DNA of 64,000 nt from Candidatus Micrarchaeota archaeon (lineage in GTDB: Archaea; Micrarchaeota; Micrarchaeia; Anstonellales; Anstonellaceae). The notes under the pieces were generated by a model. It made no database searches. It was given only the letters and a program-made list of their open reading frames with translations, and was not told the DNA's origin. The stretch lies in contig JAPLWX010000050.1 in NCBI GenBank assembly GCA_026396415.1, forward strand, positions 15,783 through 79,782. The letters are read 5' to 3'. The translations under genes and the position numbers were made by a program. Below are positions 1-64,000 of the stretch, piece after piece. Each line of letters starts with the position of its first letter. Positions within the stretch are counted from its first letter, which is position 1.

Positions 1-297
1 GCCCGAATATTCCACAAGCGAGCCATGCGGCACCAGTATTGCGTTTTTCTCAAGAAGCTCTTCGGATGGGATGTCCTTCAGGTCATCCACTTCGATGAAT
101 TCGTCCGGGCAGCCAAGCGGGAAAGCCTCGTAAACCTTGCGCCTGTTGTGCGTGCAGATGCCGATTGTCTTTATCCCCTCCGCGCGCGCGCCGTGGAAAA
201 TCTGGAGCGCGGTGTGCGAGCAGATGGTGGCGATTTTCAGCTTTTTCCTGTCGTAGGACTCAAGCGTCTGCGCGATTTTTTCACGTGTCATGTTCAT
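1..297 (-). CDS. PurP-like (FAICAR synthetase family) N-terminal fragment; gene continues beyond the window start
   Basis: Minus-strand translation from an ATG at 291/297 reads MTREKIAQTLESYDRKKLKIATICSHTALQIFHGARAEGIKTIGICTHNRRKVYEAF... This matches the conserved PurP N-terminal domain (the ATLGSHTAL-type motif). It lies directly downstream of a complete purP, so it is a tandem paralog. Confidence 0.55.
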   Translation of the reverse strand, partial: MNMTREKIAQTLESYDRKKLKIATICSHTALQIFHGARAEGIKTIGICTHNRRKVYEAFPLGCPDEFIEVDDLKDIPSEELLEKNAILVPHGSLVEYSG

Positions 298-307
298 GGA
301 ATCAACA

Positions 308-1438
308 TCAAGTCACGATTTCTTGCAGCCTTCCCTGCTTCGCCGCCTCCTTTACCTCGAGCGCAATCCTCTCCCCCACGCTCATGCTCCTGCCGTAAAG
401 GTAGTCCCCATACGGCGTAAAGCGCACGCCCGGCGAGCCTGGCACGCGGAAGGATACGTCGAAAATGGCAGGCACCTCTCCCTCATCTGAAGGCACGATT
501 GCCCCTTGCAGCGCAAATGGGCCGATGATGCCCGGCTTGTACTCGCGCCTGCAGGTCTCCACGAATTTTTCGCCGATGTCAAACACGCCCTCGAGGAGCG
601 ACTCGCGTATGGTGCAGGCAACATGGCCCACCTCTATGTTCTTCATGCGCGCATACTTGAGCACCTCGGACTGCTCAAGCGCCGTGAGCCTGAGGAGCCC
701 GTCCAGGTTGGTCTGCCTCCTAAAGTCCGTGCCCAAAAGCTCCAGTTCGCCAGTGAGGGGCGAGACGAAATAATTGAAGTTGAACTGCGCGCCCAGCATG
801 AATTCCTCTATAAGGGCGGTTTCAAGCCCTTCCTTTGTTATCATGCCCGCCTGCAGCATCTCCTTGCTCTTCCTCTCATACTCGCGCGCTGAGTTCACGA
901 TGAAAAACGCGCGCTCGTACTTGCGCCTTGCCTCGGATGCCTTCACTATCACCAGCCTGTCTATCTTGTCCGGCGTTGAAAATGTCTTGGGCACCCTCAC
1001 TCCCGCCTTTGTGAGGAGATAGTGCTGGTTCCTCTCGCAATTCCTCTCCTCCGCGCGCAAAAGCATCCTGTTGCCGAAGATTGGCACCGAAAAATCCTGC
1101 TCGATTTTGTCATAGCCCACATACACCGAGAACGAGCGGTGGGGCACGAATAGCGCCTGCTGTTTCACGAGATAGTCGCACCACTTCTTTGTTGCAATGT
1201 CCGAGAACTTGTCAAGGAGCACAAGCTCGTCTATGCAGCCGCGCGCCTCCCCCAGGGCTTGCCGCTTGGTGTAATATTTCTGGTAGGTGCGCTCCCTGCC
1301 TTTCTGGCAAAGCACGATTGACTTCATCCCGTATTTGCCCGCGCCAGATGCGATGTCCAGCGCGGAGTGCGAGCCGAGCACGGCCAGGGATGGTTTGGTG
1401 TAGCCTGCCGCGATTTTTCCCACGTCTGATAAGACCAT
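308..1438 (-). CDS. purP: 5-formaminoimidazole-4-carboxamide ribonucleotide (FAICAR) synthetase PurP, ATP-grasp type
   Basis: The 376-aa ORF starts at an ATG at 1438. The N-terminus reads LAVLGSHSALDIASGAGKYGMKSIVLC. Length and overall layout are typical of archaeal PurP. Confidence 0.75.
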   Translation of the reverse strand: MVLSDVGKIAAGYTKPSLAVLGSHSALDIASGAGKYGMKSIVLCQKGRERTYQKYYTKRQALGEARGCIDELVLLDKFSDIATKKWCDYLVKQQALFVPHRSFSVYVGYDKIEQDFSVPIFGNRMLLRAEERNCERNQHYLLTKAGVRVPKTFSTPDKIDRLVIVKASEARRKYERAFFIVNSAREYERKSKEMLQAGMITKEGLETALIEEFMLGAQFNFNYFVSPLTGELELLGTDFRRQTNLDGLLRLTALEQSEVLKYARMKNIEVGHVACTIRESLLEGVFDIGEKFVETCRREYKPGIIGPFALQGAIVPSDEGEVPAIFDVSFRVPGSPGVRFTPYGDYLYGRSMSVGERIALEVKEAAKQGRLQEIVT

Positions 1439-1553
1439 ATGAAGTTATGGAGGAGGGGGTTTAAAAAAGTTCGTCAGAACTTTTTCAGGCGTGGGAATGC
1501 GCGCACTCCCACGAAGATAAAAAAGTTGGGCAGCATGCGCTCCGTTAACCATC

Positions 1554-2675
1554 CTACCCTTTCCCGCCGGCATGCCTTAGCATATCCCGCTTCATACCAA
1601 GAAGGGGCGCATCCAGGTCGTCAAGAATGCGGTATATGATCGTGCCGTGGTTGACTTTGCGGCATGCCTTGTCAAAAATGGCATAGGAGCATTTCTTTGA
1701 GGCGAGGCAAACGTCCAGCTCAAGCTGCATAAGCTCGCTTGCTACGGGGCTGCCGGGGTCGCGGCTTGCCCGGACATATGGCGATTTGCCCCCGTAATCG
1801 ACCGTGATGCCGATGAACGCGTATTTTTGGGCGCTCTCTTCCCCCTGGCGTAAAATGTTCATGCAGTGGGTGCATAAACGTATGGCATTCCCCTTCTTTC
1901 TTATCAGGACAGGGTCTGTCTCGAATGGCGTCTGCGACCCGGCGGGGATTTTTCGCACGCTTTGCACATGCTGCCGCGCAGCCTCCACGGCTTCCTGGAA
2001 CGCAGCCGCCCCCTCCTTGCTGCGCCGCCATTTTGGGTAGAAAACCCACGGCATCCCGAAGATTTTCCTCTGGCGCGCCTCCAACTCAGGGTTGCTGAAG
2101 GGGATGTGCATGTCAAGCGAGCGCACATCTTCCCCGGGGTCGTAAATCTTGTTGAGACCTGCGATGCACCCACCATGCCTCCAGAGCGAATAGAACCCAG
2201 CCGCTTTGATTTCTTTTTGCCCCAAATCCCTGACAGGGATGCCAAAGCGCAAAGAAATGGCTTCAAGCGCGAAAACGGTGTTCATGAAGCCAAGAGGCCA
2301 GACGCTTGTCTGCCCGTTGTTGTTGTAAGCCAGGCAGTAGCTGCCGTCAGGCTGGCGGATGAAGCTCGGCTTGTGCGGCTCCAAATTTTCAATCTTGAGC
2401 TTTTCATTATTAGGCAGGGCGCCTTTCCACTTCAGAAAAGCCCTTGCCCGGGTCGGCTTGCCGGAAAATATCCTGCTGCAGGAGAAAGTGTCCCTCGGAA
2501 TCCGCACGTTTTCCCCTTTCACCCTGGCTAAGATGATGCTGCGTGCTTCGCCCTGGCTTGCCATTGGCATGGGGGAAATTCGGATAACATGTGATTTTAA
2601 ATGTTGGGGCGCGTTCGCCTCTGGCAGCTGCGCTTGCTCTGGCGTCATGCTGCATCCTGATCCGGAGCCTCTCAC
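1554..2675 (-). CDS. hypothetical protein with Cys-rich C-terminal region (CTHCMN ... CLASKKCSY ... ACRK)
   Basis: 373-aa ORF. Its GTG start overlaps the upstream stop (a GTGA overlap at 2672-2675), which suggests translational coupling. No family recognised by eye. Confidence 0.4.
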   Translation of the reverse strand: MRGSGSGCSMTPEQAQLPEANAPQHLKSHVIRISPMPMASQGEARSIILARVKGENVRIPRDTFSCSRIFSGKPTRARAFLKWKGALPNNEKLKIENLEPHKPSFIRQPDGSYCLAYNNNGQTSVWPLGFMNTVFALEAISLRFGIPVRDLGQKEIKAAGFYSLWRHGGCIAGLNKIYDPGEDVRSLDMHIPFSNPELEARQRKIFGMPWVFYPKWRRSKEGAAAFQEAVEAARQHVQSVRKIPAGSQTPFETDPVLIRKKGNAIRLCTHCMNILRQGEESAQKYAFIGITVDYGGKSPYVRASRDPGSPVASELMQLELDVCLASKKCSYAIFDKACRKVNHGTIIYRILDDLDAPLLGMKRDMLRHAGGKG

Positions 2676-3367
2676 TCCACGCTCTTTTCATGGCGGGTTA
2701 TCAGGCTGTCGATTTCCTTAAGGAGGAGTTTCATGGATTGCGTGCGGCTCTCGAATGTGTACTGCCCGCGGTCAAGATGCAGCACGAACGCGTACATTTT
2801 CTTCGCTGCTCCATGCGCAGCCTTTCCCCGCTTTTTCGCACTGCCCTGCTTTTTTTCAAAATTGTCCTTTGCGAAACTGAAGCCCGTTTTTCCAACGTGG
2901 TAATCCACTCTGACTGAGAATGGCTTTTTCATATATGCGGAAAACGCCCATCTCAAATAGTCCCCCACCAGCCTTCTGATGTCGTTTATGTTGTCGGTTT
3001 CCTTGAACGGAATCTCGGGGTTCCAGATGGCGTATTGCGCCTCTGGCCGGTGTATCTTCATCTTTTTCTCTTTTTTGGGCGCCTTTTCCCTGTCTGCCTC
3101 GGCTTTTGGCGCGTCTTTCGCCACCTGGACCTCGGCTTTCTTCACAACCTCCATATCTGCAGGCTTTGGCTTCTCCCCTGCCTTTCTTGGCGCTTTAGGC
3201 TTCTTTTCCTGCACAGTTTCTGCGCGCTGCACCCGGCGGAAGGCATGCAAATCCGGCAGCAAGAGCGCCGCTTCCCAATCCGTCAATACAATGCGCCTGG
3301 TAACCGGAGCAGCTTGCATGGCCTGCCCTTTGGCACCGAGCTTTTTTTGTTCGCTGGACATGGGCAA
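2672..3367 (-). CDS. hypothetical protein with Lys/Ala/Glu-rich low-complexity centre
   Basis: 231-aa ORF. It overlaps the downstream gene by 4 nt, consistent with an operon. The C-terminal half reads as ordered sequence (YLRWAFSAYMKKPFSVRVDYHVGK). Confidence 0.4.
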   Translation of the reverse strand: MPMSSEQKKLGAKGQAMQAAPVTRRIVLTDWEAALLLPDLHAFRRVQRAETVQEKKPKAPRKAGEKPKPADMEVVKKAEVQVAKDAPKAEADREKAPKKEKKMKIHRPEAQYAIWNPEIPFKETDNINDIRRLVGDYLRWAFSAYMKKPFSVRVDYHVGKTGFSFAKDNFEKKQGSAKKRGKAAHGAAKKMYAFVLHLDRGQYTFESRTQSMKLLLKEIDSLITRHEKSVE

Positions 3368-3440
3368 ACTGGTGATAGTATATGGTTATAAAGGTATCTA
3401 TGCGGCGCGCTCCCATTTCCCGCCGCCCGGGCAAGAAGCC

Positions 3441-4208
3441 TCACTTTTTTTCCAGGGCGGAGATTTTTTCGTTGATTTCGCCCATCGCTTCCTTCAGGTT
3501 GCTTTCCAGCAGCGCTCCTTCATCCGGCCCAAACGCCTTCCTCAAATCCGCCAGGTGCTCCCCTGCCTTCTTGCAGGCATCAAGGGCATTGCCGTAGCTG
3601 GCCATTGCACTTTCCTTTGCATCTTCGCCATTGCCAGCATTCTGCGCGTTCCCCATATTCAGGCAAGTCCGTGCGATATTGATTTGGGAGAGGAAAAGAT
3701 CCTCCTGGCTCAAAAACTCGCGCCTTTCCTTCTTTTCGTACGAGATCTTATACTGCTCTGCAGACGCCTTGAAGTATCCGATTCCCTTCGGGTAGTCGTA
3801 TATCTTGCTTTTGTCAATCGGCACCGCACTCAGCATGTCTATGGTTTTCGTTTCCGGAGCAGTGTAAAGGAGGCCAAGCTGATAATATGTCACTGCCAGC
3901 GCGTTCTCATAGCGTCCATCATCGGACGCCTTGCCGGCAAGCTCAAGCGCCTTTTTCAGGTATTTTTCCGAGTCCAGGAGCCTCGGCTCGCGCATCGTCG
4001 GGTCGCTATAATTCGCCGCGCCGTTGCAAAGCGCCTCCCCGAAACGCCTGAGCTGCTCGGGGGAAAGATTGGGGATATTTTTGTTCAGCCAGAAGTCATT
4101 CCGGTATTCCTTGTTGCTTGTGTCCCACAGCATCTGCGTGAATATGCTCTCTGAAACCCCTGCCACTGCACCAAGTGACGCTGTTTTCTGGAAAATGAAC
4201 ATTCCCAT
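3441..4208 (-). CDS. hypothetical protein (helical, possibly TPR-like)
   Basis: 255-aa ORF, codirectional with and upstream of the 2672-3367 gene. No recognisable motif. Confidence 0.35.
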   Translation of the reverse strand: MGMFIFQKTASLGAVAGVSESIFTQMLWDTSNKEYRNDFWLNKNIPNLSPEQLRRFGEALCNGAANYSDPTMREPRLLDSEKYLKKALELAGKASDDGRYENALAVTYYQLGLLYTAPETKTIDMLSAVPIDKSKIYDYPKGIGYFKASAEQYKISYEKKERREFLSQEDLFLSQINIARTCLNMGNAQNAGNGEDAKESAMASYGNALDACKKAGEHLADLRKAFGPDEGALLESNLKEAMGEINEKISALEKK

Positions 4209-4371
4209 CCCTCCTGCGCAGCCTATTCTGCCGGAAAAACATAATAAAGCGCACCGGAACCACTGGAATGCCGCTTGGGAAGCGCTTATATCCCTCCTTT
4301 GCGCCAGCCTTTCCGCCTTTTGCAGGCGTTGCGCGCAAGCATTATAAGTTTAATGATACTTTAATGCAATG

Positions 4372-4383
4372 TTAATGCATTAA
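4372..4383. promoter_or_regulatory. perfect 12-nt palindrome TTAATGCATTAA with repeated TTAATGCA half-sites; candidate operator upstream of the RHH antitoxin gene
   Basis: Seen directly in an AT-rich leader. A GGTGAGG Shine-Dalgarno-like element lies at 4394-4400, before the ATG at 4403. Confidence 0.35.
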
Positions 4384-4402
4384 TATTGCAAAAGGTGAGG
4401 AA

Positions 4403-4663
4403 ATGAACGTGAACCTCCATTTGGCCGGCGACGTGGAAGCCTACATAGATTCCCTCGTGCGCCGCGGATTGGCGGCAAGCAAGACCGAGGCAGTGCGCCT
4501 CACAATCGTGCAGGCCCGGCAGCGCGAGCTTGAGCTGGAAAGCGAAAGGCGCGGCACGGACAGGCTCAACCAGATGACAATGGAGCTCGCATGGAACAAT
4601 CCAAAGGACGACGAAGCTGCGAAATTCTATGAGAAAAGGTATCTCCGTGGCAAAAAGATCTGA
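4403..4663 (+). CDS. ribbon-helix-helix (CopG-like) antitoxin
   Basis: 86 aa. Starts MNVNLHLAGDVEAYIDSLVRRGLAASKTEAVRLTI. Small size, and it overlaps a downstream MazF-like gene. Confidence 0.55.
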   Translation: MNVNLHLAGDVEAYIDSLVRRGLAASKTEAVRLTIVQARQRELELESERRGTDRLNQMTMELAWNNPKDDEAAKFYEKRYLRGKKI

Positions 4664-4970
4664 CATAGTGGTAGCAAAGGTCTATTTTTCGGATTCGCCA
4701 GATGGCAAGCTGCGCCCCTGCATTGTCCTTTCGGATGAGCGCTACAATTCCAGCGGCTTTGCGCTAGTGGCCCCCATCACAACCTCCGGCGACGAATACT
4801 GCCTGCCAATCGGGAAAAGCGACTGCGATTGCGACCTTGCGGGCGGAAGCGGCGCGCGCTTTGATGGAATCGCAAAAATCCCGCTTTCCCAGATACGGCA
4901 CAGGATAGGGCGGACAAAAGACGGGTTCTATTGGAAGCTAGCATCAAAAATCAGGGAACTTATCGAATGA
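4629..4970 (+). CDS. mazF: MazF/PemK family toxin (endoribonuclease)
   Basis: Motifs RSDIVVAKVYFSDSPDGKLRPCIVLSDE ... ALVAPITTS are typical of PemK/MazF. The start may instead be the GTG at 4647. It overlaps the antitoxin by 17-35 nt. Confidence 0.7.
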   Translation: MRKGISVAKRSDIVVAKVYFSDSPDGKLRPCIVLSDERYNSSGFALVAPITTSGDEYCLPIGKSDCDCDLAGGSGARFDGIAKIPLSQIRHRIGRTKDGFYWKLASKIRELIE

Positions 4971-5092
4971 GAAATGGCAGGGGAACCACCGGCATCCTGC
5001 TTGGAAAGCGTTTATATACCCGGCAAGCGGCAAGGATACGCTAAATTTCACCAAACGGGAGAAATCCCGGATGAATTTAGTGGAGTGAGAAT

Positions 5093-5383
5093 ATGGGTGG
5101 CTCTGGCGATGGTGAAATGCCAGGCAAGGAGGCGACTCCTGCTGAAGAAGAAGGCAAGGTGGCTGGGCAAAAGCCTGATTTCCGGATTGTCCAGCCTGAG
5201 TATGTGCCTGCGCTTGGCAAGACCATCTACAAGGACGTGGGCGCCATGTGGCGCAACGTCAGCAAGGCAGGCAACGAATTCTACACGTTGAAGATTGGGA
5301 AGCTCAAGCTTCTCGTTTTCCAGAACATCCAGTCGCCTATGGCGACTGTCTCTCAGGGGGCGCAGCCCCCGAAGACGAAGTGA
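5093..5383 (+). CDS. hypothetical small protein (96 aa)
   Basis: ORF between mazF and radA. The sequence is not low-complexity. No family recognised. Confidence 0.25.
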   Translation: MGGSGDGEMPGKEATPAEEEGKVAGQKPDFRIVQPEYVPALGKTIYKDVGAMWRNVSKAGNEFYTLKIGKLKLLVFQNIQSPMATVSQGAQPPKTK

Positions 5384-5408
5384 GTGGGAGCATTGCGGGT
5401 TGATATAT

Positions 5409-6404
5409 ATGGCAAGGAAAAAGGAGAGCGATTCTATGGCTGAGGAAGTTGTTGAGGAAAAGAAAAAACTAGTGATAAAAGAACTGGAAGACCTGCCCGG
5501 GGTGGGCGACGTTTCCGCGGAAAAGCTGCGGAAAGCTGGCTATGACATAGAGAAAATAGCCGCAAGCTCCCCCCACGAGCTTGACGAGATTGCCGACATC
5601 GGGGTGGAAACCGCAAAGAGGACGATTGCAGCGGCGCGCGACTCGCTTGAGATGGGCTACGAGTCAGCGGACAAGATACTGGAAAGGAGAAAAGAGATTG
5701 GCAGGATAACCACGGGCTCCAAGGAACTTGACGCGCTCATAGGCGGCGGCGTGGAGACAATGTCCATCACAGAATGCTACGGCAAGTTCTCATCCGGAAA
5801 ATCGCAGGTCGGCTTCCAGCTCGCGCTCAACGTGCAAAAGCCCGTCGCGCAGGGCGGGCTGGACGGCAACACGCTGTTCGTGGACACTGAAAGCACTTTC
5901 CGGCCCGAGAGGATTGCCCAGCTTGCGGAAAGCGCCGGGATGGACCCTGACGCGGCGCTCAAGAGGATATTCGTGGCAAAGGCGATAAATTCCGACCACC
6001 AGATGGTGCTTGTGGACAAGGCGGAGGAGATGGTGAAGGAGAAGAACATCCGCCTCATCGTGATAGACTCCATGACCGCGCACTTCCGCGCGGATTACAT
6101 AGGACGAGGGGCGCTAAGCGACAGGCAGCAGAAGCTCAACAAGCACGTGCACGCGCTCCAGAAGCTCGCGGACAAGCACAACATCGCAATCTACATCACC
6201 AACCAGGTGATGGACAACCCGGGCATCATGTTCGGCGACCCCACCACGCCGATTGGGGGCCACGTTCTCGCGCACGCCGCGACCTACAGGATATACCTGC
6301 GCAAGGGCAAGGAGGAGAAGAGAATCGCGCGCCTTGTGGACTCCCCGAACATGCCCGAGGGCGAATGCGTATTCAAAGTCACGCCAAAGGGAGTGACGGA
6401 CTAG
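5409..6404 (+). CDS. radA: DNA repair and recombination protein RadA
   Basis: Has an N-terminal HhH region (LEDLPGVGDVSAEKLRKAGYD). Walker A reads GKFSSGKSQ. The sequences LFVDTESTFRPERI and NIAIYITNQV are classic RadA/Rad51. The ATG at 5409 is chosen over the upstream GTG ORF start. Confidence 0.9.
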   Translation: MARKKESDSMAEEVVEEKKKLVIKELEDLPGVGDVSAEKLRKAGYDIEKIAASSPHELDEIADIGVETAKRTIAAARDSLEMGYESADKILERRKEIGRITTGSKELDALIGGGVETMSITECYGKFSSGKSQVGFQLALNVQKPVAQGGLDGNTLFVDTESTFRPERIAQLAESAGMDPDAALKRIFVAKAINSDHQMVLVDKAEEMVKEKNIRLIVIDSMTAHFRADYIGRGALSDRQQKLNKHVHALQKLADKHNIAIYITNQVMDNPGIMFGDPTTPIGGHVLAHAATYRIYLRKGKEEKRIARLVDSPNMPEGECVFKVTPKGVTD

Positions 6405-6460
6405 CCTCTTTTTTTTCCTTTCTTTTTTCCACGTTTTCCCCTTTACACTGCTTTTTTAAT
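6405..6460 (+). terminator. pyrimidine/oligo-T tract after radA (cctcttttttttcctttcttttttcc)
   Basis: Archaeal terminators are oligo-T runs, and this one follows the radA stop directly. A TATA-like tttttaataca follows, about 35 nt before the next ORF. Confidence 0.35.
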
Positions 6461-6491
6461 ACATTTCCACCAGGAAAAGCCCGGTGGTGGG

Positions 6492-6962
6492 ATGGGCTTT
6501 TTCGCTGTAAAACCAGAGGTTGCTGCATACAAGAATTTCGCCAAGGATGATGGATTCAAGAGAGTGGCGCTTCTTTCGCGCGAAATCAAGGTGCTTGAAG
6601 TGAAGCAGGGCGCTGCGCATGCCTTTGGGCAACGTGGGAAAGAGGCAAGATTGGAAACAAGAATCAACGCAAAGACCGTTGAGATAAAGACCCTGAAGCA
6701 AGGCCTTGCTGAAAAATACAATTTGCAGACGGTGCTCGCAGGATTTGAAGAATACAGCAAGGGCTTTGCCTCTGGCATGAAGGTTGCCGGCGGGATTCTC
6801 AAGGTCTTAGTGCCGACACTCACGATAGGCGCGGGGCTGTTTATCCTAACCGCGGCTGCCTTGCAGCCTTCATTTGCCCAAGCTTGGCTGTCTATGCTGC
6901 CCTCAAAGCGTCTGCAATTGCCTTTGTTAGCGGCGCCGGGAGCTTTGGATACCTGTTTTTGA
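6492..6962 (+). CDS. hypothetical protein with C-terminal hydrophobic segment
   Basis: 156-aa ORF with plausible K/E-rich composition. A competing antisense ORF (6443-7036) exists. Weak call. Confidence 0.3.
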   Translation: MGFFAVKPEVAAYKNFAKDDGFKRVALLSREIKVLEVKQGAAHAFGQRGKEARLETRINAKTVEIKTLKQGLAEKYNLQTVLAGFEEYSKGFASGMKVAGGILKVLVPTLTIGAGLFILTAAALQPSFAQAWLSMLPSKRLQLPLLAAPGALDTCF

Positions 6963-7513
6963 CAATAGCCACCCGCCCGTCTCACAAAGATGTGGTGGAG
7001 ATGGCTGCCACTGACGAACCTCGGTGCGGGAGCCACTTGCCTTCAGGCAGTGGAGGAGCACCGAGGCGCGTGGCTCCCCCTTCTGTTCCAGAAGCCTCGG
7101 CCTTCAGGCCGAGGTTCGTCACGCCTGGCAAAGCAAGAATCGACATGCCGCTGTGAAGTGCCTGGATTATAGAAAAGAGGATGGCGAAAAGGCGCATCAG
7201 TGGTCAGTTCAGCCTCGCACAATGAAAGAGCCTGCCGCACCACCATTTGGTAATATTTATAAAGACGTGTTAGCATATAATGCCCATAAAGAGGCCACAT
7301 CATGTCCGATTCCAAAAAACTCAAGAACCCTTCGGAAGCGCAAAACGAGAGGGAAAAGATAAGCATGGCGATTGGGAAGAGAAAGCACCCGCCTTTCAAC
7401 TGCGAATACAGCAGCAGGCAGAAGGAGCGGGGGAGCCAACGCTATCACTCGGGAAGGCACGGCTGATTCTCCCTCGTTCTCTTTTCTGCCTGTGTCTTCT
7501 CAGCAACAAATAT

Positions 7514-7526
7514 GTTTAAAAAACCG
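7514..7526 (+). promoter_or_regulatory. TATA-box-like tgtttaaaaaacc about 30 nt upstream of the 7557 ATG
   Basis: Position and sequence are typical of an archaeal TATA box with an upstream purine-rich BRE-like context. Confidence 0.35.
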
Positions 7527-7556
7527 TCGTGGTAGATTCCGCGCCAAGGTGAATAG

Positions 7557-9266
7557 ATGTCTAAAACTGCTGAGCTTCTGATGCCGAATAGTCCTCTGGT
7601 CAGGAATTTTGTAAATAAAAATCTACAGGCTGCGCTTGAGCGTGGAAGAAAGCCGATAGATATAAATGCGAGCAGGCTGCTCCTCGATATCAATTCCGAT
7701 ATTGGGCGGCTGCAAATCACACCTGAAGAAGCCAGGAAAAATCTTCAATGGCTGGAAGCTAATCATAAGGCGAATCTTCAAGAAAAAGATGCGAAAACAA
7801 TGATTGAAGCGCTGCTGCTTAAGACCGGCTGTCCATTCAATGCAGAAGCCATCAATGTGCTTGTCAATCTTCTCACGGACTCTGGCACGTCTCAGCTGAC
7901 CCCAAGGCAGGAAGCTTTCAAAAAGCAATGGCAATCCCTTGTGGCTGATGAATATACTGTTGCATACAATCGCCCTGCCACAAGAGACCCGCTGGATTTT
8001 GTTTTCCAGACAATGCTGGGTGAGCAGTTTGATTTCTATCTTACTCCCCAATGCAGGGGTGCTGAATTCGTTGGACTCAAGTCGCTGCTGGCAAACGGGG
8101 TTATAGAAGCCGAAGACTGGGTCCTGACAAACCACCCTTTTGATACTACAAAGGGGCATATCCTGTTGGCACTGCTCAATATCGCCATCTGCGGAGAAAA
8201 TATTACTCCTGAAAGATACGAGAAGGATCCCGACGGGTTCCATGGCAATATCAATATGGAAAAGTTGGCGGAAAATTACGAGAAAAGCGGCGGAAGGTCA
8301 AAAATCATCCTGGCCACGGTGACCGATAATGCGGATGGAGGCCAGCCTGTTTCAATGGAGAATCTGCGCAAAGTCTCTGAGTTTGCGCGTCCGCGCGGGC
8401 TCCTGGTGTGGCTGGACTCTTGCCGCATATTTGAAAACGCGATGCTCATCAAGCTGCACGAGCCTGGCTACCAGGACAAGACCGTGCATGAAATTGCAAA
8501 GGAAATGGCATCTTACGCGGATTTCGGCACAATAAGCTTCAAGAAGATATACTCGCACGAGGGAGGGGGCTTTTTTGTAAACCGCAATTCAGAGCTTCTC
8601 GCGGGCAAGATTGAGGCAATGGGCAGGTCTTTGCAGGAATACATCACCATATACTTTGGCTGCGGCTTTAAGTCTTATTCCGGAAAATCTGGAATGGCAA
8701 TGGTCGAGATGATGTCTGGCTTGTTTGAGGCTGTTGACCCAGAAATACTGATGAAGCGCATAGGCCAGGTGAAAGGCGCATACAAAGCTGTGCATCGACA
8801 TAGCAATAGCTGGCTGCCTGGTGCCCATGCGCTATACGCAGCGGCTGACAAGATTCTGTATAACGTGCCTAGGGAAAATTGCCGGGCAGAGACATTCCAG
8901 ATGGTAAACTTCGCGGCTCTTGGGATGCTTGGCTGCGCTTTGGGCGACAGGCTCAATGGCAAGTGGGAGAAGGATGGACAACTCTGGACACTAAAAGTTC
9001 CTGCTTCTGCGGATTGGATGAGGTACGCATTTCCAAGGGAGCGCTACATTGGTGCGAAACTCGCGTTAATCGAAATAGTGGGTATTGCTGAAAAAGAAGG
9101 CGTTTATTCGCAGATTAAGGATGGCTTTGAAGCCTTGGACTTCAACCCATTTGGGTTTTGGCATTTTGGATCAAGATTCAAGGCAATATCTCCTGCGGAG
9201 ATACAAAAAGCAATACTCTGGATCTATGATATCGCTGTCGCTTACTTGAAGGAGCGGATGGGATGA
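7557..9266 (+). CDS. beta-eliminating lyase family PLP enzyme (tryptophanase / tyrosine phenol-lyase-like) with about 90-aa N-terminal extension
   Basis: Aligns by eye to TnaA across the whole core. LLTDSGTSQLTP matches LLTDSGTGA, PQCRGAEF matches HQGRGAE, NHPFDTTKGH matches NYFFDTTQGH, and ILATVTDNADGGQPVS matches IVATITCNSAGGQPVS. A PLP-lysine context SFKK matches SAKKD. The gene is visibly lower in GC than its neighbours. Confidence 0.7.
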   Translation: MSKTAELLMPNSPLVRNFVNKNLQAALERGRKPIDINASRLLLDINSDIGRLQITPEEARKNLQWLEANHKANLQEKDAKTMIEALLLKTGCPFNAEAINVLVNLLTDSGTSQLTPRQEAFKKQWQSLVADEYTVAYNRPATRDPLDFVFQTMLGEQFDFYLTPQCRGAEFVGLKSLLANGVIEAEDWVLTNHPFDTTKGHILLALLNIAICGENITPERYEKDPDGFHGNINMEKLAENYEKSGGRSKIILATVTDNADGGQPVSMENLRKVSEFARPRGLLVWLDSCRIFENAMLIKLHEPGYQDKTVHEIAKEMASYADFGTISFKKIYSHEGGGFFVNRNSELLAGKIEAMGRSLQEYITIYFGCGFKSYSGKSGMAMVEMMSGLFEAVDPEILMKRIGQVKGAYKAVHRHSNSWLPGAHALYAAADKILYNVPRENCRAETFQMVNFAALGMLGCALGDRLNGKWEKDGQLWTLKVPASADWMRYAFPRERYIGAKLALIEIVGIAEKEGVYSQIKDGFEALDFNPFGFWHFGSRFKAISPAEIQKAILWIYDIAVAYLKERMG

Positions 9267-9309
9267 AAGAGTAGATACGAATAAAAGCGCGCTAGCTTCC
9301 AAGCTTTGC

Positions 9310-10320
9310 ATGGAAAAGTCCACCTGGCTCGCCACGCCCAACATCGCCGTGGTGAAATACTGGGGCAAGCGCGACTCCGCGCTCAACCTCCCCTACAATG
9401 GCAGCGTGAGCGTGACAATGGATGAGGCTGTGAGCACGCGCACCACGGTGGAGTTTGATGCGCGGCTTTCTCACGACTTGTTTTGCCTCAATGGAAAAGC
9501 TGCAAGACCGGAGGAAACGGTGCGCGTTTCCCGTGTGCTTGATGCGGTAAGAAAGAAGGCCGGGATAAAAACGCGCGCCAAAGTTCATTCGGAAAACAAT
9601 TTTCCCACCGCGGCAGGCATTGCCTCGTCTGCATCAGGCTTTGCCGCGCTTGCCTGCGCAGCTGCCGATGCGGCAGGAATGCGCGCGGGCAGCGCCTCGC
9701 TTTCACGCTTCGCGCGCATGGGCTCAGGGAGCGCGTGCCGTTCCGTTATTGGGGGATTCGCAGAATGGAAAAAGGGCGTGAAGGCTGACGGCTCTGACTC
9801 CTATGCTGTGCAGATTGCGCCCGCCTCGCACTGGCAGAAGCTTCGAAACGTCATAGCAATCACCGATGCGGGAAGGAAGCTTATAGGCTCTGACCTTGGC
9901 ATGCAGATGACCGTGCAGGGAAGCGCGCTTTACAAGGAAAGGCTGCGGAAGATGCCTGCCCTCATAAGAGGCATGAAGCACGCCATACTCGCGTGCGACC
10001 TTCCCTCGTTCCTCTCTCTTGCCATGAAAGAATCGTCCAACATGCACGCGGTGATGCTGGATTCCACGCCGCCAATAGTGTACCTGAATGACATTTCATA
10101 CGCCATAATGCGCGCGGTGCACGAGTTCAATGCGCAGCAGGGCAAGGTGGCGGCAGGATACACTTTTGACGCAGGCCCCAACGCGCACGTCTACACAGCC
10201 GAGCGGCATGCAAAAGCGATAGCGCGCATGCTTGAGGGAATAAAAGGCGTGAAAAAGACGATTGTGTGCAGGCCTGGCAACGGGCCGAGGCGCCTGCCAG
10301 AAAAAGAAGCGCTGTTCTAA
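9310..10320 (+). CDS. mvaD: mevalonate-pathway decarboxylase of the GHMP kinase family (diphosphomevalonate / phosphomevalonate decarboxylase)
   Basis: The motifs IAVVKYWGKRD and NNFPTAAGIASSASGFAALA are hallmark MVD motifs. 336 aa. Confidence 0.8.
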   Translation: MEKSTWLATPNIAVVKYWGKRDSALNLPYNGSVSVTMDEAVSTRTTVEFDARLSHDLFCLNGKAARPEETVRVSRVLDAVRKKAGIKTRAKVHSENNFPTAAGIASSASGFAALACAAADAAGMRAGSASLSRFARMGSGSACRSVIGGFAEWKKGVKADGSDSYAVQIAPASHWQKLRNVIAITDAGRKLIGSDLGMQMTVQGSALYKERLRKMPALIRGMKHAILACDLPSFLSLAMKESSNMHAVMLDSTPPIVYLNDISYAIMRAVHEFNAQQGKVAAGYTFDAGPNAHVYTAERHAKAIARMLEGIKGVKKTIVCRPGNGPRRLPEKEALF

Positions 10321-10345
10321 TTCACTATCTTCTTTTCTTAACGTC

Positions 10346-10624
10346 CTATTTGCGCTTTTTCACATCCCAGATGAACTTTTCGCAGCGGACAGGCGTCACA
10401 GTTATCTCGAACCCATAGCCGTTTTCTGACAGGAATGCGCGCATCTTGTCATTTATGCCCTCTGAAACAGGGTCGTTGTTCATCCACGAGGTGGACTTGC
10501 CCACATTGAGGCAGTCCGCGACCAGCCCAGCGTCAAGGTCCGACACGCCCATGGACATCACCCTGTCATGCACTTCCTTCGGGGTGAGCTTCGCTAGTGA
10601 AACTTGCTGCGCAATGACTTCCAT
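10346..10624 (-). CDS. hypothetical protein (92 aa)
   Basis: ORF convergent with mvaD and divergent from the NUDIX gene. No motif recognised. Confidence 0.3.
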   Translation of the reverse strand: MEVIAQQVSLAKLTPKEVHDRVMSMGVSDLDAGLVADCLNVGKSTSWMNNDPVSEGINDKMRAFLSENGYGFEITVTPVRCEKFIWDVKKRK

Positions 10625-10688
10625 CCCATCTCCTCCTCGTGCAGCGCGCGCATTTCCCGGCTCGCCGCATTGGTCGCCTGCTGGGGTA

Positions 10689-11156
10689 TTGCCAAAAAAG
10701 GTTTATCAAGCTTTTGTGCGCGAACACTGTGTGGCAATCGAAAAATCCTGCGGCGCGCTCATTTTCCGGCAAGAGGGCGGAAGGAGGCTCTACCTGCTCC
10801 TGCATTACGCAGGCGGGCACTGGGATTTCCCCAAAGGGCACGTGGAAAAAGGCGAGAGCGAGGAGCAGACTGCCCTGCGCGAAATCAAGGAGGAAACCGG
10901 GCTGGCATCGCTCGAGTTCATCCCGGATTTCCGCGAGGAAATCTCATACTCGTTCCGGCACAACACCGGCGAGACTGCTGAAAAGCAGGTGGCATTCTTC
11001 CTTGCAAAAACAGGGGAAAAGCTGGTGCGCCTGTCAGACGAGCACATTGGCTTTGCCTGGCTGTCCTATCCGTCTGCCCTGAAAAAAGCCACCTATGAAA
11101 ATGCGCGCATGCTTTTGGAAAAGGCGGAAAAGAGGCTGTCAGAGGCGCCTGCCTGA
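10689..11156 (+). CDS. NUDIX hydrolase
   Basis: The Nudix box GHVEKGESEEQTALREIKEETGL is clear. The start is uncertain: TTG at 10689, or GTG at 10716 or 10731. Confidence 0.75.
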   Translation: MPKKVYQAFVREHCVAIEKSCGALIFRQEGGRRLYLLLHYAGGHWDFPKGHVEKGESEEQTALREIKEETGLASLEFIPDFREEISYSFRHNTGETAEKQVAFFLAKTGEKLVRLSDEHIGFAWLSYPSALKKATYENARMLLEKAEKRLSEAPA

Positions 11157-11169
11157 AAATGCATGGCAC

Positions 11170-11967
11170 TTACTTTCTTCCCCTCTTCCTTGGCGCGCGA
11201 AGCCAGGATTTCCCCTTCCCTGCTGCACGCGCCCGTTTTGCTTTTGCCTGTGCGCCTTTCTCCCTCCATTCAAGAAGCACGGCAAGCAATTTCTTCAGCT
11301 TCCTTGACCTGAAGTTCCTCACAACTAGTGCAGCCCTGCCTGTAAGCTCGCGCGCCCGCATTGTCGTGGTGAGCGCCACGCAGGGCATCCCTGCAGCAGC
11401 GGCAGCCTCCACGCCGGAAAGCGAGTCCTCGAAAACAATGCACTCGGACGGCTTCACCCTTATCTTTTTTGCCGCGCGCAGGAAAATTTCAGGGGAGGGC
11501 TTCCCATTCTTCACATGCTCTATCGCCACGAATGGAACGCCCTTCAGGCCGGCGGAGCGCAGCGACTCCTCCACATGGTTGGCATGCCCCCCTGATGCCA
11601 CTGCCTCCTTGATGCCGTTCTCCACAAGCAGATGGTGCACCTCTGCAAAGCCCTTGATTATTGGGAGCTTGTTCTTCCGAATCTCAGCAAGGTAAATGGC
11701 ATTCCTCCTCTTCACAAGCGTCCGCGCATCCTCCTTTATGCCATATCTCCTTATCAAATCCTTGAAGATGGCAGGTGAGCCGATGCCCGTGTACGCGCGC
11801 TTCCAGTGCGCGTTGTTGATTTTCACTCCGTATTTTGCAAGCGCGCGCTCGAATGTCCGCGGGTGCACCATCTCGGAGTCCACGATGACTCCGTCAAGGT
11901 CGAAAATAACCGCCTTGAAGCTGGAAAGGGCGGATAGCGGGACGGGCTTGAAATTCTTTTTTCGCAT
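11170..11967 (-). CDS. HAD-superfamily hydrolase (beta-phosphoglucomutase-like subfamily IA) with K/R-rich C-terminal tail
   Basis: Motif I is FKAVIFDLDGVIVDSE. The downstream motifs EDSLSGVEAAAAAGMPCVALTT are present. The start is placed at the internal ATG (MRKKNF) of a longer 594-aa open frame. Confidence 0.65.
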   Translation of the reverse strand: MRKKNFKPVPLSALSSFKAVIFDLDGVIVDSEMVHPRTFERALAKYGVKINNAHWKRAYTGIGSPAIFKDLIRRYGIKEDARTLVKRRNAIYLAEIRKNKLPIIKGFAEVHHLLVENGIKEAVASGGHANHVEESLRSAGLKGVPFVAIEHVKNGKPSPEIFLRAAKKIRVKPSECIVFEDSLSGVEAAAAAGMPCVALTTTMRARELTGRAALVVRNFRSRKLKKLLAVLLEWREKGAQAKAKRARAAGKGKSWLRAPRKRGRK

Positions 11968-12383
11968 GCCCCTGCTGTTTTTCCTGCTTCCATGGCTTGC
12001 GTATTCGAAATTCTTATTGCCAGGCATCCTGTTTTTTCCCTCTTGAACTCGAATTCTGCCTGTCTCTTGGCTTGCTCCTGCCTGCTTCATCCGGGAGCTT
12101 TGATATCCTGAGGCTGCTGCGGCAATTCCTGCAATCGCATCCTGGCGGGAATTCCCACATGCATCTGTCCTCACGTTTTCTGCAAGCACTGGCATTTGTG
12201 CAATCAATGCCGCCACGTCATCGACAACGTGGCAGCCAATGCCTGCGCCAAACCATTCCTGGTTTCCAATGTTTGGTCCTGCAATAGCGCTTTCGGGCGC
12301 ATTTGACGGCGCCTCCGCTCGAAATTTCCCCTCTGGCACTGAGAAAGAGAATGCAAAACCGTCAAAAGAGAAAACAGAGGGGA

Positions 12384-12954
12384 TACGGGCCGGCTTTCTT
12401 GCCGCATCTGCAATCGCCTTTGCACGGAGCTGAAGGAAAAGGAAGCGGTAATCCTCTCTCATATCTCCCATATAATGCCTGCGCATCATCTTTGCAAAGT
12501 CGCTCATGTTCACGTCTGCCTCTGTGAATTCGTCAAGCTGGAATGAGGCATGCACCCCGTCATAACGGGTTTTTATCGTATTGTCCAAGTCTCGGTGGTC
12601 GTAAACGAAGAAAATCTCAATCGCTTTGTCCCGCATGAATTCCGGGTCAAATAGCATGTTCCTGAAGTCGAGATAAATCTTTTTTCTCTCCCCATCCTCG
12701 CCATCAACTTCAACATATGGCATGTATTTTCTGCCGCTCTTTTTGTCTTTTATCACAAAATGATAGTATTTTGAGCGCTTGCCATCGACTTCAATCAGCT
12801 GCCACCCAAGCTCATGCCGCTTATCCCATTTGATATTGAGAGCCGGAGTTATGCCGTCCACAATCGGCATATTCTTTTCAAATTCAATGTTCTTTTTTTT
12901 AGGGCCGCCTCTGCCATTAACAACTACTGCTTCCGTTACGTATTTTTCTGGCAC
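12384..12954 (-). CDS. unknown protein domain (lower GC), in-frame with the downstream HAD ORF through a low-complexity linker; possibly an independent gene, a fusion or a pseudogene
   Basis: The first about 190 aa (MPEKYVTEAVVVNGRGGPKKKNIEFEK...YRFLFLQLRAKAIADAARK) read as ordered protein. About 140 aa of Ala/Gly/Ser-rich sequence then follow before the HAD start. Confidence 0.3.
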
Positions 12955-13022
12955 TCACACACCCGCAAGGAAGGCAGATTGGCTGGGCAACGTTTAAAAT
13001 GAGTCCTACCTCCTGCCGGGAA

Positions 13023-13598
13023 TCAGTAGTCTATCCCGCAGCGCGAAACGATGCCTTTGTCAAACGGGTGCTTTTCCTTTTTGACATAGGTGACATAGTC
13101 CGAAGCTTCCTCTATCGCGCGCGTGGCGCCCCTTCCTGTTAGGATGAGCTCGCAGCCCAGCGCGCGGGACTTGATGAGCGAAAGCACGTCTGCCTCGCTC
13201 ACCAGCCCCTCCTTCATCGCCCAGAATATCTCGTCAAGCACTACAAGCCCATACTCGCCGCCTGCGCACATCCTTTTTGCTTTCTCAAATGCGGCGGTGA
13301 CCAGCACCCTGTCCATGCCGTTGATTGCGAAGCAGTCCCGGCAGAATGTTACGTGCCCTTTTTCCAAAAGCATCGCCTCATGCTCCTTCTGGTGCAAGCA
13401 GTGCTTGGTGCAGCTCACCACAGCGACTCCCAGCTTCTCAAGCGCAGGCAGCTCAGAGGACAGCCCGCCCTTCAGGAACTGGATGAACACGACTCTCATT
13501 CCCCTGCTTGCCGCGCGCACCGCTATCCCTACCGCCGAGGTGGTCTTGCCATTGCCGTCACCTGTGATGACATGCACCAGCCCCTCTTTCCTTGTCAT
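13023..13598 (-). CDS. cobO: cob(I)yrinic acid a,c-diamide adenosyltransferase (CobA/CobO/BtuR family)
   Basis: The P-loop HVITGDGNGKTTSAVGIAVRAASRGMRVVFIQFLKG is typical of the family. The start is placed at the ATG (MTRKEG) rather than the TTG at 13619. Confidence 0.8.
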   Translation of the reverse strand: MTRKEGLVHVITGDGNGKTTSAVGIAVRAASRGMRVVFIQFLKGGLSSELPALEKLGVAVVSCTKHCLHQKEHEAMLLEKGHVTFCRDCFAINGMDRVLVTAAFEKAKRMCAGGEYGLVVLDEIFWAMKEGLVSEADVLSLIKSRALGCELILTGRGATRAIEEASDYVTYVKKEKHPFDKGIVSRCGIDY

Positions 13599-13650
13599 AT
13601 ATGCGTTAGGCAGGGGCAATATTATTACCCCTTTCCCCGAAAATCAACTC

Positions 13651-14667
13651 ATGCGCGAGGCAAGCCTGTACAAGAGCATGCCGCAGCATGCTGTTTCCTG
13701 CTTCCTATGCCAGCGGAGATGCTATCTTAGGGATGGCGAAAAGGGCTTTTGTCACGCGCGGCAGAATATCGGAGGCAAGCTCCAGTCGCTCAACTACGGG
13801 AAATGCGTCTCGTACTGCAACGACCCGATTGAGAAAAAGCCCTTCTACCACTTCATGCCAGGCTCCCAGGTCTTCTCGTTCGCGGCTGCAGGCTGCAATT
13901 TTAATTGCGATTTTTGCCAAAATAGTACGATATCTCAGCCTGCGCAAATATTCGGGCAGGAACTCCCCCCCGAGAAACTGCTGGAGCTTGCGCTCGCGCA
14001 CAACTCGCAGGGGATTGCATATACCTATACCGAGCCCACCATATTCTACGAGTACGCGAAGGATACCGCGCTTCTTGCGCGCAAGAAGGGGTTGTACAAC
14101 GTTTTCGTGACAAACGGCTACATGACGCCTGAAACAATAGAGGATGCAGCCTGGCTCGACGCGGCGAGAATCGACCTCAAGGCGTTCACCGACAAATTCT
14201 ACAGGGAAGTGTGCGGCGACGCGCACCTTGAGCCGGTCCTCAAGTCCATCAAGCTCCTCCACAGCAGGATGCATATCGAGGTAATCACCCTGCTCATCCC
14301 CACGCTCAACGATTCCGACGAAGAGATACGCGCGCTTTCAGAGTGGGTGGCAGGGCTTGGCAAGGACATACCGCTCCACTTCACTGGCTATTACCCATCG
14401 AACCGCATGACGCTGCCGCCAACCCCGGGCGAGACTCTTCTTCGCGCGCGCAAAATCGCCATGGAGGAGGGGCTGAACTACGTTTACACGGGCAACAGGC
14501 CTGGCGACGGGGGCGAGAACACGGTTTGCCCCAAGTGCGGCGCGGTGGCAGTGGAGCGCTTTGGCTTTGAGGTGGTGGCAAATAACCTCGGAAAAGATGC
14601 GCGTTGCGCGAAATGCGGCGCCTCGCTTCCGTTCGTTCTTGACTGGAAAAAAGGGAGGAAAAAATAG
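13651..14667 (+). CDS. AmmeMemoRadiSam-system radical SAM enzyme (PFL-activase-like)
   Basis: Has an N-terminal CFLCQRRC and the radical SAM motif GCNFNCDFCQN. A C-terminal CPKCG...CAKCG zinc-ribbon pair is present. The layout is typical of the AMMECR1-associated radical SAM family. The first 528 nt of the track ORF are antisense to cobO and were excluded. Confidence 0.7.
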   Translation: MREASLYKSMPQHAVSCFLCQRRCYLRDGEKGFCHARQNIGGKLQSLNYGKCVSYCNDPIEKKPFYHFMPGSQVFSFAAAGCNFNCDFCQNSTISQPAQIFGQELPPEKLLELALAHNSQGIAYTYTEPTIFYEYAKDTALLARKKGLYNVFVTNGYMTPETIEDAAWLDAARIDLKAFTDKFYREVCGDAHLEPVLKSIKLLHSRMHIEVITLLIPTLNDSDEEIRALSEWVAGLGKDIPLHFTGYYPSNRMTLPPTPGETLLRARKIAMEEGLNYVYTGNRPGDGGENTVCPKCGAVAVERFGFEVVANNLGKDARCAKCGASLPFVLDWKKGRKK

Positions 14668-14676
14668 CGCAGATTC

Positions 14677-16437
14677 TTACTTGATGCCCCGTTCCTTCTT
14701 TATCTCTTCATATGCTTCATTCAGCACGCCGAACTGGTGGCCCAAGCTCCTCTTCTCGTCTTCGCTTGCGTTTGGGTGCTTGTCAGGGTGGAATTCCATC
14801 GCCTTGGTCCTGTAAGCCTTCTTTATTTCCTCATCGCTTGCTTCCCGCGAAACTCCGAGAATGTCGTACTTGTCCCTGTAGCTTGAGGCTGGGCTTTCTG
14901 CAGATTGGTAATCGCCTTCATGCGTCCCACTGCCTTCATCCTGCTTTGTTTCCCTGCCATGCCCTGCGCCCCTTCCCTGCCCGAAGCCACCCTCCCATTC
15001 GCTTTTGAAGCCTGAAAAGAATGAATCGTAGTAGCTGTCATAGAATTTGTCCGAGCTCCCGAATGCTTCCTTGCACCTATTATACATCTCGGAAATCTCA
15101 GCCATGCGCTCAGGGGCGTATTCCATGAAGAAGTTGTACAGGCTGCGCGAATAGTCGTGCCTGTCCGCAAAAAATCCGATGTCGTCTTTGCCAAGAAGCA
15201 TGGCCTCCAGGGTTTCGATTATGGAGTCCCCCGCCTGCTTTTTCACTTCGCTGTAGACCCAGTTTGGGAGGAAGCCAGGGTATGCATCGAACAGGTTCAT
15301 CATCATTGTCAAATAGGGCCCATCCCCTAAGTTGTCGTTGAATTCGTCAGCCCATCCCCGTGTTATGCAGCTTTTTATCTCCTTCTTGCAATGGTCGGCA
15401 AATTCGTGCATCAGCTTGGCTTCATTCTTCCTGAAAGCGACTGGCGCAAGCTCAGCAATATCATGCAGCCGCCTGAGGACATATGCCAGGTAAATAGTTT
15501 CGTTCATGTCTTCCCGGAAGTGCCCGTAAGTCCATTTGTAGACCAGGTTTTCCTTCTCCACCCGTATCTCCTTGTAAACGGCACCGAAGTCTTCCTTTAT
15601 CTTGTTTGATATTAGGACAGCATCCCTAATCCTGTTCTCGCGCAGGGAGAAGTACCCCTGCTCATTCTCCTTCAAGTCTTCATTTATTCTCAGGCTGCTT
15701 CGCAGGAATTCAAGGGCAAAAACTTTCAGGTTTTCGTGGATTTCCCGCCGTTCTGGCATGGAAGCGAGGAATTCCTTCGGGATGTTCGATTCAGTGAGCT
15801 TCAGGAACTCCAAATAGCGGGATAGGATGCAGTAATCGTTCATGTCCAGCGTTTCCCTGTTGTCAAACAGGTAGGAAACCTTCTCCTTGCCCACATTCCA
15901 CACCAGGAGTGCAACCTGCCTTTTGCCCTCCTCACTGCAGACAATATATGCCTTTTTGACCGGTTCTTTAGCCCTGTCAAACCAGTTCAATGCATAATAG
16001 CCACCGTTTAGCGCCTGCCGCACTTCTTCAATCATCTGCCTGTCAACGCTATTCAGTTCCTGTTGCTCGCCGTTCGCAGCTTGTTTTCCTGAAAGGCACG
16101 CCTGTTGCTCGAGGTTGCACGTCCCAGTTCGTGTTTTTGCCGATTCCTGGCCGATTCTGCCCGTCCCGCCCTCGCTGCGCCTCTCTTCAATCAGGTCCCT
16201 TTTCTGGAATGCCAATGTGCTGTTGCCCAGGTATTTTTCAGGGTCAATGCCTCTGAGCTTGCAGTAGGCAATGAATATTTTTGTGTATTCTTCGCCCCTG
16301 CTCCTGTCCAGGCCGGCAAGCTCGCGGATAAGCTTGGCAGCCACATCCAATTTCTTTGAGACGATGCATTCTGGAATAAGGAGCTCAAGCTCAGTTACTC
16401 TCTGGCTTTTTTTGGCTTCTTGGAACAACGGTGCCAC
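14677..16437 (-). CDS. large protein with C-terminal DnaJ (J) domain and unknown N-terminal region
   Basis: The C-terminus reads DKYDILGVSREASDEEIKKAYRTKAMEFHPDKHPN, which includes the HPD tripeptide. The start is a GTG at 16437, and an internal ATG is possible. Confidence 0.65.
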   Translation of the reverse strand: MAPLFQEAKKSQRVTELELLIPECIVSKKLDVAAKLIRELAGLDRSRGEEYTKIFIAYCKLRGIDPEKYLGNSTLAFQKRDLIEERRSEGGTGRIGQESAKTRTGTCNLEQQACLSGKQAANGEQQELNSVDRQMIEEVRQALNGGYYALNWFDRAKEPVKKAYIVCSEEGKRQVALLVWNVGKEKVSYLFDNRETLDMNDYCILSRYLEFLKLTESNIPKEFLASMPERREIHENLKVFALEFLRSSLRINEDLKENEQGYFSLRENRIRDAVLISNKIKEDFGAVYKEIRVEKENLVYKWTYGHFREDMNETIYLAYVLRRLHDIAELAPVAFRKNEAKLMHEFADHCKKEIKSCITRGWADEFNDNLGDGPYLTMMMNLFDAYPGFLPNWVYSEVKKQAGDSIIETLEAMLLGKDDIGFFADRHDYSRSLYNFFMEYAPERMAEISEMYNRCKEAFGSSDKFYDSYYDSFFSGFKSEWEGGFGQGRGAGHGRETKQDEGSGTHEGDYQSAESPASSYRDKYDILGVSREASDEEIKKAYRTKAMEFHPDKHPNASEDEKRSLGHQFGVLNEAYEEIKKERGIK

Positions 16438-16526
16438 CTATGCTGTGTTATTTTGTAATACCCTATGTATTGCTATTTGTGGTAGTATTTATAAATATAG
16501 CGCAGTTTGCAGAAGAGCGGCAACGA

Positions 16527-17870
16527 TTAGGCCGTGCCAATCTCCTTCATATGCGCTGTGCGCCTTTTCAAAAGCCCGGGCGTGCCGATGTCGCGCCTGT
16601 GCCACACTTTGCCCGTGATTGCGCCGCATGCGCTTTCCGCGATTCTCTCGGCTGCGCCAATGGTGTCTGCAACTCCCACCAGGCCAATGGAGCGGGACGA
16701 CTGCGTGCAGATGGCGCCTTCCTTCTCATGCACCGAGGCATAGAAAACGCGCGCGCCAGTTTTCTCAAGCGCAGCGTTGTCAATCGATAGCGGCTGGTCA
16801 GTTATCGACTTGCCAGGGTAGCCCTCAGGCACCAGGTACTTGCACACTGTCGCCTTTTTCTCAAATTCCGGCGCTTTTTTTATCTTGTGCGCAGCCATCT
16901 GCTCGAATATGGAGTAGAGGTCTGATTTGAGGATGCACAGCACATTCATAGCCTCGGGGTCGCCAAAGCGGGCATTGTACTCAATGAGCTTCACCCCCTC
17001 TTTTGTTGCCATGAAGCCGCCGTAAAGCACGCCAACAAAGGGCTTGCCTGTCTTTTTCCTGAAAGCCTCGATTGTTTTCTGCATGATGGCAAGCGCGTCG
17101 TCCTTGTGCGCTGCCTTCAGGAAGGGAAGCAAGTGGTTTGCATCGGAGTACGAGCCCATTCCCCCTGTGTTTGCGCCAATATCTCCTTCGTACGCGCGCT
17201 TGTGGTCCTGGACAAGGGGCATGCCATGCACTTTGCTGCCATCTGAAAACGCCTGCAGCGAAAATTCCTCGCCATCCAGCTTTTCCTCAATCACGATGCT
17301 CACATTTCCGCCAAGCCTGGATGAAAGCAGCTCGGACGCATACTGCTTTGCCTCAACCCCGTCATTGAGCTGGAAGCCAGTCACTTTCACTCCCTTGCCC
17401 CCTGTCAGGCCCGAAGGCTTGACCGCCACCTGCCCGCTGCACGAGCCGATGAACGAGTGCGCCTCAGCCTCGTTGTCGAAAATGCCGAACTTCGGCGAGC
17501 CAGGCACGCGAAAGTCGCGGAGAAGTTCCCTGCAATATGCCTTGTCCCATTCCAGGCGCGCAGCCTCGCGCGTGGGCGCGGCGCAGGGCACGCCTGCAAT
17601 AAGAAGCGCGTCTGTCACCCCTGCCGCAAGCACTGCATCAGGCGAGGGGAATGCAAGCGAAATGCCCCTGCCTTCGGCAAACGCCTCCACCTGCTGAGGG
17701 GAATGTATGTCGCCTATTGCCAGCTCCCCGCCTGATTTTCGCACAAGCCCGGAAATTCCGGGGTTGTTCGCGGACATGAATGCGAACAGCCGCACATCCG
17801 CGTTCCTGCAGATTGCCTCGGCTATCGCATGCTCGCGCGCGCCATTCCCGACAAGGAGGAAATTTTTCAT
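16527..17870 (-). CDS. purD: phosphoribosylamine--glycine ligase
   Basis: The N-terminus reads MKNFLLVGNGAREHAIA. ATP-grasp motifs are present throughout, and the C-terminus reads GAITGKVWHRRDIGT. The ATG is at 17870. Confidence 0.9.
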   Translation of the reverse strand: MKNFLLVGNGAREHAIAEAICRNADVRLFAFMSANNPGISGLVRKSGGELAIGDIHSPQQVEAFAEGRGISLAFPSPDAVLAAGVTDALLIAGVPCAAPTREAARLEWDKAYCRELLRDFRVPGSPKFGIFDNEAEAHSFIGSCSGQVAVKPSGLTGGKGVKVTGFQLNDGVEAKQYASELLSSRLGGNVSIVIEEKLDGEEFSLQAFSDGSKVHGMPLVQDHKRAYEGDIGANTGGMGSYSDANHLLPFLKAAHKDDALAIMQKTIEAFRKKTGKPFVGVLYGGFMATKEGVKLIEYNARFGDPEAMNVLCILKSDLYSIFEQMAAHKIKKAPEFEKKATVCKYLVPEGYPGKSITDQPLSIDNAALEKTGARVFYASVHEKEGAICTQSSRSIGLVGVADTIGAAERIAESACGAITGKVWHRRDIGTPGLLKRRTAHMKEIGTA

Positions 17871-17944
17871 CCAACCACCACACCGACTGATGACGTATAT
17901 TTGTAAAGAGTGTTTATAATGTTTGAAGCCCACTTTCCCATCAG

Positions 17945-18913
17945 GTGGTATTGATGTCAGGCATACTGGTCATTGGCGCGGTCGGGCAGATAGGCACCGA
18001 GCTTACCATGGAGCTTCGCAGGCGCCACGGGGGCTCAAGCGTGGTGGCGGCGACACGAAAGACGCCGTTCCCGCCAGAGATGGAAAAGAGCGGGCCGTGC
18101 ATATTCTTCGACGTCTCTGACAAGGAGGCTATGAAAAAGGTGATAAAGGAGCACGACATCGGCACCATCTACCAGCTAGCCTCGCTCTTGTCTGCAACAG
18201 GGGAAAAAGACCCCGACCTCGCCTTCCAAATCAACCTCATAGGCCTGAAGAACACGCTTGACGTATGCCGCGAGTGCGGGGTGAAAAAGATTTTCTGGCC
18301 ATCCTCGATTGCGGCATTCGGCCCCACTACGCCCCGCGACAACACGCCGCAATGGACTGTGCTTGAGCCCACCACCATGTACGGCGTGACCAAGGTGTCA
18401 GGCGAGCTGCTTCTCCAGTACTACTACAAGAAATATGGACTGGACACGCGCTCGGTGCGATACCCCGGGCTCATTTCCTACAAGGCAGAGCCCGGCGGCG
18501 GCACCACCGACTACTCGGTCGCAATCTTCTACGAGGCAATAAAGCACAAGAAGTATACCTGCTTCGTAGGCGCGCACACCGTGCTTCCCATGATGTACAT
18601 GCCCGATGCCATACGCGGAACGATAGAGCTGATGGACGCGCCGCGCGAAAAGCTCAAGGTGGCGACCTCATACAACCTTGCCGCGATATCATTCTCGGCA
18701 AAGGAGCTTGCCGACGAGGTCGCGCGCATCATCCCGGGCTTCGTGTGCGACTACAAGCCCGACCACCGCCAGGCAATCGCGGACAGCTGGCCAAAGTCGA
18801 TAGACGACTCGCAGGCGCGGCAGGACTGGGGCTGGAAGCACGAGTACGACCTGAAGAGGATGAGCGAGGACATGGTCAAGAACCTGCGGCCCATGCTTGA
18901 AAATAAAAAGTAA
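17945..18913 (+). CDS. NAD-dependent epimerase/dehydratase family protein, L-threonine 3-dehydrogenase-like (short-chain type)
   Basis: The Rossmann motif is ILVIGAVGQIGTEL, and the catalytic YxxxK reads MYGVTKVSGE. The length and the C-terminal pattern resemble the UDP-Gal-epimerase-like TDH family. Confidence 0.6.
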   Translation: MVLMSGILVIGAVGQIGTELTMELRRRHGGSSVVAATRKTPFPPEMEKSGPCIFFDVSDKEAMKKVIKEHDIGTIYQLASLLSATGEKDPDLAFQINLIGLKNTLDVCRECGVKKIFWPSSIAAFGPTTPRDNTPQWTVLEPTTMYGVTKVSGELLLQYYYKKYGLDTRSVRYPGLISYKAEPGGGTTDYSVAIFYEAIKHKKYTCFVGAHTVLPMMYMPDAIRGTIELMDAPREKLKVATSYNLAAISFSAKELADEVARIIPGFVCDYKPDHRQAIADSWPKSIDDSQARQDWGWKHEYDLKRMSEDMVKNLRPMLENKK

Positions 18914-19105
18914 AAAGCGGGCGGAAAAGCATGAAAAGCAGCGCGAGCTTTGGAAAAAAGCGGGAAACTAGGGGCAGGGGAATCAGGAAAAAAAGGAAAA
19001 AGGTGAAAAAGTGCAAAGCCGTGCGGGGGAAGCATGAAAAAAGGGAAAAAAGCAAAAAGCGGGCGCAAAAAGAAAAATCAAAATAAAAAAAAGGAAAGTG
19101 CGCGC
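18914..19105. repeat. about 190-bp strand-asymmetric purine-rich (A/G) low-complexity tract between convergent genes; includes the oligo-T terminator (minus strand) of the DUF350 gene
   Basis: The plus strand is almost entirely A/G, with repeated aaaaag(c)g and ggaaaaa units. On the minus strand a T-run (ccttttttttatttt) sits directly 3' of the stop at 19106. Confidence 0.6.
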
Positions 19106-19639
19106 TTACGCCCATCCGAGCGACATTGCCACGCCCTGCGGGGAGAGTGCGCTTGCCATGCTTCCCACTGCGCCGCGAATGACAAACGACACTGCAAAGA
19201 GCACGGCAGCCATCATTATCGCGACCGCGACGTTTCCGCGCTTGAGCTCCTTGAATTCGTCGATGCCCACTGTTATCTTGTCAAGCATGATGATTGCCAC
19301 GTAGATGGACAATATGGCAAGCACTACTCCCACGATGAGGTTCACAACGCCTATCAAAAGCGCGGCTGAAAGCTCCATCGCGGTAAGTCCCGGCACGATG
19401 CTTTGCGCAAGGCCATACACGCCCCCCTCCACCACATTCGCGATGGAGAGGATGATGGCGCCAAGCAGGATGGCAACCGCGACATTGCCCCTCTGCAGCT
19501 CTTTCATCTCGTCTATCCCTTCAGTCAGCTTGTCAAACATCCGTATGCCAAGGTACACCGAGCCCATTGCAAGGAACAGCCCGATTGTAAGCTGCGCAAC
19601 GGCAATCCCTATGCCTATAAGCAAATTCTCAACACCCAT
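19106..19639 (-). CDS. DUF350-family membrane protein with internal duplication (two DUF350 repeats)
   Basis: Two homologous halves each contain FDK(L/I)T(E/V)GIDE(M/F)KEL(Q/K)RGNVAVAI, flanked by hydrophobic helices. Confidence 0.55.
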   Translation of the reverse strand: MGVENLLIGIGIAVAQLTIGLFLAMGSVYLGIRMFDKLTEGIDEMKELQRGNVAVAILLGAIILSIANVVEGGVYGLAQSIVPGLTAMELSAALLIGVVNLIVGVVLAILSIYVAIIMLDKITVGIDEFKELKRGNVAVAIMMAAVLFAVSFVIRGAVGSMASALSPQGVAMSLGWA

Positions 19640-19779
19640 CCTATCCCTCCTGCAACGCAGGCGAAGGCAGGGTTTAAAAAGAATGCGCCGCTTCGCAGGC
19701 TGCCTGCCATGCCCCGGGCGCTACCCATCGCAGGCAGCGAATAATATATAAGGTTTCACAGGCCAATGCCCAACGGGAG

Positions 19780-20184
19780 ATGGATATGAAGCAGCTTACC
19801 GTGGTTGTCGCAGACAAAGTCGGAGTGCTGGCCGAGCTTTCCTACCTTCTTGGCAAGGCGCGCGTGAACATAGAGGCCATATCCGCCGAGGTCCAGGGCG
19901 GGAAAAGCGTGATAAGCCTCGTGGTGAGCGACGAGAAGAAGGCAGAGATGATACTGAAGTCGAACGGCTACCATGTCCTTGCCGGCGAAATACTTGTGGT
20001 GAAGGTGAAGGACGCGCCTGGCGCCCTTTCGGAAATCTCGAAAAAGCTCCAGAGAGCGAAGATAAACATCGAGAGCATCTACCTTCTCACGCGCGGCGAG
20101 GGCTACTCGCTTGACGCTCTCATGGTGGACAAGCCAAAGAAGGCGAAAAAGGTGCTTGCCGGGTATCTCGTGGCTGCGCAGTAG
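19780..20184 (+). CDS. ACT domain-containing protein
   Basis: 134 aa. Pattern LTVVVADKVGVLAELSYLLGKARVNIEAISAEVQGGKSVISLVV fits the ACT fold, and the pattern is duplicated within the protein. Confidence 0.55.
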   Translation: MDMKQLTVVVADKVGVLAELSYLLGKARVNIEAISAEVQGGKSVISLVVSDEKKAEMILKSNGYHVLAGEILVVKVKDAPGALSEISKKLQRAKINIESIYLLTRGEGYSLDALMVDKPKKAKKVLAGYLVAAQ

Positions 20185-20212
20185 GGCGCGCAATTCAGGC
20201 GCCTGGTCATGT

Positions 20213-20623
20213 TTGGGTGATTTTATCAAGCAGATAACCGTGGTTGCAGAGGACAAGGTCGGCCTCATTGCCGACATCTCCTACATACTTGGCAAGGCGA
20301 GGATAAACATAGACTCCCTCTCGGCCGAGGTCCAGGGCAACAAGTGCTTCATCGACATATCTGTAAAGGACGAGGCAAAGGCGGTTTTGCTCCTGACCAG
20401 CAACGGCTACCAGGTGCTGAAAGCAGACATGCTGGTGGTGAAGATAAAAGACGAGCCTGCGCAGATGGCCCAGTTCACCTCCAGGCTCGCAAAGGAGAAA
20501 ATCAGCACACTGTCCATGCACCTTATCGCAAAGGAGGGCGGGTATGACACCTATGCGCTCCAGGTGAACCACGCTGCAAAGGCGAAGCGCGTGCTTGCTT
20601 CTTACATGAAAAAAGCGCAATAA
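20213..20623 (+). CDS. ACT domain-containing protein (tandem paralog)
   Basis: Close paralog of the preceding gene (ITVVAEDKVGLIADISYILGKARINIDSLSAEVQGNKCFIDISV). A TTG start at 20213 is inferred. Confidence 0.5.
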   Translation: MGDFIKQITVVAEDKVGLIADISYILGKARINIDSLSAEVQGNKCFIDISVKDEAKAVLLLTSNGYQVLKADMLVVKIKDEPAQMAQFTSRLAKEKISTLSMHLIAKEGGYDTYALQVNHAAKAKRVLASYMKKAQ

Positions 20624-20652
20624 ACCAAAAGGCGCTGCATAACGGGCGGACG

Positions 20653-21525
20653 TTAAACTTCGACCTCTAGCTCTGCCCCCTTCACGCTTGCCTTGTAAGC
20701 GGCAATCGCCTGGTTGATGCCCTCCTCGCTTGCGCCCTCCTTTTTCATCTTCCTGACAAGTGCCAGCAGCCCCTCCAGCATGTCGAAGTTCCTGCTGACT
20801 TCCTCGGCCGCCTTTTTCACTTCCGCGCGCTCCTTATCTATCCTCGCAAGCGCCTCCTCCTGCGAGGCAAGCCTTTGCTGGAGCTTTTCCATCCTCTCTT
20901 CCGCAGCCTTCTGCGCGCCGCTTTCCTCCCTCTGGTTGGCATAATAGTAGTCCAGAGCCTCGCAAAGCGCGGCAAACCGCTTCCCGCCTTTTGCAGAGTC
21001 TATGGAAAACGAGACAGGCTCTCCCTTCGCGTTCTCCTGCACGCAAAAAGCAACCTTCTCAGGAGTTTTTTGCACAAACAGCGTTGCTTTCGGGTACTCA
21101 TACCTCTCCCCGCGCGCCACCATTCTTCCGCCAGCATCGTCCTTCTGCAGGCAGGCATAGACGAGCCCATCTTCGCCAACAAGGATGAGGTTTCCCTTCC
21201 TGAAAAGCTCGAACACCAGCTTCTCCTTGCTGCGCGTGGTTATCTCCACTATCCGTTCGCCTGGCACCCGCGCTATCTCCTGTGCAGTCTTCCCCTCAAG
21301 ATTTTTCCTCAGGAAGCCCACAAACCCGTCAGGCGCGTCCGTGGCCTGCAGCGCCTGCCTGGTGAGGTGCAGCCGCACGCCAGGCTGGAAAAGCACCTCT
21401 TCCGAGCCAATCTTGAAAAGGAAAATCCCCTCGGGCGTCTTCCTTATGCGCGCTATCCTTTTCCCCTGCAAGCGGGCAAGCTCCAGCAGCACATAAGCGA
21501 GGTCAGCGCCAGACATTTTCTGCAT
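20653..21525 (-). CDS. NFACT-N/FbpA-N-like domain protein with C-terminal coiled coil (possibly a short Rqc2/NEMF-family relative)
   Basis: The N-terminus MSGADLAYVLLELARLQGKRIARIRKTPEGIFLFKIG resembles the NFACT-N domain. Full-length archaeal Rqc2 homologs are about twice as long. Confidence 0.35.
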   Translation of the reverse strand: MQKMSGADLAYVLLELARLQGKRIARIRKTPEGIFLFKIGSEEVLFQPGVRLHLTRQALQATDAPDGFVGFLRKNLEGKTAQEIARVPGERIVEITTRSKEKLVFELFRKGNLILVGEDGLVYACLQKDDAGGRMVARGERYEYPKATLFVQKTPEKVAFCVQENAKGEPVSFSIDSAKGGKRFAALCEALDYYYANQREESGAQKAAEERMEKLQQRLASQEEALARIDKERAEVKKAAEEVSRNFDMLEGLLALVRKMKKEGASEEGINQAIAAYKASVKGAELEVEV

Positions 21526-21546
21526 ATTTCTCTCTTGCCGACCATC

Positions 21547-21560
21547 TTTAATATATCTTC
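21547..21560 (+). promoter_or_regulatory. TATA box ctttaatatatctt about 27 nt upstream of the ahcY ATG
   Basis: The spacing is canonical for an archaeal TATA box and the sequence is AT-rich. Confidence 0.4.
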
Positions 21561-21585
21561 CTTTCGAAACCCTATAGGTGTTCCC

Positions 21586-22881
21586 ATGTCAAAAGTAAAA
21601 GATGCCTCTTTGGCGAAAAAAGGCGCTGCCGAGCTTGTCTGGGCGCGCGCCAACATGCCCGTGCTTGCGCAGATAAGGAAAAGGTTCGAGAAGGAAAAGC
21701 CATTTGCAGGGCTTACCATTTCAGTTGCGCTTCACCTCGAGAAAAAGACAGGCATACTGCTCGAGACGCTTGCCGCGGGCGGCGCGCGCGTATTCGCATC
21801 GTCCTGCAACCCCATGAGCACCAATGACGCCGCCGCCGCAGCGCTGGCGGCTGGGGGAAAAATAGAAGTGTTCGCATGGGCGAACCAGACAAGCGAGGAA
21901 TACTATTCCTGCCTGAATGCGGTGCTGGACGCCAAGCCTGACATCGTGATTGACGACGGCTGCGACCTTATCAACTTATTGCACACCAGCCGCAAGGGCG
22001 AGATGAAAAAGATAATCGGCGCGTGCGAGGAGACGACAACCGGCATAAACAGGCTATTTGCAATGCAGAAGGCAGGCAAGCTCCTCTTCCCGGTATTCGC
22101 AGTGAACAATGCGCACTCCAAGTTCCTGCTGGACAACCAGTTCGGCACCGCGCAGTCCACGGTGGATGCCATTTCCCGCGCCACCAATGTAATCCTGGCA
22201 GGCAAGACTGTGGTGGTGGCAGGGTATGGCTGGTGCGGCAGGGGTGTTGCCTCGCGCATGAAGGGGATGGGTGCAAACGTCATTGTGGTTGAAATAGACG
22301 GCACGCTGGGGCCGCATGAGAGCGGGCTGCATCGCGCGCTTTTGGCGCACTACGAAGGCTACCGCGTGATGGACATGCCTTCAGCCGCGCGCATCGGAGA
22401 CATCTTCATCACGGCAACAGGCAACAAGAACGTGATTGGCAAGGAGCATTTCGCCCTCCTGAAGAACGGCGCCATGCTCTCCAACACAGGCCACTTCAAC
22501 GTGGAGATAGACGAGCCGGCGCTCCGTGCAATTTCCAAGCGCGTGTTTGATGTAAAGGAAAACGTGGAGGGCTACGAGCAGAAGGACGGGCGCATCATTT
22601 ACCTGCTGTCCGAAGGCAGGCTGGTGAACCTCGCGCAGCCCTCAGGGCAGGGGCACCCCATCGAGATAATGGACGGCTCATTCGCGCTCCAGGCGCTCTG
22701 CTGCGAATTGCTTGCGAAAAGCGCAAAGGCAAAAGGCAAGATGAAGCCTGGCGTGATGCCTGTTCCCAAGGATGTGGACGATGCAGTCGCGCGCATGCTT
22801 CTTGCCTCAAAGGGCGTAAAGCTTGAGGCGCCGACCGCGGAGCAGAAGAAGTACGCCGAAAGCTTCGAGGAAGGAACTTAA
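21586..22881 (+). CDS. ahcY: adenosylhomocysteinase (S-adenosyl-L-homocysteine hydrolase)
   Basis: Motifs LHLEKKTGILLETLAAGGARV, GYGWCGRGVA and HFNVEID are hallmark SAHH. The ATG at 21586 is used. The upstream 711 nt of the track ORF is antisense to the neighbouring gene. Confidence 0.9.
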   Translation: MSKVKDASLAKKGAAELVWARANMPVLAQIRKRFEKEKPFAGLTISVALHLEKKTGILLETLAAGGARVFASSCNPMSTNDAAAAALAAGGKIEVFAWANQTSEEYYSCLNAVLDAKPDIVIDDGCDLINLLHTSRKGEMKKIIGACEETTTGINRLFAMQKAGKLLFPVFAVNNAHSKFLLDNQFGTAQSTVDAISRATNVILAGKTVVVAGYGWCGRGVASRMKGMGANVIVVEIDGTLGPHESGLHRALLAHYEGYRVMDMPSAARIGDIFITATGNKNVIGKEHFALLKNGAMLSNTGHFNVEIDEPALRAISKRVFDVKENVEGYEQKDGRIIYLLSEGRLVNLAQPSGQGHPIEIMDGSFALQALCCELLAKSAKAKGKMKPGVMPVPKDVDDAVARMLLASKGVKLEAPTAEQKKYAESFEEGT

Positions 22882-22884
22882 TTC

Positions 22885-23382
22885 TCACTCGAAAACCAGC
22901 TTCACGTCCTGCTCCACAAGCGAGCGCAGCACAGTCTCCAGCGAGCCGATGTCAAGGGGCAGGTGCGCGATGTCCGCGCGCGCAATCCTCACCTTTGTTA
23001 TCTCCTTGCCCTCGTGGAATGCGTGGTTTATGCCAAGCAGGCGCGCGGGCGTGATGATGTCCGCAATTGTCTTCTTCACGTCCCCTGTCGCCTCGGCAAT
23101 CCTCACCTTCTTGCCAAGCGAGGAGGAAATCTCGGAAACTATCTTCCCCTGCTTTCCTATGAGCAGCCCCGCCTCCCCTTTCGTGAGTATGAGCACCACC
23201 CTTCCCAGGTCGATTGCCTTGTAGAAAGAGGCATTGGAAATGTTGTACCTGTCGTTTATCTTGTAGAGTATCCGCGCGACCTCGAAATCAAGCTTCGTCA
23301 TCCTGCCATCCGCGATCTTTTTCTCGCACGAGGGGCAAAGCTCGCCTGACTTGAGGTCTGAGTCGCAAACAGGAGTTTTCAT
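22885..23382 (-). CDS. KH-domain RNA-binding protein with N-terminal Cys4 zinc ribbon (archaeal NusA-like)
   Basis: A CDSD...CPSC ribbon is followed by a GXXG KH motif (GLLIGKQGKIV). The start is placed at the ATG at 23382 (MKTPVCD). Confidence 0.5.
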   Translation of the reverse strand: MKTPVCDSDLKSGELCPSCEKKIADGRMTKLDFEVARILYKINDRYNISNASFYKAIDLGRVVLILTKGEAGLLIGKQGKIVSEISSSLGKKVRIAEATGDVKKTIADIITPARLLGINHAFHEGKEITKVRIARADIAHLPLDIGSLETVLRSLVEQDVKLVFE

Positions 23383-23419
23383 CCAACCACCTTCTGTTTT
23401 TGGAAAGGCGGCGGCTGGA

Positions 23420-23743
23420 TCACTTTGCAAGCTTGATTTCGATAGCCGAGACTTTCGACTTTGTCCCGTCCTCGGAGTCAAGCTCCTCTGTCTTTGTGAG
23501 TATGCCCTCTATCTTCGCATCAGGCAGGAACCTGTTCCTGACTATTTCCGCAACGTCCACCGCGCGCGAAATCGCCTTGCCCCTTGCCTTGATGAAGACC
23601 TCCCGCTCGCCATGGTTGAACTGAGTCACTACAGCAAGTACATATCCCATCACGCTTTTCTTGCCAATGTAAATGACATTCCCGTCCGTCCGCTCTGCCT
23701 GCGGCACCATCTGCCCTGCAGGCGCAGCTTCGTTTTGCGGCAT
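23420..23743 (-). CDS. albA: DNA/RNA-binding protein Alba
   Basis: The sequence [50 protein letters not shown] is almost canonical Alba. The start is MPQNE or MVPQ. Confidence 0.8.
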
Positions 23744-23794
23744 TGTCCCTTCCATGCATCCACCCCTTTCCATTCCGCGAATATTATGCCTTAT

Positions 23795-24724
23795 TTACCG
23801 CCTTGCTTTCCGGTATTCTGCCACCAGCCTTTCCAAGTCCAACTCTTGCTCGCCCAAGTTATTTATTTGTTCGCTTTCAGCAGCGGGCTTTGCCTCTTTC
23901 TTCCTGGGCTCCTCATTTTTCGCGGGCGCCTGGTAGTGCGCAGTCCCCTTTTTCTTCCTCCACGCGAGCCTGTTCATGGCGTTTTGCAGCTGGAAGCGCA
24001 GCTTCCTGTACTCGGAATCGCGGACCACGGACTGCCTCACCCCGTTTTCCAGCAGCCTAAGCCTCTGCAGGAGCGCGGCCTTTTCCTCCTCCAGCCTTTC
24101 AAGCGATATCCTCAGGTTGGCGTTCTCGCGCGCAAGCGACTCCAGCCTTGAGCGAAGCTCGTCTGAAGAAGCGGCTTTCATGTGCGTATTTGCTTTCGCC
24201 GCATATGCCTCGGGCTTGGCATCAGGCTCGCGAAGCATCATGAAAGCATCCTGCACGCGCACCCCCCTCAGGAGCATATGTTTTATCCTGTCTTTTTCCC
24301 CGTGTTCCAATCCTTCAAGCGCGTCAATCTGGCGCAGCTTGTTGGCATGCGCGCGGTATGCGAACACTGCGGCGCAGTAGGCGTCGCGCTCGTGCGTGTT
24401 TTGAGTGCCCGCCCCGCGCGCCACAAGGCGCTTGTCCTCCTCCCTCACGCTCTGCCTCGGGACAAAGAGCCTGCAGGAAAAGTACGATGCAAGCCTCAGC
24501 GCTGCCTCGGGCGCAGGATTGGTGTCGCACGCGACCAGCGAAGGCGTGCCTAGTGCCTCGATAATGCGCGCAGCGTCCGAAAAACCGCCCATTGTGGAGC
24601 GCGTGGCGATTTTCCTGCCGTCCAGCCCCACCGCTGCTATGCCAAATGTAGAGCCAGGGTCAAGCCCCACAATAACATGCCTTTTTTCCGACAAGCAGCC
24701 ACCAAAATCAGTCGCTTCCCGCAC
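23795..24724 (-). CDS. DUF460-like archaeal protein (RNase H-like N-terminal domain plus coiled coil)
   Basis: The N-terminus reads VIVGLDPGSTFGIAAVGLDG. The C-terminal heptad-repeat region reads LRSRLESLARENANLRISLERLEEEKAALLQRL. Confidence 0.5.
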   Translation of the reverse strand: MREATDFGGCLSEKRHVIVGLDPGSTFGIAAVGLDGRKIATRSTMGGFSDAARIIEALGTPSLVACDTNPAPEAALRLASYFSCRLFVPRQSVREEDKRLVARGAGTQNTHERDAYCAAVFAYRAHANKLRQIDALEGLEHGEKDRIKHMLLRGVRVQDAFMMLREPDAKPEAYAAKANTHMKAASSDELRSRLESLARENANLRISLERLEEEKAALLQRLRLLENGVRQSVVRDSEYRKLRFQLQNAMNRLAWRKKKGTAHYQAPAKNEEPRKKEAKPAAESEQINNLGEQELDLERLVAEYRKARR

Positions 24725-25970
24725 CGGCTTCCCCGCTTCCGAGCTTCTTCTTCGTTATAGCCTGGTGCAGCACCACGTGCGTGTTGCGCTCAATATTTTC
24801 TTTTACCACCACGCTCGCGTCTATCCAGCACCCGTCGCCTATCATCTTGCCGGGCATCACCGCGCAAAGCACGCCCATTTTCGTGTTGTCGCCTATTATC
24901 GCGCCAAGCTTGTTCCTCTTCGTGTCGATGACGACGTCGTTCACCACTGCGTGGATGTGCCCTGCGTCAAAGCGGTAGTTCGCAATCTGCGTCGCGGCTC
25001 CGAAATTGCAGTTGCTTCCAACAATGGAGTCGCCGATGTAGGTGAGGTGCTTGGCATTCACATGGTCGAACAGTATGGCGTTTTTCAGCGTGGTGGAGTC
25101 GCCTATGCCGCAGTCCCTGCCAATCGAGGTGGTGCCCCGAATATATGCATGCGGGCCCACCTCGGTCTTTTCGCCGATGTAGACATTTCCCTCAAGGTAG
25201 GAGTCATACACCACCGCATCCTTCTCCATGATGACTTTCCCCTTCACCGTGCAGTTCTCAAGCTTGCCCTTCTTCTCAGGCAATTTTGAAAGCAGGAACT
25301 CGTTTGCCGAGAAAAGCTGCCAGGGCATGCCCATGTCAAGCCAGAAGCCGCCCACCTCCACTGCGGTGGCGCCGAGCAGCAGGTCGGTTATCTCATATTC
25401 CCCGCGCGCTGACTTTTTCACATTCCTAATTTTTTTGAAAATGGACGGCTCGAAAACGTACAATGAACAGTTGGCAAGGTTGCTTTTGGGCTTTTCCGCT
25501 TTCTCCTCAAAGCCGGAAATCCTGCCTGCCTTCACCACCGCGGTGCCGTACTCGCGCGCATCCTCCACGGCGCGCAGCGCCGCGGTTGCCTCTCCCGATG
25601 CGCCCTCAGCCAGTTTTTTGAGCGCCTCAGGCTCTGATATGATGTCCCCTGCCACCCCGAAAAACTGGTCCGTGGCAAAGGATTCGGCATAGCCGAATGC
25701 CGCGGCAGTGCCGTAATTCTCGCCCTGCTCGATGAATGACAGCTTCATGCCTGGCACAGGGTGCGCTGCAAAGTAGTCGGATATTGTCTCCTTCCTGTAC
25801 TTGACCACCACGGCTGCCTCGGAAACGCCTACGGACTTGAGATTCTCAAGCACGTGCGCAAGTATGGGCTTTCCAGCAAGCTGTATCATGCACTTGGGGC
25901 GCGTGTAGGTGAGCGGGCGCAGCCGCCTGCCCTCGCCAGCAGCCAGCACCACTGCCTTCTTGATTGCCAT
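24708..25970 (-). CDS. bifunctional sugar-1-phosphate nucleotidylyltransferase / left-handed beta-helix acyltransferase (archaeal GlmU-like)
   Basis: The N-terminus AVVLAAGEGRRLRPLTYTRPKCMI is a nucleotidyltransferase motif. The C-terminal hexapeptide repeats read IGDSIVGSNCNFGAATQIAN... The ATG at 25970 is used. Confidence 0.8.
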   Translation of the reverse strand: MAIKKAVVLAAGEGRRLRPLTYTRPKCMIQLAGKPILAHVLENLKSVGVSEAAVVVKYRKETISDYFAAHPVPGMKLSFIEQGENYGTAAAFGYAESFATDQFFGVAGDIISEPEALKKLAEGASGEATAALRAVEDAREYGTAVVKAGRISGFEEKAEKPKSNLANCSLYVFEPSIFKKIRNVKKSARGEYEITDLLLGATAVEVGGFWLDMGMPWQLFSANEFLLSKLPEKKGKLENCTVKGKVIMEKDAVVYDSYLEGNVYIGEKTEVGPHAYIRGTTSIGRDCGIGDSTTLKNAILFDHVNAKHLTYIGDSIVGSNCNFGAATQIANYRFDAGHIHAVVNDVVIDTKRNKLGAIIGDNTKMGVLCAVMPGKMIGDGCWIDASVVVKENIERNTHVVLHQAITKKKLGSGEAGAGSD

Positions 25971-26037
25971 GCTGCCCTTTTGCCCATGCCACTTTATTAA
26001 ATTTCGCGAGTCTGCCAGCCGCAAGGCAAAAACAAGG

Positions 26038-27369
26038 TCAGGCAATCGCTGCCAGTATGGCTTTTTCAGCAGCAGCAACCGTTTCGTCCAGCTTTTTCTT
26101 GCCCTTAAACTCGCATGTAAGGCGCATGGCGGGCTCGGTGCCGGAAGGGCGCACAAGAAGCCAGCCATCGGAAAAATCATAGCGCAGTCCGTCTATGGTG
26201 GAAAGCTTTGCTTCAGGGAACGCCAGCCCCCCTGCCAGCTCCGCCATTATCCTTTCCTTGCTTTTTCCCCCGCACCCGTACTTGCGCCTCTCTATGGGAT
26301 ATGTTTTCACGCCGTCTGCAAGCGCGGAAAGCCTGCCTTTTGTGCAGAATATCTCAGCAAGGCAAAGCGCGGAGAGGAGCCCGTCCGCGCAAGGCGTGGA
26401 GGACGGGAAAACATACTCCCCGCAAGGCTCGCCGCCAAAAACCGCGCCCTGCTTTTTCACCTGCTCGGCAACAAACAGGCTGCCAACAGGGGTGATAGAA
26501 AGCCTGCCGCCCGCCTTCTCCACAGTCTCCTTAACGCAAAGCGAAGCCTCCACCGTGCTGACAATCGCGCCTTTTTTCTTTTTCAGGAAATGCGCGCAGA
26601 AAATGGCAAGCTGCACATCCAGCGCAAGCACCCTTCCTTTCTCGTCAATGCCGATTGCGCGGTCCCCGTCCCCGTCGAATGCAATCCCAAGGTCGCACCT
26701 GTTCTTCTTCACGGCCTCTGATGCCACGGTAAGTGTTTCTGCTTTTGGCTCCAAATCCCTCCCGGGCTTTCCAGGCTCGCTGCAGTACAGCTCCACCACC
26801 TCGCAGCCGGCAGCCCTCAAAAGCGCAGGGGCTAAAATGGAGGCAGCGGCATTCCCAGCATCAACCAGCACGCGCGGCTTCCTGCCTGCAATGGATGGCG
26901 TGTCCACCTGCGGGAGCAGGAAATGGGCATACTCCTGCGCATAGTCTTTGCTCTCCTTCTGCCCGGCCTCATTCCAGGCAACCGCGCTTTCCTTGCCTGC
27001 AATTGCCGCTTCCACTTCGGCTTCCTGGCTGCGCGTGAATTCCGAGCCGCATGAAAACAGCTTTATGCCATTGTATTCCGGCGGATTGTGCGATGCCGTG
27101 ACCATGGCGCCATTGCACTTCTCGCGCGCGGTGGCATATGCCAGCAAAGGGGTGGGCGCCATGCCGATATCAACAACGCCTGCTCCCGAAAGCATGGCCC
27201 CCGCGGCAATCGCATTTGCAAGAAGCGGGGAAGTGGAGCGCGCATCGCGCGCAATAATGAGTTTTCCCCCTTTCTTCCCAGCCGCGCCTCCTGTGCGCAT
27301 GGCGAGGGAAGCAGTGACCTCCTTGCCGTAAATGCCCCGTATGCCTGATGTCCCGAACAAGCCTGCCAT
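26038..27369 (-). CDS. glmM: phosphohexomutase (phosphoglucosamine mutase / phosphomannomutase family)
   Basis: The N-terminus reads LFGTSGIRGIYG. The active-site serine loop is TASHNPPEYNGIKLF. The C-terminus is GWLLVRPSGTEP. Confidence 0.85.
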   Translation of the reverse strand: MAGLFGTSGIRGIYGKEVTASLAMRTGGAAGKKGGKLIIARDARSTSPLLANAIAAGAMLSGAGVVDIGMAPTPLLAYATAREKCNGAMVTASHNPPEYNGIKLFSCGSEFTRSQEAEVEAAIAGKESAVAWNEAGQKESKDYAQEYAHFLLPQVDTPSIAGRKPRVLVDAGNAAASILAPALLRAAGCEVVELYCSEPGKPGRDLEPKAETLTVASEAVKKNRCDLGIAFDGDGDRAIGIDEKGRVLALDVQLAIFCAHFLKKKKGAIVSTVEASLCVKETVEKAGGRLSITPVGSLFVAEQVKKQGAVFGGEPCGEYVFPSSTPCADGLLSALCLAEIFCTKGRLSALADGVKTYPIERRKYGCGGKSKERIMAELAGGLAFPEAKLSTIDGLRYDFSDGWLLVRPSGTEPAMRLTCEFKGKKKLDETVAAAEKAILAAIA

Positions 27370-27422
27370 GCTTTGGCTTGGGGCAAATAGCCTTTTAAAG
27401 TCTTAATCTCACAGACCTCGAT

Positions 27423-27599
27423 ATGAGCGTGGACAGGCTATCCGTGGCAGGCCCGCAGTCCGCTGCGGGGATAATGGGGATTTCCTCCAACACCAACCTT
27501 GGCGGCATCAAGTTCAACCCGCGCGGGGTGGTGCTCTTCTCGGCAGTCTTCATAGTGGTCGTGAAAATCATCGACACGCTGCTGAGAGGCAGCGCCTGA
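27423..27599 (+). CDS. secG: preprotein translocase subunit Sec61-beta (SecG), 58 aa; below the ORF-track length cutoff
   Basis: The manual translation is MSVDRLSVAGPQSAAGIMGISSNTNLGGIKFNPRGVVLFSAVFIVVVKIIDTLLRGSA. This has the G-rich N-terminus and the single C-terminal TM helix typical of archaeal Sec-beta. The overlapping minus-strand track ORF (27395-27613) is judged spurious. Confidence 0.55.
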   Translation: MSVDRLSVAGPQSAAGIMGISSNTNLGGIKFNPRGVVLFSAVFIVVVKIIDTLLRGSA

Positions 27600-27639
27600 G
27601 CCAGGCTAAGCAAACCATTTTCCTTAGCGGAAGCCCTCT

Positions 27640-28209
27640 CTATGCAGATTTAGGAGCTGGCGGTTGGCTTGGAATGGCTTTTTCCACTTGCCGGTTCCAC
27701 TGGTAGATGTCGAGGCGCATGCTTACATTTGCCCCGCTGCCGTCGCTCAGGTTCCTTACAAATCCCAAGCCGGTGTAGAACTTAAGCTGGGCCGGGTAAG
27801 CATCCACTGTTACGAACCTGCAGCCGACTTCCTCAGATATGGCTATCGCCTTTCCGATGATGTATTTCACTAGAAATGCCCCCACTCCGCGATTTTGGTG
27901 TGGCGTTGCTGTTGCCAACCGGGCCACCTTGATTCCAGGGTAATCCGCGTGGGGCTTTTCTTTTCCGAACTCATCCTTCCGTTCTTTCATGCCCAGCCGG
28001 ATTGCATCCGTGCACACGCTTATGAACGCAATCGGCTCATTTTTATAAAGAGCAATGAATGTCTGGGCCAGCTTCTTTTCTGCGTATACAAATGCGTCAT
28101 TTCTGATAAAATCGTTCAGGTCCGGATCGTTGCAATCAAATTTCTCAACTGATATGCCTGGCTTGAGGCGAACAATCGTAAGTTCTTCCACTGGGAATGG
28201 CTCTGGCAT
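27640..28209 (-). CDS. GNAT-family acetyltransferase of the TacT/AtaT-like toxin type
   Basis: Has the KFDCNDPDLNDFIRNDA motif (the FDCG-xxxLNxFL signature of GNAT toxins). The acetyl-CoA loop is QNRGVGAFLVKYIIGKAIAISEEVGCRFVTVDAY. GC is lower than the flanking genes. Confidence 0.55.
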   Translation of the reverse strand: MPEPFPVEELTIVRLKPGISVEKFDCNDPDLNDFIRNDAFVYAEKKLAQTFIALYKNEPIAFISVCTDAIRLGMKERKDEFGKEKPHADYPGIKVARLATATPHQNRGVGAFLVKYIIGKAIAISEEVGCRFVTVDAYPAQLKFYTGLGFVRNLSDGSGANVSMRLDIYQWNRQVEKAIPSQPPAPKSA

Positions 28210-28221
28210 AAAAGTCGGCGC

Positions 28222-28374
28222 TCATACCTTGAATTTTTGGTATATGTCGAAGCATTCGTGCAGGAATTTTGCCTTCTTCGGATTAACCGCAGACTCTTCA
28301 ATCCGTGTCTGCTCAAGGAAATTCTCCGCATTCTTCCCTTCAAGAACCGGCGTCGGTTCAATTGGTTTTGCCAT
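28222..28374 (-). CDS. 51-aa ORF immediately upstream of the GNAT gene (12-nt gap); candidate cognate antitoxin
   Basis: The manual translation is MAKPIEPTPVLEGKNAENFLEQTRIEESAVNPKKAKFLHECFDIYQKFKV. It is not in the ORF track because it is under 60 aa. Position and size fit the antitoxin slot of GNAT-toxin modules. Confidence 0.3.
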   Translation of the reverse strand: MAKPIEPTPVLEGKNAENFLEQTRIEESAVNPKKAKFLHECFDIYQKFKV

Positions 28375-28696
28375 TTGTTCCACCACTGCTGTCTCAGCTA
28401 CTGTTCCTACTGACCTTATTGTTGCGAGAATATATAGATTTACTGACCCACCGAAGATAGTTTAGTGCCAAATTCACTGTCTTTGGTTTACCATCATGGT
28501 AGTTTGTTTATAAATAAAATCAGATACGGCTGCCAATCCGCGCGCAATTTCTGGAAAAGGATAGGTCGAAAACAGAACGTAGCTGTAGGCGAATATCGCG
28601 CTGCTAAAATAGAGGCTTCGGAAGGTTAGCCTTTATTGGTTGTTCATATTTTGGGAATAAAACATAGGTTTATAATACTGTATAACATAATGTTAC

Positions 28697-28894
28697 ATGG
28701 GAATGTATATGGTCAAGATATTGATTGATTTGTCAGACGAAGAGGACAAGATTGCCGAAGTCTACAAGGTTGTCAATGGTCTGAAAACGAAACAGGAAGC
28801 CGTGAAGCGGATGGTGAGGCACTTTAAGGTCAGCATAACTCCAACTAATCTTGACAAGCACGATGAATACTACAAGAAAACTGTGAAATTCTGA
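28697..28894 (+). CDS. small protein (65 aa), possibly RHH/CopG-like
   Basis: The sequence VKILIDLSDEEDKIAEVYKVVNGLKTKQEAVKRMV resembles RHH-type small regulators. It is AT-rich, and its stop abuts the LemA start. Confidence 0.3.
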   Translation: MGMYMVKILIDLSDEEDKIAEVYKVVNGLKTKQEAVKRMVRHFKVSITPTNLDKHDEYYKKTVKF

Positions 28895-28895
28895 G

Positions 28896-29447
28896 GTGAT
28901 GTGCGTGGACTATATGATATACGTTGTTAGCGGAGTAGTCGTGATTGGAGGCATATATTGTATCATTACATACAATCGACTTGTCAATCTTAGGATAAAC
29001 GTAGACCGACAGGCAAGTCATGTTGAGGTTCATCTCAAGAAGAAATTCGACTTGATACCCGCCATTGTTGAGTGTGTCAAGGGCTACGCCAAGCACGAGA
29101 AGGGAACTCTGGAGGAGGTCACGCACTTGAGGTCGCAGTGGGCGGAGAGCAAGACCAAAGATGAGAAGATTAAGAATGCCAACATGCTCGAAGCAGCGCT
29201 GTCCAAGTTACTCATTGTTCAGGAGAATTATCCGCAACTGAAAGCCGACAGGAGTTTCATCAGGCTTCAGAATGAAATCACCCATGTGGAGAATGAACTG
29301 GCACATGAGAGGAAGGTTTTCAACAAGAGGGTGAGTTGGTATAATGTGAAGCTCCAAGAGTTTCCTTCGGTGTTGGTTGCCAAGGCACTTGGATTTCAGG
29401 AGAGGGAGTTCTTCACGTTCGGGAAGGGCAGTATGGATATCGAGTAG
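28896..29447 (+). CDS. lemA: LemA family protein
   Basis: An N-terminal TM is followed by YNRLVNLRINVDRQASHVEVHLKKKFDLIPAIVECVKGYAKHEKGTLEEVTHLR, which closely matches the LemA family. Confidence 0.75.
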   Translation: MMCVDYMIYVVSGVVVIGGIYCIITYNRLVNLRINVDRQASHVEVHLKKKFDLIPAIVECVKGYAKHEKGTLEEVTHLRSQWAESKTKDEKIKNANMLEAALSKLLIVQENYPQLKADRSFIRLQNEITHVENELAHERKVFNKRVSWYNVKLQEFPSVLVAKALGFQEREFFTFGKGSMDIE

Positions 29448-29465
29448 TGGTTCAAGAAAAATGAT

Positions 29466-29822
29466 TTGGTGATATATGTGGGGTTCCTCGATTGGATTCA
29501 CAAAACGTTTTTCAGTGATAAACGAGCAAGAACATTCCATTGTTATGTGAAAATAATTCATCGTAGAAATTATGTCTATATTTTCAAAGATAATTCAGGT
29601 GATGATAACGACCATTGGATAAACAAGATGACAGTCAAACATGGGAAAGTAAAGACGAGAGTTCTGAAAAGATGGAAAAACGCTCGTTCAAATTACGACA
29701 CCAAGTATCTGGTCTCGCCTATTACAAGAACTGCCACCATAAGTATATCTGATTATGACTACTATCTCGGTGGGCGCACAATAGACAGAGAAAAATTGAG
29801 AGTAGTTCTACATAGGACGTGA
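29466..29822 (+). CDS. hypothetical protein (118 aa), AT-rich
   Basis: An ORF in a very AT-rich stretch. No motif recognised. Weak call. Confidence 0.2.
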   Translation: MVIYVGFLDWIHKTFFSDKRARTFHCYVKIIHRRNYVYIFKDNSGDDNDHWINKMTVKHGKVKTRVLKRWKNARSNYDTKYLVSPITRTATISISDYDYYLGGRTIDREKLRVVLHRT

Positions 29823-29891
29823 AACGATCACGCGGAAATTCACAATTGAAGACGTGCGCGTTAGCTCTCCAAGAAAAGCAAAATCTCTTTC

Positions 29892-31001
29892 CTATCCAAA
29901 CAGCCTTTTCGCCGCGCGCGCAACCTTCTTGACATGCCTCTCATCGCACATGACAAGCGCCTCCAGCCTGCGCGACTGCATGGAGACGAGCGCGGAGACA
30001 AGCTCGCTCTCGCGCGCGAGGGGAAGTATCTTTCCGTCCTTTTTCTCAAGGAGTATGTGCGCTTTGGCTGACAGGTTGGGGATGTCCACAAGCACAGGGC
30101 AGCCGCACGCGTCCGTAAGCTCCTCCTCTGCCTTGCGCGCGGGCATCCTCATCTTTGACATGGGCACGGAATAGGCTTTCTTGAAAAGATGGCGCTTCTT
30201 TATCCTTGCCGCATATTCATGCGCGCGGGGCGAGGCGCCAAGCGCGTCCAATGCCTGCGAATCGCCAAAGGAAAGGAAGTCCTCCTCGCAAAGAGTGCCG
30301 TCCTCAAGGGCAAGCATAATCGCCTGCTGCAGCATGCGCGAGGCAATCCTCACAGTCTTGTGGAGATAGACCGTGGAGAACATGGTGATGCGCGCGACCA
30401 GCAGGCTTTCCGCGGCCTCAAGCCCGCGCTCGCGTATGAGCAGGCCCTTCCTGCCAAGCGACACGCTGGTGCAAATCCTCTGCGTGTCTATCACGCCATA
30501 GGCAACCCCCGTATAGTGCGAATCGCGCAGCAGGTAGTCCATCCTGTCCGCGCCAATGTCGGATGTTATCACGCTGCCAATGGTGGTGTCGCAGACATCT
30601 GCGATTTCGCGCGGGGAGAACTCGGATGACAGCGCATCCGCCACTTCCCCGTGGAGCGCCAGGCGCTTTCCCACCTCCTCGTGCGTGCCAAGCCTTGCCT
30701 TGAGCACTGCCTCGGACTCATGCGAGAATGCGACATGCCCTATGTCGTGAAGAAGCGCAGCCGCCCTCACCTTCGATATCCTCTCCTCCGTCATGCCCAT
30801 CTCGCGGCACATCCTGTCCGCAAGGAAAAGCGTGCCGATGGAGTGCTCGAAGCGCGTGTGGTTTGCGCCTGGATACACAAGATAGCCCGTGGCAAGCTGG
30901 CGTATGCCCCGAAGCCTCTGCATCTGGCAGCAGTCAAGCAGCCTCTCCTCGGTGCCTGTCAGCGCAATGGTTCCGTGCAGCGGGTCCCGAATCCTGAACA
31001 T
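29892..31001 (-). CDS. HD-domain phosphohydrolase (dNTP triphosphohydrolase-like)
   Basis: The N-terminus IRDPLHGTIALTGTEERLLDCCQMQRLRGIRQLA and the HD motif RFEHSIGTLFLA...LLHDIGHVAFSHESE are consistent with the dGTPase/SAMHD1-like subfamily. Confidence 0.7.
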   Translation of the reverse strand: MFRIRDPLHGTIALTGTEERLLDCCQMQRLRGIRQLATGYLVYPGANHTRFEHSIGTLFLADRMCREMGMTEERISKVRAAALLHDIGHVAFSHESEAVLKARLGTHEEVGKRLALHGEVADALSSEFSPREIADVCDTTIGSVITSDIGADRMDYLLRDSHYTGVAYGVIDTQRICTSVSLGRKGLLIRERGLEAAESLLVARITMFSTVYLHKTVRIASRMLQQAIMLALEDGTLCEEDFLSFGDSQALDALGASPRAHEYAARIKKRHLFKKAYSVPMSKMRMPARKAEEELTDACGCPVLVDIPNLSAKAHILLEKKDGKILPLARESELVSALVSMQSRRLEALVMCDERHVKKVARAAKRLFG

Positions 31002-31013
31002 AATCTCCCCTTG

Positions 31014-31823
31014 CTAGGCAAGCGCAAACTTGCCCTTGCTTTTCTCAAGAAGCTCCCCTTCCTCTGCCATGTGCAGAAGGATTGCAAGGCATGCCTCTGG
31101 CAAAAGCCCAAGCACGCGCGAAAGCTCCTCCGCAGTCTTGTCGCCCTTTCCAAGCGCGGACATTATCTTTGGCTGGTGCGCTGTTGCAAAGTCTTTCCTG
31201 ATGAAATAGTATTTCCTGTCAAAGGACCGCAGGCCTGCCACTTCGCCTGCCTTTATCCTTGCCTCAAGAGAGCCTGAAAGCTGCCTCGCGTCGCCCTCGT
31301 TGTCAAGCACCAGCCAGCCGCGCGCAAGCGGGTCGCGCTGCGGCATTGCCGAAGTGCCTTTGGCAGCCGAAGGGGCGGCTGCGCGCTGCGCGGCGCCTGT
31401 TCCCGCTGCCGATGGGGCGCCTGCGGCATGCTGCACAGCGCCCAATACGTCCCTTGTCTGCCCGAAAACGGCATCGGAGACATTGTACACTCCCTTCTCG
31501 TACTTGCCGCTTCGGAAGACATTGACCATATTCCTTGCCACAAGCGAAGCAAGGGTTGCCTTCTCCTTTTCGGAAAGCGTCTTATCCACGTCGGTTGGCG
31601 TGCGCCTCTCAAATTTTATCGCAAGCAGCTTTTTCACAAGCGCAAGCTCGGGCTCGGAAAGGGGGCCTGCTGCCTTTTGCCCGCCTATTGCCCCTCTGGC
31701 GGAAAGCAGGTAAATGCCGTCGCGAAGAAGGAAAATCTCAAGCGCGGACGCATTCGCAATCTCAAGGGGCACGCTGCCGAAAAGCTCCACGCCCTCCTTT
31801 GTTTTCCTCACTTTCACTTCCAT
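31014..31823 (-). CDS. hypothetical protein, C-terminal winged-helix-like segment
   Basis: It sits 12 nt upstream of and is codirectional with the HD gene, so they probably share an operon. The C-terminus reads AEELSRVLGLLPEACLAILLHMAEEGELLEKSKGKFAL. Confidence 0.35.
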   Translation of the reverse strand: MEVKVRKTKEGVELFGSVPLEIANASALEIFLLRDGIYLLSARGAIGGQKAAGPLSEPELALVKKLLAIKFERRTPTDVDKTLSEKEKATLASLVARNMVNVFRSGKYEKGVYNVSDAVFGQTRDVLGAVQHAAGAPSAAGTGAAQRAAAPSAAKGTSAMPQRDPLARGWLVLDNEGDARQLSGSLEARIKAGEVAGLRSFDRKYYFIRKDFATAHQPKIMSALGKGDKTAEELSRVLGLLPEACLAILLHMAEEGELLEKSKGKFALA

Positions 31824-31832
31824 AAAACCAGC

Positions 31833-32444
31833 TTAGCGTATCAGCTTTTTCTGCTCCGCGGAACCGCCCGGGGTTTTTTCCGAGAATATCTGCGCGCCAA
31901 AGGAGCTGATTTTCGCAGAGGGCGACTGCCACATGTTGCGCGGCAGGCCCGCTTTCTCGCACACCTGGCAGAGGAACTCCTCCTCGTTCCAGTTCCATTC
32001 TATCGGCACCTGCGGGAGCAGCAGGCCTGACGAATACCCGTAGTGGATGATAAGCCCGTCCCTGCCAACTTTTATCTTCTTCAGGTATTCCTCGGGTTTC
32101 TTTACCTTTATCTCCTCGGGCACAGAAAGCACGCTTACCTCTATCACGAGCCTGCCAAGCTCGCATTTCTCCACAGGCGGGAAGCGCGGGTCATCGAACG
32201 CCGCGGAAAGCGCGCAGTCAACGGTAGCAAGCGCAAGCTCCTTTATGGGCAGGGGATAGCCTATGCAGCCGCGCAGCTCGTGCTTGGGATATGTCTCCAG
32301 CGTCACGAAAACGCCCCGCTTCTCCAAAAGCGCCCCCCCGGAGCGTGAGGGCGACACCTTCTTGCCGTTTGCCAAATATCCTTCTATGGCCTGCCTAGCA
32401 AGCGAAACAAGATATTGCCCTTGAGAAATCGGTACTTCCGCCAT
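31833..32444 (-). CDS. AMMECR1 domain protein
   Basis: The sequence GVFVTLETYPKHELRGCIGYPLP contains the conserved RGCIG motif. The start is placed at the ATG at 32444 (MAEVPIS). Confidence 0.75.
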   Translation of the reverse strand: MAEVPISQGQYLVSLARQAIEGYLANGKKVSPSRSGGALLEKRGVFVTLETYPKHELRGCIGYPLPIKELALATVDCALSAAFDDPRFPPVEKCELGRLVIEVSVLSVPEEIKVKKPEEYLKKIKVGRDGLIIHYGYSSGLLLPQVPIEWNWNEEEFLCQVCEKAGLPRNMWQSPSAKISSFGAQIFSEKTPGGSAEQKKLIR

Positions 32445-32569
32445 TCTCCCACCGCATGCATTTTGGCGGCTAGGTTTAAAATGGCAAGCACGCGCTGGGC
32501 AGGCTTGCAGCCCTGCAGAAGCCCGGCGATGGCAATGATTTTTATGGAGTTGCAAGCAGATAACCAAAC

Positions 32570-33871
32570 ATGACTGCGGAGCCTCCGACCTTGCCTGAAA
32601 TGCCGCATAAGGAAAAGCCAGCTCTCAGCGCGGGCCAGATGAAGCAGATTGCAGAGTTCTCCCAACGTTATCTCTCAGATGCATCAGAGGCGGTGGCATT
32701 CTCAGAGGTTGACTTTCTCTCCAACCTGGGGCGGCTTTACATGATTTCCAAAAAACAAGGAAGCAATGTCAGCCTCAGGCACGCGAAAAGGATAGAAAAG
32801 CTCGCAATGACGGCATTTTCGGCATTCGGACCAAGCAGGCTTCCTTCTCACATAGCGGACACCGCCGGCAGTGGTGTAAGAAAGGGCAAAAGCCACATCA
32901 AAGCCTTCGTAGCCCGCAGCCTGCCAAAAGAATCCCAGCCTGCCATTGCCGCGCCTGCAATCAGTTTATCTGGCATATGCATAGGTGCGCGCAGGCTTGA
33001 GATTGAATTCGAAGACCCGAACCTTGTCAAGACGCTATTCGAAGCCCACAACATTGGCGGGCAGCCGCCGACACTTGCGGAAATGGTTGAAAAATACACC
33101 GGACTCGCCGAATCAATATCGCAAATCCTCAAGGACGGGCTTGGAATAAAACCAGACCTGAAAGGCGGCAGGTTCAGCAGCAAAATGCAGGAAAGCTTCA
33201 TTAGCGGGATATGGGGCGTCATGAACGGCAACCTTGAAATAAAATATGGCGAAAACAAGCATGGCATGCTCTGGGAATCGCTGCTCACGAAAATTTATGA
33301 CTGCGACAATTCCGCTTTCCTTGTTTTCGATGTTGCTGCAAGGCTTGGCATGCCATTATGGATTCTTACTGTCCCGGAGCACGCGCTGGTGCGCACGAAA
33401 AGCCTGTTTTTCGAAACCACATCCGGCATATACTCTGATTCGAAAAGCCTGCGCGAATACTATCCCATCATTTATATCGAAATTTCCCAGTCAGATGCAG
33501 CATATGCTGATGCGTTATCCTACGAAAACCGCGGCTTTGCAAAATCCAGGCTAAAAGATTATGAAGGTGCGATAGCGGACTACGGCGAAGCAATACGCCT
33601 GAGCCCAAAAGACGCAGGCGCCTTCCAAAACCGCGGCATTGACAAACTCCATCTCGGCGACCCAAAAGGCGCAATAGAGGACTGCAGCATGGCAATCAGC
33701 CTCGATCCTTTCAATGCAGACGCCTACTTCAACCGCGGCAATGTCAAGCAAGCCTTAGGCGATAAAAAAGGCGCGAAAGAGGATTATCTTCGGGCAGCCG
33801 AACTTTTTGACAAGCAAGGCAGAGCAGGGCGTTACAATGTGGCAATGGGGGCTGTATTCTCCGTTTACTAG
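32570..33871 (+). CDS. TPR-repeat protein with unknown N-terminal domain
   Basis: The C-terminus has 3-4 TPR-like repeats: AYADALSYENRGFAKSRLKDYEGAIADYGEAIRLSPKDAGAFQNRG...AYFNRGNVKQALGD. Confidence 0.55.
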   Translation: MTAEPPTLPEMPHKEKPALSAGQMKQIAEFSQRYLSDASEAVAFSEVDFLSNLGRLYMISKKQGSNVSLRHAKRIEKLAMTAFSAFGPSRLPSHIADTAGSGVRKGKSHIKAFVARSLPKESQPAIAAPAISLSGICIGARRLEIEFEDPNLVKTLFEAHNIGGQPPTLAEMVEKYTGLAESISQILKDGLGIKPDLKGGRFSSKMQESFISGIWGVMNGNLEIKYGENKHGMLWESLLTKIYDCDNSAFLVFDVAARLGMPLWILTVPEHALVRTKSLFFETTSGIYSDSKSLREYYPIIYIEISQSDAAYADALSYENRGFAKSRLKDYEGAIADYGEAIRLSPKDAGAFQNRGIDKLHLGDPKGAIEDCSMAISLDPFNADAYFNRGNVKQALGDKKGAKEDYLRAAELFDKQGRAGRYNVAMGAVFSVY

Positions 33872-33880
33872 CCCCACCAT

Positions 33881-34390
33881 TCAGTCCTGCTCCTTGTGCT
33901 CGCCGCGCCTGCCGTAAATCTTTTTCCTGCGCGCTTCGCGGAAAATGGGCGCGCCGTGGCGTTCCTCCTCCCCTCCCTGCGAGGACAGCTTCTGCTCAAA
34001 CCTGTCCCACTCGAAGTTCACGCGCAGGTGCCGCCCCGTCTCGATGTCGATAAGCACGTACTTCTGCTTCTTTATCTCAAAGTTGCGGAGCAGCAGCCCC
34101 CTTGCCTCCTCCAGCCTCATGGTATGCGCGCGGGAGCTTGTCACCATGAAGCAAAGCTCCGCGCCTGATTTCACCAGCCTCGAAAATGATGACTTGAACT
34201 CGCTGATGTTCCCGAACTGGACCTCGAACGCGGCGCATCCGCTTCCCTTCCTCATGAAGTAGAGCCAGCACGGGGACTGCGCCTCCAGGTAGCCGAACCT
34301 GAAGGCAATCGCGGAATACTGCTCGGCAAGCGTGTCTATCAGCCTTGCAGGGGGCTTTTTGACGCGCACCACTTCGTCCACGAATTCCAT
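33881..34390 (-). CDS. hypothetical protein (170 aa)
   Basis: The start is placed at the ATG (MEFVDE). No family recognised. Confidence 0.3.
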   Translation of the reverse strand: MEFVDEVVRVKKPPARLIDTLAEQYSAIAFRFGYLEAQSPCWLYFMRKGSGCAAFEVQFGNISEFKSSFSRLVKSGAELCFMVTSSRAHTMRLEEARGLLLRNFEIKKQKYVLIDIETGRHLRVNFEWDRFEQKLSSQGGEEERHGAPIFREARRKKIYGRRGEHKEQD

Positions 34391-34496
34391 GGTGCCAATT
34401 GCTCGGCTTAAATTAAAAAGAACAGTTACTGCTGCCCTGCAGGCTGCCCCCTGGCAAGCGCCGGGAGTGACGAACCATGTAAAGTTATAAAAAACC

Positions 34497-35267
34497 ATGC
34501 ATATAGAAGCCTGCACAGGTGGTATCGTGGGCATGGTTCCTGGTCTTGGCGCAAAGATGATTTATCCGCTTGTCCCGAAAAAGGAGTTCGCGGTTGCTCC
34601 CGGCGTTTCCGTCTCTTGCAGGGACATTTTCAAGCTTGCCGAAAACACCCGCCGCGACCCTGAATTGGTCAAAAGGACGAAAATCCGCGTATTTTGCGAA
34701 AAAATACTTGAGAAACAGCCCGCTTATGGAAACTTTACGAGGGAGCAGAAAGATTCTTTCTTGGATGGCATGGTACCATATATACGCCATAATCTGTATT
34801 ATGGCGACACGCGCTTTTCGGGAAATGTTGAAAGAAAAGAGATGTCTTATACATCAGAGGATAAATTGGTTAATGCCGGCTTTATAGTGGCTGGTGCTTC
34901 CACGGTATTATACGGCCTTGACAAGCTTTTCCTTGGCAATCTTATCGGTCCCATCGCGGACTTCGTTGCATTTGCAGCAGCCGTTGAGATTGGCTTGGCA
35001 CCAGGTATAGATAGTGCAGCGAGCAGTATCTTCGGAGGCTCTGGCAAACTAGACACCGTTGTCAATCCCGTCTGCAACTTCTTCTACAACCTCGTGCACG
35101 CGCCGCTGGAGACCTTCAGGTTTTTCCTCGAGGGCAACCAATATCTGAAGTCAGGCAAGGAGATGCTGCTGGTCTACACTGAGAGCTTCGCAGAGCACCT
35201 GAACGCGGAGAAGCAAATTCCCAAATCATTGGCGTTCAGTGCCATGCTAGGGGCAAAAGCCAAATAG
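34497..35267 (+). CDS. hypothetical protein (256 aa)
   Basis: Long ORF with lower GC than neighbours. Hydrophobic central segment. No motif recognised. Confidence 0.3.
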   Translation: MHIEACTGGIVGMVPGLGAKMIYPLVPKKEFAVAPGVSVSCRDIFKLAENTRRDPELVKRTKIRVFCEKILEKQPAYGNFTREQKDSFLDGMVPYIRHNLYYGDTRFSGNVERKEMSYTSEDKLVNAGFIVAGASTVLYGLDKLFLGNLIGPIADFVAFAAAVEIGLAPGIDSAASSIFGGSGKLDTVVNPVCNFFYNLVHAPLETFRFFLEGNQYLKSGKEMLLVYTESFAEHLNAEKQIPKSLAFSAMLGAKAK

Positions 35268-35299
35268 CTTGCCCCACCTGGGAGTTCCGCAGCGCTTCT

Positions 35300-35998
35300 T
35301 TACCAGGGCACCTTCTTCAGGCCAAGCCTGTTGGCGACCACGTTTGCGCCCACATGGACAAAATAGGTGAGCACGGCAAGGAAAAGCACAGCCTCAACCG
35401 TGAGAAGCTGCTGCGCAAGGGGATACACAAAGAGCAGCGCAAGCGCGAGGAAAAGCAGCTGGTCCATCACAAGCGAGGGCTTCCCGCGCGCGAGGCCCTG
35501 CCTGCGCTTTATGAAGCTTCCAAGCAAATCGCCTGCCATTGCCCCGCAGCCAAGCAGCAGGCCTGCAAGCACATACGCTGCGCCGCCTGCCCCGAGTGCC
35601 TGAAGCGCGCCTGGGATGGCAGCGCCCCACGCCTGCAACGCGCCGCTGCCGCCTGCAAGCGCATGGGCTGTGCCTGCGGCGCCTTGCGCAAGGAATGCGC
35701 TGCCGCCCCCTGCGTAGATGTCCCACGAGGTGCCTGTCAAGAGCGCGCCCTCCAAAGCGCCCACCGCCGCCCCTGCAAGCACGCCTGCAAAAAAGCCCCT
35801 CACGGTCTTCCCATCGCCGAACACGCGGTTCCCGTCGGCCATTTTCCTTCCGCCGTCAATCGCCGAGCCGCCGCCAAGCAGCACGGGTATGGAGTTTGCA
35901 AAATAGGCTGGAAGTATGAGAAGCACAAGCTCGATTACCCACACGGCGGCGTCCATATCAAACTTTTCAGCAAGGAAGTTTATTAATTCTTCAAGCAA
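35300..35998 (-). CDS. carS: CDP-archaeol synthase (CarS/DUF46 family) with Ala/Gly-rich insertion
   Basis: The sequence LPAYFANSIPVLLGGGSAIDGGRKMADGNRVFGDGKTVRGFFAGVLAG matches the CarS consensus. The start is TTG at 35998 or ATG at 35956. Confidence 0.65.
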   Translation of the reverse strand: MLEELINFLAEKFDMDAAVWVIELVLLILPAYFANSIPVLLGGGSAIDGGRKMADGNRVFGDGKTVRGFFAGVLAGAAVGALEGALLTGTSWDIYAGGGSAFLAQGAAGTAHALAGGSGALQAWGAAIPGALQALGAGGAAYVLAGLLLGCGAMAGDLLGSFIKRRQGLARGKPSLVMDQLLFLALALLFVYPLAQQLLTVEAVLFLAVLTYFVHVGANVVANRLGLKKVPW

Positions 35999-36019
35999 AT
36001 ACAGCGCGGGAGGGAAAAT

Positions 36020-36931
36020 ATGGCAGGCAAAGCAAACGAGCCAAACTATCTTGCGGCAGTGGTGGGCGGGATTTTCCTGCTCGCAGTCCTGGTGCTTGCA
36101 GCATATTCATTTTTTCCCTCCGAGGGCTGCATTGGCGTGGTGGAAATAAGCGGGCCCCTCGTTACGCAGGACATTCCATCCTCCCTATTCACAGACGAGC
36201 AGAAAGGCTCGCAAACCATTGCGGACGAGCTTGGGGAGGCAGGCGGCAGGCAGGATGTCCGCGCGGTGCTGCTGCTGATAGACTCGCCTGGCGGCTCGGT
36301 GATTGCAAGCCAGGAGATATACTCTGCGGTGCGCGCAATGAACAAGACGTCGGTGGCATTCATACGCGAGATGGCCGCGTCAGGGGGCTACTATGCAGCT
36401 GCAGGCACGGATTACATCGTGGCAAACCCGGATGCGCTCACGGGAAGCATTGGCGCGCGCGCCACGCTTTCCGACTACAGCGGGCTCATGGAAAAGCTCG
36501 GCATAAACAGTACAACGTTCAAGACAGGCGACCTCAAGGACATGGGCTCATCCGAACGCCCTATATCGGAAAAGGAGCGGGCAGTATGGCAGTCCATCGT
36601 GAATGAGAGCTTCCAATCCTTCCTCACCGCTGTCAAGGAGGGGCGCGCAGGGAAGCTCGACAGGGCGGGTTTCGAGGAAGTGCTGGATGCACGCATACTC
36701 ACGGGAAGGCAGGCGAAAAAAATAGGCCTGGTGGACGAGCTTGGCAGCAAGGACGCGGCCATTGCAGCGGCGGCGCGCCTGTCCAGCATGCCCCTTGCGC
36801 CCGGGGGCGAGCCGCGCCTCTGCGAAATATCCTCAAGCCAGAAGCGCGGCACATTGTTTGGCTCGCTTTCGGCCCAGGCGCTGCAGCTCCTGCTGCAGGG
36901 CGCGGGCGGCTTCCACGTTTCCTACAGGTGA
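36020..36931 (+). CDS. sppA: signal peptide peptidase SppA (36K type)
   Basis: An N-terminal TM is followed by DSPGGSVIASQEIYSAVRAMNKTSVAFIREMAASGGYYAA (Ser-Lys dyad region). A GGGAGG Shine-Dalgarno sequence is present. Confidence 0.8.
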   Translation: MAGKANEPNYLAAVVGGIFLLAVLVLAAYSFFPSEGCIGVVEISGPLVTQDIPSSLFTDEQKGSQTIADELGEAGGRQDVRAVLLLIDSPGGSVIASQEIYSAVRAMNKTSVAFIREMAASGGYYAAAGTDYIVANPDALTGSIGARATLSDYSGLMEKLGINSTTFKTGDLKDMGSSERPISEKERAVWQSIVNESFQSFLTAVKEGRAGKLDRAGFEEVLDARILTGRQAKKIGLVDELGSKDAAIAAAARLSSMPLAPGGEPRLCEISSSQKRGTLFGSLSAQALQLLLQGAGGFHVSYR

Positions 36932-37563
36932 ATAGGAACGGCGCCAATGCGGGAAAAAACAGGCATGAAAAGATGAAACATATGGCAAGGCAAATCGCGC
37001 TTGCATTCCTCCTTCCCATTCTCCTAGCGTGCGCTGCAATCCTGGCGGCATATTTTTTCCTCCAGGCGCAGGATAATGGCGCCATGCAGGGCGGGGAAAT
37101 TTCCATGTCATTGCCCTCCGGGCCCCTGGTATCCGGCAACACCGCCGCCCTTCGCGCGGTTTCCACCTGCGGCGCGTTTCATGTCTCATTGGACGGCTCA
37201 TGGTTTGGAAGCGGAGAGCCTTTGATTTCCAAGGGGTTTTCGCTTGAGGAAGGCAGCCACTCGTTTTTTGCGCAGGGAAAGGGCTGCAACGCCACGCTTG
37301 TGTTTTTTGTGCTTGCACGCGAGTGTGCCGGGAATGAGGCAAAGGAATGCGAAAAGAACGGCTGCCCCGGCGCGCAGGAATGCGCAGGCGGCATATTCTC
37401 GGATTGCGCGCTTCCGAAAAAAGTCTGCTCGCCAGGGGAAAAGGTGGGCTGCAGCATAAACGGCTGCTCATTTGGCTATATTACGTGCAACCCGTGCGGC
37501 ACGAGCTTCGGCAAGTGCACAGCCGGCTCTAAAAAGGAAAATGCGTCGTGCGCCGGCAATTGA
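36928..37563 (+). CDS. membrane-anchored/secreted Cys-rich protein
   Basis: Has an internal signal/TM (MARQIALAFLLPILLACAAILAAYFF) and a C-terminal Cys-rich module (CAGNEAKECEKNGCPGAQECAGG...CNPCGTSFGKC). Confidence 0.35.
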   Translation: MNRNGANAGKNRHEKMKHMARQIALAFLLPILLACAAILAAYFFLQAQDNGAMQGGEISMSLPSGPLVSGNTAALRAVSTCGAFHVSLDGSWFGSGEPLISKGFSLEEGSHSFFAQGKGCNATLVFFVLARECAGNEAKECEKNGCPGAQECAGGIFSDCALPKKVCSPGEKVGCSINGCSFGYITCNPCGTSFGKCTAGSKKENASCAGN

Positions 37564-37577
37564 GGGCAATCACTGCT

Positions 37578-39119
37578 TTACTTTTTGCGGAATTTTTGCT
37601 TGGCTGATGGCTTTGCCGCTGCCTTGCTTGCGGACGCCGCTGCCTTTGCAGGCGTGGCTGCCTTGCTTGCGGACGCCGCTGCCTTTGCAGGCGTGGCTGC
37701 CTTGCTTGCAGGCGCTGCCGCCCTTGCCGGGGGCTTTGGCTTCCTTGCAGGCTCCTCCGCCTCACCGCCTCTCCCGCCTGCTTCGCCATCGGGCTTGGCG
37801 CTCCTTCCCGCGCGCAGCTTGTTCCGTATGTCCTCAAGCTGGGTGAGCATGCTCTCCACTTCCTTCTCCTGCTCCGCCACCTCTCCCGCTATGCGCGCGT
37901 TCCTCTCAAGCTCGACAAGCTCGCTGTCCATGTCCCCGTTCGTCACCGTGCTTTCCGACCCGTCCATCTCCTGCGCGCTGAATACTTTTTCCTCGTTGCG
38001 CGCGGCTTCCTCGATTTCTGCATCAGCCTCCTCGTGCTCTTCAGGGGGCTTCGGCCCGCTTTCCTGAATGCGCCTCTTGCGGCTGTCCACCATGCGGCGG
38101 GTGGTGTCATCCAGGTTTTTTTGGTGCTCGTCTTCCGTGCCGAACGTGAACTTCTGGGAATAATTCATGCCCGGCTCGCCTTTTGCCTGCTCTTCGGCAA
38201 GCTTGGGCGCCGGCCCGGACACATCCTCCTCCTCGCGCCTTGCAGAGAGGAAATTGTAGATGATGAGCGCCACCACCGCCGCTGCAAAAATCCCCGCGAA
38301 TATCGGGAGCACGCCCAGCACCATCGGCAGGATGCCCGGGTCGGATGCGCTTGCGGCGGTTGCGGGCACACTGCCCTGCGTTGCATTCTTCCCGTATGCG
38401 ATTGTGGACACCATCTGGTAGAGCCTGTAGCCCTCTGCCGAGTAGGTGTAGCTTCCCACGCGCGTCGCCATCAGGCTCGCCGCGCCTGTGCTGCCTGTGC
38501 GCACGGCCTGGCTGCTCCCGTCAGGGTAGCCCACCACTATTTTTGCGCCAGTTATCGGCGTGCCATCCAATGACTTGAGGGAAACGGTAAGCGTGCTGTT
38601 CGCCTGGACTTGGGAAGGCGCCGAAAGCACCGCCGTGCTTGGCGCGGCAATTGCCGCCGCGTCGGGTATCCTCCCGACCGCAGCCTCGCTCACGGACGCG
38701 CCAAACTCATAGGTGACATTCCTTGTTTCCCCGCGCGAAAGTGCGGCGACTTCCCACACCGCCTGCCTTCCGTCGAACTGCGACGGGCTTGGCGAAAATG
38801 AAACCGCTGCGCCGGCAGGCACAAAGGAGAGGCTCTCGCCGATATTCACATAGTTCCTGTCAATCGAGCCGATGTTTCTCAATGAAAGCGTGACTAGCGT
38901 AAAAACAGAGCCTGACCCGCCCGCCTGCGACGTGCCGCTGTTCGCGCAGACGTCGCTGATGCCTATCTGGGAAAGCGGGCACTGCCCCGCCTTGCCGGAC
39001 TCTATGGTGCGCGTCACCTCGAGCCAGCCGTCCGAGACGTATTTCTTGGAATAGGTTTCCGCGAAAGGCATGGAAATGAATAGAAGCATGCCTATGAACA
39101 ATGCAAAAGGTTTCGCCAT
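37578..39119 (-). CDS. surface-exposed membrane protein with a cytoplasmic acidic coiled coil and a C-terminal tandem-repeat Lys/Ala tail
   Basis: Has a signal peptide MAKPFALFIGMLLFISMPFAETYSK. An Ig-like beta-rich ectodomain has N-x-S/T sequons. A TM helix reads ILPMVLGVLPIFAGIFAAAVVALIIY. A Glu-rich coiled coil follows, and then a repeat tail (ATPAKAAASASKA)x2. Confidence 0.5.
   Translation of the reverse strand: MAKPFALFIGMLLFISMPFAETYSKKYVSDGWLEVTRTIESGKAGQCPLSQIGISDVCANSGTSQAGGSGSVFTLVTLSLRNIGSIDRNYVNIGESLSFVPAGAAVSFSPSPSQFDGRQAVWEVAALSRGETRNVTYEFGASVSEAAVGRIPDAAAIAAPSTAVLSAPSQVQANSTLTVSLKSLDGTPITGAKIVVGYPDGSSQAVRTGSTGAASLMATRVGSYTYSAEGYRLYQMVSTIAYGKNATQGSVPATAASASDPGILPMVLGVLPIFAGIFAAAVVALIIYNFLSARREEEDVSGPAPKLAEEQAKGEPGMNYSQKFTFGTEDEHQKNLDDTTRRMVDSRKRRIQESGPKPPEEHEEADAEIEEAARNEEKVFSAQEMDGSESTVTNGDMDSELVELERNARIAGEVAEQEKEVESMLTQLEDIRNKLRAGRSAKPDGEAGGRGGEAEEPARKPKPPARAAAPASKAATPAKAAASASKAATPAKAAASASKAAAKPSAKQKFRKK
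37618..37730. repeat. 39-bp perfect tandem direct repeat (2 full copies and a degenerate third) inside a coding sequence
   Basis: The unit gctgccttgcttgcggacgccgctgcctttgcaggcgtg occurs at 37618-37656 and again at 37657-37695. Divergent copy follows. Confidence 0.8.
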
Positions 39120-39267
39120 GAACACACCCCTGTGGTATGCCTTTATGGTGCGTCCAGTATTTAAATCTTTGTATTTTATGGATATTTGTGGTGATGCTTC
39201 GCTGTCCCTTCCAATGGCTACCCCTCTATTTAAAATCCTTATTCGCAAAAGGATGACAGGTGCGACA

Positions 39268-39609
39268 ATGAAAGTTGACAAGGCAATGCTTTTCGTTTTC
39301 ACGCTTTCCCTGCTTGCAGGCTATGCGTTCGCAGACACCCCTACCAGCCAGCTCAAGGCAGCGCTTTCCGCGCTTTGCTGGGGGCTGAGCCAGATGGTGC
39401 CTGTTGCCGCCATGCTCATGGTGCTTCTTGCCTCTGTCATCTACGCCACCGGCCAGATGATGGGCGCGGAGACGAGGGCGCGCGCGAACGTCTGGGCGAC
39501 TTCTGCCCTCACAGGCGCCATCATAGGCATACTCATTTCGGTGATTGCGCCGTCTGTGCTCTATATAATCGCGGGCAACACCCCGATATCATGCGGGCCC
39601 GCGCCATAG
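39268..39609 (+). CDS. small secreted two-TM protein (pilin/VirB2-like architecture)
   Basis: The signal peptide is MKVDKAMLFVFTLSLLAGYAFA, followed by two hydrophobic helices. It is divergent from the surface-protein gene. The intergenic region has TATA-like tttaaat/tttaaaat elements. Confidence 0.35.
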   Translation: MKVDKAMLFVFTLSLLAGYAFADTPTSQLKAALSALCWGLSQMVPVAAMLMVLLASVIYATGQMMGAETRARANVWATSALTGAIIGILISVIAPSVLYIIAGNTPISCGPAP

Positions 39610-39652
39610 CCGCATCCAACCGCTTTTAAATTTAGGCTGCTTTTAGCCATGC

Positions 39653-41392
39653 ATGGAGCCGGCATTAGCGGTAGGGATAAGCATCACGGTCATCATGCTC
39701 TCCGCGCTGATTTTCAACAGGCTCCGCCTTCCGCACATACTGGGCGTGCTTGCTGCGGGAATACTCGTCGGCCCCTACAGCCCGATTGCAGGCCTGAGCC
39801 TCTTCGGGCTCAATTTCGGCACCATAATCATCACGGACCCGTCCCTCGTGGAAACATTCGCGGTGATGGGCGCCGCCCTCATCCTGTTCGGCATCGGGCT
39901 TGAGTTCTCGGTCATACGCCTGTGGAAAATGGGCTGGTTCACCTTCCTTGCCGCCCTCCTGAAAATAGGCATAGTGTATTTCGCGGCGCACTTCTGCCTT
40001 GCGGCAATGGGCTTTGGCACGCAGGCGGCGGTGCTCGTGGCAGTGGCGCTTTCATTCTCATCCACGCCCATAATCATAAAGCTCCTCGAGGACTCCGGCA
40101 GGATAAAGCGCCCGGAGGTGAGCTTCATAATCTCGGTGCTGGTCATCGAGGACCTGCTCGCCGTCTTCTTCCTCGGCCTCATAGCAAACCCCGTCTCCCC
40201 GGGCGAATACTCGCTTGCAGTCGCGGTGCTGCGCGTGGTGCTCACGTTCATATTCGCCTATCTCGTGCTTTCGCGCCTCATCAACAAGTTCCTCGACCTG
40301 TTCGCGCACTCCGACGAGCTCATCATCCTGTCAACCGTGAGCCTGGTCCTCGTCATCGGCTACCTCTCATCCGCAATCGGGCTTTCCTTCTCGGTAGGGG
40401 CCTTCCTTGCCGGAAGCACCATCGCCGGCTCGCCCCATTCCCGCAGGATAGAGGAGAAAATCCGGCCGTTCAACTCACTCTTTGCGTCGTTCTTCTTTTT
40501 CTCCATAGGCCTGATGGTCAACATGTCCGGAGTGCTGTCCGACCTTCCCCTGCTGTTCCTTTTCCTGGCAATAGGCATCATCGTGCGCTTTGCCGCATCC
40601 GGCTTCTCCTCGTACATGGCCGGCTTTTCCGGCAGGAATGCCTGCTTCTGCGCCGCGGTGTTCCTTTCCATGTCCGAGCTGTCGCTCCTGCTCATAAGCC
40701 AGGGCGCATCATCGGGCATATTGCAGAGGGACTTCCTGGGCAGCTTTGCATTCGCCATAATCGCCACTTCCTTCCTTTCGGCCTGGCTCATAAGCCGCGA
40801 GAACGAGGCGTACAATGCCATCCAGTCCGTGGTGCCCCAGATAGTGATAAAGAACCTGCGCCTGCTGCGCTCCACCGCGCTTGGCATGCGCCGGGCGGTC
40901 TCGGAGTCATCCCGCTATTACAGGGTGGTGGAGAAGCTGCCGACAATCGCGCACCACACCGACCAGTTCTCGGTGCGCGAGCAGCTGGTGCTCACGTCGA
41001 AAAACGCGGTGCTTCTCGGCATCGCATCCCTTGTGTGCTACCTGGGCATATTTTTCGCGCAGACCCCGGAATGGCGCTTCCTCGACCCGTTCTTCGTCTA
41101 CTTCTTCGGGGTGTTCTTCATCGCGTCCGCGCTGTTTTTGGTGAACGTGAAGTCCGCGCAGGTGTCGCTCCTCAAGATGATTGCGCGCTCAAGCTCGGGC
41201 GCTCGCTATGCCGCAATAGGGCATTTTGTCTCCATGGCATTCTTCTTCTTCCTGTGCGCGGCATACTTCTGGGCATACCTCCTTGCGCCTGCCTCGCTCT
41301 CGGTGATACTGGTGCTCCCCGCGCTCGCATTCGCGCTGCGCAGCATGCTTTCCACCTTCAAGGCGGTCTCGTCGGGCGGCGGGCGGCTGTAA
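39653..41392 (+). CDS. cation:proton antiporter (CPA2 / Na+-H+ exchanger family) with extra C-terminal membrane domain
   Basis: Contains 12 or more TM helices. Typical sequences include LAAGILVGPYSP, GLEFSV and EDLLAVFFL. 579 aa. Confidence 0.8.
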   Translation: MEPALAVGISITVIMLSALIFNRLRLPHILGVLAAGILVGPYSPIAGLSLFGLNFGTIIITDPSLVETFAVMGAALILFGIGLEFSVIRLWKMGWFTFLAALLKIGIVYFAAHFCLAAMGFGTQAAVLVAVALSFSSTPIIIKLLEDSGRIKRPEVSFIISVLVIEDLLAVFFLGLIANPVSPGEYSLAVAVLRVVLTFIFAYLVLSRLINKFLDLFAHSDELIILSTVSLVLVIGYLSSAIGLSFSVGAFLAGSTIAGSPHSRRIEEKIRPFNSLFASFFFFSIGLMVNMSGVLSDLPLLFLFLAIGIIVRFAASGFSSYMAGFSGRNACFCAAVFLSMSELSLLLISQGASSGILQRDFLGSFAFAIIATSFLSAWLISRENEAYNAIQSVVPQIVIKNLRLLRSTALGMRRAVSESSRYYRVVEKLPTIAHHTDQFSVREQLVLTSKNAVLLGIASLVCYLGIFFAQTPEWRFLDPFFVYFFGVFFIASALFLVNVKSAQVSLLKMIARSSSGARYAAIGHFVSMAFFFFLCAAYFWAYLLAPASLSVILVLPALAFALRSMLSTFKAVSSGGGRL

Positions 41393-41573
41393 GGAAAATG
41401 GCGCGCGCATTCCTTCCACCGGCACAGTCAAATCCAGAAGGATTTGGCGTGCAGTGCACTGAAAGTGCACCGGCATCCTGCCCTGCGCATATTTTTAAGC
41501 CATTTTTCCGTTATTTTCGCCATGAACAACCCACCCCGTAATGTGCAACCATTAAATATCCAGCATATCATTG

Positions 41574-41583
41574 AATGTACATT
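41574..41583. promoter_or_regulatory. 10-nt palindrome AATGTACATT upstream of the second RHH antitoxin; candidate operator, with GGTGAG Shine-Dalgarno-like at 41585-41590
   Basis: Seen directly. The arrangement is the same as at the first RHH locus. Confidence 0.3.
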
Positions 41584-41593
41584 GGGTGAGCAT

Positions 41594-41824
41594 ATGAATG
41601 TAAATTTGGGCGAATACTACCAGGCAATAATCGGCAAGGCGATACAAAAAGGGCTTGCCGGCAACCAGACCGAAGTGATACGCCAGGCGCTCCTTGACTA
41701 TGGGCGCAAGCTTGACGATGAAGAGGCGATGCTTGTCGAGCGCGGCGTGCGCGCTGAAATGGAAAAGATGAAGGGCAAGAAGTGGACTTCGCAGGCGCAG
41801 CTGAAAAAGGAACTGGGTCTTTGA
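41594..41824 (+). CDS. RHH-like antitoxin (paralog of the 4403 gene; shares MNVNL N-terminus)
   Basis: 77 aa. The sequence MNVNLGEYYQAIIGKAIQKGLAGNQTEVIRQALLDY is followed by a charged tail. Its stop abuts the relE ATG. Confidence 0.5.
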   Translation: MNVNLGEYYQAIIGKAIQKGLAGNQTEVIRQALLDYGRKLDDEEAMLVERGVRAEMEKMKGKKWTSQAQLKKELGL

Positions 41825-42085
41825 ATGGAAATCGACTGGTCTGACGAGGCAAAAAAAGACGTCAAGGCATTTGAAAGGAAGCTACAAGGCTTCTTCCTTT
41901 CCCATATTGAAAAGCTCGCCTGCATGCCGCCTCGCCGCCACCTGAAGCACGGCCTCCCCTGGAACGTGGAAGATGTTACAAAACAGGCACGCCTCGTCTA
42001 CTTGGCAGACGGTGATGTCCTTCGTGTCATCCGCTGCTTTGCCACGCACAAGGAATACCAGAGATGGTACCAGTCGTACAGGTGA
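41825..42085 (+). CDS. relE: RelE/ParE family toxin
   Basis: The sequence MEIDWSDEAKKDVKAFERKLQGFFLSHIEKLA...RLVYLADGDVLRVIRCFATHKEY fits the RelE/ParE fold pattern. Confidence 0.65.
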   Translation: MEIDWSDEAKKDVKAFERKLQGFFLSHIEKLACMPPRRHLKHGLPWNVEDVTKQARLVYLADGDVLRVIRCFATHKEYQRWYQSYR

Positions 42086-42099
42086 TGCTTGCGCTTCCG

Positions 42100-42149
42100 C
42101 TAATTTTCCTGAAAAAATAAACAACGCGCAGAAGCCTCAAGGCTTCTGC
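42100..42149 (-). terminator. hairpin (gcagaagcc-tcaa-ggcttctgc) followed on the minus strand by a T-run; terminator-like
   Basis: A 9-bp perfect inverted repeat lies at 42128-42149. It overlaps the stop of the 42137 gene. The minus strand reads ttgtttattttttcagg downstream of it. Confidence 0.35.
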
Positions 42150-42526
42150 GGCCCGAGCTGTATCTTGGGCGGCACGATGGGCGGCGACAGGTTCACCGGG
42201 CGCGCGACGAACACGCCGTTCGTCCCGCACGCGTAGTTTATCGCGTTGAGCATTATCTCGGCAAATGCATCCGGGAGCTTCTTCTCCTTTTCCCACCTTG
42301 CCATGATGTCCTTGGTGAGCTTGGCGTCCTCGCGCGAGGTTATGGTGCCCTTCATGTTGATTTCCCCGACACCCTCGGTGTAAACCACCGAGTAGTTGAA
42401 CGAGATTGCAACCTCGCCGTTCACAAGCGCCACAGCGTCAAGCCCGATGTTGACATTGAGGCCCGTCATGTCCTCGTCCTTGTCGCGCCTTGCCTCGACC
42501 TTCACTATCTTTATCCCGGTTATCAT
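42137..42526 (-). CDS. hypothetical protein (129 aa)
   Basis: ORF with ordered sequence. No family recognised. Confidence 0.3.
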   Translation of the reverse strand: MITGIKIVKVEARRDKDEDMTGLNVNIGLDAVALVNGEVAISFNYSVVYTEGVGEINMKGTITSREDAKLTKDIMARWEKEKKLPDAFAEIMLNAINYACGTNGVFVARPVNLSPPIVPPKIQLGPQKP

Positions 42527-42579
42527 GTTTACGCACCTCTGGTTGTCATTTCTTGCAATATGATATGAATAAAAAGCCT

Positions 42580-43251
42580 TCAGATGCGCAACTCCTGCCC
42601 TACCCGCAGCGCCACGCCCTTTGTAATCCCGCCCAGGTCGGTCACGAACTCGTTGGGATCCTGGCTAATCTTTTCATATGTGTTATAATGCATGGGCACG
42701 GCGGCCTTTGGCCGCATCTCCTTCACTATGCTGTTCGCGGCAAACGGGTCCATCACCGACCCCCCGCCGATGGGGACAAGCGCCACGTCGCACTTTATCC
42801 TTGCCATGTCCGTGAAGCTGTAGGTGTCCCCTGTGTGGTAAACCGACAGCCCGTCGCCCTTCACGACAAAACCGACCGGATATTCGGACTGCGGGTGGAT
42901 GGCTTTTTGCACCTCCACCTCCACGCCTTTCATGTTGAACTTGTCTCCGGTCCTGACATCCACCTTGAACCTGTCCGAGACGTCTATTTTTGAAAGCGCA
43001 GGGCGGGAAGCCACCACGCTCGAATAGCACCTGTCGGAAATCTCCTTGACCGTGGCAGGCTCGCAGTTCCCCGGCTCTTCGTTGGACAGGAATATCATGT
43101 CGCACTCCCGCACCGCGTGCACGTCCAGCGAGCTTTTGATGAGCCTGCGGTTCCCTGCTATGGTGTCCGAGACCACGGGGTTGAAAAGCATCACGGCATT
43201 CCCCAGCACCACGCGGAACGAGGAATGGCCAAGATAGGTGATTGACCTCAT
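42580..43251 (-). CDS. metal-dependent hydrolase of the metallo-beta-lactamase fold (UPF0173-like)
   Basis: The N-terminus MRSITYLGHSSFRVV and the C-terminal HTGDTYSF...ALVPIGG...VPMHYNT pattern are typical of the archaeal UPF0173 MBL family. Confidence 0.65.
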   Translation of the reverse strand: MRSITYLGHSSFRVVLGNAVMLFNPVVSDTIAGNRRLIKSSLDVHAVRECDMIFLSNEEPGNCEPATVKEISDRCYSSVVASRPALSKIDVSDRFKVDVRTGDKFNMKGVEVEVQKAIHPQSEYPVGFVVKGDGLSVYHTGDTYSFTDMARIKCDVALVPIGGGSVMDPFAANSIVKEMRPKAAVPMHYNTYEKISQDPNEFVTDLGGITKGVALRVGQELRI

Positions 43252-43272
43252 AACCCCGGATTTGCCTCCTCA

Positions 43273-43281
43273 TATTTAAAT
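43273..43281 (+). promoter_or_regulatory. TATA box atttaaata about 25 nt upstream of the 43305 ATG
   Basis: Canonical archaeal TATA sequence and spacing. Confidence 0.4.
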
Positions 43282-43304
43282 AATGTGTGCCCCCAACCCC
43301 CACC

Positions 43305-44162
43305 ATGGGCAATTCCTACGCCGTCATGGCAGCCGTGCTCCCGCTTTTGCTTTTGGCAGGCATGCCCCATTCGGACTTTTCCATGAAATCGCTCTCCGTC
43401 TTCGTCAACATCAACCTTGACGGGAGCGCGAACATAGACGAGCAGCTGGAGATGGTGATAAACGGGAACTCCTCGCGCGAGCTTTACGAGACCACCCGCG
43501 CGGCATATTCCGACCTTACCACCTGGAAGACCCTGACAGGGCTTCCCGAGATGCGCCACCACGTCACGCGCGCAAAGACGGACGTTGCCGACCTGAGGAT
43601 CATCCCGCAGGCAATAGAGCGCTGCAACTCGTTTCTGGGCACCTGCTATGCAACCGTGGCGATAGACTACAAGATTCCCGCCACCCAGAACGGGTCGGGG
43701 CTTATCCAGGTGGACCGCTACAAGCCGCGCACATTGCGCTATTCCCTCCAGCAGGACGCACTCTCGTTCGAGCAGACCGAGACGGGCGACCTGATACTGC
43801 CGACCGGCACCGTGATATCGATTGCCATCCCGCAGAACTCCGAGAAGATATTCTTTTCCACAGTGCCGACCAACCTGGCAGGCGATCCCGATGAGGATTT
43901 CAAGTACGATTCGACCTCCAACATGCGCTACTACATAGGGCAAAAGCGCATCTTCAAGTGGTCTGGAAATGCGCTTTCAAAGTTCCAATTCACCTACGAG
44001 GTGGAGCTGCCGCTTGAAACAGAAGTGGTGGATTTTTTCGTGGGAAGCCAGAATGCCGTGTCCGACCTCATTTTCGGCCCGCAGGGCTTGGCTGCGCTTT
44101 TCATCATCCTCACTGCAGCCGCCTCATTCTACTACATGAACAGGATAAACAGCCAGGGATAG
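43305..44162 (+). CDS. secreted, C-terminally anchored hypothetical protein
   Basis: The signal peptide is MGNSYAVMAAVLPLLLLAGMP. A C-terminal TM reads LAALFIILTAAASFYYM. No family recognised. Confidence 0.4.
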   Translation: MGNSYAVMAAVLPLLLLAGMPHSDFSMKSLSVFVNINLDGSANIDEQLEMVINGNSSRELYETTRAAYSDLTTWKTLTGLPEMRHHVTRAKTDVADLRIIPQAIERCNSFLGTCYATVAIDYKIPATQNGSGLIQVDRYKPRTLRYSLQQDALSFEQTETGDLILPTGTVISIAIPQNSEKIFFSTVPTNLAGDPDEDFKYDSTSNMRYYIGQKRIFKWSGNALSKFQFTYEVELPLETEVVDFFVGSQNAVSDLIFGPQGLAALFIILTAAASFYYMNRINSQG

Positions 44163-44169
44163 GGATAAA

Positions 44170-45660
44170 ATGCTCCACCAGATAGAGTCCAAGATGCTTT
44201 CAGCGCTTTCGGGCAGGATGTCCTCCGAGGAGCTTTCGCAGAAGGCAGGCATACCCCTGTCATCCGTGCTCTCGTTTTCGCAAAGCCTGAAGGAGAAAGG
44301 GCATGTTTCCATCGAGCAGACAGAGGAGAGGAAGCTTTCCCTCACTCCTGAAGGGCAAGGCTATGCGGCAAAAGGGCTTCCCGAGCAGTCCGTGCACCGC
44401 GCTGCGCAGTCGGGAGCATTTGTCTCGTCACTTTCCCAGCTTGAACGCTCTGTGGGGCTTCCCTGGGCAAGCAGGAACGGATGGGTGAAAATAGAGGGCG
44501 GGAGGCTCACGTCGCTCTGCTCCCCCGAGCCTTATTTCCTGCAGGAAGCCCTGTCAAGAATTTCCCGCCATGAAGAAGTGGACGACGCCACGGTTTCCAC
44601 GCTTCTCAAGCGCAGGCTTGTTTCCCAGGCAGCGGTGAAAAAAACATACATAGAGCCCACCGCGCTGCAGCCTGAAAGGGCATCCGGCACAGAAGCCATC
44701 GGCTCGGCAGAAGGCGGCAAGGCTTCTGCATCCGGCGCAGCAGGGGCAGCAGCCCTCGCAGGCGCGGCAGCCGCCCCGCTAGAGGTAAACTCCCTCACGC
44801 GCGATATGCTCCTCTCGGGCAGCTGGCGAGGCGCGCTTTTCCGTTCCTATGACGTATCGGCCCCGGCCGAGGTCCCCTCCCCCGCAAAAAGGCATGCCAT
44901 CTCCCGCCTGCGGCACCGCATTTCCAGGATTTTCACCGAAATGGGGTTTGAGGAGATGGAAGGCCCTGAGGCGCAGTCAGCCTTCTGGAACTTTGACGCG
45001 CTTTTCCAGCCCCAGGACCACCCTGCGCGCGAGCTTGCCGACACTTTCTACCTCAAGCAGGGGATCCCCCTGCCAGATGATGCCGGGCTTGTATCGCGCA
45101 TCAAAAAGGCGCACGAGAAATGCTGGGGCGGCGCCTGGAGCGGGGAGGTTGCGGAAAAGGGGGTGCTCCGCACCCACACCACCGCAGTATCCGCCAGCTA
45201 CCTCTACAACGAGTGCCGCAGCCGCGAGCCGAAGAAATACTTCTCCATCGGCAAGGTCTACAGGAACGAGGCCACGGACTACAAGCACCTCGCGGAATTT
45301 TTCCAGGTGGAAGGCATTGTGGTGTGGGAAGGCGCCACTTTCCGAGACCTCTTAGGCTTGCTGCGCGAATTCTACAGGAAACTTGGCTTTGACAAGATAC
45401 GCTTCCAGCCGTCATATTTCCCCTACACCGAGCCATCGCTTGAAATCTCGGTCTTCTTCGAGAAGAAGTCCCAGTGGCTCGAGCTTGGCGGCGCAGGCAT
45501 TTTCCGCCCCGAGGTGTCCATTCCCCTCTGCGACCGCTATCCTGTCCTCGCCTGGGGCCTCTCGCTTGAGCGCCCGCTCATGCTGCTCAATGATATGGAT
45601 GACATACGCGACTTCTACAGGGGCAATGCGGGGTGGCTGCGCAAGCAGAAGGTGCAGTAG
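44170..45660 (+). CDS. pheS: phenylalanine--tRNA ligase alpha subunit (archaeal/eukaryal type)
   Basis: The class II motifs FRSYDVSAP...RTHTTAVSA...GKVYRNEATDYKHLAEFFQVEG...LAWGLSLERP are unmistakable. 496 aa. Confidence 0.9.
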   Translation: MLHQIESKMLSALSGRMSSEELSQKAGIPLSSVLSFSQSLKEKGHVSIEQTEERKLSLTPEGQGYAAKGLPEQSVHRAAQSGAFVSSLSQLERSVGLPWASRNGWVKIEGGRLTSLCSPEPYFLQEALSRISRHEEVDDATVSTLLKRRLVSQAAVKKTYIEPTALQPERASGTEAIGSAEGGKASASGAAGAAALAGAAAAPLEVNSLTRDMLLSGSWRGALFRSYDVSAPAEVPSPAKRHAISRLRHRISRIFTEMGFEEMEGPEAQSAFWNFDALFQPQDHPARELADTFYLKQGIPLPDDAGLVSRIKKAHEKCWGGAWSGEVAEKGVLRTHTTAVSASYLYNECRSREPKKYFSIGKVYRNEATDYKHLAEFFQVEGIVVWEGATFRDLLGLLREFYRKLGFDKIRFQPSYFPYTEPSLEISVFFEKKSQWLELGGAGIFRPEVSIPLCDRYPVLAWGLSLERPLMLLNDMDDIRDFYRGNAGWLRKQKVQ

Positions 45661-45722
45661 CCGATATTTTTCAGGCAGCGCCCCCTGCAATAGTTATATA
45701 CTTCTCCTTCCATTTCCTCCCC

Positions 45723-46508
45723 ATGGCGGCACAGCTTGCGGCATTTGCGCTCACCTACCTCCTGTCAGTCGCATTCACTGACGAGATTTCCTTCAACCTC
45801 TCATCCATCGAGAGGCTGGTCACCTACCATCAGGACATGGGCTTCACAGAAATCATTCCCGGCGCGCTTTACAACGGGTCAATAACCGCCAACTGGGCGG
45901 TCCCGCCATCCGCGCTTTCCGGCATTGGCACAGATTCCCTGATTGTGAAAGTAACCGCCACTGCCCCTGAAAACTCCAGCGTGTATTTCCCCCTCGGGGC
46001 TTCGCAGGCAAAGGAAACCTCGGTTTATCTGGAGTGCAAAATAGTCGGAGGCGTGTGCGCCAACGGCTCCGTGCTTTCAGTTGACATACCGGTTGCCGCA
46101 TCGGCAAAGCCGGATGCCGCAAGCGAGGCGAAAATATCGCTGCGCTCGGAAATAGTCCCGTCCATCCCTGCGTCCTATTCCGCCACATTGCAGGACGCGG
46201 GCAGCGCCTTTGACTCGCTCAAGAGGCTCTTCCTGCAGAACTCCACGGATTCCGCCCAGGCGAACGCCAGCGCAGCGGGCGGCAATTCCACTGCAGGCCG
46301 GATAGAAATCGGCGGGCTCAATTTCTCGCTTGGCGCGCAGGGGGCATCCGCGCAGAACGGCAGCGGGAACTTCCTGGACTCGCTCAAGCCGGAAGGCGAC
46401 TCCAGCGACCCGCTGCTCTTCCTTCGCCAGAACCCGCTCATCTCGATTTCCGCGCTTGTCGTCGTTATTGTGATAACCGGCGCGTACCTGCTCAACTCGA
46501 AGGACTAG
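45723..46508 (+). CDS. surface (glyco)protein-like: signal anchor, Ser/Ala/Asn-rich ectodomain with many N-x-S/T sequons, C-terminal TM
   Basis: The internal ATG (MAAQLAAFALTYLLSVAFT) is used. Sequons include NGS, NSS, NST, NAS and NFS. The C-terminal TM reads LISISALVVVIVITGAYLL. Confidence 0.4.
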   Translation: MAAQLAAFALTYLLSVAFTDEISFNLSSIERLVTYHQDMGFTEIIPGALYNGSITANWAVPPSALSGIGTDSLIVKVTATAPENSSVYFPLGASQAKETSVYLECKIVGGVCANGSVLSVDIPVAASAKPDAASEAKISLRSEIVPSIPASYSATLQDAGSAFDSLKRLFLQNSTDSAQANASAAGGNSTAGRIEIGGLNFSLGAQGASAQNGSGNFLDSLKPEGDSSDPLLFLRQNPLISISALVVVIVITGAYLLNSKD

Positions 46509-46524
46509 GCATAGCCCTGCCTCA

Positions 46525-47721
46525 TTATTTCTCGAATGCTTTCTCATCTGTCCTCAGCTTGAGCGCGAAAAATAGCGTGATTGCGCCGAGAACAAGGAAT
46601 GCGCCTTGCAGGGAAACATCTGCCACAAAGCCAACAATCGGGTAAAGAACAGCCACCACCACACGCTCGGATGCGCTGATTGCGGAAAGTACAGTTGCCC
46701 GCTCGCTGCTTTTTATCTGGAAATTCAGGTAATGCTCAAACACCGGCTGGCGGATGGTGCGCGCGCACACAGCAATGGTTACAGCAAGCATTGCAAACCA
46801 AAGGGAAATATTTGCCGCAAGCCCGAGATAGGCAAGCGCTATTGCAAGCGCGGAGAGGAAAAGCAACTGGCTTGTGCCCAGCCATTTTTCCAGCCTGGCA
46901 AGCTTGGCAAGCACCAGCATGCTGATAATGTTGAATGCCGCCGAGAAGATGCCGTAAAGCGACAGGTCAACATAGTTTGCCCTAAGCACGCTTTGGTAGA
47001 ACCAGAAAACAAAGAATGCGGCAGCCGACATGGAAACATAGTCAAAGGAAAGGCTTTGCAGCCGCTTGTTGCGCCGCAGCTCATCAAATCCTGCCATGGC
47101 CAGCGCAAACCCGCCTTTCTGGGGCTTTTCCCTTTTCGGCTCCACCATGGTGAGGCATGCGAGGAATGCAAGCCCGAACGCTGCGACAGTCATGAAAAAA
47201 GGCAGGGTGAGGCTGCCCGGATAGCTGCCCATGTTTGCAGCCACCCAGGAGCCTGCAGGAGCTGCAATCACAATGCCAGCCGTATCGGCTATCTTCATGT
47301 TTGCGAAAACCTTCTTCGCCCTCTTTTCCTGCCCTGCCTCAACAAGCGAATCAAAGACCAGTGCGCGGTCAGCCCCTGATATGAATGCGGCCGAAATCCC
47401 CCATATTATCTCTGTGGCAAAAAACACCCAGAAATCCGCGCCCAACGCCAAGAACAGCAGAATGCCCATGGTCTGGAGAAATATCCCGACAAGAATGGAA
47501 TTCTTCCTTCCATATTTGTCTGCAAAGACGCCGGTCGGCACTTCGGAAAGCACAATGGTGATGGAAAACGCGGCTTCCAGCGTGAAAATGGCGGCGTAAT
47601 CCAATTTTCCCCAATCCAGGAAGAACGGCACCACGATTGCCCCGAAAAAAGTGAGCCCCAGAAGAAAAGAAGTAATGTACACCTTTGGTATGTTGCCCAG
47701 CACATTGCGTTTTTCCGCCAT
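46525..47721 (-). CDS. MFS transporter
   Basis: Has 12 predicted TM helices. The sequence GVFADKYGRK is present in loop 2-3. Confidence 0.8.
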   Translation of the reverse strand: MAEKRNVLGNIPKVYITSFLLGLTFFGAIVVPFFLDWGKLDYAAIFTLEAAFSITIVLSEVPTGVFADKYGRKNSILVGIFLQTMGILLFLALGADFWVFFATEIIWGISAAFISGADRALVFDSLVEAGQEKRAKKVFANMKIADTAGIVIAAPAGSWVAANMGSYPGSLTLPFFMTVAAFGLAFLACLTMVEPKREKPQKGGFALAMAGFDELRRNKRLQSLSFDYVSMSAAAFFVFWFYQSVLRANYVDLSLYGIFSAAFNIISMLVLAKLARLEKWLGTSQLLFLSALAIALAYLGLAANISLWFAMLAVTIAVCARTIRQPVFEHYLNFQIKSSERATVLSAISASERVVVAVLYPIVGFVADVSLQGAFLVLGAITLFFALKLRTDEKAFEK

Positions 47722-47780
47722 GCTCCCGCCGCCCACATATCCCTGCCAACCTTTTTATACAGAGTCGCGCAAATCAATCC

Positions 47781-48644
47781 ATGTTTGAAATCACCGTGCT
47801 AGGCACATCATCCGCAATGCCCACGCCCGAGCGCAGTCTTTCCTGCATTGCGATGAGGCGCGACGGCGACATTTTCCTTTTCGACTGCGGGGAGGGCAGC
47901 CAGCGCCAGATGATGCGCTTCGGCGTGTCCTACATGAAGGTGCGCGCGATTTTCATATCGCACCTACACCTCGACCATTTCCTGGGCGTGTTCGGGCTTC
48001 TTGAAACGCTTCGCCTGAATGGCAGGAAGGAAAAGCTCACTATTTACGCGCCGCGCGGCGCAGAGGGCGTGTTCGGCAGGAAAGAGTTTCTCGAGGTAAA
48101 GGAAATAGACGGTAAATGGAGCGAGGACTTTGGAAGCTTCAACGTGAGTGCATTTGCCACCAAGCACGCAGGCACGAGCTTCGGCTTTGCTATTTCGGAA
48201 AAGGAAAAAGTGCGCTTCCACGAAGAGAAAGCAAAGGGAATGGGCTTGAAGGGGCCGATGTTCACGGAGATTCAGAAGAAGGGCTCGCTGAAAGTGGGCG
48301 GCAAGACAATCAAGCTCAAGGATGTCACCTACACCCAGCCCGGCAAGAAAATAGTGTACAGTGGCGACTCCGCTCCCTGCGCAACACTTTCGCGCGCGGC
48401 AAAAGGAGCAGACCTTCTCATACATGAAAGCACATTCGGCTCGGATAAAGTTGCCGAGGCAAAGGAGACGCAGCACTCCATGGCAACAGATGCCGCCACC
48501 TGCGCGAAAAAGGCAGGGGCGAAGCGCCTCATCCTCACGCACTTTTCCGGAAGGTATGCGGACACTTCTCAGCTTGTCTCAGAGGCGAAAAAGATATTCC
48601 CGAACGTGGAAGCGGCGAAAGATGGGATGAAAATCGTTGTGTGA
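47781..48644 (+). CDS. rnz: ribonuclease Z (tRNA 3' endonuclease)
   Basis: The sequences MFEITVLGTSSAMPT...FLFDCGEGSQRQ...ISHLHLDHFLG and the C-terminal LILTHFSGRY are conserved RNase Z / MBL motifs. Confidence 0.85.
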   Translation: MFEITVLGTSSAMPTPERSLSCIAMRRDGDIFLFDCGEGSQRQMMRFGVSYMKVRAIFISHLHLDHFLGVFGLLETLRLNGRKEKLTIYAPRGAEGVFGRKEFLEVKEIDGKWSEDFGSFNVSAFATKHAGTSFGFAISEKEKVRFHEEKAKGMGLKGPMFTEIQKKGSLKVGGKTIKLKDVTYTQPGKKIVYSGDSAPCATLSRAAKGADLLIHESTFGSDKVAEAKETQHSMATDAATCAKKAGAKRLILTHFSGRYADTSQLVSEAKKIFPNVEAAKDGMKIVV

Positions 48645-48707
48645 GCACGGGCTGCTCCACACGCTCATTATTATTACCTTTCCGCCCAAAATCCGTTCGG
48701 TGTTTTT

Positions 48708-50003
48708 GTGGGATATCGCACTCATTACATATCCGAGGCAAAGAAGCTCATCGGCAGCGAAGTCACTCTTGCAGGCTGGGTGCACGAGGTGCGCGACTTA
48801 GGCAAGCTCAAGTTCGTGCAGCTGCGCGACCAGACAGGCATAATACAGGTCACTGCAAAGCTTGGGCGCGAGCCAGATTCTGCGCTTGCCGCCATGAGCC
48901 AGCCCAAGGAAACCGTGGTGATGGTGAGAGGAAAGGTGGCGGAAAGCAAAATGGCGGAATCGGGCTGCGAGTTCATCCCATCCGAGTTTATAGTGCTTAA
49001 CGAATTGTCCGCAAAAGTCCCATTCGAGGTGACAGGCAAGGTGCCTGCCGAGCTTGATGTGCGGCTTGACAACCGCTCGGTTGACCTGAGAACGGCAAAA
49101 ACAGCCGCAATATTCCGCATACGCTCGGTCATTGCCAGCGCCTTCCGCGAAAAGGCGCTGCAGCTTGGCTGCACTGAGATACAAACCCCTTGCATAGTAG
49201 AAGCGGCAACCGAGGGCGGGGCAGACTTGTTCAAGGTGCAGTATTTCGAGAAGGAAGCATATCTTGTCCAGTCGCCCCAGCTTTACAAGCAGCTTTGCGT
49301 GATTGGCGGCATGGACCGCGTTTTCATGACAGTGCCGGTTTTCCGCGCGGAAAAGCACAACACGCTCACGCACCTGAATGAAGCAACGCAGATGGATATC
49401 GAGGCGGCTTTCATCACACCTGAGGAGGCAGTGGACATGCTGGAAGCGGCAACGCTCCACTGCCTGTCGCGCGTAAAAGAGAAGTGCGCAGCAGAGCTTG
49501 CCATTCTGGGCAGGGACCTGCAGGTGCCTTCCAAAATCCCCCGCCATACCTACACCGAATTGGTGGAAAAGCTCAATGCCGCAGGCGAGAAATTCGAGTG
49601 GGGCGAAGACTTTTCGCGCGAGACCGAGGCAAAGCTAGTTGAAGTGCTGGGCTATGCAACGTATTTCATAACAAAGTGGCCCACTGCAATACGCGCATTC
49701 TACTCCATGCCCTGTGAGGACGACCCGAAGATTTGCAATGCATACGACCTGAACTACGAGGGGCTTGAAATCTCCTCGGGCGCAGAGCGCGTTCACAAGC
49801 CTGATGTTCTCATTAATCAGCTCAAGAGCCGCGGGCTCAACCCCGAAGACTTTTCGTTCTATGTCAACGCCTTCCGCGTGGGCGCGCCTCCGCATTGCGG
49901 CTGGTCCATTGGGCTTGACAGGCTGACAATGAAAGTGTGCGGCTTGCACAACATCCGCGAGGCGGTGCTCTTCCCGCGCGACCGCGTGCGCGTCAAGCCG
50001 TAG
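48708..50003 (+). CDS. aspS: aspartate--tRNA ligase, archaeal type
   Basis: The OB-fold N-terminus reads VTLAGWVHEVRDLGKLKFVQLRD. Class II motifs FRAE, GLEISSGAERVH and GAPPHCGWSIGLDRL are present. Confidence 0.9.
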   Translation: MGYRTHYISEAKKLIGSEVTLAGWVHEVRDLGKLKFVQLRDQTGIIQVTAKLGREPDSALAAMSQPKETVVMVRGKVAESKMAESGCEFIPSEFIVLNELSAKVPFEVTGKVPAELDVRLDNRSVDLRTAKTAAIFRIRSVIASAFREKALQLGCTEIQTPCIVEAATEGGADLFKVQYFEKEAYLVQSPQLYKQLCVIGGMDRVFMTVPVFRAEKHNTLTHLNEATQMDIEAAFITPEEAVDMLEAATLHCLSRVKEKCAAELAILGRDLQVPSKIPRHTYTELVEKLNAAGEKFEWGEDFSRETEAKLVEVLGYATYFITKWPTAIRAFYSMPCEDDPKICNAYDLNYEGLEISSGAERVHKPDVLINQLKSRGLNPEDFSFYVNAFRVGAPPHCGWSIGLDRLTMKVCGLHNIREAVLFPRDRVRVKP

Positions 50004-50063
50004 ATAATACATACAAATCCACAAATATAAACATTTATAACCCCTTCGCCACATATCTTCAGT

Positions 50064-51107
50064 ATGTCTATTCGAAGTGCTGCGAAAAAAGCCGTGCTCT
50101 ACACTCTAATCGGGGCAATGGGGCTCACCGCCCTCTCAACAATTCCCCTGGCTGAAACCATTCTTAATAGAAAGACTGAGAAGCAGACTGAACTGCAGGT
50201 TGCAAAAGCGAAAGAAGGCAGCGGGATTGGGAAAGAATTGGGGAATCACGAGAAAGGGCTGATTTTCTGGGGCAAAATGCATGGGCTTGGGCAAAACTGC
50301 ATCAAGCGCTCACATGCGGAGGGGAATCTGGACAGCGACGTTGCACAGGCAACTGCTGAGCTGGAGAACGATACTCTTAGGGCGAATCTTAGGGCGGCGA
50401 TACTGTTGTTGAAAGGCACAAAATGCAGCCTGCTGGATAACAACCAAAGCTGGTTCGATGCAGTTTCACGCGGAACCGCCAAGTTCAAGGTTTATTCTGA
50501 TTGGGCAGATAGCGGCGGATATTCCAACTGCGACACAACATTTCTTTCAAAAAACATCCTGCGCTCCAATCCAGCCTATATCGCAGCAGCCATAGTCCAT
50601 GAAAACGGGCACGCCATTTCAACGTCGGAAGAAAGCTCATCATTCTCCATCAACTTAATCAGAATCATTAAAAAAATAATCGACTGGGAATCGGCAGCTG
50701 TTTTATACCTGCTACAAAAGCCTGTTTTGCCCATAATGCAGACTAACCCTGAGCAATGGATAAGTGGCAGTTTTTTTGGCTGGCAAAGTGCTTCAGAGAA
50801 GACTGCAAATTATTATGCCATCCGATTCATGAGCGATGCAAAGCAAGGCGACCTTCTGGCTGCCAGCGAAGGCATTTTGGCAAGAAAGAAGCTCCTCAAC
50901 TATACTTACGGTTTGGAATTGCAAGATGCGAATTATGAAAAAATTGCATCAGGCGTGGCTGGCGTTTTCTGGGGCGGTGCTCTCCTGCTTCACGCGCTGG
51001 CCGCAGGCGCGCTTCTGTCACTCGGCAGGTTTTTCTCAAAGCTTGCTGGCGCAGCGGTCAAAGGGCTTCGAAACGAAAACCCGCAGCTGCCGGCGTCACC
51101 TATTTAA
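50064..51107 (+). CDS. HExxH-motif protein with N-terminal signal anchor; putative secreted zinc metallopeptidase
   Basis: The sequence IVHENGHAIS is an HExxH motif. The N-terminal TM reads LYTLIGAMGLTALSTI. GC is lower than neighbours. Confidence 0.4.
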   Translation: MSIRSAAKKAVLYTLIGAMGLTALSTIPLAETILNRKTEKQTELQVAKAKEGSGIGKELGNHEKGLIFWGKMHGLGQNCIKRSHAEGNLDSDVAQATAELENDTLRANLRAAILLLKGTKCSLLDNNQSWFDAVSRGTAKFKVYSDWADSGGYSNCDTTFLSKNILRSNPAYIAAAIVHENGHAISTSEESSSFSINLIRIIKKIIDWESAAVLYLLQKPVLPIMQTNPEQWISGSFFGWQSASEKTANYYAIRFMSDAKQGDLLAASEGILARKKLLNYTYGLELQDANYEKIASGVAGVFWGGALLLHALAAGALLSLGRFFSKLAGAAVKGLRNENPQLPASPI

Positions 51108-51380
51108 ACCTTTCTCCTTATACTAGAGCCTGCGAGTTTTGTCCCCTGGCGATGCGGGGACGAGTCACGTTTGCTGATGCCACGGTGGCATACCGGAACT
51201 GAATTGACCTTAGATTCGGTCATCTCGCGCGCAGGCACGCCGAACAAATGGAAACGCGATCCTTTCGCGTTCGACGCACGCTTCAGGCAACTACAAGGAA
51301 AGAGCGATTAGAGTGCTAAACCGCTGATCATTAAGATCAGCCAATGAATGCGGAAAAAATAAGGATTAAGTCTTCTATGA

Positions 51381-52948
<1,568 letters not shown>

Positions 52949-53278
52949 ATATAATCAATGATTGGATGTCTATCCTGACGATTCGTCGTCGGAATGGAAT
53001 AACAGTGTTGATTGGAGAACCTTAGAGGAATTAGTGTCGCAAGGTGTAGGCTTTTGTCTCTCTTTCCCAGTTAAGACCTGAAGCGCGCAATTTTATTTTT
53101 TGTTGCCCTTAGCGGAAGCCCTGCGCGGCTCCGCAATATAATTTCCCTTAGCGCGAGCCCGAGCGTCCATGCCCGTCCAATAGCCACCGGTTACCATTAT
53201 TAACCTTCATAATCCAAGCGGGGGCTCCCCAGCCATAAGGAGCATCTTGGCGCGTGTGCATTCTTTTTTATTTGCCAT

Positions 53279-54289
53279 TCAACGCGCCTTCTTTTCCAGG
53301 AAGAACCTGAAGGGATTTGGCGAGTACTCGCGGTAGACAATGAGCGTTTCGTATTCCAAGATGACATCCGAGAATTTCTCCTTTATCTGGGAAAGCAATT
53401 CATGGAACTCCACCGAGCTTTTCGCGTCAATGCCGAACTGCGCGTCCCACGCGCCCACCATGGAGGAGACGAAGAAGCACGGCTCAAACGAGCCTAGGAA
53501 GGCAAGGAAGCGCGCAATTCCCTCGGGATTCTGCTGGAAGCGCACGAACACCTGGTTGTGCCTGTAGCCTATCTTTTCGCGGCTGAAGTTGGACTTTATA
53601 TTGATTATCGCGCCGTCAGCCATCAGGTGCCGAAGCCTGTACTGCACTGCATCTGGCGAGAGACTGGTGCGCCTTGCGATTTCCACTGTGGGCAGCCTTG
53701 CATTCTCGATAAGCTCAGCAAGTATCCTCAAGTCCTTGCTGTCATGCTTCACTACGCGCGCCTCTTTGGGCACCTCGTGCTTCGGGGTCTTTTCTGGCGC
53801 AGAGGCGCCCAGCCCGTAGGTGGAGGGCCACCATGTGTGCCTCAGCTGCACAGTTACCTCTTTTTGCCGTATGAACTTGCCGTACTTTTCCAAAAAAGCG
53901 CCCATCATCCCGTTAAACTCAAAGATGTTGCGAGCAGAAATCCTTGCAATCAGGTCCCACCTTCCGTCGCATACTCCCAGCCACTGGCAGGGCATGCTGC
54001 CCCTCACATAAGTGATTATCTCCTCTTCCTGTGCCGAGGTGGTGGCGCGGAATTGCAGGTATATCCTGTATGTTGTGAAGCCCAGCCTTTCGAAATTCGG
54101 TATTGCGAAAAATTTTTCAATGAGCCCGGAGGACAGGTATTTCTTTATCCTGTAGTTGACCACCTGCTCTGAAATGCGCGCCTTCTTTGCGATGACCGAG
54201 GCGCTCTGGCGCGCGTTTGTTTCCAGCTCCACCAGTATTTTCCCATCAACTTTATCGAGTTTAAATGACAATATGGCACTCATATTCAT
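53279..54289 (-). CDS. tandem (fused) Lrp/AsnC-family transcriptional regulator, two HTH-RAM modules
   Basis: The N-terminal module reads KLDKVDGKILVELETNARQSASVIAKKARISEQVVNYRIKKY. The second module reads HDSKDLRILAELIENARLPTVEIARRTSLSPDAVQYRLRHL. 336 aa. Confidence 0.7.
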   Translation of the reverse strand: MNMSAILSFKLDKVDGKILVELETNARQSASVIAKKARISEQVVNYRIKKYLSSGLIEKFFAIPNFERLGFTTYRIYLQFRATTSAQEEEIITYVRGSMPCQWLGVCDGRWDLIARISARNIFEFNGMMGAFLEKYGKFIRQKEVTVQLRHTWWPSTYGLGASAPEKTPKHEVPKEARVVKHDSKDLRILAELIENARLPTVEIARRTSLSPDAVQYRLRHLMADGAIINIKSNFSREKIGYRHNQVFVRFQQNPEGIARFLAFLGSFEPCFFVSSMVGAWDAQFGIDAKSSVEFHELLSQIKEKFSDVILEYETLIVYREYSPNPFRFFLEKKAR

Positions 54290-54436
54290 TATTTCACTAT
54301 AAAAATAAATAAAGATTGCGTTTTTTCATGAAAAAGTTGCCTAAAGTTATATATAAAGCATTGTGCTTAATGGTAGCATGTGGATTTGCATGGTTAAGCA
54401 TGAAACAGCTGAAAATGCGGCATTGGAGGTGGAAAA

Positions 54437-54874
54437 ATGAAGTCAGGCATCAGGACAATCTCGCTTCGCACCGGAGAAGGGACAACCATAACCAACATAA
54501 CCGGCAAAATAGCATGTATTTTGGATGAATCGGGGGTGAAGCAGGGGCAGCTGGCAGTTTACACCCGCCACACCACCACGGGCATAGTCATAAACGAATG
54601 CGAAGAGCGCCTGATTGGGGATTTTGTTTCCCATCTTGAGCGCATTGCCCCGAAAAGCCTGCACTACATGCATGACGACCTGCACCTGCGCATCTGCCCC
54701 CAGGAGGAGAGGAAGAACGGGCATTCCCACATGAAGGCACTGTTCGTCCCGTCCAGCCAGGCAATACCTGTGAATGACGGCAGAATGCTTTTGGGAAAGT
54801 GGCAGTCAGTGCTTTTCATAGATTTTGACGGGGCGCGGGAAAGGGAAATCGTGGTGCAGTGGATTGGTGATTGA
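54437..54874 (+). CDS. yjbQ: YjbQ/UPF0047 family (secondary thiamine-phosphate synthase-like)
   Basis: The sequence TGKIACILDESGVKQGQLAVYTRHTTTGIVINE...MKALFVPSSQAIPVNDGRMLLGKWQSV is typical of YjbQ. Confidence 0.75.
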   Translation: MKSGIRTISLRTGEGTTITNITGKIACILDESGVKQGQLAVYTRHTTTGIVINECEERLIGDFVSHLERIAPKSLHYMHDDLHLRICPQEERKNGHSHMKALFVPSSQAIPVNDGRMLLGKWQSVLFIDFDGAREREIVVQWIGD

Positions 54875-54875
54875 C

Positions 54876-55232
54876 ATGAAAATGGGCAACATAAGCGAGC
54901 TGGAGATGTCCGAGAGGTTCACATACCTGAAAAACATCCCGTTTGACAGTGCGGCTCTGCGCTCAGATGGCGCAAAGTTCCAGGTGGTTACCTTCCTACC
55001 GGGGGGCAGCGTGAGGCCGCACCACCACGAGAAGACATGCGAAATATTCTTTGTATATGGCGGGAGCGGCGAAATTTCAATGAACGGCAAGCCCCATGCC
55101 TGCGCGCGCGGGGACTTCTTCCTTTGCGAGCCAGGCGATATCCACTCATTCAAGAACACCGGCAAGGAGGATTTTGTGATACTGATCTTCAAGACAAACG
55201 AAGCTGAAAACGATATTTTCTGGGACGGGTGA
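54876..55232 (+). CDS. cupin domain protein
   Basis: The sequence VTFLPGGSVRPHHHEKTCEIFFVYGGSG...GDFFLCEPGDIHSFKN carries the cupin two-motif His/Glu pattern. The ATG lies 2 nt after the yjbQ stop. Confidence 0.6.
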   Translation: MKMGNISELEMSERFTYLKNIPFDSAALRSDGAKFQVVTFLPGGSVRPHHHEKTCEIFFVYGGSGEISMNGKPHACARGDFFLCEPGDIHSFKNTGKEDFVILIFKTNEAENDIFWDG

Positions 55233-56152
55233 ATATTCAGGTTCGTATGCTTAGCGGCAGCAGGGTAGTTTGCATGATTAAAAATAAAACAGCCGCATCG
55301 GTCAACCAGAACGCGCAGTGGCTTCTGGGCAAGGAAATTGCCGTGGGGCAAAAAAGCAGGCGTGAGCCCCTGATTAGCGTTCTTAGAAAAAGTTCGCTCT
55401 CAGATGGAATTGCGCTTGAAGCAATCAAATACGTTGTTGCAAGCATGGGCGCAACAGACTCAGCTCTTGCCAAGGACCTGCTTGCGCTCATGAACCGCCT
55501 TGCAAAGTCTGGGGAAGGATTGAAAGCAATCGAGCAAGGCTGCAAGGCACTACTTTCTTCCAGGGTGGCTTGCCTGCAAGAGGGCAGGAAAAATGCCCTG
55601 TCAGCCCGCTCGGATCTTATTTTCAGCCAAACCGCTTCCTATTTGGCTGGAAAGTCAGTGCTTGATTTAGGCTCTGGCGACGGGCAGGTCGGCTGGCGGC
55701 TTAAGCAGGAAGGCTATGCAGTCACGCTTTGCGATGTCATGGATTTCAACACAGCTCCCATGTCTCTTGTCAAATACAATGGAAAAACCCTGCCTTTCGA
55801 GAGCAAAAACTTCGACACCACTCTTTTGCTTACTGTCCTTCATCATTCAGAGAACCCGCTTGCTGTGCTGCGTGAGGCAATGCGCGTGACAAAAGAGCGT
55901 ATCATTGTGATTGAAAGCATATGCTTCAACCAGGAGCACAGGCGGTTAAATATGCTCATTGACTGGTTCTACAACCGCGTGGTGCACACGGGCGTGTTCT
56001 GCCCGTTCAATTTCCAGACGCCTTGGGGGTGGGAAAAGACATTTGCCAAAAATAGGCTTAGGCTGGCGCCAATCACCAACTCCGATCTTGGCATAGACCA
56101 GCAAGTGGTGCCAGAATACCACTGGCTTTATGCGCTTGAGGTGCCGAAATGA
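55229..56152 (+). CDS. class I SAM-dependent methyltransferase with N-terminal extension
   Basis: Motif I is VLDLGSGDGQVG. The acidic loop CDVMDF and motif post-II LLLTVLHH are present. Confidence 0.55.
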   Translation: MNIQVRMLSGSRVVCMIKNKTAASVNQNAQWLLGKEIAVGQKSRREPLISVLRKSSLSDGIALEAIKYVVASMGATDSALAKDLLALMNRLAKSGEGLKAIEQGCKALLSSRVACLQEGRKNALSARSDLIFSQTASYLAGKSVLDLGSGDGQVGWRLKQEGYAVTLCDVMDFNTAPMSLVKYNGKTLPFESKNFDTTLLLTVLHHSENPLAVLREAMRVTKERIIVIESICFNQEHRRLNMLIDWFYNRVVHTGVFCPFNFQTPWGWEKTFAKNRLRLAPITNSDLGIDQQVVPEYHWLYALEVPK

Positions 56153-56157
56153 AAATC

Positions 56158-56190
56158 ATTTGCAAAAAAGCGCGCCATGCGCTTTTTTAT
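56158..56190 (+). terminator. inverted repeat aaaaaagcgcg...cgctttttt followed by a T-run; terminator-like hairpin after the methyltransferase gene
   Basis: Seen directly, just 3' of the 56152 stop. Confidence 0.3.
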
Positions 56191-56213
56191 TCCCTCCCTT
56201 CCCCTACTTTCCC

Positions 56214-56714
56214 ATGAAATTCACCATGTCGCCCTCGCGCGCCTACCTCCTTGGCCTATGGAAGGGCCGCAGGACTGCAAGCGGGGTGGGCGTGGAGGGC
56301 AGGCGCGAGCTTCTTGAGATATTCATCAAGCTCTGCCTTGACGAGAAATTCGCGCAGCCCGACAAGATAAAATTCTCGGAAGGAAACGCGGAGGAATACG
56401 GCAGCTGTTATTTCTTCCACTCCGCGCTTCGCGCGTGGCTGGATTCCGAGATGAAAAAACGCGAGGAGAGGCTGCGCTTCAAGAACGAGTTTGCGGCAAG
56501 CTACTTTGCAGGCGTATTCGACGCGCGCGGCGGCACCATGCAGGTTAAGGGCAAGGAGTACTGCTATTTCCTTGGCGATGACGTTGATGAAATGGTGCTT
56601 TTGCGCCTGGGCTTCCGCGCGAAGAAGGAAGGGAACAGGATAGCAGTGCTCTCAAGCGACTTCTACGGATGGCTGCACCCGCACCTGAAGATGGACAGGA
56701 GCAAAAAATTCTAG
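56214..56714 (+). CDS. 166-aa protein with two LAGLIDADG-like motifs (first degenerate); putative homing-endonuclease-derived protein
   Basis: The first motif is SRAYLLGLWKGRRTAS at residues 8-23. The second, AASYFAGVFDARGGT, lies about 95 residues later. Spacing and N-terminal position match single-chain LAGLIDADG proteins. Confidence 0.3.
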   Translation: MKFTMSPSRAYLLGLWKGRRTASGVGVEGRRELLEIFIKLCLDEKFAQPDKIKFSEGNAEEYGSCYFFHSALRAWLDSEMKKREERLRFKNEFAASYFAGVFDARGGTMQVKGKEYCYFLGDDVDEMVLLRLGFRAKKEGNRIAVLSSDFYGWLHPHLKMDRSKKF

Positions 56715-56816
56715 CGCCTGGCCCGTCTCACTTCCACGTTTGCCTACTGACTGTCCATTTAATAAACTTTAATCGATAGAAAAACAACCGCGGGCATAAG
56801 CCTGCGGGGGAAGAAC

Positions 56817-57596
56817 ATGTTCTTGTTCCAGACGAATAATAAAAGTGGTAAAGAAGTGGTTCTAATCAGCCCGCAGCTTGAAAAGCAAATGCTAAACAAC
56901 GCAGTGACGCTTAAAGATACGGAAATCAACGAAAAACTGGCAGTCTATCTGCAGGGCGAGAAATTTCCGTCTGTCAAACAATCGCTGATAAAGGAGTCCG
57001 TGCACCGCGCTTATTATTCTTATTATGACGTGGAACTGTCTAAGCTGCCTTCGAAGGGATCGGCATTTGTCCGTGAGCTGACCGAGTGGGAAAAGAACAC
57101 GATGGACCCGCAGACCAAGCTAAACACGATAAAGACCATCAAAAAAGAGAGCCCCGTGGTTGTTTTCTATTCCGGCACTTCGGTAGTGGATATTGGCAAT
57201 TTTGCCCATCCTGACTGGTTGAAGAATTCCTCCCCGCAAAACAGCCCAATCAACCACACTGATGCCAAAGCCACATATTTTTGCCTTGAAAATACGTGCG
57301 GCGCAAGCGTAAATCATGTACGTGCCCTGGGCAATTTGGTCGGCATTGAGAATTTGGAAGGGGTCAATGTCAAACTGACACTGAAAAACGGGAAAACAAT
57401 CGAGGGCGAGTGCGGAACGATGGAAGGCGGGCCAAACAACAAGCAGCTCCTCCTTAAGGTAAAAACCGCGAAGGGGACTGAAAAGGTGCCTGACAGCGAG
57501 ATAGTCATCATTTTCTACCACTCGAAAAACCTTGACAGGGATGTAACCGTCAAAACCACGAATTATGAGGAAAAAATACCCCTGCCCAAGAATTAG
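56817..57596 (+). CDS. hypothetical protein (259 aa), lower GC
   Basis: Long ORF with no recognisable motif. Confidence 0.3.
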   Translation: MFLFQTNNKSGKEVVLISPQLEKQMLNNAVTLKDTEINEKLAVYLQGEKFPSVKQSLIKESVHRAYYSYYDVELSKLPSKGSAFVRELTEWEKNTMDPQTKLNTIKTIKKESPVVVFYSGTSVVDIGNFAHPDWLKNSSPQNSPINHTDAKATYFCLENTCGASVNHVRALGNLVGIENLEGVNVKLTLKNGKTIEGECGTMEGGPNNKQLLLKVKTAKGTEKVPDSEIVIIFYHSKNLDRDVTVKTTNYEEKIPLPKN

Positions 57597-57676
57597 CGGA
57601 GTGCCGCAGTTTTTTTCATCTTTTTTTCCTTTGCCTACTTTTATAAGAAGTCAGCCGGTTCGCCCTCGCGCGTATC

Positions 57677-58927
57677 CTACTTATACACAACCACTGCGCT
57701 CTTCGTTCCCACAAGCAGCACCACTTCGCTTTTCTCCACGATGAAGTCGGCAGCCACCTTTTTCGCAGCCACGCGGTCGTTTGTAGTGATGCCAGCTGCG
57801 CGCTCGCGCGGCACAAGGAGCGCCATTTCCCTCTTTCCGTCAAACAGCATGATGCGCGCGTAGGGCTTCCTTTTTGGGCCGTAGGCAATCTCTGTGATGG
57901 AGGATATCTGCATTTCCGAAAACGACAGGTTTTTCATGCCAGGCTTCACGCTTGAGAACGTGGCACAGCCCTCCTCGCGCGCCTGCTCAAAGGCAATCCT
58001 GAAGGCAAGCTCCACCTTGCGCCGAAAGTCGCTTATCATCCTGTTTGACTCGCGCTTCAGGTCCGCCTTTCCCATGCCGGGCGTGGTTGCAATGCGGAGC
58101 GCATAATGGTAAATGTCATCCGGCTCCTCAAGCCCGGTGCGCTGCGCCTCCCCCTCCCCCTGCGAAGAGAGCATCTCCCCCACCACCTCGGTGTCTTCCT
58201 CTGACACTTCCACCTCATGCTCCGCCCTGCGGGGCAGCTCGCGGGGCTCCTCGTGCTTGCCGAACGGGAAGTTGGCTGCGTTTTGCGGCGCACCCTCCTT
58301 TTCCGCAGCCTCGCGCGCAGACTGTCTCTGCAGCGAGCCTGCCCTTTCCAACTCGCGCGGCTGCTGGCTGCCGCTTATCTTGTCAAGTTCGCGCAGGGGG
58401 TCAAGCTCCTCCGGCCTAAAGCCGAAAAGCTTCTGGAGCGAGGGCAGGAGCTTCCTTTTTGCGCTCTCGCGCTTCTTGGGCTCGTAGTGCGCGAACAGCC
58501 TTTCGATGGCAGGCATCATGTTCGCATGCGCCGTCTGCTGCGCAGGTGTCTGCTGCTGCGGGGCGCCTGCCGCATTCTGCATGGCGCCGGGCTGCGCCTT
58601 CCTCTCTGAAAGCAGCTTGCCGATGGATACGATTTCCTCCTTTTCATCCTTGAAGTTGCCAAGCGAGCGCTGCGCGGCCCCCTTCACTGCCTCGTCCTTG
58701 TCGGCAGACAGCTCAATGAGCGCGAATATCGCGCGCGGGTCGTCTGTCTTTGAAAGCGCGTTCGCAATCCTCAGGCGCACCGCGGGGTCCGAGTCGAATG
58801 CCTGCGCCACCATCCTGTCCAGGTCGTCAGGCTTGTCCTCTGCCGCGTCCAGGAGGCTCACCTGGCGGGGCGTTTTGGCTTTTGGCTTGTCCGGCATGGG
58901 AATCAACTTTGCCACTTTGGAGGGCAA
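57677..58927 (-). CDS. HEAT/PBS-lyase-repeat protein with long disordered Gln/Glu-rich linker and ordered C-terminal domain
   Basis: The N-terminus DSDPAVRLRIANALSKTDDPRAIFALIELSADKDEAVKGAAQRSLG is a PBS-lyase HEAT-like repeat. Confidence 0.45.
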   Translation of the reverse strand: MPSKVAKLIPMPDKPKAKTPRQVSLLDAAEDKPDDLDRMVAQAFDSDPAVRLRIANALSKTDDPRAIFALIELSADKDEAVKGAAQRSLGNFKDEKEEIVSIGKLLSERKAQPGAMQNAAGAPQQQTPAQQTAHANMMPAIERLFAHYEPKKRESAKRKLLPSLQKLFGFRPEELDPLRELDKISGSQQPRELERAGSLQRQSAREAAEKEGAPQNAANFPFGKHEEPRELPRRAEHEVEVSEEDTEVVGEMLSSQGEGEAQRTGLEEPDDIYHYALRIATTPGMGKADLKRESNRMISDFRRKVELAFRIAFEQAREEGCATFSSVKPGMKNLSFSEMQISSITEIAYGPKRKPYARIMLFDGKREMALLVPRERAAGITTNDRVAAKKVAADFIVEKSEVVLLVGTKSAVVVYK

Positions 58928-58960
58928 AGGATAAAAACAGTAATATGCGCCATACCTGCA

Positions 58961-59503
58961 ATGGATATCGCACAGCTTTTCACGGACGCATTCGGCCTGG
59001 TGCGCCCCGAGGCCCGATTCGCCTCGATTGCGCTCAATGACACGGCATTTGCCGTGCTTTTCTCAATCGCGCTCATCATCACCCTTACCTGCTTTTTCAA
59101 GGAGCAGAAGCTGCTTCCCTTCATGGTGGCATCCGTGGCAATCGCGCTTTTGCTCGGCGTTTCCTTCAAGGCATTCCTGCAGGAGGAGCGGCCGTGCGTG
59201 GAAACCCCTGGCAAAATCCCATGCCCTCTTGACTTTTCCCTGCCTTCCCTGCATTCCCTCCTCACATTCACCATTGCCATCGTGGCAATCGGCAACCGCT
59301 CGTTCGCCTTTTACCTCATCTACGCGCTTTTTGCGGCATTCTCGCGGGTGTACCTGGGCGTGCATACCATCACCGAGGTGGCAGCCGGGCTTGCGCTTGC
59401 CTTCCTCGCATGCGTGCTTTGCGAAATGCTCTGGCGCAGCCTCAAGCTTCCCCTCCCGCCGGGCGTGCATATCAAGCACAGCGCGGCAAGGCTCCAGGCA
59501 TAA
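58961..59503 (+). CDS. PAP2-family (type 2) lipid phosphatase
   Basis: The PAP2 motifs are present: KxxxxxxRP-like (FLQEERP), PSLHS and SRVYLGVHTITEV. Confidence 0.7.
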   Translation: MDIAQLFTDAFGLVRPEARFASIALNDTAFAVLFSIALIITLTCFFKEQKLLPFMVASVAIALLLGVSFKAFLQEERPCVETPGKIPCPLDFSLPSLHSLLTFTIAIVAIGNRSFAFYLIYALFAAFSRVYLGVHTITEVAAGLALAFLACVLCEMLWRSLKLPLPPGVHIKHSAARLQA

Positions 59504-59586
59504 GGTGCCAATATGGACAAAGACGAACGGCCCGCGCGGCAAAATGAGCGAGGGCCTATGCGCCCGCGCAGCAAGGCAGTGGTTTT

Positions 59587-60147
59587 ATGAACGAGGACGA
59601 ACGGCAAATATTCCACCTCTCGCTTGGCATCTTCTTGATTGCCATGGTGCAGCTCACCGGCGTGGAGCTTTCAGCCTACATTGTGAGCGTTTCCCTTATA
59701 GTTGGCCTGGTGCTCGTGCACATCAAGCTCTCCTACATGCGCCTTGGCAGGCCAATCGAGTGGCTTATCGAGCGCTTTGAGAGGCCAGGCGCCGTGGCGG
59801 GCTACGGCGCCATGACTTTCACCGCGGCAGTGCTTTGCATCCTCACCCTTCTCGCGCACAAGGAGCAGATTCTCGCCTCGCTTGCCATCCTGGGCATCGG
59901 GGACGCGGCAAGCACCATTGTGGGGCGCAGGAGCAAGCGCAAGCTTTCCTATAACGCGCGAAAGACAGCGGGCGGCACGTTCGCGTTTTTCCTGTCATCC
60001 GCGCCGTTTGCCTTCTTCTTTGCAGGCCCGGGCGCGCTTGTCGTTTGCGCGGCAGCCGCGCTTGCGGAAAGCGCAGAGGCAAAAATAGACGACAACCTCA
60101 TAATCGCGGTGGTGTGCGTGGTGGCATTCAGGCTGATTGGCGGATGA
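59587..60147 (+). CDS. polyprenol/dolichol kinase-like membrane protein (CTP-dependent; DUF92/Sec59-like)
   Basis: The sequence GIGDAASTIVGRRSKRKLSYNARKTAGGTFAFF matches the C-terminal catalytic motif of dolichol/phytol kinases. Six TM helices. Confidence 0.55.
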   Translation: MNEDERQIFHLSLGIFLIAMVQLTGVELSAYIVSVSLIVGLVLVHIKLSYMRLGRPIEWLIERFERPGAVAGYGAMTFTAAVLCILTLLAHKEQILASLAILGIGDAASTIVGRRSKRKLSYNARKTAGGTFAFFLSSAPFAFFFAGPGALVVCAAAALAESAEAKIDDNLIIAVVCVVAFRLIGG

Positions 60148-60194
60148 TGAAACAAATATAAGCACTTCGTATCACCAATGCCTGAGGTGGTGGA

Positions 60195-60839
60195 ATGAAC
60201 TTTCTGAAGAATGCCTTTGCCAAAAATGAGGCAAAGCCCAGGATCCTTAGCTACGTTTTCCTTAACAGGATGCACAGGCTAAATAAGTTTCTTCCGAAAT
60301 CGGAGAAATTCCATCAGAAATATGAATACCACTTGGATGCTGCAATGAAATTCATGGAGAGCGACAAATGGACTGCAATGTTCCCCATCCCGTGGCATTT
60401 CTGCAGCATGAAATACTATGAGAACAAGCACCTATCCGTGAATGGGAAGATCGCTGATTTGAGCTACAGGGTTTCGAATGAGAAAAAGCTAGCCTCGTTT
60501 GTGGAAAAGCAGGTTGAAGTGAATAAACTTGGATACTGGAAGAAGGAGCTGAGAGACATGTTGAGGATGGCCATAGAATGGCCAGTTATGCTGATTTCCG
60601 CCTTGGTATTCGATGCAGTGGCAATGACAGGGCTGCACAGGTTAGCCCCAGAGTTGTTTTCGCATTCGTCGAAGTTTGGGGACGTTTTCTCGAGTCCGAC
60701 GATGATCACATTGACACTGGTTTCTTTGGCAATCGGGCTGGCAAGCAAGAATTTCATTTCCAGGGCAAAAGATGCACTTGAGCTTGGCCGCGATAACGCC
60801 CAAAAGCTCGTTGAAGATGTGAAAAGGCTTGCAGCCTGA
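60195..60839 (+). CDS. hypothetical protein (214 aa), lower GC
   Basis: An ORF with a hydrophobic segment near the C-terminus. No family recognised. Confidence 0.3.
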   Translation: MNFLKNAFAKNEAKPRILSYVFLNRMHRLNKFLPKSEKFHQKYEYHLDAAMKFMESDKWTAMFPIPWHFCSMKYYENKHLSVNGKIADLSYRVSNEKKLASFVEKQVEVNKLGYWKKELRDMLRMAIEWPVMLISALVFDAVAMTGLHRLAPELFSHSSKFGDVFSSPTMITLTLVSLAIGLASKNFISRAKDALELGRDNAQKLVEDVKRLAA

Positions 60840-60908
60840 GGCAAGCGAAAATGACGCCTGCCCTGAATACCTTTTAATACCCTTTCGGGGCTAATCTGTG
60901 CGATTTCT

Positions 60909-61394
60909 ATGATAGTGCCCGGCTCAAAGTCAATCGCGTTCATAACTGAAACAGTGGGGGAGGGGCAGCTCCAGCCCTGCGGGGTGGACATGACGCTTCG
61001 CGAGGTGCATGCGCTAACGGATGCGGGCGAAATAGATTTTGACAACTCCAAAAGGAAGATAAGCAAATCGGCTGCGCTGGCATTTGACTCCAACGGGAAG
61101 CTGCATCTTGCTCAGGGCTGCTACAAGATAGTGTATAACGAGTACGTTTCCGTTCCCATCGACGCGTGCGCGTTCGGCTTCCCCCGCTCGTCGCTGCTGC
61201 GCTGCGGCGCGGACGTGAGGTGCGCGGTGTGGGACCCTGGCTACCACGGCAGGAGCGAATCCTTGCTCGTGGTGCACAGCGCGCACGGGATAACTCTTCA
61301 CAAGAACGCGAAAGTGATGCAGCTTGTCTTTGTGCGCCTGGAAAGCGCGGCGCACAAGGGATATGAAGGGCAGTACAAAGGGGAGAATAAGTAA
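60909..61394 (+). CDS. dcd: dUTPase/dCTP deaminase superfamily protein (short form, likely dUTP diphosphatase or dCTP deaminase)
   Basis: The sequence PRSSLLRCGADVRCAVWDPGYHGRSESLLVV...VMQLVF matches the conserved dUTPase-fold motifs. Confidence 0.7.
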   Translation: MIVPGSKSIAFITETVGEGQLQPCGVDMTLREVHALTDAGEIDFDNSKRKISKSAALAFDSNGKLHLAQGCYKIVYNEYVSVPIDACAFGFPRSSLLRCGADVRCAVWDPGYHGRSESLLVVHSAHGITLHKNAKVMQLVFVRLESAAHKGYEGQYKGENK

Positions 61395-61404
61395 GGTGCA
61401 AATC

Positions 61405-63171
61405 ATGCCAATCCGACAGCCTATTGTTGTGGTGATGGGTCACGTAGACCACGGTAAAACCAGCTTATTGGACGCCATACGCAACACCAAGGTGGCAAAG
61501 AAGGAGGCAGGCGCAATCACCCAGCACATAGGCGCGTCGGAAATCTCGCTCGATGACATACGGAACTCCTGTGCTGCCGCAACCGGCGGCAAATTGCCTT
61601 CATTCACCATCCCCGGGCTTCTTTTCATAGACACGCCCGGGCACGCGTCGTTCACGCACCTGCGCGAGCGGGGCGGGAGCATCGCGGACATCGCGGTGCT
61701 TGTGGTGGACATCATGCAGGGCTTCCAGCCGCAGACAATCGAAAGCATAAGGATACTGCGCGAGTTCAAGACGCCCTTCATCGTGGCTGCGAACAAGGTG
61801 GACCTGATATCGGGCTGGCGCAGCAGGACTGACGAGCAGGGCGCATGCAGCGTGCTGACCAACGTCAACTCCCAGCCAGAGCACGTTCAGACGCGCCTGG
61901 ACGAGCTCCTCTACGGCCTTGTCGGCAAGCTCTCGGAGCGCGGGATAGAAAGCGAGCGCTTTGACCGCGTCACGGACTTCACCAAGCAGGTGGCAATCAT
62001 ACCCGTCTCCGCAAAGACGGGCGAGGGGCTGCCCGAGCTTCTCCTCTCCATCGCAGGGCTTTCCCAGAAATTCCTGGAAGCCGCATTGAAGACCGATGTG
62101 GAAGGGCCAGGCAAGGGAACGGTGCTTGAGGTGAAGGAGGAAAAGGGCCTGGGCACCACCATAGACGTGATACTGTACGACGGCACGCTTAGGAAGAACG
62201 ACGAGATAATATTCGCGACATTGAACGGGCCTGCCAAGGCGCGCGTGCGCGGGCTTCTCAAGCCCAACCCCCACCCCACAGGCGATGGCGACAAGTACGA
62301 GTACGTGGACGAGGTGCACGCAGCAGCAGGCGTGAAGGTCTACTCGCCTGGAGTGGAGGGCGCGCTTTCAGGCTCCCCACTCATTGTGGATGACGGGAAG
62401 GAGAACAAGGACGAGCTTGCGGAAATGTACGAAATGCTCAAGAAAATCATGTTCGAGTCCGAGAATAGCGGCGCAATCGTGAAGGCCGACACATTAGGCT
62501 CGCTCGAGGCGCTGTGCAAGCTCCTGGCAACCCAGGGCGTGGATATACGGCGAGCCTCGATTGGCAAGGTGGCGAAAAAGGACGTGTCGGACGCGTCGGT
62601 GGTGGCGGGCTCCGAGCCTTACAAGGGCGTGGTGCTCTCCTTCAACGTGGACGTGGCGGATGACGCGGCGGACGAGGCTGCGCGCCGTGGCATAAGGATA
62701 TTCTCCTCCCGCGTCATCTACTCGCTCTGCGACGATTATGCGGCATGGGTGTCAGAGGAGAAGAAAAAGGCAGCGGGAAGCGCAGCCGAGCGGCTGCCCC
62801 TGCCTGCAAAGATACGCGCGCTTCCGGGATGCACCTTCCGCGCCTCCAAGCCGGCAATACTGGGCGTGGAGATAATCGAGGGCAGGCTGAAGAAAGGCGT
62901 GCGGCTCATGGACAGGAAAGGCGAGATAATAGGCGAGGTGCGCGAGATACAGAAAGACGGGAAGCCTGTCAAGGAAACGCACGCGGGCGAGCAGCTCGCC
63001 ATCTCCATCGAGGGCGCGGTGTGCGGCAAGAACGTGTGCGAAGGCAGCGACTATCTCGTCTACATCACGCGCGACGAGGGCAAGGAGCTGCTTTCCACTG
63101 CAGCGCTGCCGCCAGGCGAATTGGCTGTGCTTGGCGAGATACTTGCAATAACGGACGCGAAAAGGATCTGA
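61405..63171 (+). CDS. infB: translation initiation factor aIF5B (IF-2 homolog)
   Basis: The G-domain is IVVVMGHVDHGKTSLLD...FIDTPGHASF...NKVD. The C-terminal beta-barrels are present. 588 aa from the ATG at 61405. Confidence 0.9.
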   Translation: MPIRQPIVVVMGHVDHGKTSLLDAIRNTKVAKKEAGAITQHIGASEISLDDIRNSCAAATGGKLPSFTIPGLLFIDTPGHASFTHLRERGGSIADIAVLVVDIMQGFQPQTIESIRILREFKTPFIVAANKVDLISGWRSRTDEQGACSVLTNVNSQPEHVQTRLDELLYGLVGKLSERGIESERFDRVTDFTKQVAIIPVSAKTGEGLPELLLSIAGLSQKFLEAALKTDVEGPGKGTVLEVKEEKGLGTTIDVILYDGTLRKNDEIIFATLNGPAKARVRGLLKPNPHPTGDGDKYEYVDEVHAAAGVKVYSPGVEGALSGSPLIVDDGKENKDELAEMYEMLKKIMFESENSGAIVKADTLGSLEALCKLLATQGVDIRRASIGKVAKKDVSDASVVAGSEPYKGVVLSFNVDVADDAADEAARRGIRIFSSRVIYSLCDDYAAWVSEEKKKAAGSAAERLPLPAKIRALPGCTFRASKPAILGVEIIEGRLKKGVRLMDRKGEIIGEVREIQKDGKPVKETHAGEQLAISIEGAVCGKNVCEGSDYLVYITRDEGKELLSTAALPPGELAVLGEILAITDAKRI

Positions 63172-63179
63172 AGCGAGCA

Positions 63180-63389
63180 TCACAAGTCGTCTTCTGAAAT
63201 CCCGGTCTGCTTCATTATGTGGCGCAAAAGCCCTCTCTTGAGTTCACGGTGCAAAGGCACTGTGACCGGGGGCAGGAACCTATGGACCAGATTGACATGG
63301 CTTCCCTTCCTGCTCCTCACGACATAGCCTTTTGACTTGATGAGCGCGGATGCAAGCTTCTCCCCGGACACAACAGGAAGCTTAGCCAC
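63180..63389 (-). CDS. hicA: HicA-family toxin
   Basis: The sequence SGEKLASALIKSKGYVVRSRKGSHVNLVH...VTVPLHRELKRGLLRHIMKQTGISEDDL is a near-consensus HicA. Confidence 0.75.
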   Translation of the reverse strand: MAKLPVVSGEKLASALIKSKGYVVRSRKGSHVNLVHRFLPPVTVPLHRELKRGLLRHIMKQTGISEDDL

Positions 63390-63603
63390 TCAGCAACACC
63401 GTTGCAACCTGTGCCCTCTGCGAGCCATTCTGCGCCCGGTAAGAGCCAAGCGATTCGAGGTGCAAAAGAAGCGCCTCCCTGATATTCTGCAAAGCCTCGC
63501 CCCGGGTCTCGCCCTGTGAAACGCACTCCGGCATGGAAGGGACCTCCACCCAGTAGCCCCCCTCGCTTGCCTTGTGCAAAAGAACGCTCACTTTTATTGC
63601 CAT
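63382..63603 (-). CDS. hicB: HicB-like antitoxin (UPF0150 family)
   Basis: The sequence KASEGGYWVEVPSMPECVSQGETRGEALQNIREALLLHLE matches the HicB N-domain. It overlaps hicA by 8 nt. Confidence 0.6.
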   Translation of the reverse strand: MAIKVSVLLHKASEGGYWVEVPSMPECVSQGETRGEALQNIREALLLHLESLGSYRAQNGSQRAQVATVLLSG

Positions 63604-63634
63604 AATGATAGTTCACCGTTCACAATTTTTATAT

Positions 63635-64000
63635 CTACTGCCTCACAGCCACTTTCCCGAATTTTGCATAGGGCTTGCCTGTAGGCGAATCGAGCCTCTC
63701 GAAGATGATTTGCGATATCCTCATGCCCTCGCGTATGGTGACTGGGAAAGGCGCGAAATTCACGATTTCCAGCACCTGGTGGTTGCGCGAGCCGGGCATC
63801 ACAAGCGCGGATGTCACGTGCACCGCCAAGCCCATGCGCGCGTACCTGCTCCTTCCCTCCAGCGTGCCAATCATGTCCGGCGGCATGAGTATCTTTTCGC
63901 GCGTGATGCCAAGGCACATGCCTCCGGGCGCAAGCGTGATGGACTTTTCCTTGTGCGCCTCAGTGGCCTCCAAAAAGCCCACGCGCGAGAGGTCCACTGG
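63635..64000 (-). CDS. dCTP deaminase / dUTPase family protein, C-terminal part (gene probably continues past the window end)
   Basis: The sequence LEGRSRYARMGLAVHVTSALVMPGSRNHQVLEIVNFAPFPVTIREGMRISQIIF matches the dCTP deaminase C-terminal motifs. The expected N-terminal region is missing. Confidence 0.55.
   Translation of the reverse strand, partial: PVDLSRVGFLEATEAHKEKSITLAPGGMCLGITREKILMPPDMIGTLEGRSRYARMGLAVHVTSALVMPGSRNHQVLEIVNFAPFPVTIREGMRISQIIFERLDSPTGKPYAKFGKVAVRQ

Follow-up and report, generated by a model that had tools for sequence, protein, structure and literature searches.

Two toxin–antitoxin loci and their families

The window, a 64,000-nucleotide stretch of a contig from a Candidatus Micrarchaeota archaeon, contains two loci in which a small antitoxin gene precedes a small co-directional toxin gene, the layout of type II toxin–antitoxin systems. 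The two genes overlap at locus 1 and abut at locus 2, where the antitoxin stop lies at 41824 and the toxin ATG follows directly at 41825.

4403–4663, plus strand: antitoxin 1, 86 amino acids, with a predicted ParD-like RHH head (about residues 1–40) and a predicted helical, MazF-binding tail
4629–4970, plus strand: MazF/PemK toxin (toxin 1; Pfam PF02452)
41594–41824, plus strand: antitoxin 2, 76 amino acids, ParD-family RHH protein (Pfam PF03693)
41825–42085, plus strand: toxin 2, 86 amino acids, RelE/YoeB/ParE fold predicted from the family profile, the Pfam matches of family members and an AlphaFold model

The locus 1 toxin matches PF02452 over profile positions 1–108 of 109 (E 9.1e-10; 39.2 bits, cut-off 23.1). 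Counted from the ATG at 4629, its gene overlaps that of the antitoxin by 35 nt; the true start is probably the GTG at 4647, which reduces the overlap to 17 nt and corresponds to the toxin start in three relatives (L083, L089 and L090; gap to the antitoxin, -17). Antitoxin 1 itself has no Pfam or NCBIfam match, only 1 of 17 relatives matches RHH_1 (PF01402), and an NCBI record for a Micrarchaeota MAG carries the exact protein as a ‘hypothetical protein’. In the structural model, residues 1–8 are extended and residues 9–20 and 27–64 form helices; the model is of a monomer, so the ribbon cannot appear in it. The top Foldseek matches are all RHH antitoxins, with ParD2 and ParD1 the best, and are weak (E 0.24, probability 0.92). 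Taken with the profile alignment to the antitoxin 2 family described below, the model and these weak matches indicate that the N-terminal domain is an RHH fold. The tail carries a motif, W-N-N-P-K-D-D-E-A-A-K-F-Y, that is conserved in the family alignment.

Antitoxin 2 is recognized by PF03693 (E 5.5e-5; 24.0 bits, cut-off 21) and scores below the cut-off for NCBIfam TIGR02606 (26.2 versus 46.2 bits), and its family profile matches the ParD structures 7b22 and 3kxe in the PDB (E 0.004–0.03). The toxin 2 protein of the window has no Pfam or NCBIfam match, whereas 12 of 26 members of its family match PF05016 (best E 2.7e-6). The family is small, with 48 representatives at E<=1e-3 in 1.84 billion proteins, and its profile matches PDB entries for RelE and YoeB (E 0.004–0.02). 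The AlphaFold model (pLDDT 90.3, pTM 0.80) resembles YoeB, RelE and YafQ at TM 0.65–0.71, the top Foldseek matches being YoeB 2a6r (E 8e-5, TM 0.71), HP0894, RelE1, YafQ and RelE 4fxe. Profile and model together identify the predicted fold as RelE/YoeB/ParE (alpha-alpha-beta-beta-beta). This fold alone would suit an RNase as well as a gyrase poison of the ParE kind; conservation of H39, R56, F72, H75 and Y78 in the family suggests the RNase (RelE/YoeB-like) type, although these residues are a hint only.

Both antitoxins have orthologues, 50–95% identical, in many other Micrarchaeota, where they are accompanied by the same toxin partner. Where the contig allows a check, PemK lies next to the core family 1 antitoxin at 22 of 22 loci and a RelE-type toxin next to the family 2 antitoxin at 72 of 74. 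Each antitoxin is a member of a separate family that spans the Micrarchaeota and keeps one toxin partner. Relatives in metagenomes number at least 287, those of family 1 not counted. All 27 genome loci are from Micrarchaeota, and the antitoxin 1 family appears to be restricted to this phylum. Flanking genes are held in common only with relatives whose antitoxins are at least roughly 60% identical (most 86–95%); the more distant homologues lie in other contexts, as would be expected for mobile toxin–antitoxin modules. A search of IMG/VR found no relative of either antitoxin, and two matches there to the family 1 tail motif were spurious, coming from radical-SAM-like proteins that contain FAWDNPKDD.

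Leader sequences and candidate operators

The leaders of the two operons contain the following elements.

4341–4348, plus strand: TATA-box-like ATTATAAG, predicted from the sequence at a position shared with relatives
4351–4389, plus strand: four direct repeats with an 11-bp period, a putative antitoxin 1 operator identified by motif enrichment and spacing
4372–4383, no strand assigned: perfect palindrome TTAATGCATTAA, found once in the window and overlapping the third repeat unit
4394–4399, plus strand: Shine–Dalgarno-type GGTGAG, 3 nt before the antitoxin 1 ATG
41540–41549, plus strand: operator-like AATGTGCAAC, abutting the TATA box, from comparison with relatives
41551–41558, plus strand: TATA-box-like ATTAAATA (ATTATATA in relatives)
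41574–41583, no strand assigned: palindrome AATGTACATT, found once in the window, a putative operator on or close to the predicted transcription start
41585–41590, plus strand: Shine–Dalgarno-type GGTGAG, 3 nt before the antitoxin 2 ATG

An earlier note on this DNA had pointed to a perfect palindrome in each leader and to GGTGAG at equal spacing from each ATG, and both observations hold. Pairwise alignment of the leaders finds no common block past GGTGAG-N3-ATGAA, which eliminates the duplicated promoter that had been suggested on these grounds. Nor does GGTGAG serve as the signature of a cassette. The window has 34 copies of it, 12 of 19 family 1 leaders contain GGTG[AG], and an archaeal 16S sequence is present whose 3′ end, ...GATCACCTCC, is complementary to GGTGA; because of this complementarity we interpret GGTGAG as a ribosome-binding site. 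Shine–Dalgarno use is not general in the window, since GGTGA stands ahead of 16% of ORF starts, barely more than control pentamers (8–13%). We also note GGTGA before some other genes, for example HicB, LemA and the ORF at 7557.

The palindromes by themselves do not go beyond chance. Their numbers in the window agree with a Markov expectation (79 perfect 10-mers versus 83 expected and 23 perfect 12-mers versus 22 expected), and the chance of finding one in a shuffled leader of 73–74 nt is 0.03 for the locus 1 12-mer and 0.06 for the locus 2 10-mer. Their significance comes from the homologous loci, and here the two leaders behave differently.

At locus 1, TTAATGCATTAA is the center of an imperfect 26-bp palindrome (4365–4390), but it is not kept as a palindrome in family 1 homologues and is degraded even in a relative that is 91% identical (L082). 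The palindrome is lineage-specific, and the conserved element is the array of TAATGC-type direct repeats, which consists in the window of TAATGA (4351), TAATGC (4362), TAATGC (4373) and TATTGC (4384). Relative to the rest of the same loci, TA[AG]TGC is enriched 30-fold in family 1 leaders (15 of 19), and successive A[AG]TG[CA] cores there lie 11 (15 times), 22 (6 times) or 33 bp (4 times) apart. Of the 19 leaders, 17 have a TATA-like heptamer between -51 and -55 relative to the ATG.

At locus 2, the palindrome itself belongs to a widespread motif. The sequence [AG]ATGNNCAT[TC] is enriched 214-fold in family 2 leaders relative to the rest of the same loci (58 of 73) and TATA-like motifs are enriched 50-fold (64 of 73), counts that are dominated by a 30-member MNISIG subgroup and come from metagenomic loci that are phylogenetically non-independent. 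Relatives have GATGTACATT, GATGTGCATC or AATGCTCATT at the position of AATGTACATT. An upstream motif, peaking at -55, occupies the site of AATGTGCAAC; it reads AATG[CT][AG]CAAC in close relatives and the full palindrome AATGYRCATT in other subgroups. The candidate operator architectures of the two families differ in kind: ATGNNCAT is found in 0 of 19 family 1 leaders and TA[AG]TGC is rare in family 2 leaders.

Two further candidates at locus 2 were rejected. The sequence TGAATGTAAATTTGG at 41595–41609, in the coding start, is a near-copy of TGAATGTACATTGGG and might be taken for a second operator, but we regard it as a codon by-product because the synonymous positions of MNVN vary freely in homologues (AAT/AAC and GTA/GTC/GTT/GTG). 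Nor do the operator arms show clear covariation with ribbon residue 4, which is S instead of N in the MNISIG subgroup, as ATG...CAT arms occur in both subgroups.

The proposal in the earlier note that the palindromes are autoregulatory operators is supported in part: family-specific motifs are strongly enriched on the promoters of about 100 homologous loci and would be the candidate operators, whereas the locus 1 palindrome is unconserved. A different reading assigns the leader motifs to the core promoter or the initiator, or to a regulator of the host, so that no autoregulation would operate through them. The motifs are indeed AT-rich and lie immediately beside or after the TATA box, and the lack of palindrome over-representation noted above is in keeping with this reading. 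Against it, the motif type tracks the antitoxin family rather than the genome, with both types present within one genome; in relatives that have exchanged toxins (see below), the leader from -35 accompanies the RHH head and not the toxin; and the motifs combine dyad symmetry with helical-turn periodicity, as RHH operators, among them those of Arc, MetJ, CopG and omega, typically do. We consider this reading unlikely, but because the motifs overlap an AT-rich core promoter, some of the conservation may stem from promoter function and not from antitoxin binding.

Relationship between the two antitoxins

Two questions arise from the shared MNVNL start, which the earlier note had pointed out and which is confined in the window to the ORFs at 4403–4663 and 41594–41824: (i) are the two antitoxins homologous beyond this pentapeptide and (ii) how old is their divergence. 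For the first question, pairwise BLASTP aligns 14 identities in 37 positions of the N-terminal domain (E 1e-5), and the family profiles align with an hhalign probability of 94.6% (E 7e-8) over the N-terminal 38 columns only, with identity of about 35%. Homology extends beyond MNVNL, which is itself conserved in both families with N4 invariant in each, and continues into helix 2 as G-L-A-x-x-x-T-E-x-I-R. The heads are about 30–38% identical and the C-terminal tails are unrelated. As a control, a third small RHH-looking ORF (28697–28894) was compared with family 2 and gave an hhalign probability of 0.15%, i.e. no detectable kinship.

Chance or convergence, in which MNVNL and the RHH likeness would arise from general constraints on a motif composed of a short beta-strand and helix–helix, is very improbable. 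The domains are short, antitoxin 1 lacks a Pfam RHH match, and database searches with either family did not retrieve the other. These points are outweighed by the contrast between the family–family alignment and the control, by the extension of the likeness through helix 2, by intermediate sequences (L100–L108) that bridge the families at 35–56% identity, and by the mapping of both antitoxins to ParD-type RHH structures.

For the second question, the antitoxins are old paralogues at the domain level, not recent duplicates; their divergence long predates this genome because the separate families each keep their own toxin partner across Micrarchaeota. A recent duplication within the genome of a cassette that carries the promoter, the ribosome-binding site and the MNVNL antitoxin head, one copy of which then gained the other toxin, would account for the homologous heads and for the MNVNL, GGTGAG-N3-ATG and palindrome common to both loci, and exchange of this type near codon 48 does occur in relatives, but it is largely refuted and now highly improbable, given heads of such low identity, leaders that cannot be aligned beyond the ribosome-binding site, operator architectures that differ in kind and the 50–95%-identical orthologues with unchanged partners in many Micrarchaeota, which place the split before this genome.

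Exchange of heads and tails in relatives

Toxin-module shuffling, which the earlier note had suggested for the window, is seen in relatives, while this genome shows no sign of the duplicated cassette on which it was to have acted. Two PemK-linked antitoxins (L101 and L102) and two RelE-type-linked antitoxins (L104 and L106) have N-domains that are 77–81% identical and tails that are 12–16% identical. At the DNA level, identity between them is 0.62–0.73 over the interval -35 to +145 and drops to about 0.4 outside it, so that similarity stops near codon 48 and the leader from -35 goes with the RHH head, not with the toxin.

It is tempting to extend this to a portable cassette, composed of an MNVNL head and its proximal promoter, that recombines at a fixed linker near codon 48 with different tail-plus-toxin modules, the two antitoxins of the window cross-binding each other's promoters. 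Cross-binding is conceivable because the ribbon residues Asn2 and Asn4 are identical and the operator cores share AATG, and it would, if true, place the MazF and RelE modules under a common regulatory circuit in a symbiotic archaeon with a reduced genome. We regard this extension as unlikely.

A model for the two operons

In the model that we favor, and consider probable as a whole, the loci are two independent, conventional type II operons with homologous antitoxin heads, family-specific operators and autorepression. Locus 1 encodes an RHH antitoxin that overlaps a downstream toxin of the MazF/PemK endoribonuclease type. At locus 2 the antitoxin is a ParD-family RHH protein and the toxin directly after it has the RelE/YoeB fold and probably cleaves mRNA in a ribosome-dependent manner. 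Both antitoxins are modular, with a homologous ParD-like head of about 40 residues fused to an unrelated C-terminal tail that would fit the respective toxin. MNVNL would form the beta-strand that opens the head, with Asn2 and Asn4 turned to the major groove of the DNA while Val3 and Leu5 point into the dimer core.

Antitoxin dimers, probably with the toxin as co-repressor, are predicted to bind family-specific motifs located on the archaeal core promoter, thereby repressing their own operons. At locus 1 the sites would be the four TAATGC-type direct repeats, whose 11-bp period places them on one face of the DNA, downstream of the TATA box and upstream of the ribosome-binding site. At locus 2 they would be [AG]ATGNNCAT[TC] palindromes on both sides of the TATA box, the one at 41574–41583 coinciding with the transcription start expected from the TATA spacing. 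Transcription would be expected to begin at roughly 4370–4378 for locus 1 and 41578–41584 for locus 2. The comparisons show the gene identities, the homology of the domains, the enrichment and placement of the motifs, the fidelity of the partners and the swapping in relatives; DNA binding, repression, the transcription starts and the activity of the toxins are inferred.

Relation to known systems

RHH–MazF and RHH–RelE pairs, modular antitoxins and autoregulated promoters all belong to the textbook picture of type II systems. Tandem repeats are bound by the RHH repressors MetJ (met-boxes), omega (heptads), CopG and Arc, which act on bacterial sigma-70 promoters. The Micrarchaeota loci likewise have short repeats or palindromes about one helical turn apart that overlap the promoter, but here the promoter is of the archaeal TATA/TFB type and the sites are putative.

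Locus 2 resembles ParD–ParE and RHH–RelE systems such as Caulobacter ParD1–ParE1 (3kxe), Vibrio ParD2–ParE2 (7b22/7r5a) and E. coli RelBE, with the RelBE of M. jannaschii (3bpq) and P. horikoshii (1wmi) as archaeal comparators. The antitoxin comes first and has a ParD-type RHH N-terminus, a toxin of RelE/ParE fold lies immediately downstream and the promoter contains a palindrome. It differs in that the toxin is from a small divergent family, the window protein having no Pfam match, and its conserved C-terminal His-x-x-Tyr is closer to YoeB/RelE RNases than to ParE; in addition, the putative sites flank the TATA box of an archaeal promoter.

Locus 1, in which an RHH antitoxin precedes and overlaps a PemK/MazF toxin, is comparable to RHH(CopG-type)–MazF systems such as B. 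subtilis YdcD/EndoAI–EndoA and B. anthracis MoxXT (PMC3879964). Unlike in those systems, the antitoxin head is nearest to the ParD type and not CopG/RHH_1, the family is apparently found in Micrarchaeota only and the putative operator is an 11-bp-periodic direct-repeat array. The RHH–MazF pairing was catalogued earlier (81 pairs; PMC2701414), and both RHH–RelE and RHH–MazF pairings and the modularity of antitoxins are established (PMC2701414, PMC3879964). A modular toxin–antitoxin network with swapping of heads and tails was described by Makarova et al. 2009 (PMC2701414) and, as cited in PMC3879964, by Leplae et al. 2011. The Micrarchaeota relatives agree with this network in principle, one RHH clade serving two toxin superfamilies with the breakpoint between head and tail; here the swap is resolved at the DNA level in one archaeal phylum, and the proximal promoter moves with the head.

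The occurrence of related heads with different toxins is real but ordinary, the mix-and-match design being well known, and these loci leave the current understanding of type II systems unchanged. The analysis annotates two previously unnamed Micrarchaeota families, a MazF-paired RHH antitoxin and a divergent RelE/YoeB-like toxin, and provides a clean case, at the level of DNA, in which MazF-linked and RelE-linked antitoxins have swapped heads and tails. It also gives a comparative prediction, from about 100 loci, of toxin–antitoxin operators on an archaeal TATA-box promoter; these would be concrete and cheap targets for binding assays in a phylum without genetics.

Other toxin–antitoxin candidates in the window

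Two further loci bear on the suggestion that the window holds about four toxin–antitoxin loci.

27640–28386, minus strand: GNAT acetyltransferase gene (27640–28209; Pfam match, E 6e-7) with a 54-amino-acid upstream ORF (28222–28386)
63180–63603, minus strand: HicB–HicA pair (HicB 63382–63603, HicA 63180–63389), from Pfam matches

The count stands for three of them (MazF, RelE and HicAB). The GNAT locus is a candidate module; in GNAT–RHH (TacAT-like) modules the toxin is paired with a DUF1778/RHH antitoxin, and the upstream ORF is without a family match. The HicB–HicA pair is real: the genes are adjacent and match HicB_lk_antitox (PF15919, E 8.6e-8) and HicA_toxin (PF07927, E 6e-14).

Two antitoxins with a common head

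The ORFs of the two toxin–antitoxin loci are:
4403–4663: antitoxin 1 (locus 1), 86 aa, starting MNVNL
4629–4970: toxin 1, MazF/PemK
41594–41824: antitoxin 2 (locus 2), 76 aa, starting MNVNL
41825–42085: toxin 2, RelE/YoeB/ParE fold

Antitoxins 1 and 2 are the only two ORFs of the window with the shared MNVNL start pointed out in the earlier note, and their likeness extends beyond five chance residues. Pairwise BLASTP aligns the N-termini only, with 14/37 identities (single-comparison E 1e-5), and a profile–profile alignment of families 1 and 2, each an antitoxin with its homologues, gives 94.6% probability and E 7e-8 over 38 N-terminal columns; a control, the RHH-looking window ORF at 28697–28894 against family 2, gives 0.15% (hhalign). 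Both families conserve MNVNL and have N4 in every member. Their tails fail to align, with 3% identity in the joint alignment. Because the similarity is confined to the N-terminus and the tails cannot be aligned, the sequences indicate a homologous ParD-like RHH head followed by unrelated toxin-binding tails. Antitoxin 2 exceeds the threshold of Pfam ParD_antitoxin (24.0 vs 21 bits), and the profile of its family matches 7b22 and 3kxe, both ParD structures. Antitoxin 1, whose product exactly matches a hypothetical protein in a Candidatus Micrarchaeota MAG, has no family match in Pfam or NCBIfam; its model has an extended N-terminus followed by helices 9–20, 27–64 and 67–81, and the top structural matches, weak ones (E 0.24, prob 0.92), are all ParD-type RHH antitoxins. 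In database searches each antitoxin retrieves its own family only (17 clusters for antitoxin 1, 23 for antitoxin 2), and the named clusters are Micrarchaeota/Micrarchaeia or Arc/MetJ-type RHH.

The toxins

Both toxin assignments were borne out. Toxin 1 is a PemK/MazF protein with a full-length match to PF02452 (E 9.1e-10); homologues suggest that its true start is the GTG at 4647, giving a 17-nt overlap with antitoxin 1. Toxin 2 has no match of its own in Pfam or NCBIfam, and an exhaustive phmmer search at E<=1e-3 yields no more than 48 cluster representatives. It is placed in the RelE/ParE superfamily because PF05016 is matched by 12 of the 26 aligned family members, the family profile matches RelE and YoeB chains (E 0.004–0.02) and the AlphaFold model (pLDDT 90.3) resembles YoeB, HP0894, RelE and YafQ (TM 0.65–0.71). 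Its conserved residues (H39, R56, F72, H75 and Y78) point to a predicted RNase-type member, not ParE.

Modular antitoxins combine an N-terminal DNA-binding head with a C-terminal toxin-neutralising tail, and the RHH–MazF systems YdcDE and MoxXT have been described (PMC3879964). RHH is a hub of a modular toxin–antitoxin network, and both pairings found here were already catalogued in 2009, when RHH antitoxins were listed with RelE in 510 pairs and with MazF in 81 (PMC2701414). A literature search found no study on toxin–antitoxin regulation in Micrarchaeota or DPANN.

An ancient split, and toxin exchange in relatives

It had been proposed that the two loci arose by toxin shuffling on a duplicated antitoxin or promoter cassette. 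Such a duplication within the window genome is very unlikely: the heads are only about 30–38% identical, the leaders (the DNA 5′ of each antitoxin start) share nothing alignable beyond GGTGAG-N3-ATGAA, and the families are widespread with their own partners. Relatives of antitoxin 2 number 287 in JGI metagenomes, of which 80 were kept, and antitoxin 1 is found at 27 genome loci, 27/27 in Micrarchaeota. Where contig extent permits the partner to be checked (74 family-2 and 22 core family-1 loci), a RelE-type toxin accompanies family 2 at 72/74, with a truncated remnant at one and no toxin at another, and PemK accompanies core family 1 at 22/22. Flanking genes are common to the window loci and fairly close relatives only. 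Taken together, these results make the split between the heads ancient relative to the window genome.

Two family-2 antitoxins may be orphans whose toxin has apparently been lost: L005 retains a 35-residue remnant (L005:1732–1836) and L068 has no toxin.

A genome scan seeded with family 1 finds five Micrarchaeota loci (L104–L108) in which a family-1-like head is followed by a RelE/ParE-type toxin, matching PF05016 in L105 and L107 (E 5e-14 and 5e-10) and the toxin-2 family HMM in L104, L106 and L108 (about 1e-23). Four loci display the exchange:
L101:1489–2089: PemK (Pfam E about 1e-16)
L102:239–842: PemK (Pfam E about 1e-16)
L104:1489–2026: RelE-type
L106:1501–2025: RelE-type

Between the PemK and RelE-type pairs the N-domains are 77–81% identical and the tails 12–16%; DNA identity is 0.62–0.73 over −35 to +145 from the start codon and ~0.4 beyond, and the putative swap breakpoint is near codon 48. 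Tails sort by toxin type: those linked to RelE share 21–36% identity with the tails of family 2, and those linked to MazF have the common motif W-[ND]-N-P-x-D-x-x-A-x-x-[FW]-Y. These relatives thus show directly, at the sequence level, that a head, along with the proximal leader, can combine with different tail-plus-toxin modules. The earlier note was partly right: its observation is real, the heads are homologous, the operators plausible and toxin-module shuffling does occur in the clade, but it is not a recent link between the window loci, and the note was wrong on recency and on the locus-1 palindrome.

Leader motifs and predicted operators

The leader elements are:
4341–4348: ATTATAAG
4351, 4362, 4373 and 4384: TAATGA, TAATGC, TAATGC and TATTGC
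4372–4383: TTAATGCATTAA, perfect palindrome, single occurrence in the window
4394–4399: GGTGAG, 3-nt spacer before the start
41540–41549: AATGTGCAAC
41551–41558: ATTAAATA, TATA-like
41574–41583: AATGTACATT, perfect palindrome, single occurrence in the window
41585–41590: GGTGAG, 3-nt spacer before the start

The identical GGTGAG spacing reported for the two loci holds. GGTGA can pair with the 3′ end of the 16S rRNA encoded in the window (...GATCACCTCC) and is therefore a Shine–Dalgarno site; homologous loci have GGTGAT, GGTGAG or GGTGG at this position. Each leader does contain its reported perfect palindrome. Taken alone the palindromes are statistically unremarkable (79 perfect 10-mers observed vs 83 expected in the window, 23 perfect 12-mers vs 22; shuffle probability 0.03 and 0.06 per leader), and the comparison with homologous loci is strong.

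Among 73 non-identical family-2 leaders, [AG]ATGNNCAT[TC] occurs in 58, a 214-fold enrichment over the remainder of the same loci. It clusters at −55 and −32, flanking a TATA box at about −44, and at −19 in the window's subgroup. The archaeal TATA-to-start distance is usually about 25 nt, so locus-2 transcription is predicted to start within or just after the palindrome at 41574–41583. The first codons of antitoxin 2 (41595–41609, TGAATGTAAATTTGG) nearly repeat the upstream operator-like TGAATGTACATTGGG (87%); the MNVN codons probably give rise to this repeat incidentally, since their synonymous sites are free to vary among homologues.

ATGNNCAT is absent from all 19 core family-1 leaders. Fifteen of these contain TA[AG]TGC (30-fold enriched). 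It sits downstream of the TATA box (about −53), at −43, −32 and −21, and successive A[AG]TG[CA] cores are spaced by 11 (15 times), 22 (6 times) or 33 (4 times). TTAATGCATTAA comprises repeat unit 3 with its flank and lies within an imperfect 26-bp palindrome. It is not conserved as a palindrome, the 91%-identical relative L082 having TTAATGCATCAA. The proposal that the palindromes are autoregulatory operators is therefore plausible, but in locus 1 the palindrome is not the element that matters.

Three features favour reading the leader motifs as putative operators of the antitoxins over plain promoter sequence: motif type tracks the antitoxin family inside a single genome, the leader from −35 and the head move together in the swapped relatives, and the sites have dyad symmetry or one-helical-turn phasing. 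In the proposed mechanism, the two-stranded ribbon of an antitoxin dimer would enter the major groove at these motifs, with N2 and N4 toward the DNA; at position 6 of the ribbon, family 1 has His and family 2 has Gly. With the TATA box and transcription start covered by several dimers, which toxin probably bridges, the archaeal pre-initiation complex would be unable to assemble. Once the labile antitoxin is lost, repression would be lifted and the endoribonuclease set free.

Genomic context

Neighbouring genes include:
27640–28209, minus strand: GNAT gene
28896–29447: LemA gene (Pfam E 1e-47), near the GNAT gene
51380–52948: archaeal 16S rRNA gene, complete
63180–63389, minus strand: HicA
63382–63603, minus strand: HicB

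Judged by its archaeal 16S rRNA and RadA genes, the window is archaeal. No 23S gene lies within the 11 kb following the 16S gene, and no tRNA was detected across the whole 64 kb; the rRNA genes appear unlinked. Of the roughly four toxin–antitoxin loci claimed for the window, three are confirmed, including HicB–HicA, but the fourth is only possible: the small ORF upstream of the GNAT gene has no family match, so the GNAT module is only putative.

A low-GC island at 28001–30000 (GC 0.41–0.45 vs a window mean of 0.55) may be foreign DNA. Inside it, the 65-aa RHH-looking ORF at 28697–28894 adjoins the LemA gene, directly upstream; it has no Pfam match, and by hhalign it shows no relationship to family 2. 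A small ORF (5093–5383), located between RadA and the MazF toxin, matches DUF736 weakly and below threshold (E 7e-4) and is kept beside the toxin–antitoxin pair in the homologous loci L001, L082 and L086.

What the first reader, a model, noticed from the sequence alone, without database searches (positions are those of the whole stretch)
7200..9266. Tryptophanase/tyrosine-phenol-lyase-family gene with a novel N-terminal extension inside a lower-GC patch
The 569-aa protein aligns by eye with TnaA from the LLTDSGT block through the PLP-lysine region SFKK. It carries about 90 extra N-terminal residues. The gene, together with the roughly 360 bp between 7200 and 7556 that precede it, is noticeably less GC-rich than the flanking radA/mvaD genes. 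Beta-eliminating lyases of this family are sporadic in archaea. The composition shift suggests lateral acquisition, possibly of an indole-, phenol- or sulfur-amino-acid-related activity.
Basis: partly seen in the sequence, partly recalled or inferred. Interest (0 to 1): 0.5.

Follow-up and report, generated by a model that had tools for sequence, protein, structure and literature searches.

The report
Laterally acquired long tryptophanase-like gene
A tiny symbiotic archaeon (Micrarchaeota) carries an intact but divergent tryptophanase-like enzyme gene from a rare archaeal "long-form" subfamily; the gene sits in a swap-prone slot between two conserved genes and was most likely acquired sideways, which is a tidy case but not a surprising one.

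Summary
ORF 7557..9266 (+) encodes a 569-aa PLP-dependent beta-eliminating lyase with a TnaA/TPL fold. All catalytic residues are intact: K329/K330, Y137, R167, N258, D287, R290, R489.

At the five positions that separate indole-lyases from phenol-lyases it reads D196, F371, C460, L462, H536. That is indole-lyase-like and matches TPL at none.

It is not a canonical TnaA. It scores below the NCBIfam cut-offs and belongs to a rare monophyletic clade: about 25 proteins at 33–43% identity, and about 16 clusters among 1.84 billion representatives. Every named clade member is a DPANN archaeon. The clade shares an ~81-residue helical N-terminal module, a ~20-residue C-terminal helix and an altered motif after the PLP lysine, so the extension belongs to the clade, not to this gene alone.

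The host is a Micrarchaeota (Anstonellaceae-like) archaeon.

Lateral acquisition is well supported:
- Five relatives (RadA 85–94% identical) keep radA and MVD, but each has different cargo between them and none has a lyase.
- The lyase is the most codon-atypical of 51 ORFs (z 9.3; GC3 0.53 vs 0.675).
- No donor or mobility gene was identified.

In passing: a 114-nt structured element (7009..7122) in the same slot is conserved in six unrelated metagenome contexts.

The parts
5409..6404 (+). radA, the conserved left anchor of the variable slot
   Evidence: NF003301 RadA scores 463 bits. DNA homology to relatives ends at 6390-6426. Codon usage is typical (z 1.9).
6405..9300 (.). Lineage-specific cargo segment (variable radA-MVD slot), GC 0.496
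   Evidence: It has no DNA or protein similarity to the corresponding segment in L088, L089, L099, L100 or L101, each of which holds a different cargo. GC ranks 17th lowest of 612 windows.
6492..6962 (+). ORF156: hypothetical coiled-coil/TM protein that shares the slot with the lyase, possibly frameshifted against ORF 6884..7156
   Evidence: No Pfam or PHROGs match. Codon-atypical (GC3 0.555, z 4.3). Absent from other clade loci.
7009..7122 (+). 114-nt GC-rich structured element (side finding), possibly an unannotated ncRNA
   Evidence: Fold z -4.3. It is 81-100% identical in 6 metagenome contigs whose flanks are unrelated. Two to three pairs covary. No Rfam family matches.
7200..7556 (+). AT-richer upstream spacer. 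It holds a TATA-like TTTAAAAAA (7515-7523), the Shine-Dalgarno-like AGGTGA (7547-7552), and a doubtful 54-aa sORF (7302..7466).
   Evidence: Sequence read. GC 0.487. The anti-SD match to the 16S 3' end is. The promoter role is inferred and not tested.
7557..9266 (+). Tryptophanase-like PLP lyase CDS, 569 aa
7557..7799 (+). N-terminal module (aa 1-81): helices 13-30, 36-43, 56-75. Clade-specific, with no canonical counterpart.
   Evidence: The hhalign match starts at residue 82. pLDDT is 82-96 over residues 11-70. A weak shared motif (A..AF..S.KPID...R..LD...W) runs across the clade. No PDB sequence match.
7800..9197 (+). Catalytic core (aa 82-547), homologous to TnaA 27-471. Key codons: Y137 7965-7967, D196 8142-8144, D287 8415-8417, R290 8424-8426, K329/K330 8541-8546, R489 9021-9023, H536 9162-9164.
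   Evidence: Residue map to E. coli TnaA. These residues are invariant across the clade.
9198..9263 (+). Extra C-terminal helix (aa ~548-569), clade-specific
   Evidence: Canonical TnaA ends at about window residue 547. Helix 546-567 has pLDDT ~94. It is conserved as EF...V..L across the clade.
9310..10320 (+). MVD (diphosphomevalonate decarboxylase type), the conserved right anchor. It lies 43 nt downstream on the same strand.
   Evidence: TIGR01240 scores 296 bits. Homology to relatives resumes at 9301-9328. Codon z 1.3.

Best explanation
**What it is.** The gene encodes a functional fold-type-I PLP enzyme that most likely works as a tryptophan indole-lyase: L-Trp + H2O -> indole + pyruvate + NH4+.

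**Mechanism, inferred by homology to TnaA.**
1. K330 holds PLP as an internal aldimine.
2. D287 and R290 anchor the pyridine N1 and the O3'.
3. R489 binds the substrate carboxylate.
4. After transaldimination, K330 abstracts the C-alpha proton.
5. Y137 acts as the general acid on indole C3, with D196 and H536 positioning the indole ring.
6. Indole leaves, and the aminoacrylate hydrolyses to pyruvate and ammonium.

**What is unusual about the protein.** It belongs to a rare long-form subfamily restricted, as far as named members show, to DPANN archaea. The subfamily adds a three-helix N-terminal module and a C-terminal helix, and it changes the loop after the PLP lysine (KK[MI]Y[SA]H instead of KKDxxxN). 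These changes probably alter oligomer contacts and monovalent-cation dependence. That step is inferred and not shown.

**How it got here.** In this Micrarchaeota genome the gene is accessory cargo. It lies in a hypervariable slot between radA and MVD and was most likely acquired laterally from a lower-GC archaeon carrying the same subfamily. It probably has its own TATA-like promoter and a Shine-Dalgarno site.

**Likely role.** For a host-dependent, biosynthetically poor cell, the plausible payoff is pyruvate and ammonium from scavenged tryptophan. Indole would be a by-product or a signal.
For: **Fold and family**
- PF01212 scores 89 bits.
- TnaA and TPL are the top hits by sequence.
- They are also the top hits by structure: TM-score to target 0.81-0.86, from a model with pLDDT 86.6 and pTM 0.89.

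**Catalytic residues**
- All are conserved in the window protein and invariant across 20 clade members.

**Specificity positions** (PMC5805759: TIL D137/F304/V394/I396/H463 versus TPL T124/M288/M379/R381/F448)
- The window has D196, F371, C460, L462 and H536.
- Cys at the V394 position also occurs in 5 of 17 canonical-like sequences.

**Clade**
- 100% NJ bootstrap on a long stem.
- The score drops from 233 to 172 bits.
- Among full-length proteins it drops from 548 to about 330 bits in a census of 1.84e9 representatives.
- Named members are Micrarchaeia, Micrarchaeota, Woesearchaeota and 'uncultured archaeon'.

**Host identity**
- RadA is 85-94% identical to Micrarchaeota/Anstonellaceae proteins.

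**Acquisition**
- Five relatives carry five different slot cargos and no lyase remnant.
- Codon deviation is z 9.3, the top of 51 ORFs. GC3 is 0.528 against 0.675 +/- 0.075.
- In five other clade loci the lyase is GC-richer than its host DNA (+0.014 to +0.063). Here it is -0.067.

**Start site**
- An SD match supports ATG 7557.
Against: - No biochemical evidence exists for any member of this clade.
- The protein scores below the curated NCBIfam cut-offs: PRK13238 221.6 vs 285, and TIGR02617 144.8 vs 825.8.
- The window protein has the longest branch in the clade. It departs from otherwise near-invariant clade residues, for example G166C, G259A/G260D, R458L, Y467N and S487W.
- The canonical cation-site motifs (GDE[AS]Y, and Asn after KK) are not conserved.
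- No conserved gene neighbours point to tryptophan metabolism or transport in any clade locus.
- For the transfer, no integrase, tRNA target, flanking direct repeats or identified donor was found. Ancient presence followed by repeated replacement in relatives is therefore not excluded.
Confidence: 0.6

Rival explanations
1. Same enzyme, opposite physiological direction. It salvages tryptophan by beta-replacement or reverse reaction (indole + L-Ser/L-Cys, or indole + pyruvate + NH4+, giving L-Trp). This would let an amino-acid-auxotrophic DPANN cell use indole supplied by its host or community.
For: The indole-binding residues D196, F371 and H536 are conserved. Canonical TnaA is known to catalyse these reverse and replacement reactions (established enzymology, my own knowledge). 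DPANN genomes generally lack amino-acid biosynthesis (stated in PMC7567580).
Against: Nothing in the sequence distinguishes direction. The Trp-biosynthesis status of this genome cannot be judged from 64 kb. No indole- or serine-related neighbours were seen.
Confidence: 0.15
2. A beta-eliminating lyase with a different main substrate, such as L-cysteine or S-substituted cysteine desulfhydrase, or another aromatic amino acid. The clade-specific changes would have retuned the specificity.
For: The protein scores below the TnaA and TPL equivalog cut-offs. The loop after the PLP lysine and the 8-residue longer loop before Y137 are altered. V394 is replaced by an invariant Cys. The family includes non-Trp enzymes such as the thiocysteine lyase domain 9cen.
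Against: Four of the five indole-lyase discriminators are kept or conservatively replaced, and none is TPL-like. TPL's essential R381 is Leu here.
Confidence: 0.15
3. The gene is ancestral to Micrarchaeota and vertically inherited. Relatives lost or replaced it, and the odd composition reflects gene-specific constraints rather than transfer.
For: The clade is archaeal/DPANN and includes other Micrarchaeia members. No mobility genes or repeats flank the slot. Other low-GC genes exist in the window.
Against: Five of five relatives, including one with RadA 94% identical, lack it and carry unrelated cargo in exactly that slot. The synonymous-codon deviation is the strongest in the window, and slot-mate ORF156 is also atypical. 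In other clade genomes the lyase is not GC-poor relative to its host. The lyase sits in a different genomic context in every clade locus.
Confidence: 0.2
4. The gene is a decaying or non-functional recent acquisition.
For: It has the longest terminal branch in the clade and several departures from near-invariant clade positions.
Against: The 569-codon ORF is intact. All catalytic residues are retained. The full-length model is confident. It has an SD motif and a TATA-like element.
Confidence: 0.05

Closest known systems
Tryptophan indole-lyase TnaA (E. coli 2c44/2oqx; P. vulgaris 1ax4), EC 4.1.99.1
   Same: Same fold (TM-score to target 0.83-0.86). The PLP Lys pair, catalytic Tyr, carboxylate Arg, and the PLP Asp and Arg are the same. 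The indole-specific Asp, Phe and His are the same.
   Different: Only about 26-28% identical. It scores below the NCBIfam cut-offs. It has an ~81-residue non-homologous N-terminal module in place of the 26-residue N-terminal arm, and an extra C-terminal helix. The motif after the lysine is KK[MI]Y[SA]H instead of KKDxxxN, and GDE[AS]Y is not conserved. There is no tnaC leader or tnaB permease.
Tyrosine phenol-lyase (C. freundii 2ez1), EC 4.1.99.2
   Same: Same fold and same general catalytic machinery.
   Different: None of the five TPL-specific residues (T124, M288, M379, R381, F448) is present. The window has D, F, C, L and H (PMC5805759).
Butyricicoccus sp. 'long' tryptophanase (PDB 8sl7, 569 aa)
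   Same: Same length and same overall fold. It aligns over about 550 columns (TMq 0.71), which shows that extended tryptophanases exist and have been solved.
   Different: It is more distant in sequence than canonical TnaA (E 4e-23, residues 176-436 only). The window's N-terminal 171 residues find no match to it. The extensions therefore appear to be independent.
Archaeal tnaA of haloarchaea and Aeropyrum (PMC8537960), and the DPANN TnaA homologs counted in PMC7567580
   Same: They are archaeal tryptophanase genes with a patchy, HGT-prone distribution. DPANN homologs have previously been noted as putative indole synthases.
   Different: Those surveys treat canonical-length genes or bare BLAST counts (2 DPANN hits). 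The long DPANN clade, its N- and C-terminal modules and its genomic context were not described in the papers I could search.

Membership tests
Beta-eliminating lyase family (Pfam PF01212; fold-type I PLP enzymes) | Profile score above the curated gathering threshold | tested here: met
   89.3 bits against a cut-off of 27.
Beta-eliminating lyase family (Pfam PF01212; fold-type I PLP enzymes) | PLP-binding lysine in an S-x-K-K motif, plus an Asp to the pyridine N1 and an Arg to O3' | tested here: met
   S327, K329, K330, D287 and R290 align to E. coli S267, K269, K270, D227 and R230. All are invariant in the clade.
Beta-eliminating lyase family (Pfam PF01212; fold-type I PLP enzymes) | TnaA/TPL-type three-dimensional fold | tested here: met
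   AF2 model with pLDDT 86.6. Foldseek top 45 hits are all TnaA or TPL, with TM-score to target up to 0.86.
Tryptophanase TnaA (EC 4.1.99.1) | Score above the NCBIfam equivalog or subfamily cut-offs | tested here: not met
   PRK13238 221.6 vs 285. NF053783 183 vs 750. TIGR02617 144.8 vs 825.8.
Tryptophanase TnaA (EC 4.1.99.1) | General-acid Tyr74, Arg103, carboxylate-binding Arg419 and Asn198 | tested here: met
   Y137, R167, R489 and N258.
Tryptophanase TnaA (EC 4.1.99.1) | Indole-lyase specificity set D137, F304, V394, I396, H463 (PMC5805759) | tested here: met
   D196, F371, C460, L462, H536. Three are identical and I->L is conservative. V->C is also seen in 5 of 17 canonical-like sequences.
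Tryptophanase TnaA (EC 4.1.99.1) | Monovalent-cation site (Glu of GDE[AS]Y; Asn five residues after the PLP Lys) | tested here: inconclusive
   The motifs are replaced (x-T-x-A-Y; KK[MI]Y[SA]H[ST]). However, the alignment is ambiguous around an 8-residue insertion, and some ligands are backbone carbonyls.
Tryptophanase TnaA (EC 4.1.99.1) | Releases indole from L-tryptophan | not testable with these tools
   Needs an enzyme assay.
Tyrosine phenol-lyase (EC 4.1.99.2) | T124, M288, M379, R381, F448 (PMC5805759), and the TIGR02618 cut-off | tested here: not met
   The window has D, F, C, L and H. TIGR02618 scores 136.6 vs 720.7.
Laterally acquired accessory gene / genomic islet | Interrupts conserved synteny and is absent from close relatives | tested here: met
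   radA and MVD are conserved in L088, L089, L099, L100 and L101, with five different cargos between them. Homology breaks at ~6404 and resumes at ~9301.
Laterally acquired accessory gene / genomic islet | Atypical composition and codon usage relative to the host | tested here: met
   Codon z 9.3 (rank 1 of 51). GC3 is 2 SD below the mean. Slot GC is in the lowest 3% of windows.
Laterally acquired accessory gene / genomic islet | Mobility signatures (integrase or transposase, tRNA target, flanking direct repeats) | tested here: not met
   No tRNA in the window. No flanking repeats. No PHROGs or Pfam mobility hits in the slot.
Laterally acquired accessory gene / genomic islet | Identified donor lineage | tested here: not met
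   The nearest homolog is only 43% identical (P0002, 'uncultured archaeon').

The most novel reading that the evidence does not exclude
The long DPANN clade could be a functionally distinct enzyme subfamily. Its helical N-terminal module, C-terminal helix and rebuilt post-lysine loop might create a new oligomeric or partner-binding mode with cation-independent catalysis. Host-dependent archaea might use it to convert host-derived indole into tryptophan, or to emit indole toward the host. Separately, the neighbouring 114-nt element (7009..7122) could be a new class of conserved structured RNA in Micrarchaeota-like archaea.
Probability: 0.15. Interest if true: 0.6.

Novelty: new variant of a known kind. 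Interest (0 to 1): 0.35.

Why it matters
Tryptophanase makes indole, a widely used interspecies signal, and yields pyruvate and ammonium. DPANN archaea depend on hosts and have very few metabolic genes, so any retained or acquired catabolic enzyme says something about what they exchange with partners.

This locus gives a clean example of accessory-gene turnover at a fixed hot spot between two core genes in Micrarchaeota. It also defines a small, uncharacterised long-form tryptophanase subfamily that curated models do not capture.

The finding is incremental. The chemistry is predictable, and database annotators already call relatives "tryptophanase" or "beta-eliminating lyase-related".

Tried and rejected
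2. **Deep protein search with the N-terminal module alone.** Nothing passed. Even clade members failed the E-value bar, so the test had no power.
3. **The listing of cluster members for ten clade proteins.** It added no organism names.
4. **afdb50 fold search.** The library was unavailable.
5. **First tree script.** It timed out and was redone with numpy.
6. **First codon script.** It used an out-of-frame radA start, so that row was an artefact. It was corrected.
7. **Remnants of relatives' slot genes in the window, and of the lyase in relatives' slots.** None were found.
8. **Co-transferred partners.** ORF156 and the 54-aa sORF are absent from other clade loci and have no Pfam or PHROGs hits.
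9. **tnaC-like leader or known RNA upstream of the lyase.** Rfam gave nothing. The immediate 5' region folds no better than shuffles (z -1.6).
10. **TPL-type function.** Rejected on the specificity residues.
11. **The 114-nt element as a MITE, tRNA, 5S or known Rfam family.**
    - It is single-copy per locus.
    - No target-site duplication is visible in the flanks.
    - It is absent from viral contigs.
    - It has no consistent Rfam hit.
Full report
**Observation**

The window contains an uninterrupted ORF at 7557..9266 (+) of 569 aa.
- It matches Pfam PF01212 (Beta_elim_lyase) at 89.3 bits against a cut-off of 27.
- Its best solved relatives are tryptophanases (P. vulgaris 1ax4, E 5.6e-37; E. 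coli; B. thetaiotaomicron) followed by tyrosine phenol-lyases.
- An AlphaFold2 model built on an 18-sequence clade alignment is confident (mean pLDDT 86.6, pTM 0.89).
- Foldseek returns only TnaA and TPL structures at the top, with TM-scores to the target of 0.81-0.86.
- The flanking genes are radA (NF003301, 463 bits) and a diphosphomevalonate-decarboxylase-type MVD (TIGR01240, 296 bits).

GC is 0.484 for the gene and 0.487 for 7200-7556. This compares with 0.575 for radA, 0.579 for MVD and 0.548 for the window.

**What kind of lyase**

I fetched E. coli tnaA and aligned it with the clade and with canonical-like sequences. Every catalytic residue maps onto an identical residue:

| E. coli TnaA | Window protein |
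|---|---|
| Y74 | Y137 |
| R103 | R167 |
| N198 | N258 |
| D227 | D287 |
| R230 | R290 |
| S267 | S327 |
| K269 / K270 | K329 / K330 |
| Y307 | Y374 |
| R419 | R489 |
| F464 | F537 |

PMC5805759 lists the five active-site positions that are conserved differently in indole-lyases (D137, F304, V394, I396, H463) and phenol-lyases (T124, M288, M379, R381, F448). The window protein has D196, F371, C460, L462 and H536. That is indole-lyase-like at four positions and TPL-like at none. TPL's essential Arg381 is Leu here. Cys at the V394 position also occurs in 5 of 17 canonical-like sequences. By homology the most likely chemistry is alpha,beta-elimination of L-tryptophan. This is inference from conserved residues, not a demonstrated activity.

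**It is not a canonical TnaA**

It scores below the curated NCBIfam cut-offs: PRK13238 221.6 vs 285, and TIGR02617 144.8 vs 825.8.

In a search of 5.8 billion proteins the only near-identical hit is the same gene (P0001). About 24 proteins follow at 33-43% identity and 530-600 aa. The score then drops sharply (233 to 172 bits) to the 458-aa bacterial tryptophanases. An exhaustive profile search of 1.84 billion cluster representatives finds only about 16 clusters above 350 bits. Among full-length proteins there is a gap from 548 to about 330 bits.

A neighbour-joining tree (454 columns, 200 bootstraps) recovers the clade at 100% on a long stem. The window protein has the longest terminal branch and pairs with P0002, an 'uncultured archaeon' protein. 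All named members are DPANN archaea: Micrarchaeia, Micrarchaeota and Woesearchaeota.

**The extensions**

Profile-profile alignment of the clade against canonical TnaA matches window residues 82-549 to E. coli 27-471.
- The first ~81 residues have no canonical counterpart. The net gain is about 55 residues, because canonical TnaA has a 26-residue N-terminal arm before the aligned region.
- About 20 residues are added at the C-terminus.
- Both additions occur in every clade member, so the extension is a clade trait rather than a novelty of this gene.
- The N-terminal module is weakly conserved in sequence: A..AF..S.KPID...R..LD, then a loop, then a Trp-containing helix. It is predicted with confidence as helices 13-30, 36-43 and 56-75 (pLDDT 82-96). 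The C-terminal addition is predicted as helix 546-567.
- The N-terminal module has no sequence match in the PDB. That includes the solved 569-aa 'long' tryptophanase of Butyricicoccus (8sl7), which resembles the model globally but is more distant in sequence than canonical TnaA.

Further clade signatures:
- KK[MI]Y[SA]H replaces KKDxxxN after the PLP lysine.
- The loop before the catalytic Tyr is 8 residues longer, and the GDE[AS]Y motif is lost.

In TPL and TnaA these regions contribute to the monovalent-cation site (my own knowledge). Cation dependence may therefore differ, but the alignment there is ambiguous and I rate this inconclusive.

The start codon at 7557 is supported by an AGGTGA ending 4 nt before it, complementary to the window's own 16S 3' end (...GATCACCTCC). 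ATG 7581, chosen by another gene caller, has no such motif. A TATA-like TTTAAAAAA at 7515-7523 would place a transcription start just upstream of that SD. This is inferred.

**Host and acquisition**

RadA is 85-94% identical to proteins labelled Micrarchaeota, Micrarchaeia, Anstonellaceae and Ca. Anstonella stagnisolia. The window therefore comes from a Micrarchaeota (DPANN) archaeon. Dozens of relatives exist for RadA, but none carries a lyase closer than 43%.

I fetched the radA neighbourhoods of relatives:

| Locus | RadA identity to window | Cargo between radA and MVD |
|---|---|---|
| Window | – | ORF156, a 114-nt element and the lyase |
| L089 | 85% | a 314-aa hypothetical on the minus strand; collinear with the window over ~10 genes (purP-like x2, small ORF, radA, [slot], MVD, small ORF, NUDIX, HAD, CobO-like, radical SAM, GARS, epimerase, DUF350) |
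| L088 | 88% | an antitoxin-like ORF, a PIN toxin and a 113-aa ORF |
| L099 | 94% | a 249-aa Por_Secre_tail protein |
| L100 / L101 | 91% | a 1006-aa protein plus a 51-aa ORF |

DNA homology to the window ends at the radA stop (6390-6426) and resumes at 9301-9328, just before the MVD start. No lyase remnant exists in any relative, and no remnant of their cargo exists in the window. The radA-MVD junction is thus a hypervariable slot, and 6405-9300 is lineage-specific cargo.

Composition agrees:
- Of 51 ORFs the lyase shows the largest synonymous-codon deviation (z 9.3).
- Its GC3 is the second lowest (0.528 against 0.675 +/- 0.075).
- Slot-mate ORF156 is also atypical (z 4.3), while radA (1.9) and MVD (1.3) are typical.
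- In five other clade loci the lyase is slightly GC-richer than its host DNA (+0.014 to +0.063). Here it is 0.067 poorer. This argues against an intrinsic property of the gene family.
- Clade loci share no conserved neighbours.

Against a simple island model, there is no integrase, tRNA, flanking repeat or identifiable donor. Cassette replacement by recombination in the conserved flanks is a plausible route but is not shown. I put lateral acquisition at about 0.75 and ancestral presence with serial replacement at about 0.2.

**Function in context**

For a host-dependent archaeon the simplest benefit is pyruvate plus ammonium from scavenged tryptophan, with indole released. Indole has been proposed as a DPANN/CPR signal on the basis of two BLAST hits (PMC7567580).

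The same active site could run in the synthetic or replacement direction to salvage tryptophan from indole, and I cannot separate these roles from sequence. A different main substrate is possible given the sub-threshold scores and the clade-specific loops, but the retained indole-specific residues make it less likely. Pseudogenisation is unlikely: the ORF is intact, the catalytic set is intact, and the model is confident.

**Novelty**

Archaeal tnaA has been discussed mainly for haloarchaea and Aeropyrum (PMC8537960). DPANN homologs have only been counted. I found no description of this long clade. Databases already label members 'tryptophanase' or 'beta-eliminating lyase-related protein'. I classify it as a new variant of a known kind, of modest interest.

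**Side finding: a 114-nt structured element**

Within the same slot, 435 nt upstream of the lyase ATG, lies a 114-nt GC-rich element at 7009..7122.
- It folds far better than shuffles on either strand (z -4.3).
- An independent assembly of this genome breaks inside it, at 7094.
- A scan of metagenome contigs with its two terminal arms found six further copies, 81-100% identical. The conservation has sharp edges and the flanks are completely unrelated, with host GC from 0.42 to 0.57.
- Each locus has one copy. None occurs in the syntenic relatives or in viral contigs.
- Two to three base pairs covary (AU<->GC in a 9-bp helix), and the G·U versus A·C patterns slightly favour the + strand.
- The sequence contains two CCUCGG and two CCGAGG blocks that allow mutually exclusive pairings.
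- In most loci it lies shortly downstream of a co-oriented gene.
- No Rfam family matches.

It may be an unannotated structured RNA, or less likely a mobile palindromic element. Seven sequences are too few to decide.

Noticed in passing
window 7009..7122 (+); copies at L093:680-793(-), L094:926-1042(-), L095:1190-1307(-), L096:4998-5111(+), L097:583-696(+), L098:621-734(+): A 114-nt GC-rich, highly structured element (fold z -4.3). It is 81-100% identical in six independent metagenome contigs whose flanks are unrelated and whose host GC ranges from 0.42 to 0.57. It is single-copy per locus, has sharp edges, shows 2-3 covarying pairs, and contains CCUCGG/CCGAGG blocks that allow alternative pairings. 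It has no Rfam match and is absent from viral contigs. It is a candidate new structured RNA, or a palindromic mobile element.
   Followed up: partly
window 1468..5040: A second lineage-specific insertion relative to L088/L089, between the purP-like genes and the small ORF upstream of radA. It holds two hypothetical genes (1554..2675 -, 3441..4208 -) and a toxin-antitoxin pair (RHH-like 4403..4663, and a PemK/MazF toxin at 4629..4970 with Pfam E 9e-10).
   Followed up: partly
window 14677..16437 (-): A 585-aa protein with a C-terminal DnaJ domain sits between the radical-SAM and GARS genes. Relatives L088 and L089 have nothing there. It is codon-atypical (z 5.6, GC 0.505), so it is probably another accessory insertion.
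   Followed up: no
window 51380..52948 (+): The archaeal 16S rRNA gene stands alone. No 23S or 5S rRNA was detected, and no tRNA was found by ARAGORN anywhere in the 64 kb. The rRNA genes are unlinked, as in many DPANN archaea.
   Followed up: no
window 6492..7156 (+): ORF156 (6492..6962) ends in a TM-like segment. An overlapping +2-frame ORF (6884..7156) begins with another TM-like segment. This may be a frameshifted or decaying membrane-protein gene in the slot.
   Followed up: no
window 5093..5383 (+); L089:2931-3155; L088:9773-9982: A small ORF of ~70-96 aa immediately upstream of radA is conserved at 59-64% identity in relatives. It has a weak DUF736 match (E 7e-4). It seems to be a fixed partner of radA in this family.
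   Followed up: partly
window ~27000..29500 and 50064..51107: Other low-GC or codon-atypical patches. One holds a GNAT acetyltransferase (27640..28209) and a LemA protein (28896..29447), with GC down to 0.42. The other is a 347-aa hypothetical (GC3 0.523, z 6.1). They are probably further accessory genes.
   Followed up: no
window 7302..7466 (+): A 54-aa basic sORF called by another pipeline. It is preceded by a TATA-like TTTATAAA (~7256-7263) and an AGAGG motif. It has no homologs in the other loci, so its status is doubtful.
   Followed up: partly
database proteins P0026, P0111, P0248, P0250-P0253, P0256 (about 900 aa): Tandem fusions of two tryptophanase-like domains in one ~900-aa polypeptide are among the nearest outgroups of the clade. 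This architecture is unusual for the family.
   Followed up: no
window 11170..12954 (-): The HAD-family hydrolase is 594 aa. Its ~340-residue N-terminal region has no Pfam match, and its 5' part is low in GC (12250-13000, 0.45-0.48). Orthologs in relatives are 470-566 aa.
   Followed up: no

Follow-up and report, generated by a model that had tools for sequence, protein, structure and literature searches.

Does the very short gene directly upstream of a toxin-type GNAT acetyltransferase in Candidatus Micrarchaeota encode its antitoxin? We addressed this in a 64,000-nt stretch of DNA (the window), in which the GNAT gene occupies 27640..28209 (−), starts at the ATG at 28209 and encodes 189 aa with a toxin-type fold. 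The small-partner gene, a candidate minimal antitoxin, lies at 28222..28374 (−), from an ATG at 28374 to a stop at 28224-28222. The first-pass annotation had placed both ORFs on the same strand, 12 nt apart, and our reading agrees, except that the upstream product, given there as 51 aa, is 50 aa long (50 codons plus stop; MAKPIEPTPVLEGKNAENFLEQTRIEESAVNPKKAKFLHECFDIYQKFKV). The two ORFs share a common frame across a 12-nt spacer, read from the sequence, between the stop of the small gene and the GNAT ATG (28210..28221, −), which suggests a bicistronic operon; the corresponding intergenic gap at related loci ranges from −35 to +26 nt. Upstream, a purine-rich GTGGTGG stretch (28380..28386, −) that ends 5 nt before the small-gene ATG may be a Shine-Dalgarno-like element, and CTATATATT (28429..28437, −), a putative TATA-box-like element about 55-63 nt upstream of that ATG, is a possible archaeal promoter for the small gene and the GNAT. 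Scans around the pair revealed no relevant bacterial sigma-70 promoter, no terminator or repeat above background and no operator-like palindrome upstream. A tRNA search of the window found none, and there were no Rfam matches in 26500-30500. GC content drops from about 0.58 to 0.38-0.48 over roughly 27.8-29.8 kb and the ORF at 27423-27599 (+) matches Sec61_beta (archaeal SecG; E=2e-5, just under the Pfam cut-off), in line with the earlier description of an AT-rich islet beside secG.

The closest sequence and structure matches of the GNAT are the tRNA-acetylating toxins AtaT, TacT, KacT, ItaT and GmvT. Its Pfam matches are to Acetyltransf_7/_1/_10, and its best PDB sequence matches (phmmer) are AtaT, TacT3, KacT, a 7byy chain and AtaT2, with E-values of 7e-7 to 3e-3; the title of the 7byy chain reads 'bacterial toxin'. 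When the AlphaFold2 model of the GNAT (pLDDT 91.7) was searched against the PDB with Foldseek, the top 38 hits were all tRNA-acetylating toxins (TM 0.77-0.87, normalised to the target), followed by a clear gap and then other GNATs at TM ~0.5. The protein had been proposed to be of the toxin type and not a Rim-type housekeeping enzyme, and both searches set it apart from the latter. Residues 23-36 (KFDCNDPDLNDFIR) contain the N-terminal motif FDCNDPDLNDF at 24-34, of the general form FDCxDxxLNxF, and the alignment of FDCNDPDLNDFI (24-35) with AtaT FDCGEEALNLFL reveals the FDCGxxxLNxFL toxin motif. F24, L31 and F34 are invariant in 20 homologues, as is Y145, which aligns with the catalytic Y144 of AtaT and has Y145 as its counterpart in KacT. 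Further, the acetyl-CoA motif, Q105-N-R-G-V-G-A111, fits Q/RxxGxG/A. The toxin-type motif first noticed in this 189-aa protein is thus conserved together with the catalytic Tyr.

The small ORF is a real gene: archaea, bacteria and viral contigs all conserve its sequence, its length and its position, far beyond chance. It is very short, falling under the 60-aa default threshold of the ORF listing, and could on that ground be taken for a chance ORF, or for a leader or a translational-coupling element that yields no functional protein. This idea is effectively refuted and has next to no probability left, as the protein is conserved across domains of life in a family of 2,247 clusters at 90% identity and 1,960 (~2,000) at 50%, the 50-codon length is kept in homologues that are just 56-60% identical, the gene is kept even when moved downstream of the GNAT on the opposite strand, and AlphaFold2 gives a confident fold. 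A GTG at 28386 would be an alternative start yielding a 54-aa protein; ATG 28374 is the real one because all homologues begin MA[RK]PI. The ORF had been called un-annotated, which holds for a functional name but not for the gene itself: NCBI has an identical 50-aa hypothetical protein, NTX79_08450, from a Candidatus Micrarchaeota MAG, and on 14 other contigs the small gene was also picked up by gene callers. Contigs of the same population carry nucleotide sequences identical to the window pair and are therefore uninformative on selection.

Our survey of linkage drew on archaea, bacteria and viral contigs and covered 172 GNAT loci, 168 of them with usable flanking DNA. The small gene adjoins the GNAT in 167 of these 168 informative loci, being directly upstream in 160 and immediately downstream and convergent in 7, while the one other locus is truncated. 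The small ORF, whose conservation beside GNAT homologues in related genomes the first-pass annotation had made a test of its proposal, is thereby tied near-obligately to the small-partner GNATs in archaea, bacteria and phages alike. The pair was found in Micrarchaeota, Woesearchaeota, methanogens, Bacteroidota, Acidobacteriota, Planctomycetia, Omnitrophota, Coriobacteriia and Leptospira, and on 11/11 IMG/VR viral contigs. In the cultured temperate Bacteroides phage BS-TP1 it adjoins the integrase. A tblastn search with the Bacteroidales consensus gave one phage match and no match among the PLSDB plasmids. Two related Micrarchaeota hold the pair at the same locus, and a relative with 90% GNAT identity has the same pair with different cargo alongside. 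Duplicated pairs occur, as do decayed fusions. Within ±3-4 kb of 92 loci the neighbours vary, and no third gene, for instance one for a separate repressor, is conserved. The pair thus displays the generic traits of a type II module, namely paired small genes, varying context and signs of mobility.

What kind of protein the partner might be is not given by its database labels, since every cluster of the small family is called 'hypothetical'. No Pfam, NCBIfam or PADLOC model matches the small protein, and a comparison of 54 family members with Pfam and NCBIfam at E<=1 gave no match to DUF1778 or to any RHH family. Neither a profile match nor structural similarity to a solved RHH (Arc/MetJ/CopG) protein was found, and the family profile gave chance matches alone against PDB sequences (E>=0.3), with no antitoxin among them. 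Given this absence of DUF1778, RHH or other Pfam, NCBIfam or PADLOC matches, we regard the small protein as a new, minimal partner family, which supports the original suggestion of an unusually minimal or new upstream partner. Members share the N-terminal motif MA[RK]PIxxTPxLxGxDAxxF, with residues that are invariant across phyla and a sequence that is near-identical from archaea to Bacteroidota. The AlphaFold2 model (pLDDT 90.5) predicts an extended N-terminal strand (1-13) followed by two helices (14-28 and 32-47). An N-terminal DNA-binding domain in the longer database members (85-131 aa) was considered and rejected, the extensions being junk from mis-called starts.

Several comparisons weakly link the small protein to the C-terminal neutralising domain of DUF1778 antitoxins, with the RHH domain absent. 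The KacA hook has the order betaB(52-56)-alphaC(57-70)-PPAP-alphaD(75-86) (PMC6698736), and the predicted strand-helix-helix order of the small protein matches its betaB-alphaC-alphaD. Such a hook alone can bind the toxin, as seen in crystal structures with C-terminal peptides (7ak8, 7ak9, 6gtq, 9ils). In hhalign, the small family matched the DUF1778 C-domain with a probability of 55% (P=1.2e-4, 39 columns), in a range of 12-55%, while the DUF1778 RHH domain gave 1.9% (P=0.026); the score observed for the C-domain was reached by 1/200 column shuffles. The family HMM aligns several DUF1778 C-domains in one register, with a best score of just 10.7 bits. Small-protein position 7 and GNAT residue 69 form the top covarying pair of 8,575 (z=7), which in the HMM register corresponds to the KacA R52-KacT C69 strand contact and shows complementary charges, E/D/N7 occurring with K/R69 in 57/58 and P7 with A/S69 in 33/37, although clade structure confounds this covariation, as the states track major lineages. 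We consider these data suggestive, not proof, of remote homology between the small family and the DUF1778 C-domain.

The GNATs themselves form a group of their own. In an unrooted neighbour-joining tree with a small sample of DUF1778-partnered GNATs, 65 small-partner GNATs split from 7 plasmid GNATs in 36/40 bootstraps. Five of the plasmid GNATs are annotated as DUF1778-partnered, that of Pigmentibacter has a DUF1778-like partner and that of Thiodictyon a 71-aa unannotated one. With this last qualification, the only plasmid relatives of the window GNAT are of the DUF1778-partnered kind, which speaks for its being toxin-type. The neighbour-joining split does not place the window GNAT inside the 'true TA clade' that Bikmetov et al. 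2022 associate with DUF1778; these authors noted that GNATs outside this clade may serve other physiological functions (PMC9177977).

On the whole we think it probable that the small gene and the GNAT constitute a toxin-antitoxin-like module with a minimal antitoxin, the 50-residue protein most likely being a stripped-down antitoxin without a DNA-binding domain. By analogy with TacT, AtaT and KacT, the GNAT would transfer the acetyl group of acetyl-CoA to the amino group of an aminoacyl-tRNA, thereby blocking translation, and the 50-aa upstream protein would be its dedicated inhibitor. The near-invariant PIxxTPxL segment of the small protein may pair as a beta-strand with the edge strand that the GNAT has at about residues 66-72. 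The two helices after it, with a short and usually Pro-containing linker between them, would then wrap around the GNAT so as to keep out acetyl-CoA or the substrate or to prevent dimerisation, as the betaB-alphaC-alphaD hook does in KacA, AtaR and TacA. We infer this binding mode from the weak profile similarity, the matching secondary structure and the covariation. Since it has no ribbon-helix-helix domain, the small protein probably does not repress its own promoter, and the lack of both a DNA-binding domain and an operator palindrome suggests that any autoregulation would be unconventional; no conserved third gene supplies a repressor either.

Some observations speak against the module. The usual type II autoregulation has no obvious basis without a DNA-binding domain, and the homology to the DUF1778 C-domain is weak, the GNATs stand in a separate group and no member turned up on PLSDB plasmids. 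Antitoxins normally diverge, which insulates paralogues, and the near-invariant N-terminus of the partner is unusual for an antitoxin. We give a modest chance to a reading in which the GNAT is a non-toxic acetyltransferase and the small partner its substrate, a subunit that confers specificity or activates it, or a physiological regulator, the invariant Met-Ala-Arg/Lys N-terminus being, for example, the acetylation target. Such invariance is easier to reconcile with a conserved substrate or an active-site ligand than with a fast-evolving antitoxin, and the missing DNA-binding domain, the absence of plasmid copies in PLSDB, the maintenance of the pair at the same locus in two related Micrarchaeota and the 7 convergent loci, which have no operon coupling, point the same way, as does the position of the GNAT group apart from the DUF1778-partnered 'true TA clade'; Bikmetov et al. 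2022 (PMC9177977) explicitly allowed for this possibility. However, in its fold as in its catalytic and N-terminal motifs the GNAT specifically resembles the tRNA-acetylating toxins, and no metabolic or regulatory neighbour is conserved in the varied contexts of a patchy, cross-domain distribution. The pair also travels on phages and viral contigs, beside the integrase in one cultured phage, exists in duplicated and decayed copies, and in the window lies in a low-GC region, all of which is typical of selfish or defence modules.

The size and predicted topology of the partner raise the separate question of whether it is a miniature ribbon-helix-helix (Arc/CopG-like) repressor whose N-terminal strands pair in a dimer and read an operator, with neutralisation of the GNAT being optional. 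Its ~50 aa and strand-helix-helix order match RHH topology, and the classical GNAT antitoxins are RHH proteins (PMC6698736). We nonetheless find this improbable, as 0/54 members match an RHH family in Pfam or NCBIfam at E<=1, hhalign favours the DUF1778 C-domain (P=1.2e-4) over the RHH domain (P=0.026), and no palindromic operator is present upstream. The strands with which RHH proteins read their operators vary with those operators, whereas the putative strand here contains two prolines that hardly vary and is nearly the same in archaea as in Bacteroidota.

A more specific form of the antitoxin reading, which we also hold to be unlikely, would make the small family a free-standing descendant of the DUF1778 hook that has gained a new active-site plug, acting as a pseudosubstrate or suicide substrate. 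After removal of Met, the free alpha-amine of Ala-Arg/Lys-Pro-Ile would sit in the aminoacyl-binding pocket of the GNAT, and the N-terminus of the small protein may itself become acetylated, so that the acetyl-CoA level or N-acetylation of the antitoxin, not transcriptional autoregulation, would tune inhibition. Such a plug would explain why residues 1-5 do not vary across phyla and why a DNA-binding domain is absent and, if true, would give archaea, DPANN among them, and gut Bacteroidales phages their first demonstrated GNAT toxin-antitoxin system.

If the small partner is confirmed as an antitoxin, it would constitute a new family of ~2,000 clusters at 50% identity which is nameless in databases and whose start is often mis-called, and would bring a whole further group into the tRNA-acetylating GNAT toxin systems. 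These systems would then reach hosts in which they have not been studied, namely DPANN and methanogenic archaea and human-gut Bacteroidales and their phages. A natural minimal antitoxin that neutralises without DNA binding would also offer a model for type II regulation minus autorepression and a ~50-residue peptide scaffold for the inhibition of GNAT toxins. Finally, confirmation would answer a question raised by Bikmetov et al. 2022 (PMC9177977), namely whether antitoxins accompany the GNATs that fall outside the 'true TA clade'.

The known systems most similar to the pair are the DUF1778-GNAT modules TacA-TacT, AtaR-AtaT, KacA-KacT, ItaR-ItaT and GmvA-GmvT, which likewise consist of two genes with the small one first. 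Their toxins have the same fold, catalytic Tyr and acetyl-CoA motif as the window GNAT and carry the FDCGxxxLNxFL motif as well, and the order of the DUF1778 C-terminal hook is that of the strand-helix-linker-helix predicted for the small partner. Unlike DUF1778 antitoxins, the small partner is ~50 aa long, has no RHH domain, fails the DUF1778 Pfam model and has an N-terminus that is nearly invariant across phyla. The small partner occurs chiefly in archaea and Bacteroidota rather than in Proteobacteria, and PLSDB plasmids yielded no copies. Antitoxins without a DNA-binding domain have precedents in epsilon (omega-epsilon-zeta) and PaaA2 (paaR2-paaA2-parE2), which are small and helical and neutralise only. 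Those systems have a separate repressor gene (omega or PaaR2), while the small-partner pair has none that is conserved. The GNAT/XAT/lysine-rich-peptide arrangement proposed for the 'cfiA element' of Bacteroides fragilis (PMC9138018) is described with other partner genes, XAT and a lysine-rich peptide.

A precedent for a TacT-like toxin in which an unrelated partner replaces DUF1778 is VcaA-VcaT, a DUF4065 (Panacea/SocA-like)-GNAT system (PMC9177977). It differs in that its GNATs fall inside the 'true TA clade' and the DUF4065 domain is much larger and unrelated, while the small partner has 50 aa and possible remote homology to the DUF1778 C-domain. Also close are the uncharacterised 'short divergent ORFs' that Bikmetov et al. 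2022 (PMC9177977) mention in their Discussion as lying upstream of GNATs outside the true TA clade. These likewise form bicistronic arrangements in which a short upstream ORF has no predictable DNA-binding domain, and they are probably the same loci as those described here or an overlapping set. In contrast to ORFs termed 'divergent', the small genes examined here make up a single, coherent family that is strongly conserved, has a defined motif and a predicted fold, and is near-obligately linked to its GNAT.

The window GNAT gene (27640-28209, minus strand, 189 aa) matched generic GNAT domains only in Pfam. When all PDB sequences were searched with phmmer, the best 16 matches were AtaT, TacT1/2/3, KacT, AtaT2, GmvT and one chain of 7byy, an entry titled 'bacterial toxin' (E-values 7e-7 to 8e-3), with histone and Naa-type GNATs trailing at E ≥ 0.1. 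Its AlphaFold2 model (20 homologues, pLDDT 91.7) was also compared with the PDB using Foldseek, and the first 38 chains were all tRNA-acetylating toxins (TM 0.77-0.87, normalised to target), the first non-toxin GNAT ranking below them at TM ~0.5. The catalytic tyrosine is kept, Y145 aligning with AtaT Y144 and being invariant across the family alignment, along with the acetyl-CoA motif Q105-N-R-G-V-G-A111 and the N-terminal motif FDCNDPDLNDFI, which matches AtaT FDCGEEALNLFL in the alignment. The first-pass annotation had proposed a toxin-type GNAT, and the best sequence and structure matches and these three features bear this out; by the same PDB, Foldseek and residue checks, the protein does not fall with Rim-type acetyltransferases lacking toxin residues. 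The only relatives on plasmids, sharing 26-32% identity, are GNATs preceded by a DUF1778 gene, annotated as such for 5 of the 7 sampled for our tree.

The small ORF runs from an ATG at 28374 to a stop at 28224-28222 on the minus strand. The sequence agrees with the first-pass annotation in placing it 12 nt upstream of the GNAT on the same strand, and the two ORFs share a frame. Its product had been given as 51 aa, but we count 50 codons plus the stop and thus 50 aa. A GTG at 28386 offers an alternative start that would lengthen the product to 54 aa; since M-A-[RK]-P-I opens every homologue, we take the ATG as the real start. The ORF had also been called un-annotated, yet an identical 50-aa protein exists at NCBI, although only as the nameless 'hypothetical protein NTX79_08450 [Candidatus Micrarchaeota archaeon]', and gene callers predicted the ORF on 14 further contigs.

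The low-GC islet and secG neighbour described earlier were both recovered, GC dipping from ~0.58 to 0.38-0.48 across roughly 27.8-29.8 kb of the window and the next gene, on the plus strand opposite to the pair, being a Sec61-beta (archaeal SecG) homologue (27423-27599). An AT-rich trio diverges from the pair (28697-29822, plus strand). It comprises a 65-aa ORF whose VapB/RHH-like match in Pfam is weak (E = 0.023), a LemA-family gene directly adjoining it (28896-29447, matching PF04011 at E = 1e-47) and an orphan ORF of 118 aa (29466-29822). In a Micrarchaeota relative whose GNAT is 90% identical, the pair occupies the same position, between an HD-domain gene and sec61-beta/PGM, with other cargo alongside. 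There, the stretch from the HD-domain gene to the pair is taken up by two unrelated genes, of 316 aa and 123 aa, which makes this site a variable cargo spot.

A single-sequence search with the small protein found three close relatives only. Among 80 genomic GNAT loci, nearly all had a 45-64-aa ORF just upstream starting MA[RK]PI[EK]xTP[IV]LxGxDAxxF, and a profile of 54 such proteins matched 2,247 clusters at 90% identity. When 1.84 billion representatives were scanned exhaustively with HMMER, 1,960 clusters at 50% identity were recovered (E ≤ 1e-3). The profile-search clusters are all named 'hypothetical protein' by their sources and none carries a precomputed Pfam domain. Pfam and NCBIfam gave no meaningful match on the 54 members, nor did PADLOC models match the window small protein. 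Conservation is centred on residues 1-19, with M1, A2, P4, I5, L11 and G13 invariant, R/K3, T8, P9, D15, A16 and F19 nearly so, and the helices variable. Entries of 85-131 aa might be read as two-domain proteins; this was ruled out, as their extra N-terminal stretches are junk from mis-called starts. BS-TP1, a Bacteroides phage in culture, shows the same error in gp121: annotated as a hypothetical protein of 167 aa, it ends in a small-family protein of ~50 aa. Many metagenomic entries are affected likewise.

We pooled the window with 80 genome, 11 IMG/VR viral and 80 metagenome loci and searched them with HMMs for both proteins. The expected conservation of the small ORF beside GNAT homologues held, an ORF of the same type adjoining the GNAT in 167 of 168 loci with usable upstream DNA: 160 have it directly upstream on the same strand, 7 immediately downstream and convergent, and the last record ends just after the GNAT. 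The linkage is almost obligate. In the convergent loci (L018, L022, L032, L114, L123, L128, L141) adjacency is preserved without operon coupling. No recurrent third gene was found near the pair: across 92 loci, the next commonest ORF family was present in no more than 5.

Of the 80 genome loci, 32 are archaeal, including Micrarchaeota, Woesearchaeota, Altiarchaeales, Methanosarcinales, Methanomicrobiales, Methanobacterium and Methanoperedens, and 48 are bacterial, chiefly Bacteroidota alongside smaller numbers of Acidobacteriota, Planctomycetia, Omnitrophota, Coriobacteriia, Kiritimatiellae and Leptospira. One MAG titled 'uncultured Staphylococcus sp.' (L033) has a pair nearly identical to Muribaculaceae pairs, which probably reflects mis-binning or contamination and not a genuine presence in Firmicutes. 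The pair is present in 11/11 viral contigs, and in phage BS-TP1 (L180, PQ571274.1, 2207-3236) it lies between structural genes and the integrase, in the order gp121, acetyltransferase gp120, integrase gp119; PLSDB plasmids yielded no member of the small family. Some loci hold duplicated pairs, with two small-family genes in L055 (2831-2977 and 3535-3681) and L060 (2141-2299 and 2865-3023), a puzzle as regards cross-talk between paralogues, given the near-invariant N-terminal motif. In a database protein, P0195, the domain is duplicated internally in tandem. Decay is also seen, in the form of fusions between the small protein and what is left of a GNAT C-terminus: in P0192 and P0213 a full small protein is in frame with only the last ~45 GNAT residues (…CRFLTVDAY…FYxKNGF…), and these appear to be deletion remnants that retained the putative antitoxin. 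Linkage, host spread, phage carriage, varied context, duplicates and decay together form the genomic pattern usually seen with toxin-antitoxin-like modules, whether selfish or defensive.

AlphaFold2 (97 homologues, pLDDT 90.5) predicts the small protein to be extended over residues 1-13, followed by a helix (14-28), a short loop and a second helix (32-47), the same order of elements as in the toxin-neutralising hook of DUF1778 antitoxins. The KacA hook consists of betaB (52-56), alphaC (57-70), a PPAP linker and alphaD (75-86); betaB is paired to residues C69 and E71 of KacT strand beta3, hydrophobic alphaC residues rest on KacT and alphaD R77 clashes with acetyl-CoA (PMC6698736). C-terminal antitoxin peptides alone have been co-crystallised with toxins (PDB 7ak8, 7ak9, 6gtq, 9ils). 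Three independent lines, namely profile, HMM register and covariation, point weakly to a relationship between the small family and this hook. With hhalign, 138 members aligned to the C-domain of 10 DUF1778 proteins over 39 columns (probability 55%, P = 1.2e-4), the score of 21.7 comparing with 10.2 for the reversed control and being reached by 1 of 200 column shuffles; against full-length DUF1778, small-protein residues 7-28 fell on 61-82 (P = 0.0025). The family HMM took one consistent register on several DUF1778 C-domains, best on Methylovirgula ETLVLSDRDRAVFFDVLVNPPAPS (10.7 bits), and the Pigmentibacter C-domain (EIPQTILSYRDSIKFIELLERDDEPN) is among sequences of intermediate look.

Covariation was scored as APC-corrected mutual information over 129 non-redundant pairs. 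The strongest of 8,575 column pairs joined small-protein position 7 to GNAT residue 69 (z = 7.0); since position 7 corresponds to KacA R52 in the hhalign register and residue 69 to KacT C69 in the AtaT alignment, this pair equals a crystal backbone contact. The charges are complementary, E/D/N7 occurring with K/R69 in 57/58 cases and P7 with A/S69 in 33/37, and further high-scoring GNAT positions (71, 153-154, 162-165) lie in or near KacT-contact-equivalent regions. The signal is inflated by phylogeny because the states track major clades, so covariation is supportive rather than decisive.

With moderate confidence we read the pair as a toxin-antitoxin-like module, its toxicity, binding and acetylation target being predicted. 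Most probably, the small protein works as a neutralisation module on its own, and it has no DNA-binding domain; its strand would join the edge of the GNAT sheet and its helices would cover functional surfaces. A strand-helix-helix topology is also common to RHH proteins, but an RHH DNA-binding role is disfavoured by the lack of RHH profile matches in the family (Pfam, NCBIfam), by the preference of hhalign for the DUF1778 C-domain over the RHH domain (P = 0.026), by a proline-rich strand invariant across phyla and by the lack of an operator palindrome upstream of the pair. The extreme conservation of residues 1-5 exceeds what strand addition alone needs. It is compatible with the small protein acting as a pseudosubstrate or active-site plug, or with the rival reading in which this protein serves a non-toxic enzyme as substrate or regulatory subunit.

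GNAT pairs have been listed only with RHH and Xre partners (Makarova et al. 2009, PMC2701414) and later with DUF1778 and DUF4065 (Bikmetov et al. 2022, PMC9177977), and our full-text literature search found no paper characterising the small family. We rate the pair as a GNAT toxin module with a candidate domain-minimal antitoxin family, previously undefined. A neighbour-joining tree was built from 65 small-partner GNATs and seven plasmid GNATs, five with annotated DUF1778 partners, one from Pigmentibacter (DUF1778-like partner) and one from the proteobacterial Candidatus Thiodictyon plasmid pTs417 (L084). The Thiodictyon GNAT groups with DUF1778-partnered toxins, and its upstream partner, an unannotated 71-aa 'hypothetical protein' (583-798) weakly matched by the small-family HMM, looks by eye like a DUF1778 C-domain and seems too short for a full RHH, a likeness that would suggest independent truncations of DUF1778. 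Small-partner and plasmid GNATs split in 36/40 bootstraps, so the window GNAT, predicted to act as TacT and AtaT do, resembles them in every testable feature but lies outside the DUF1778-associated clade.
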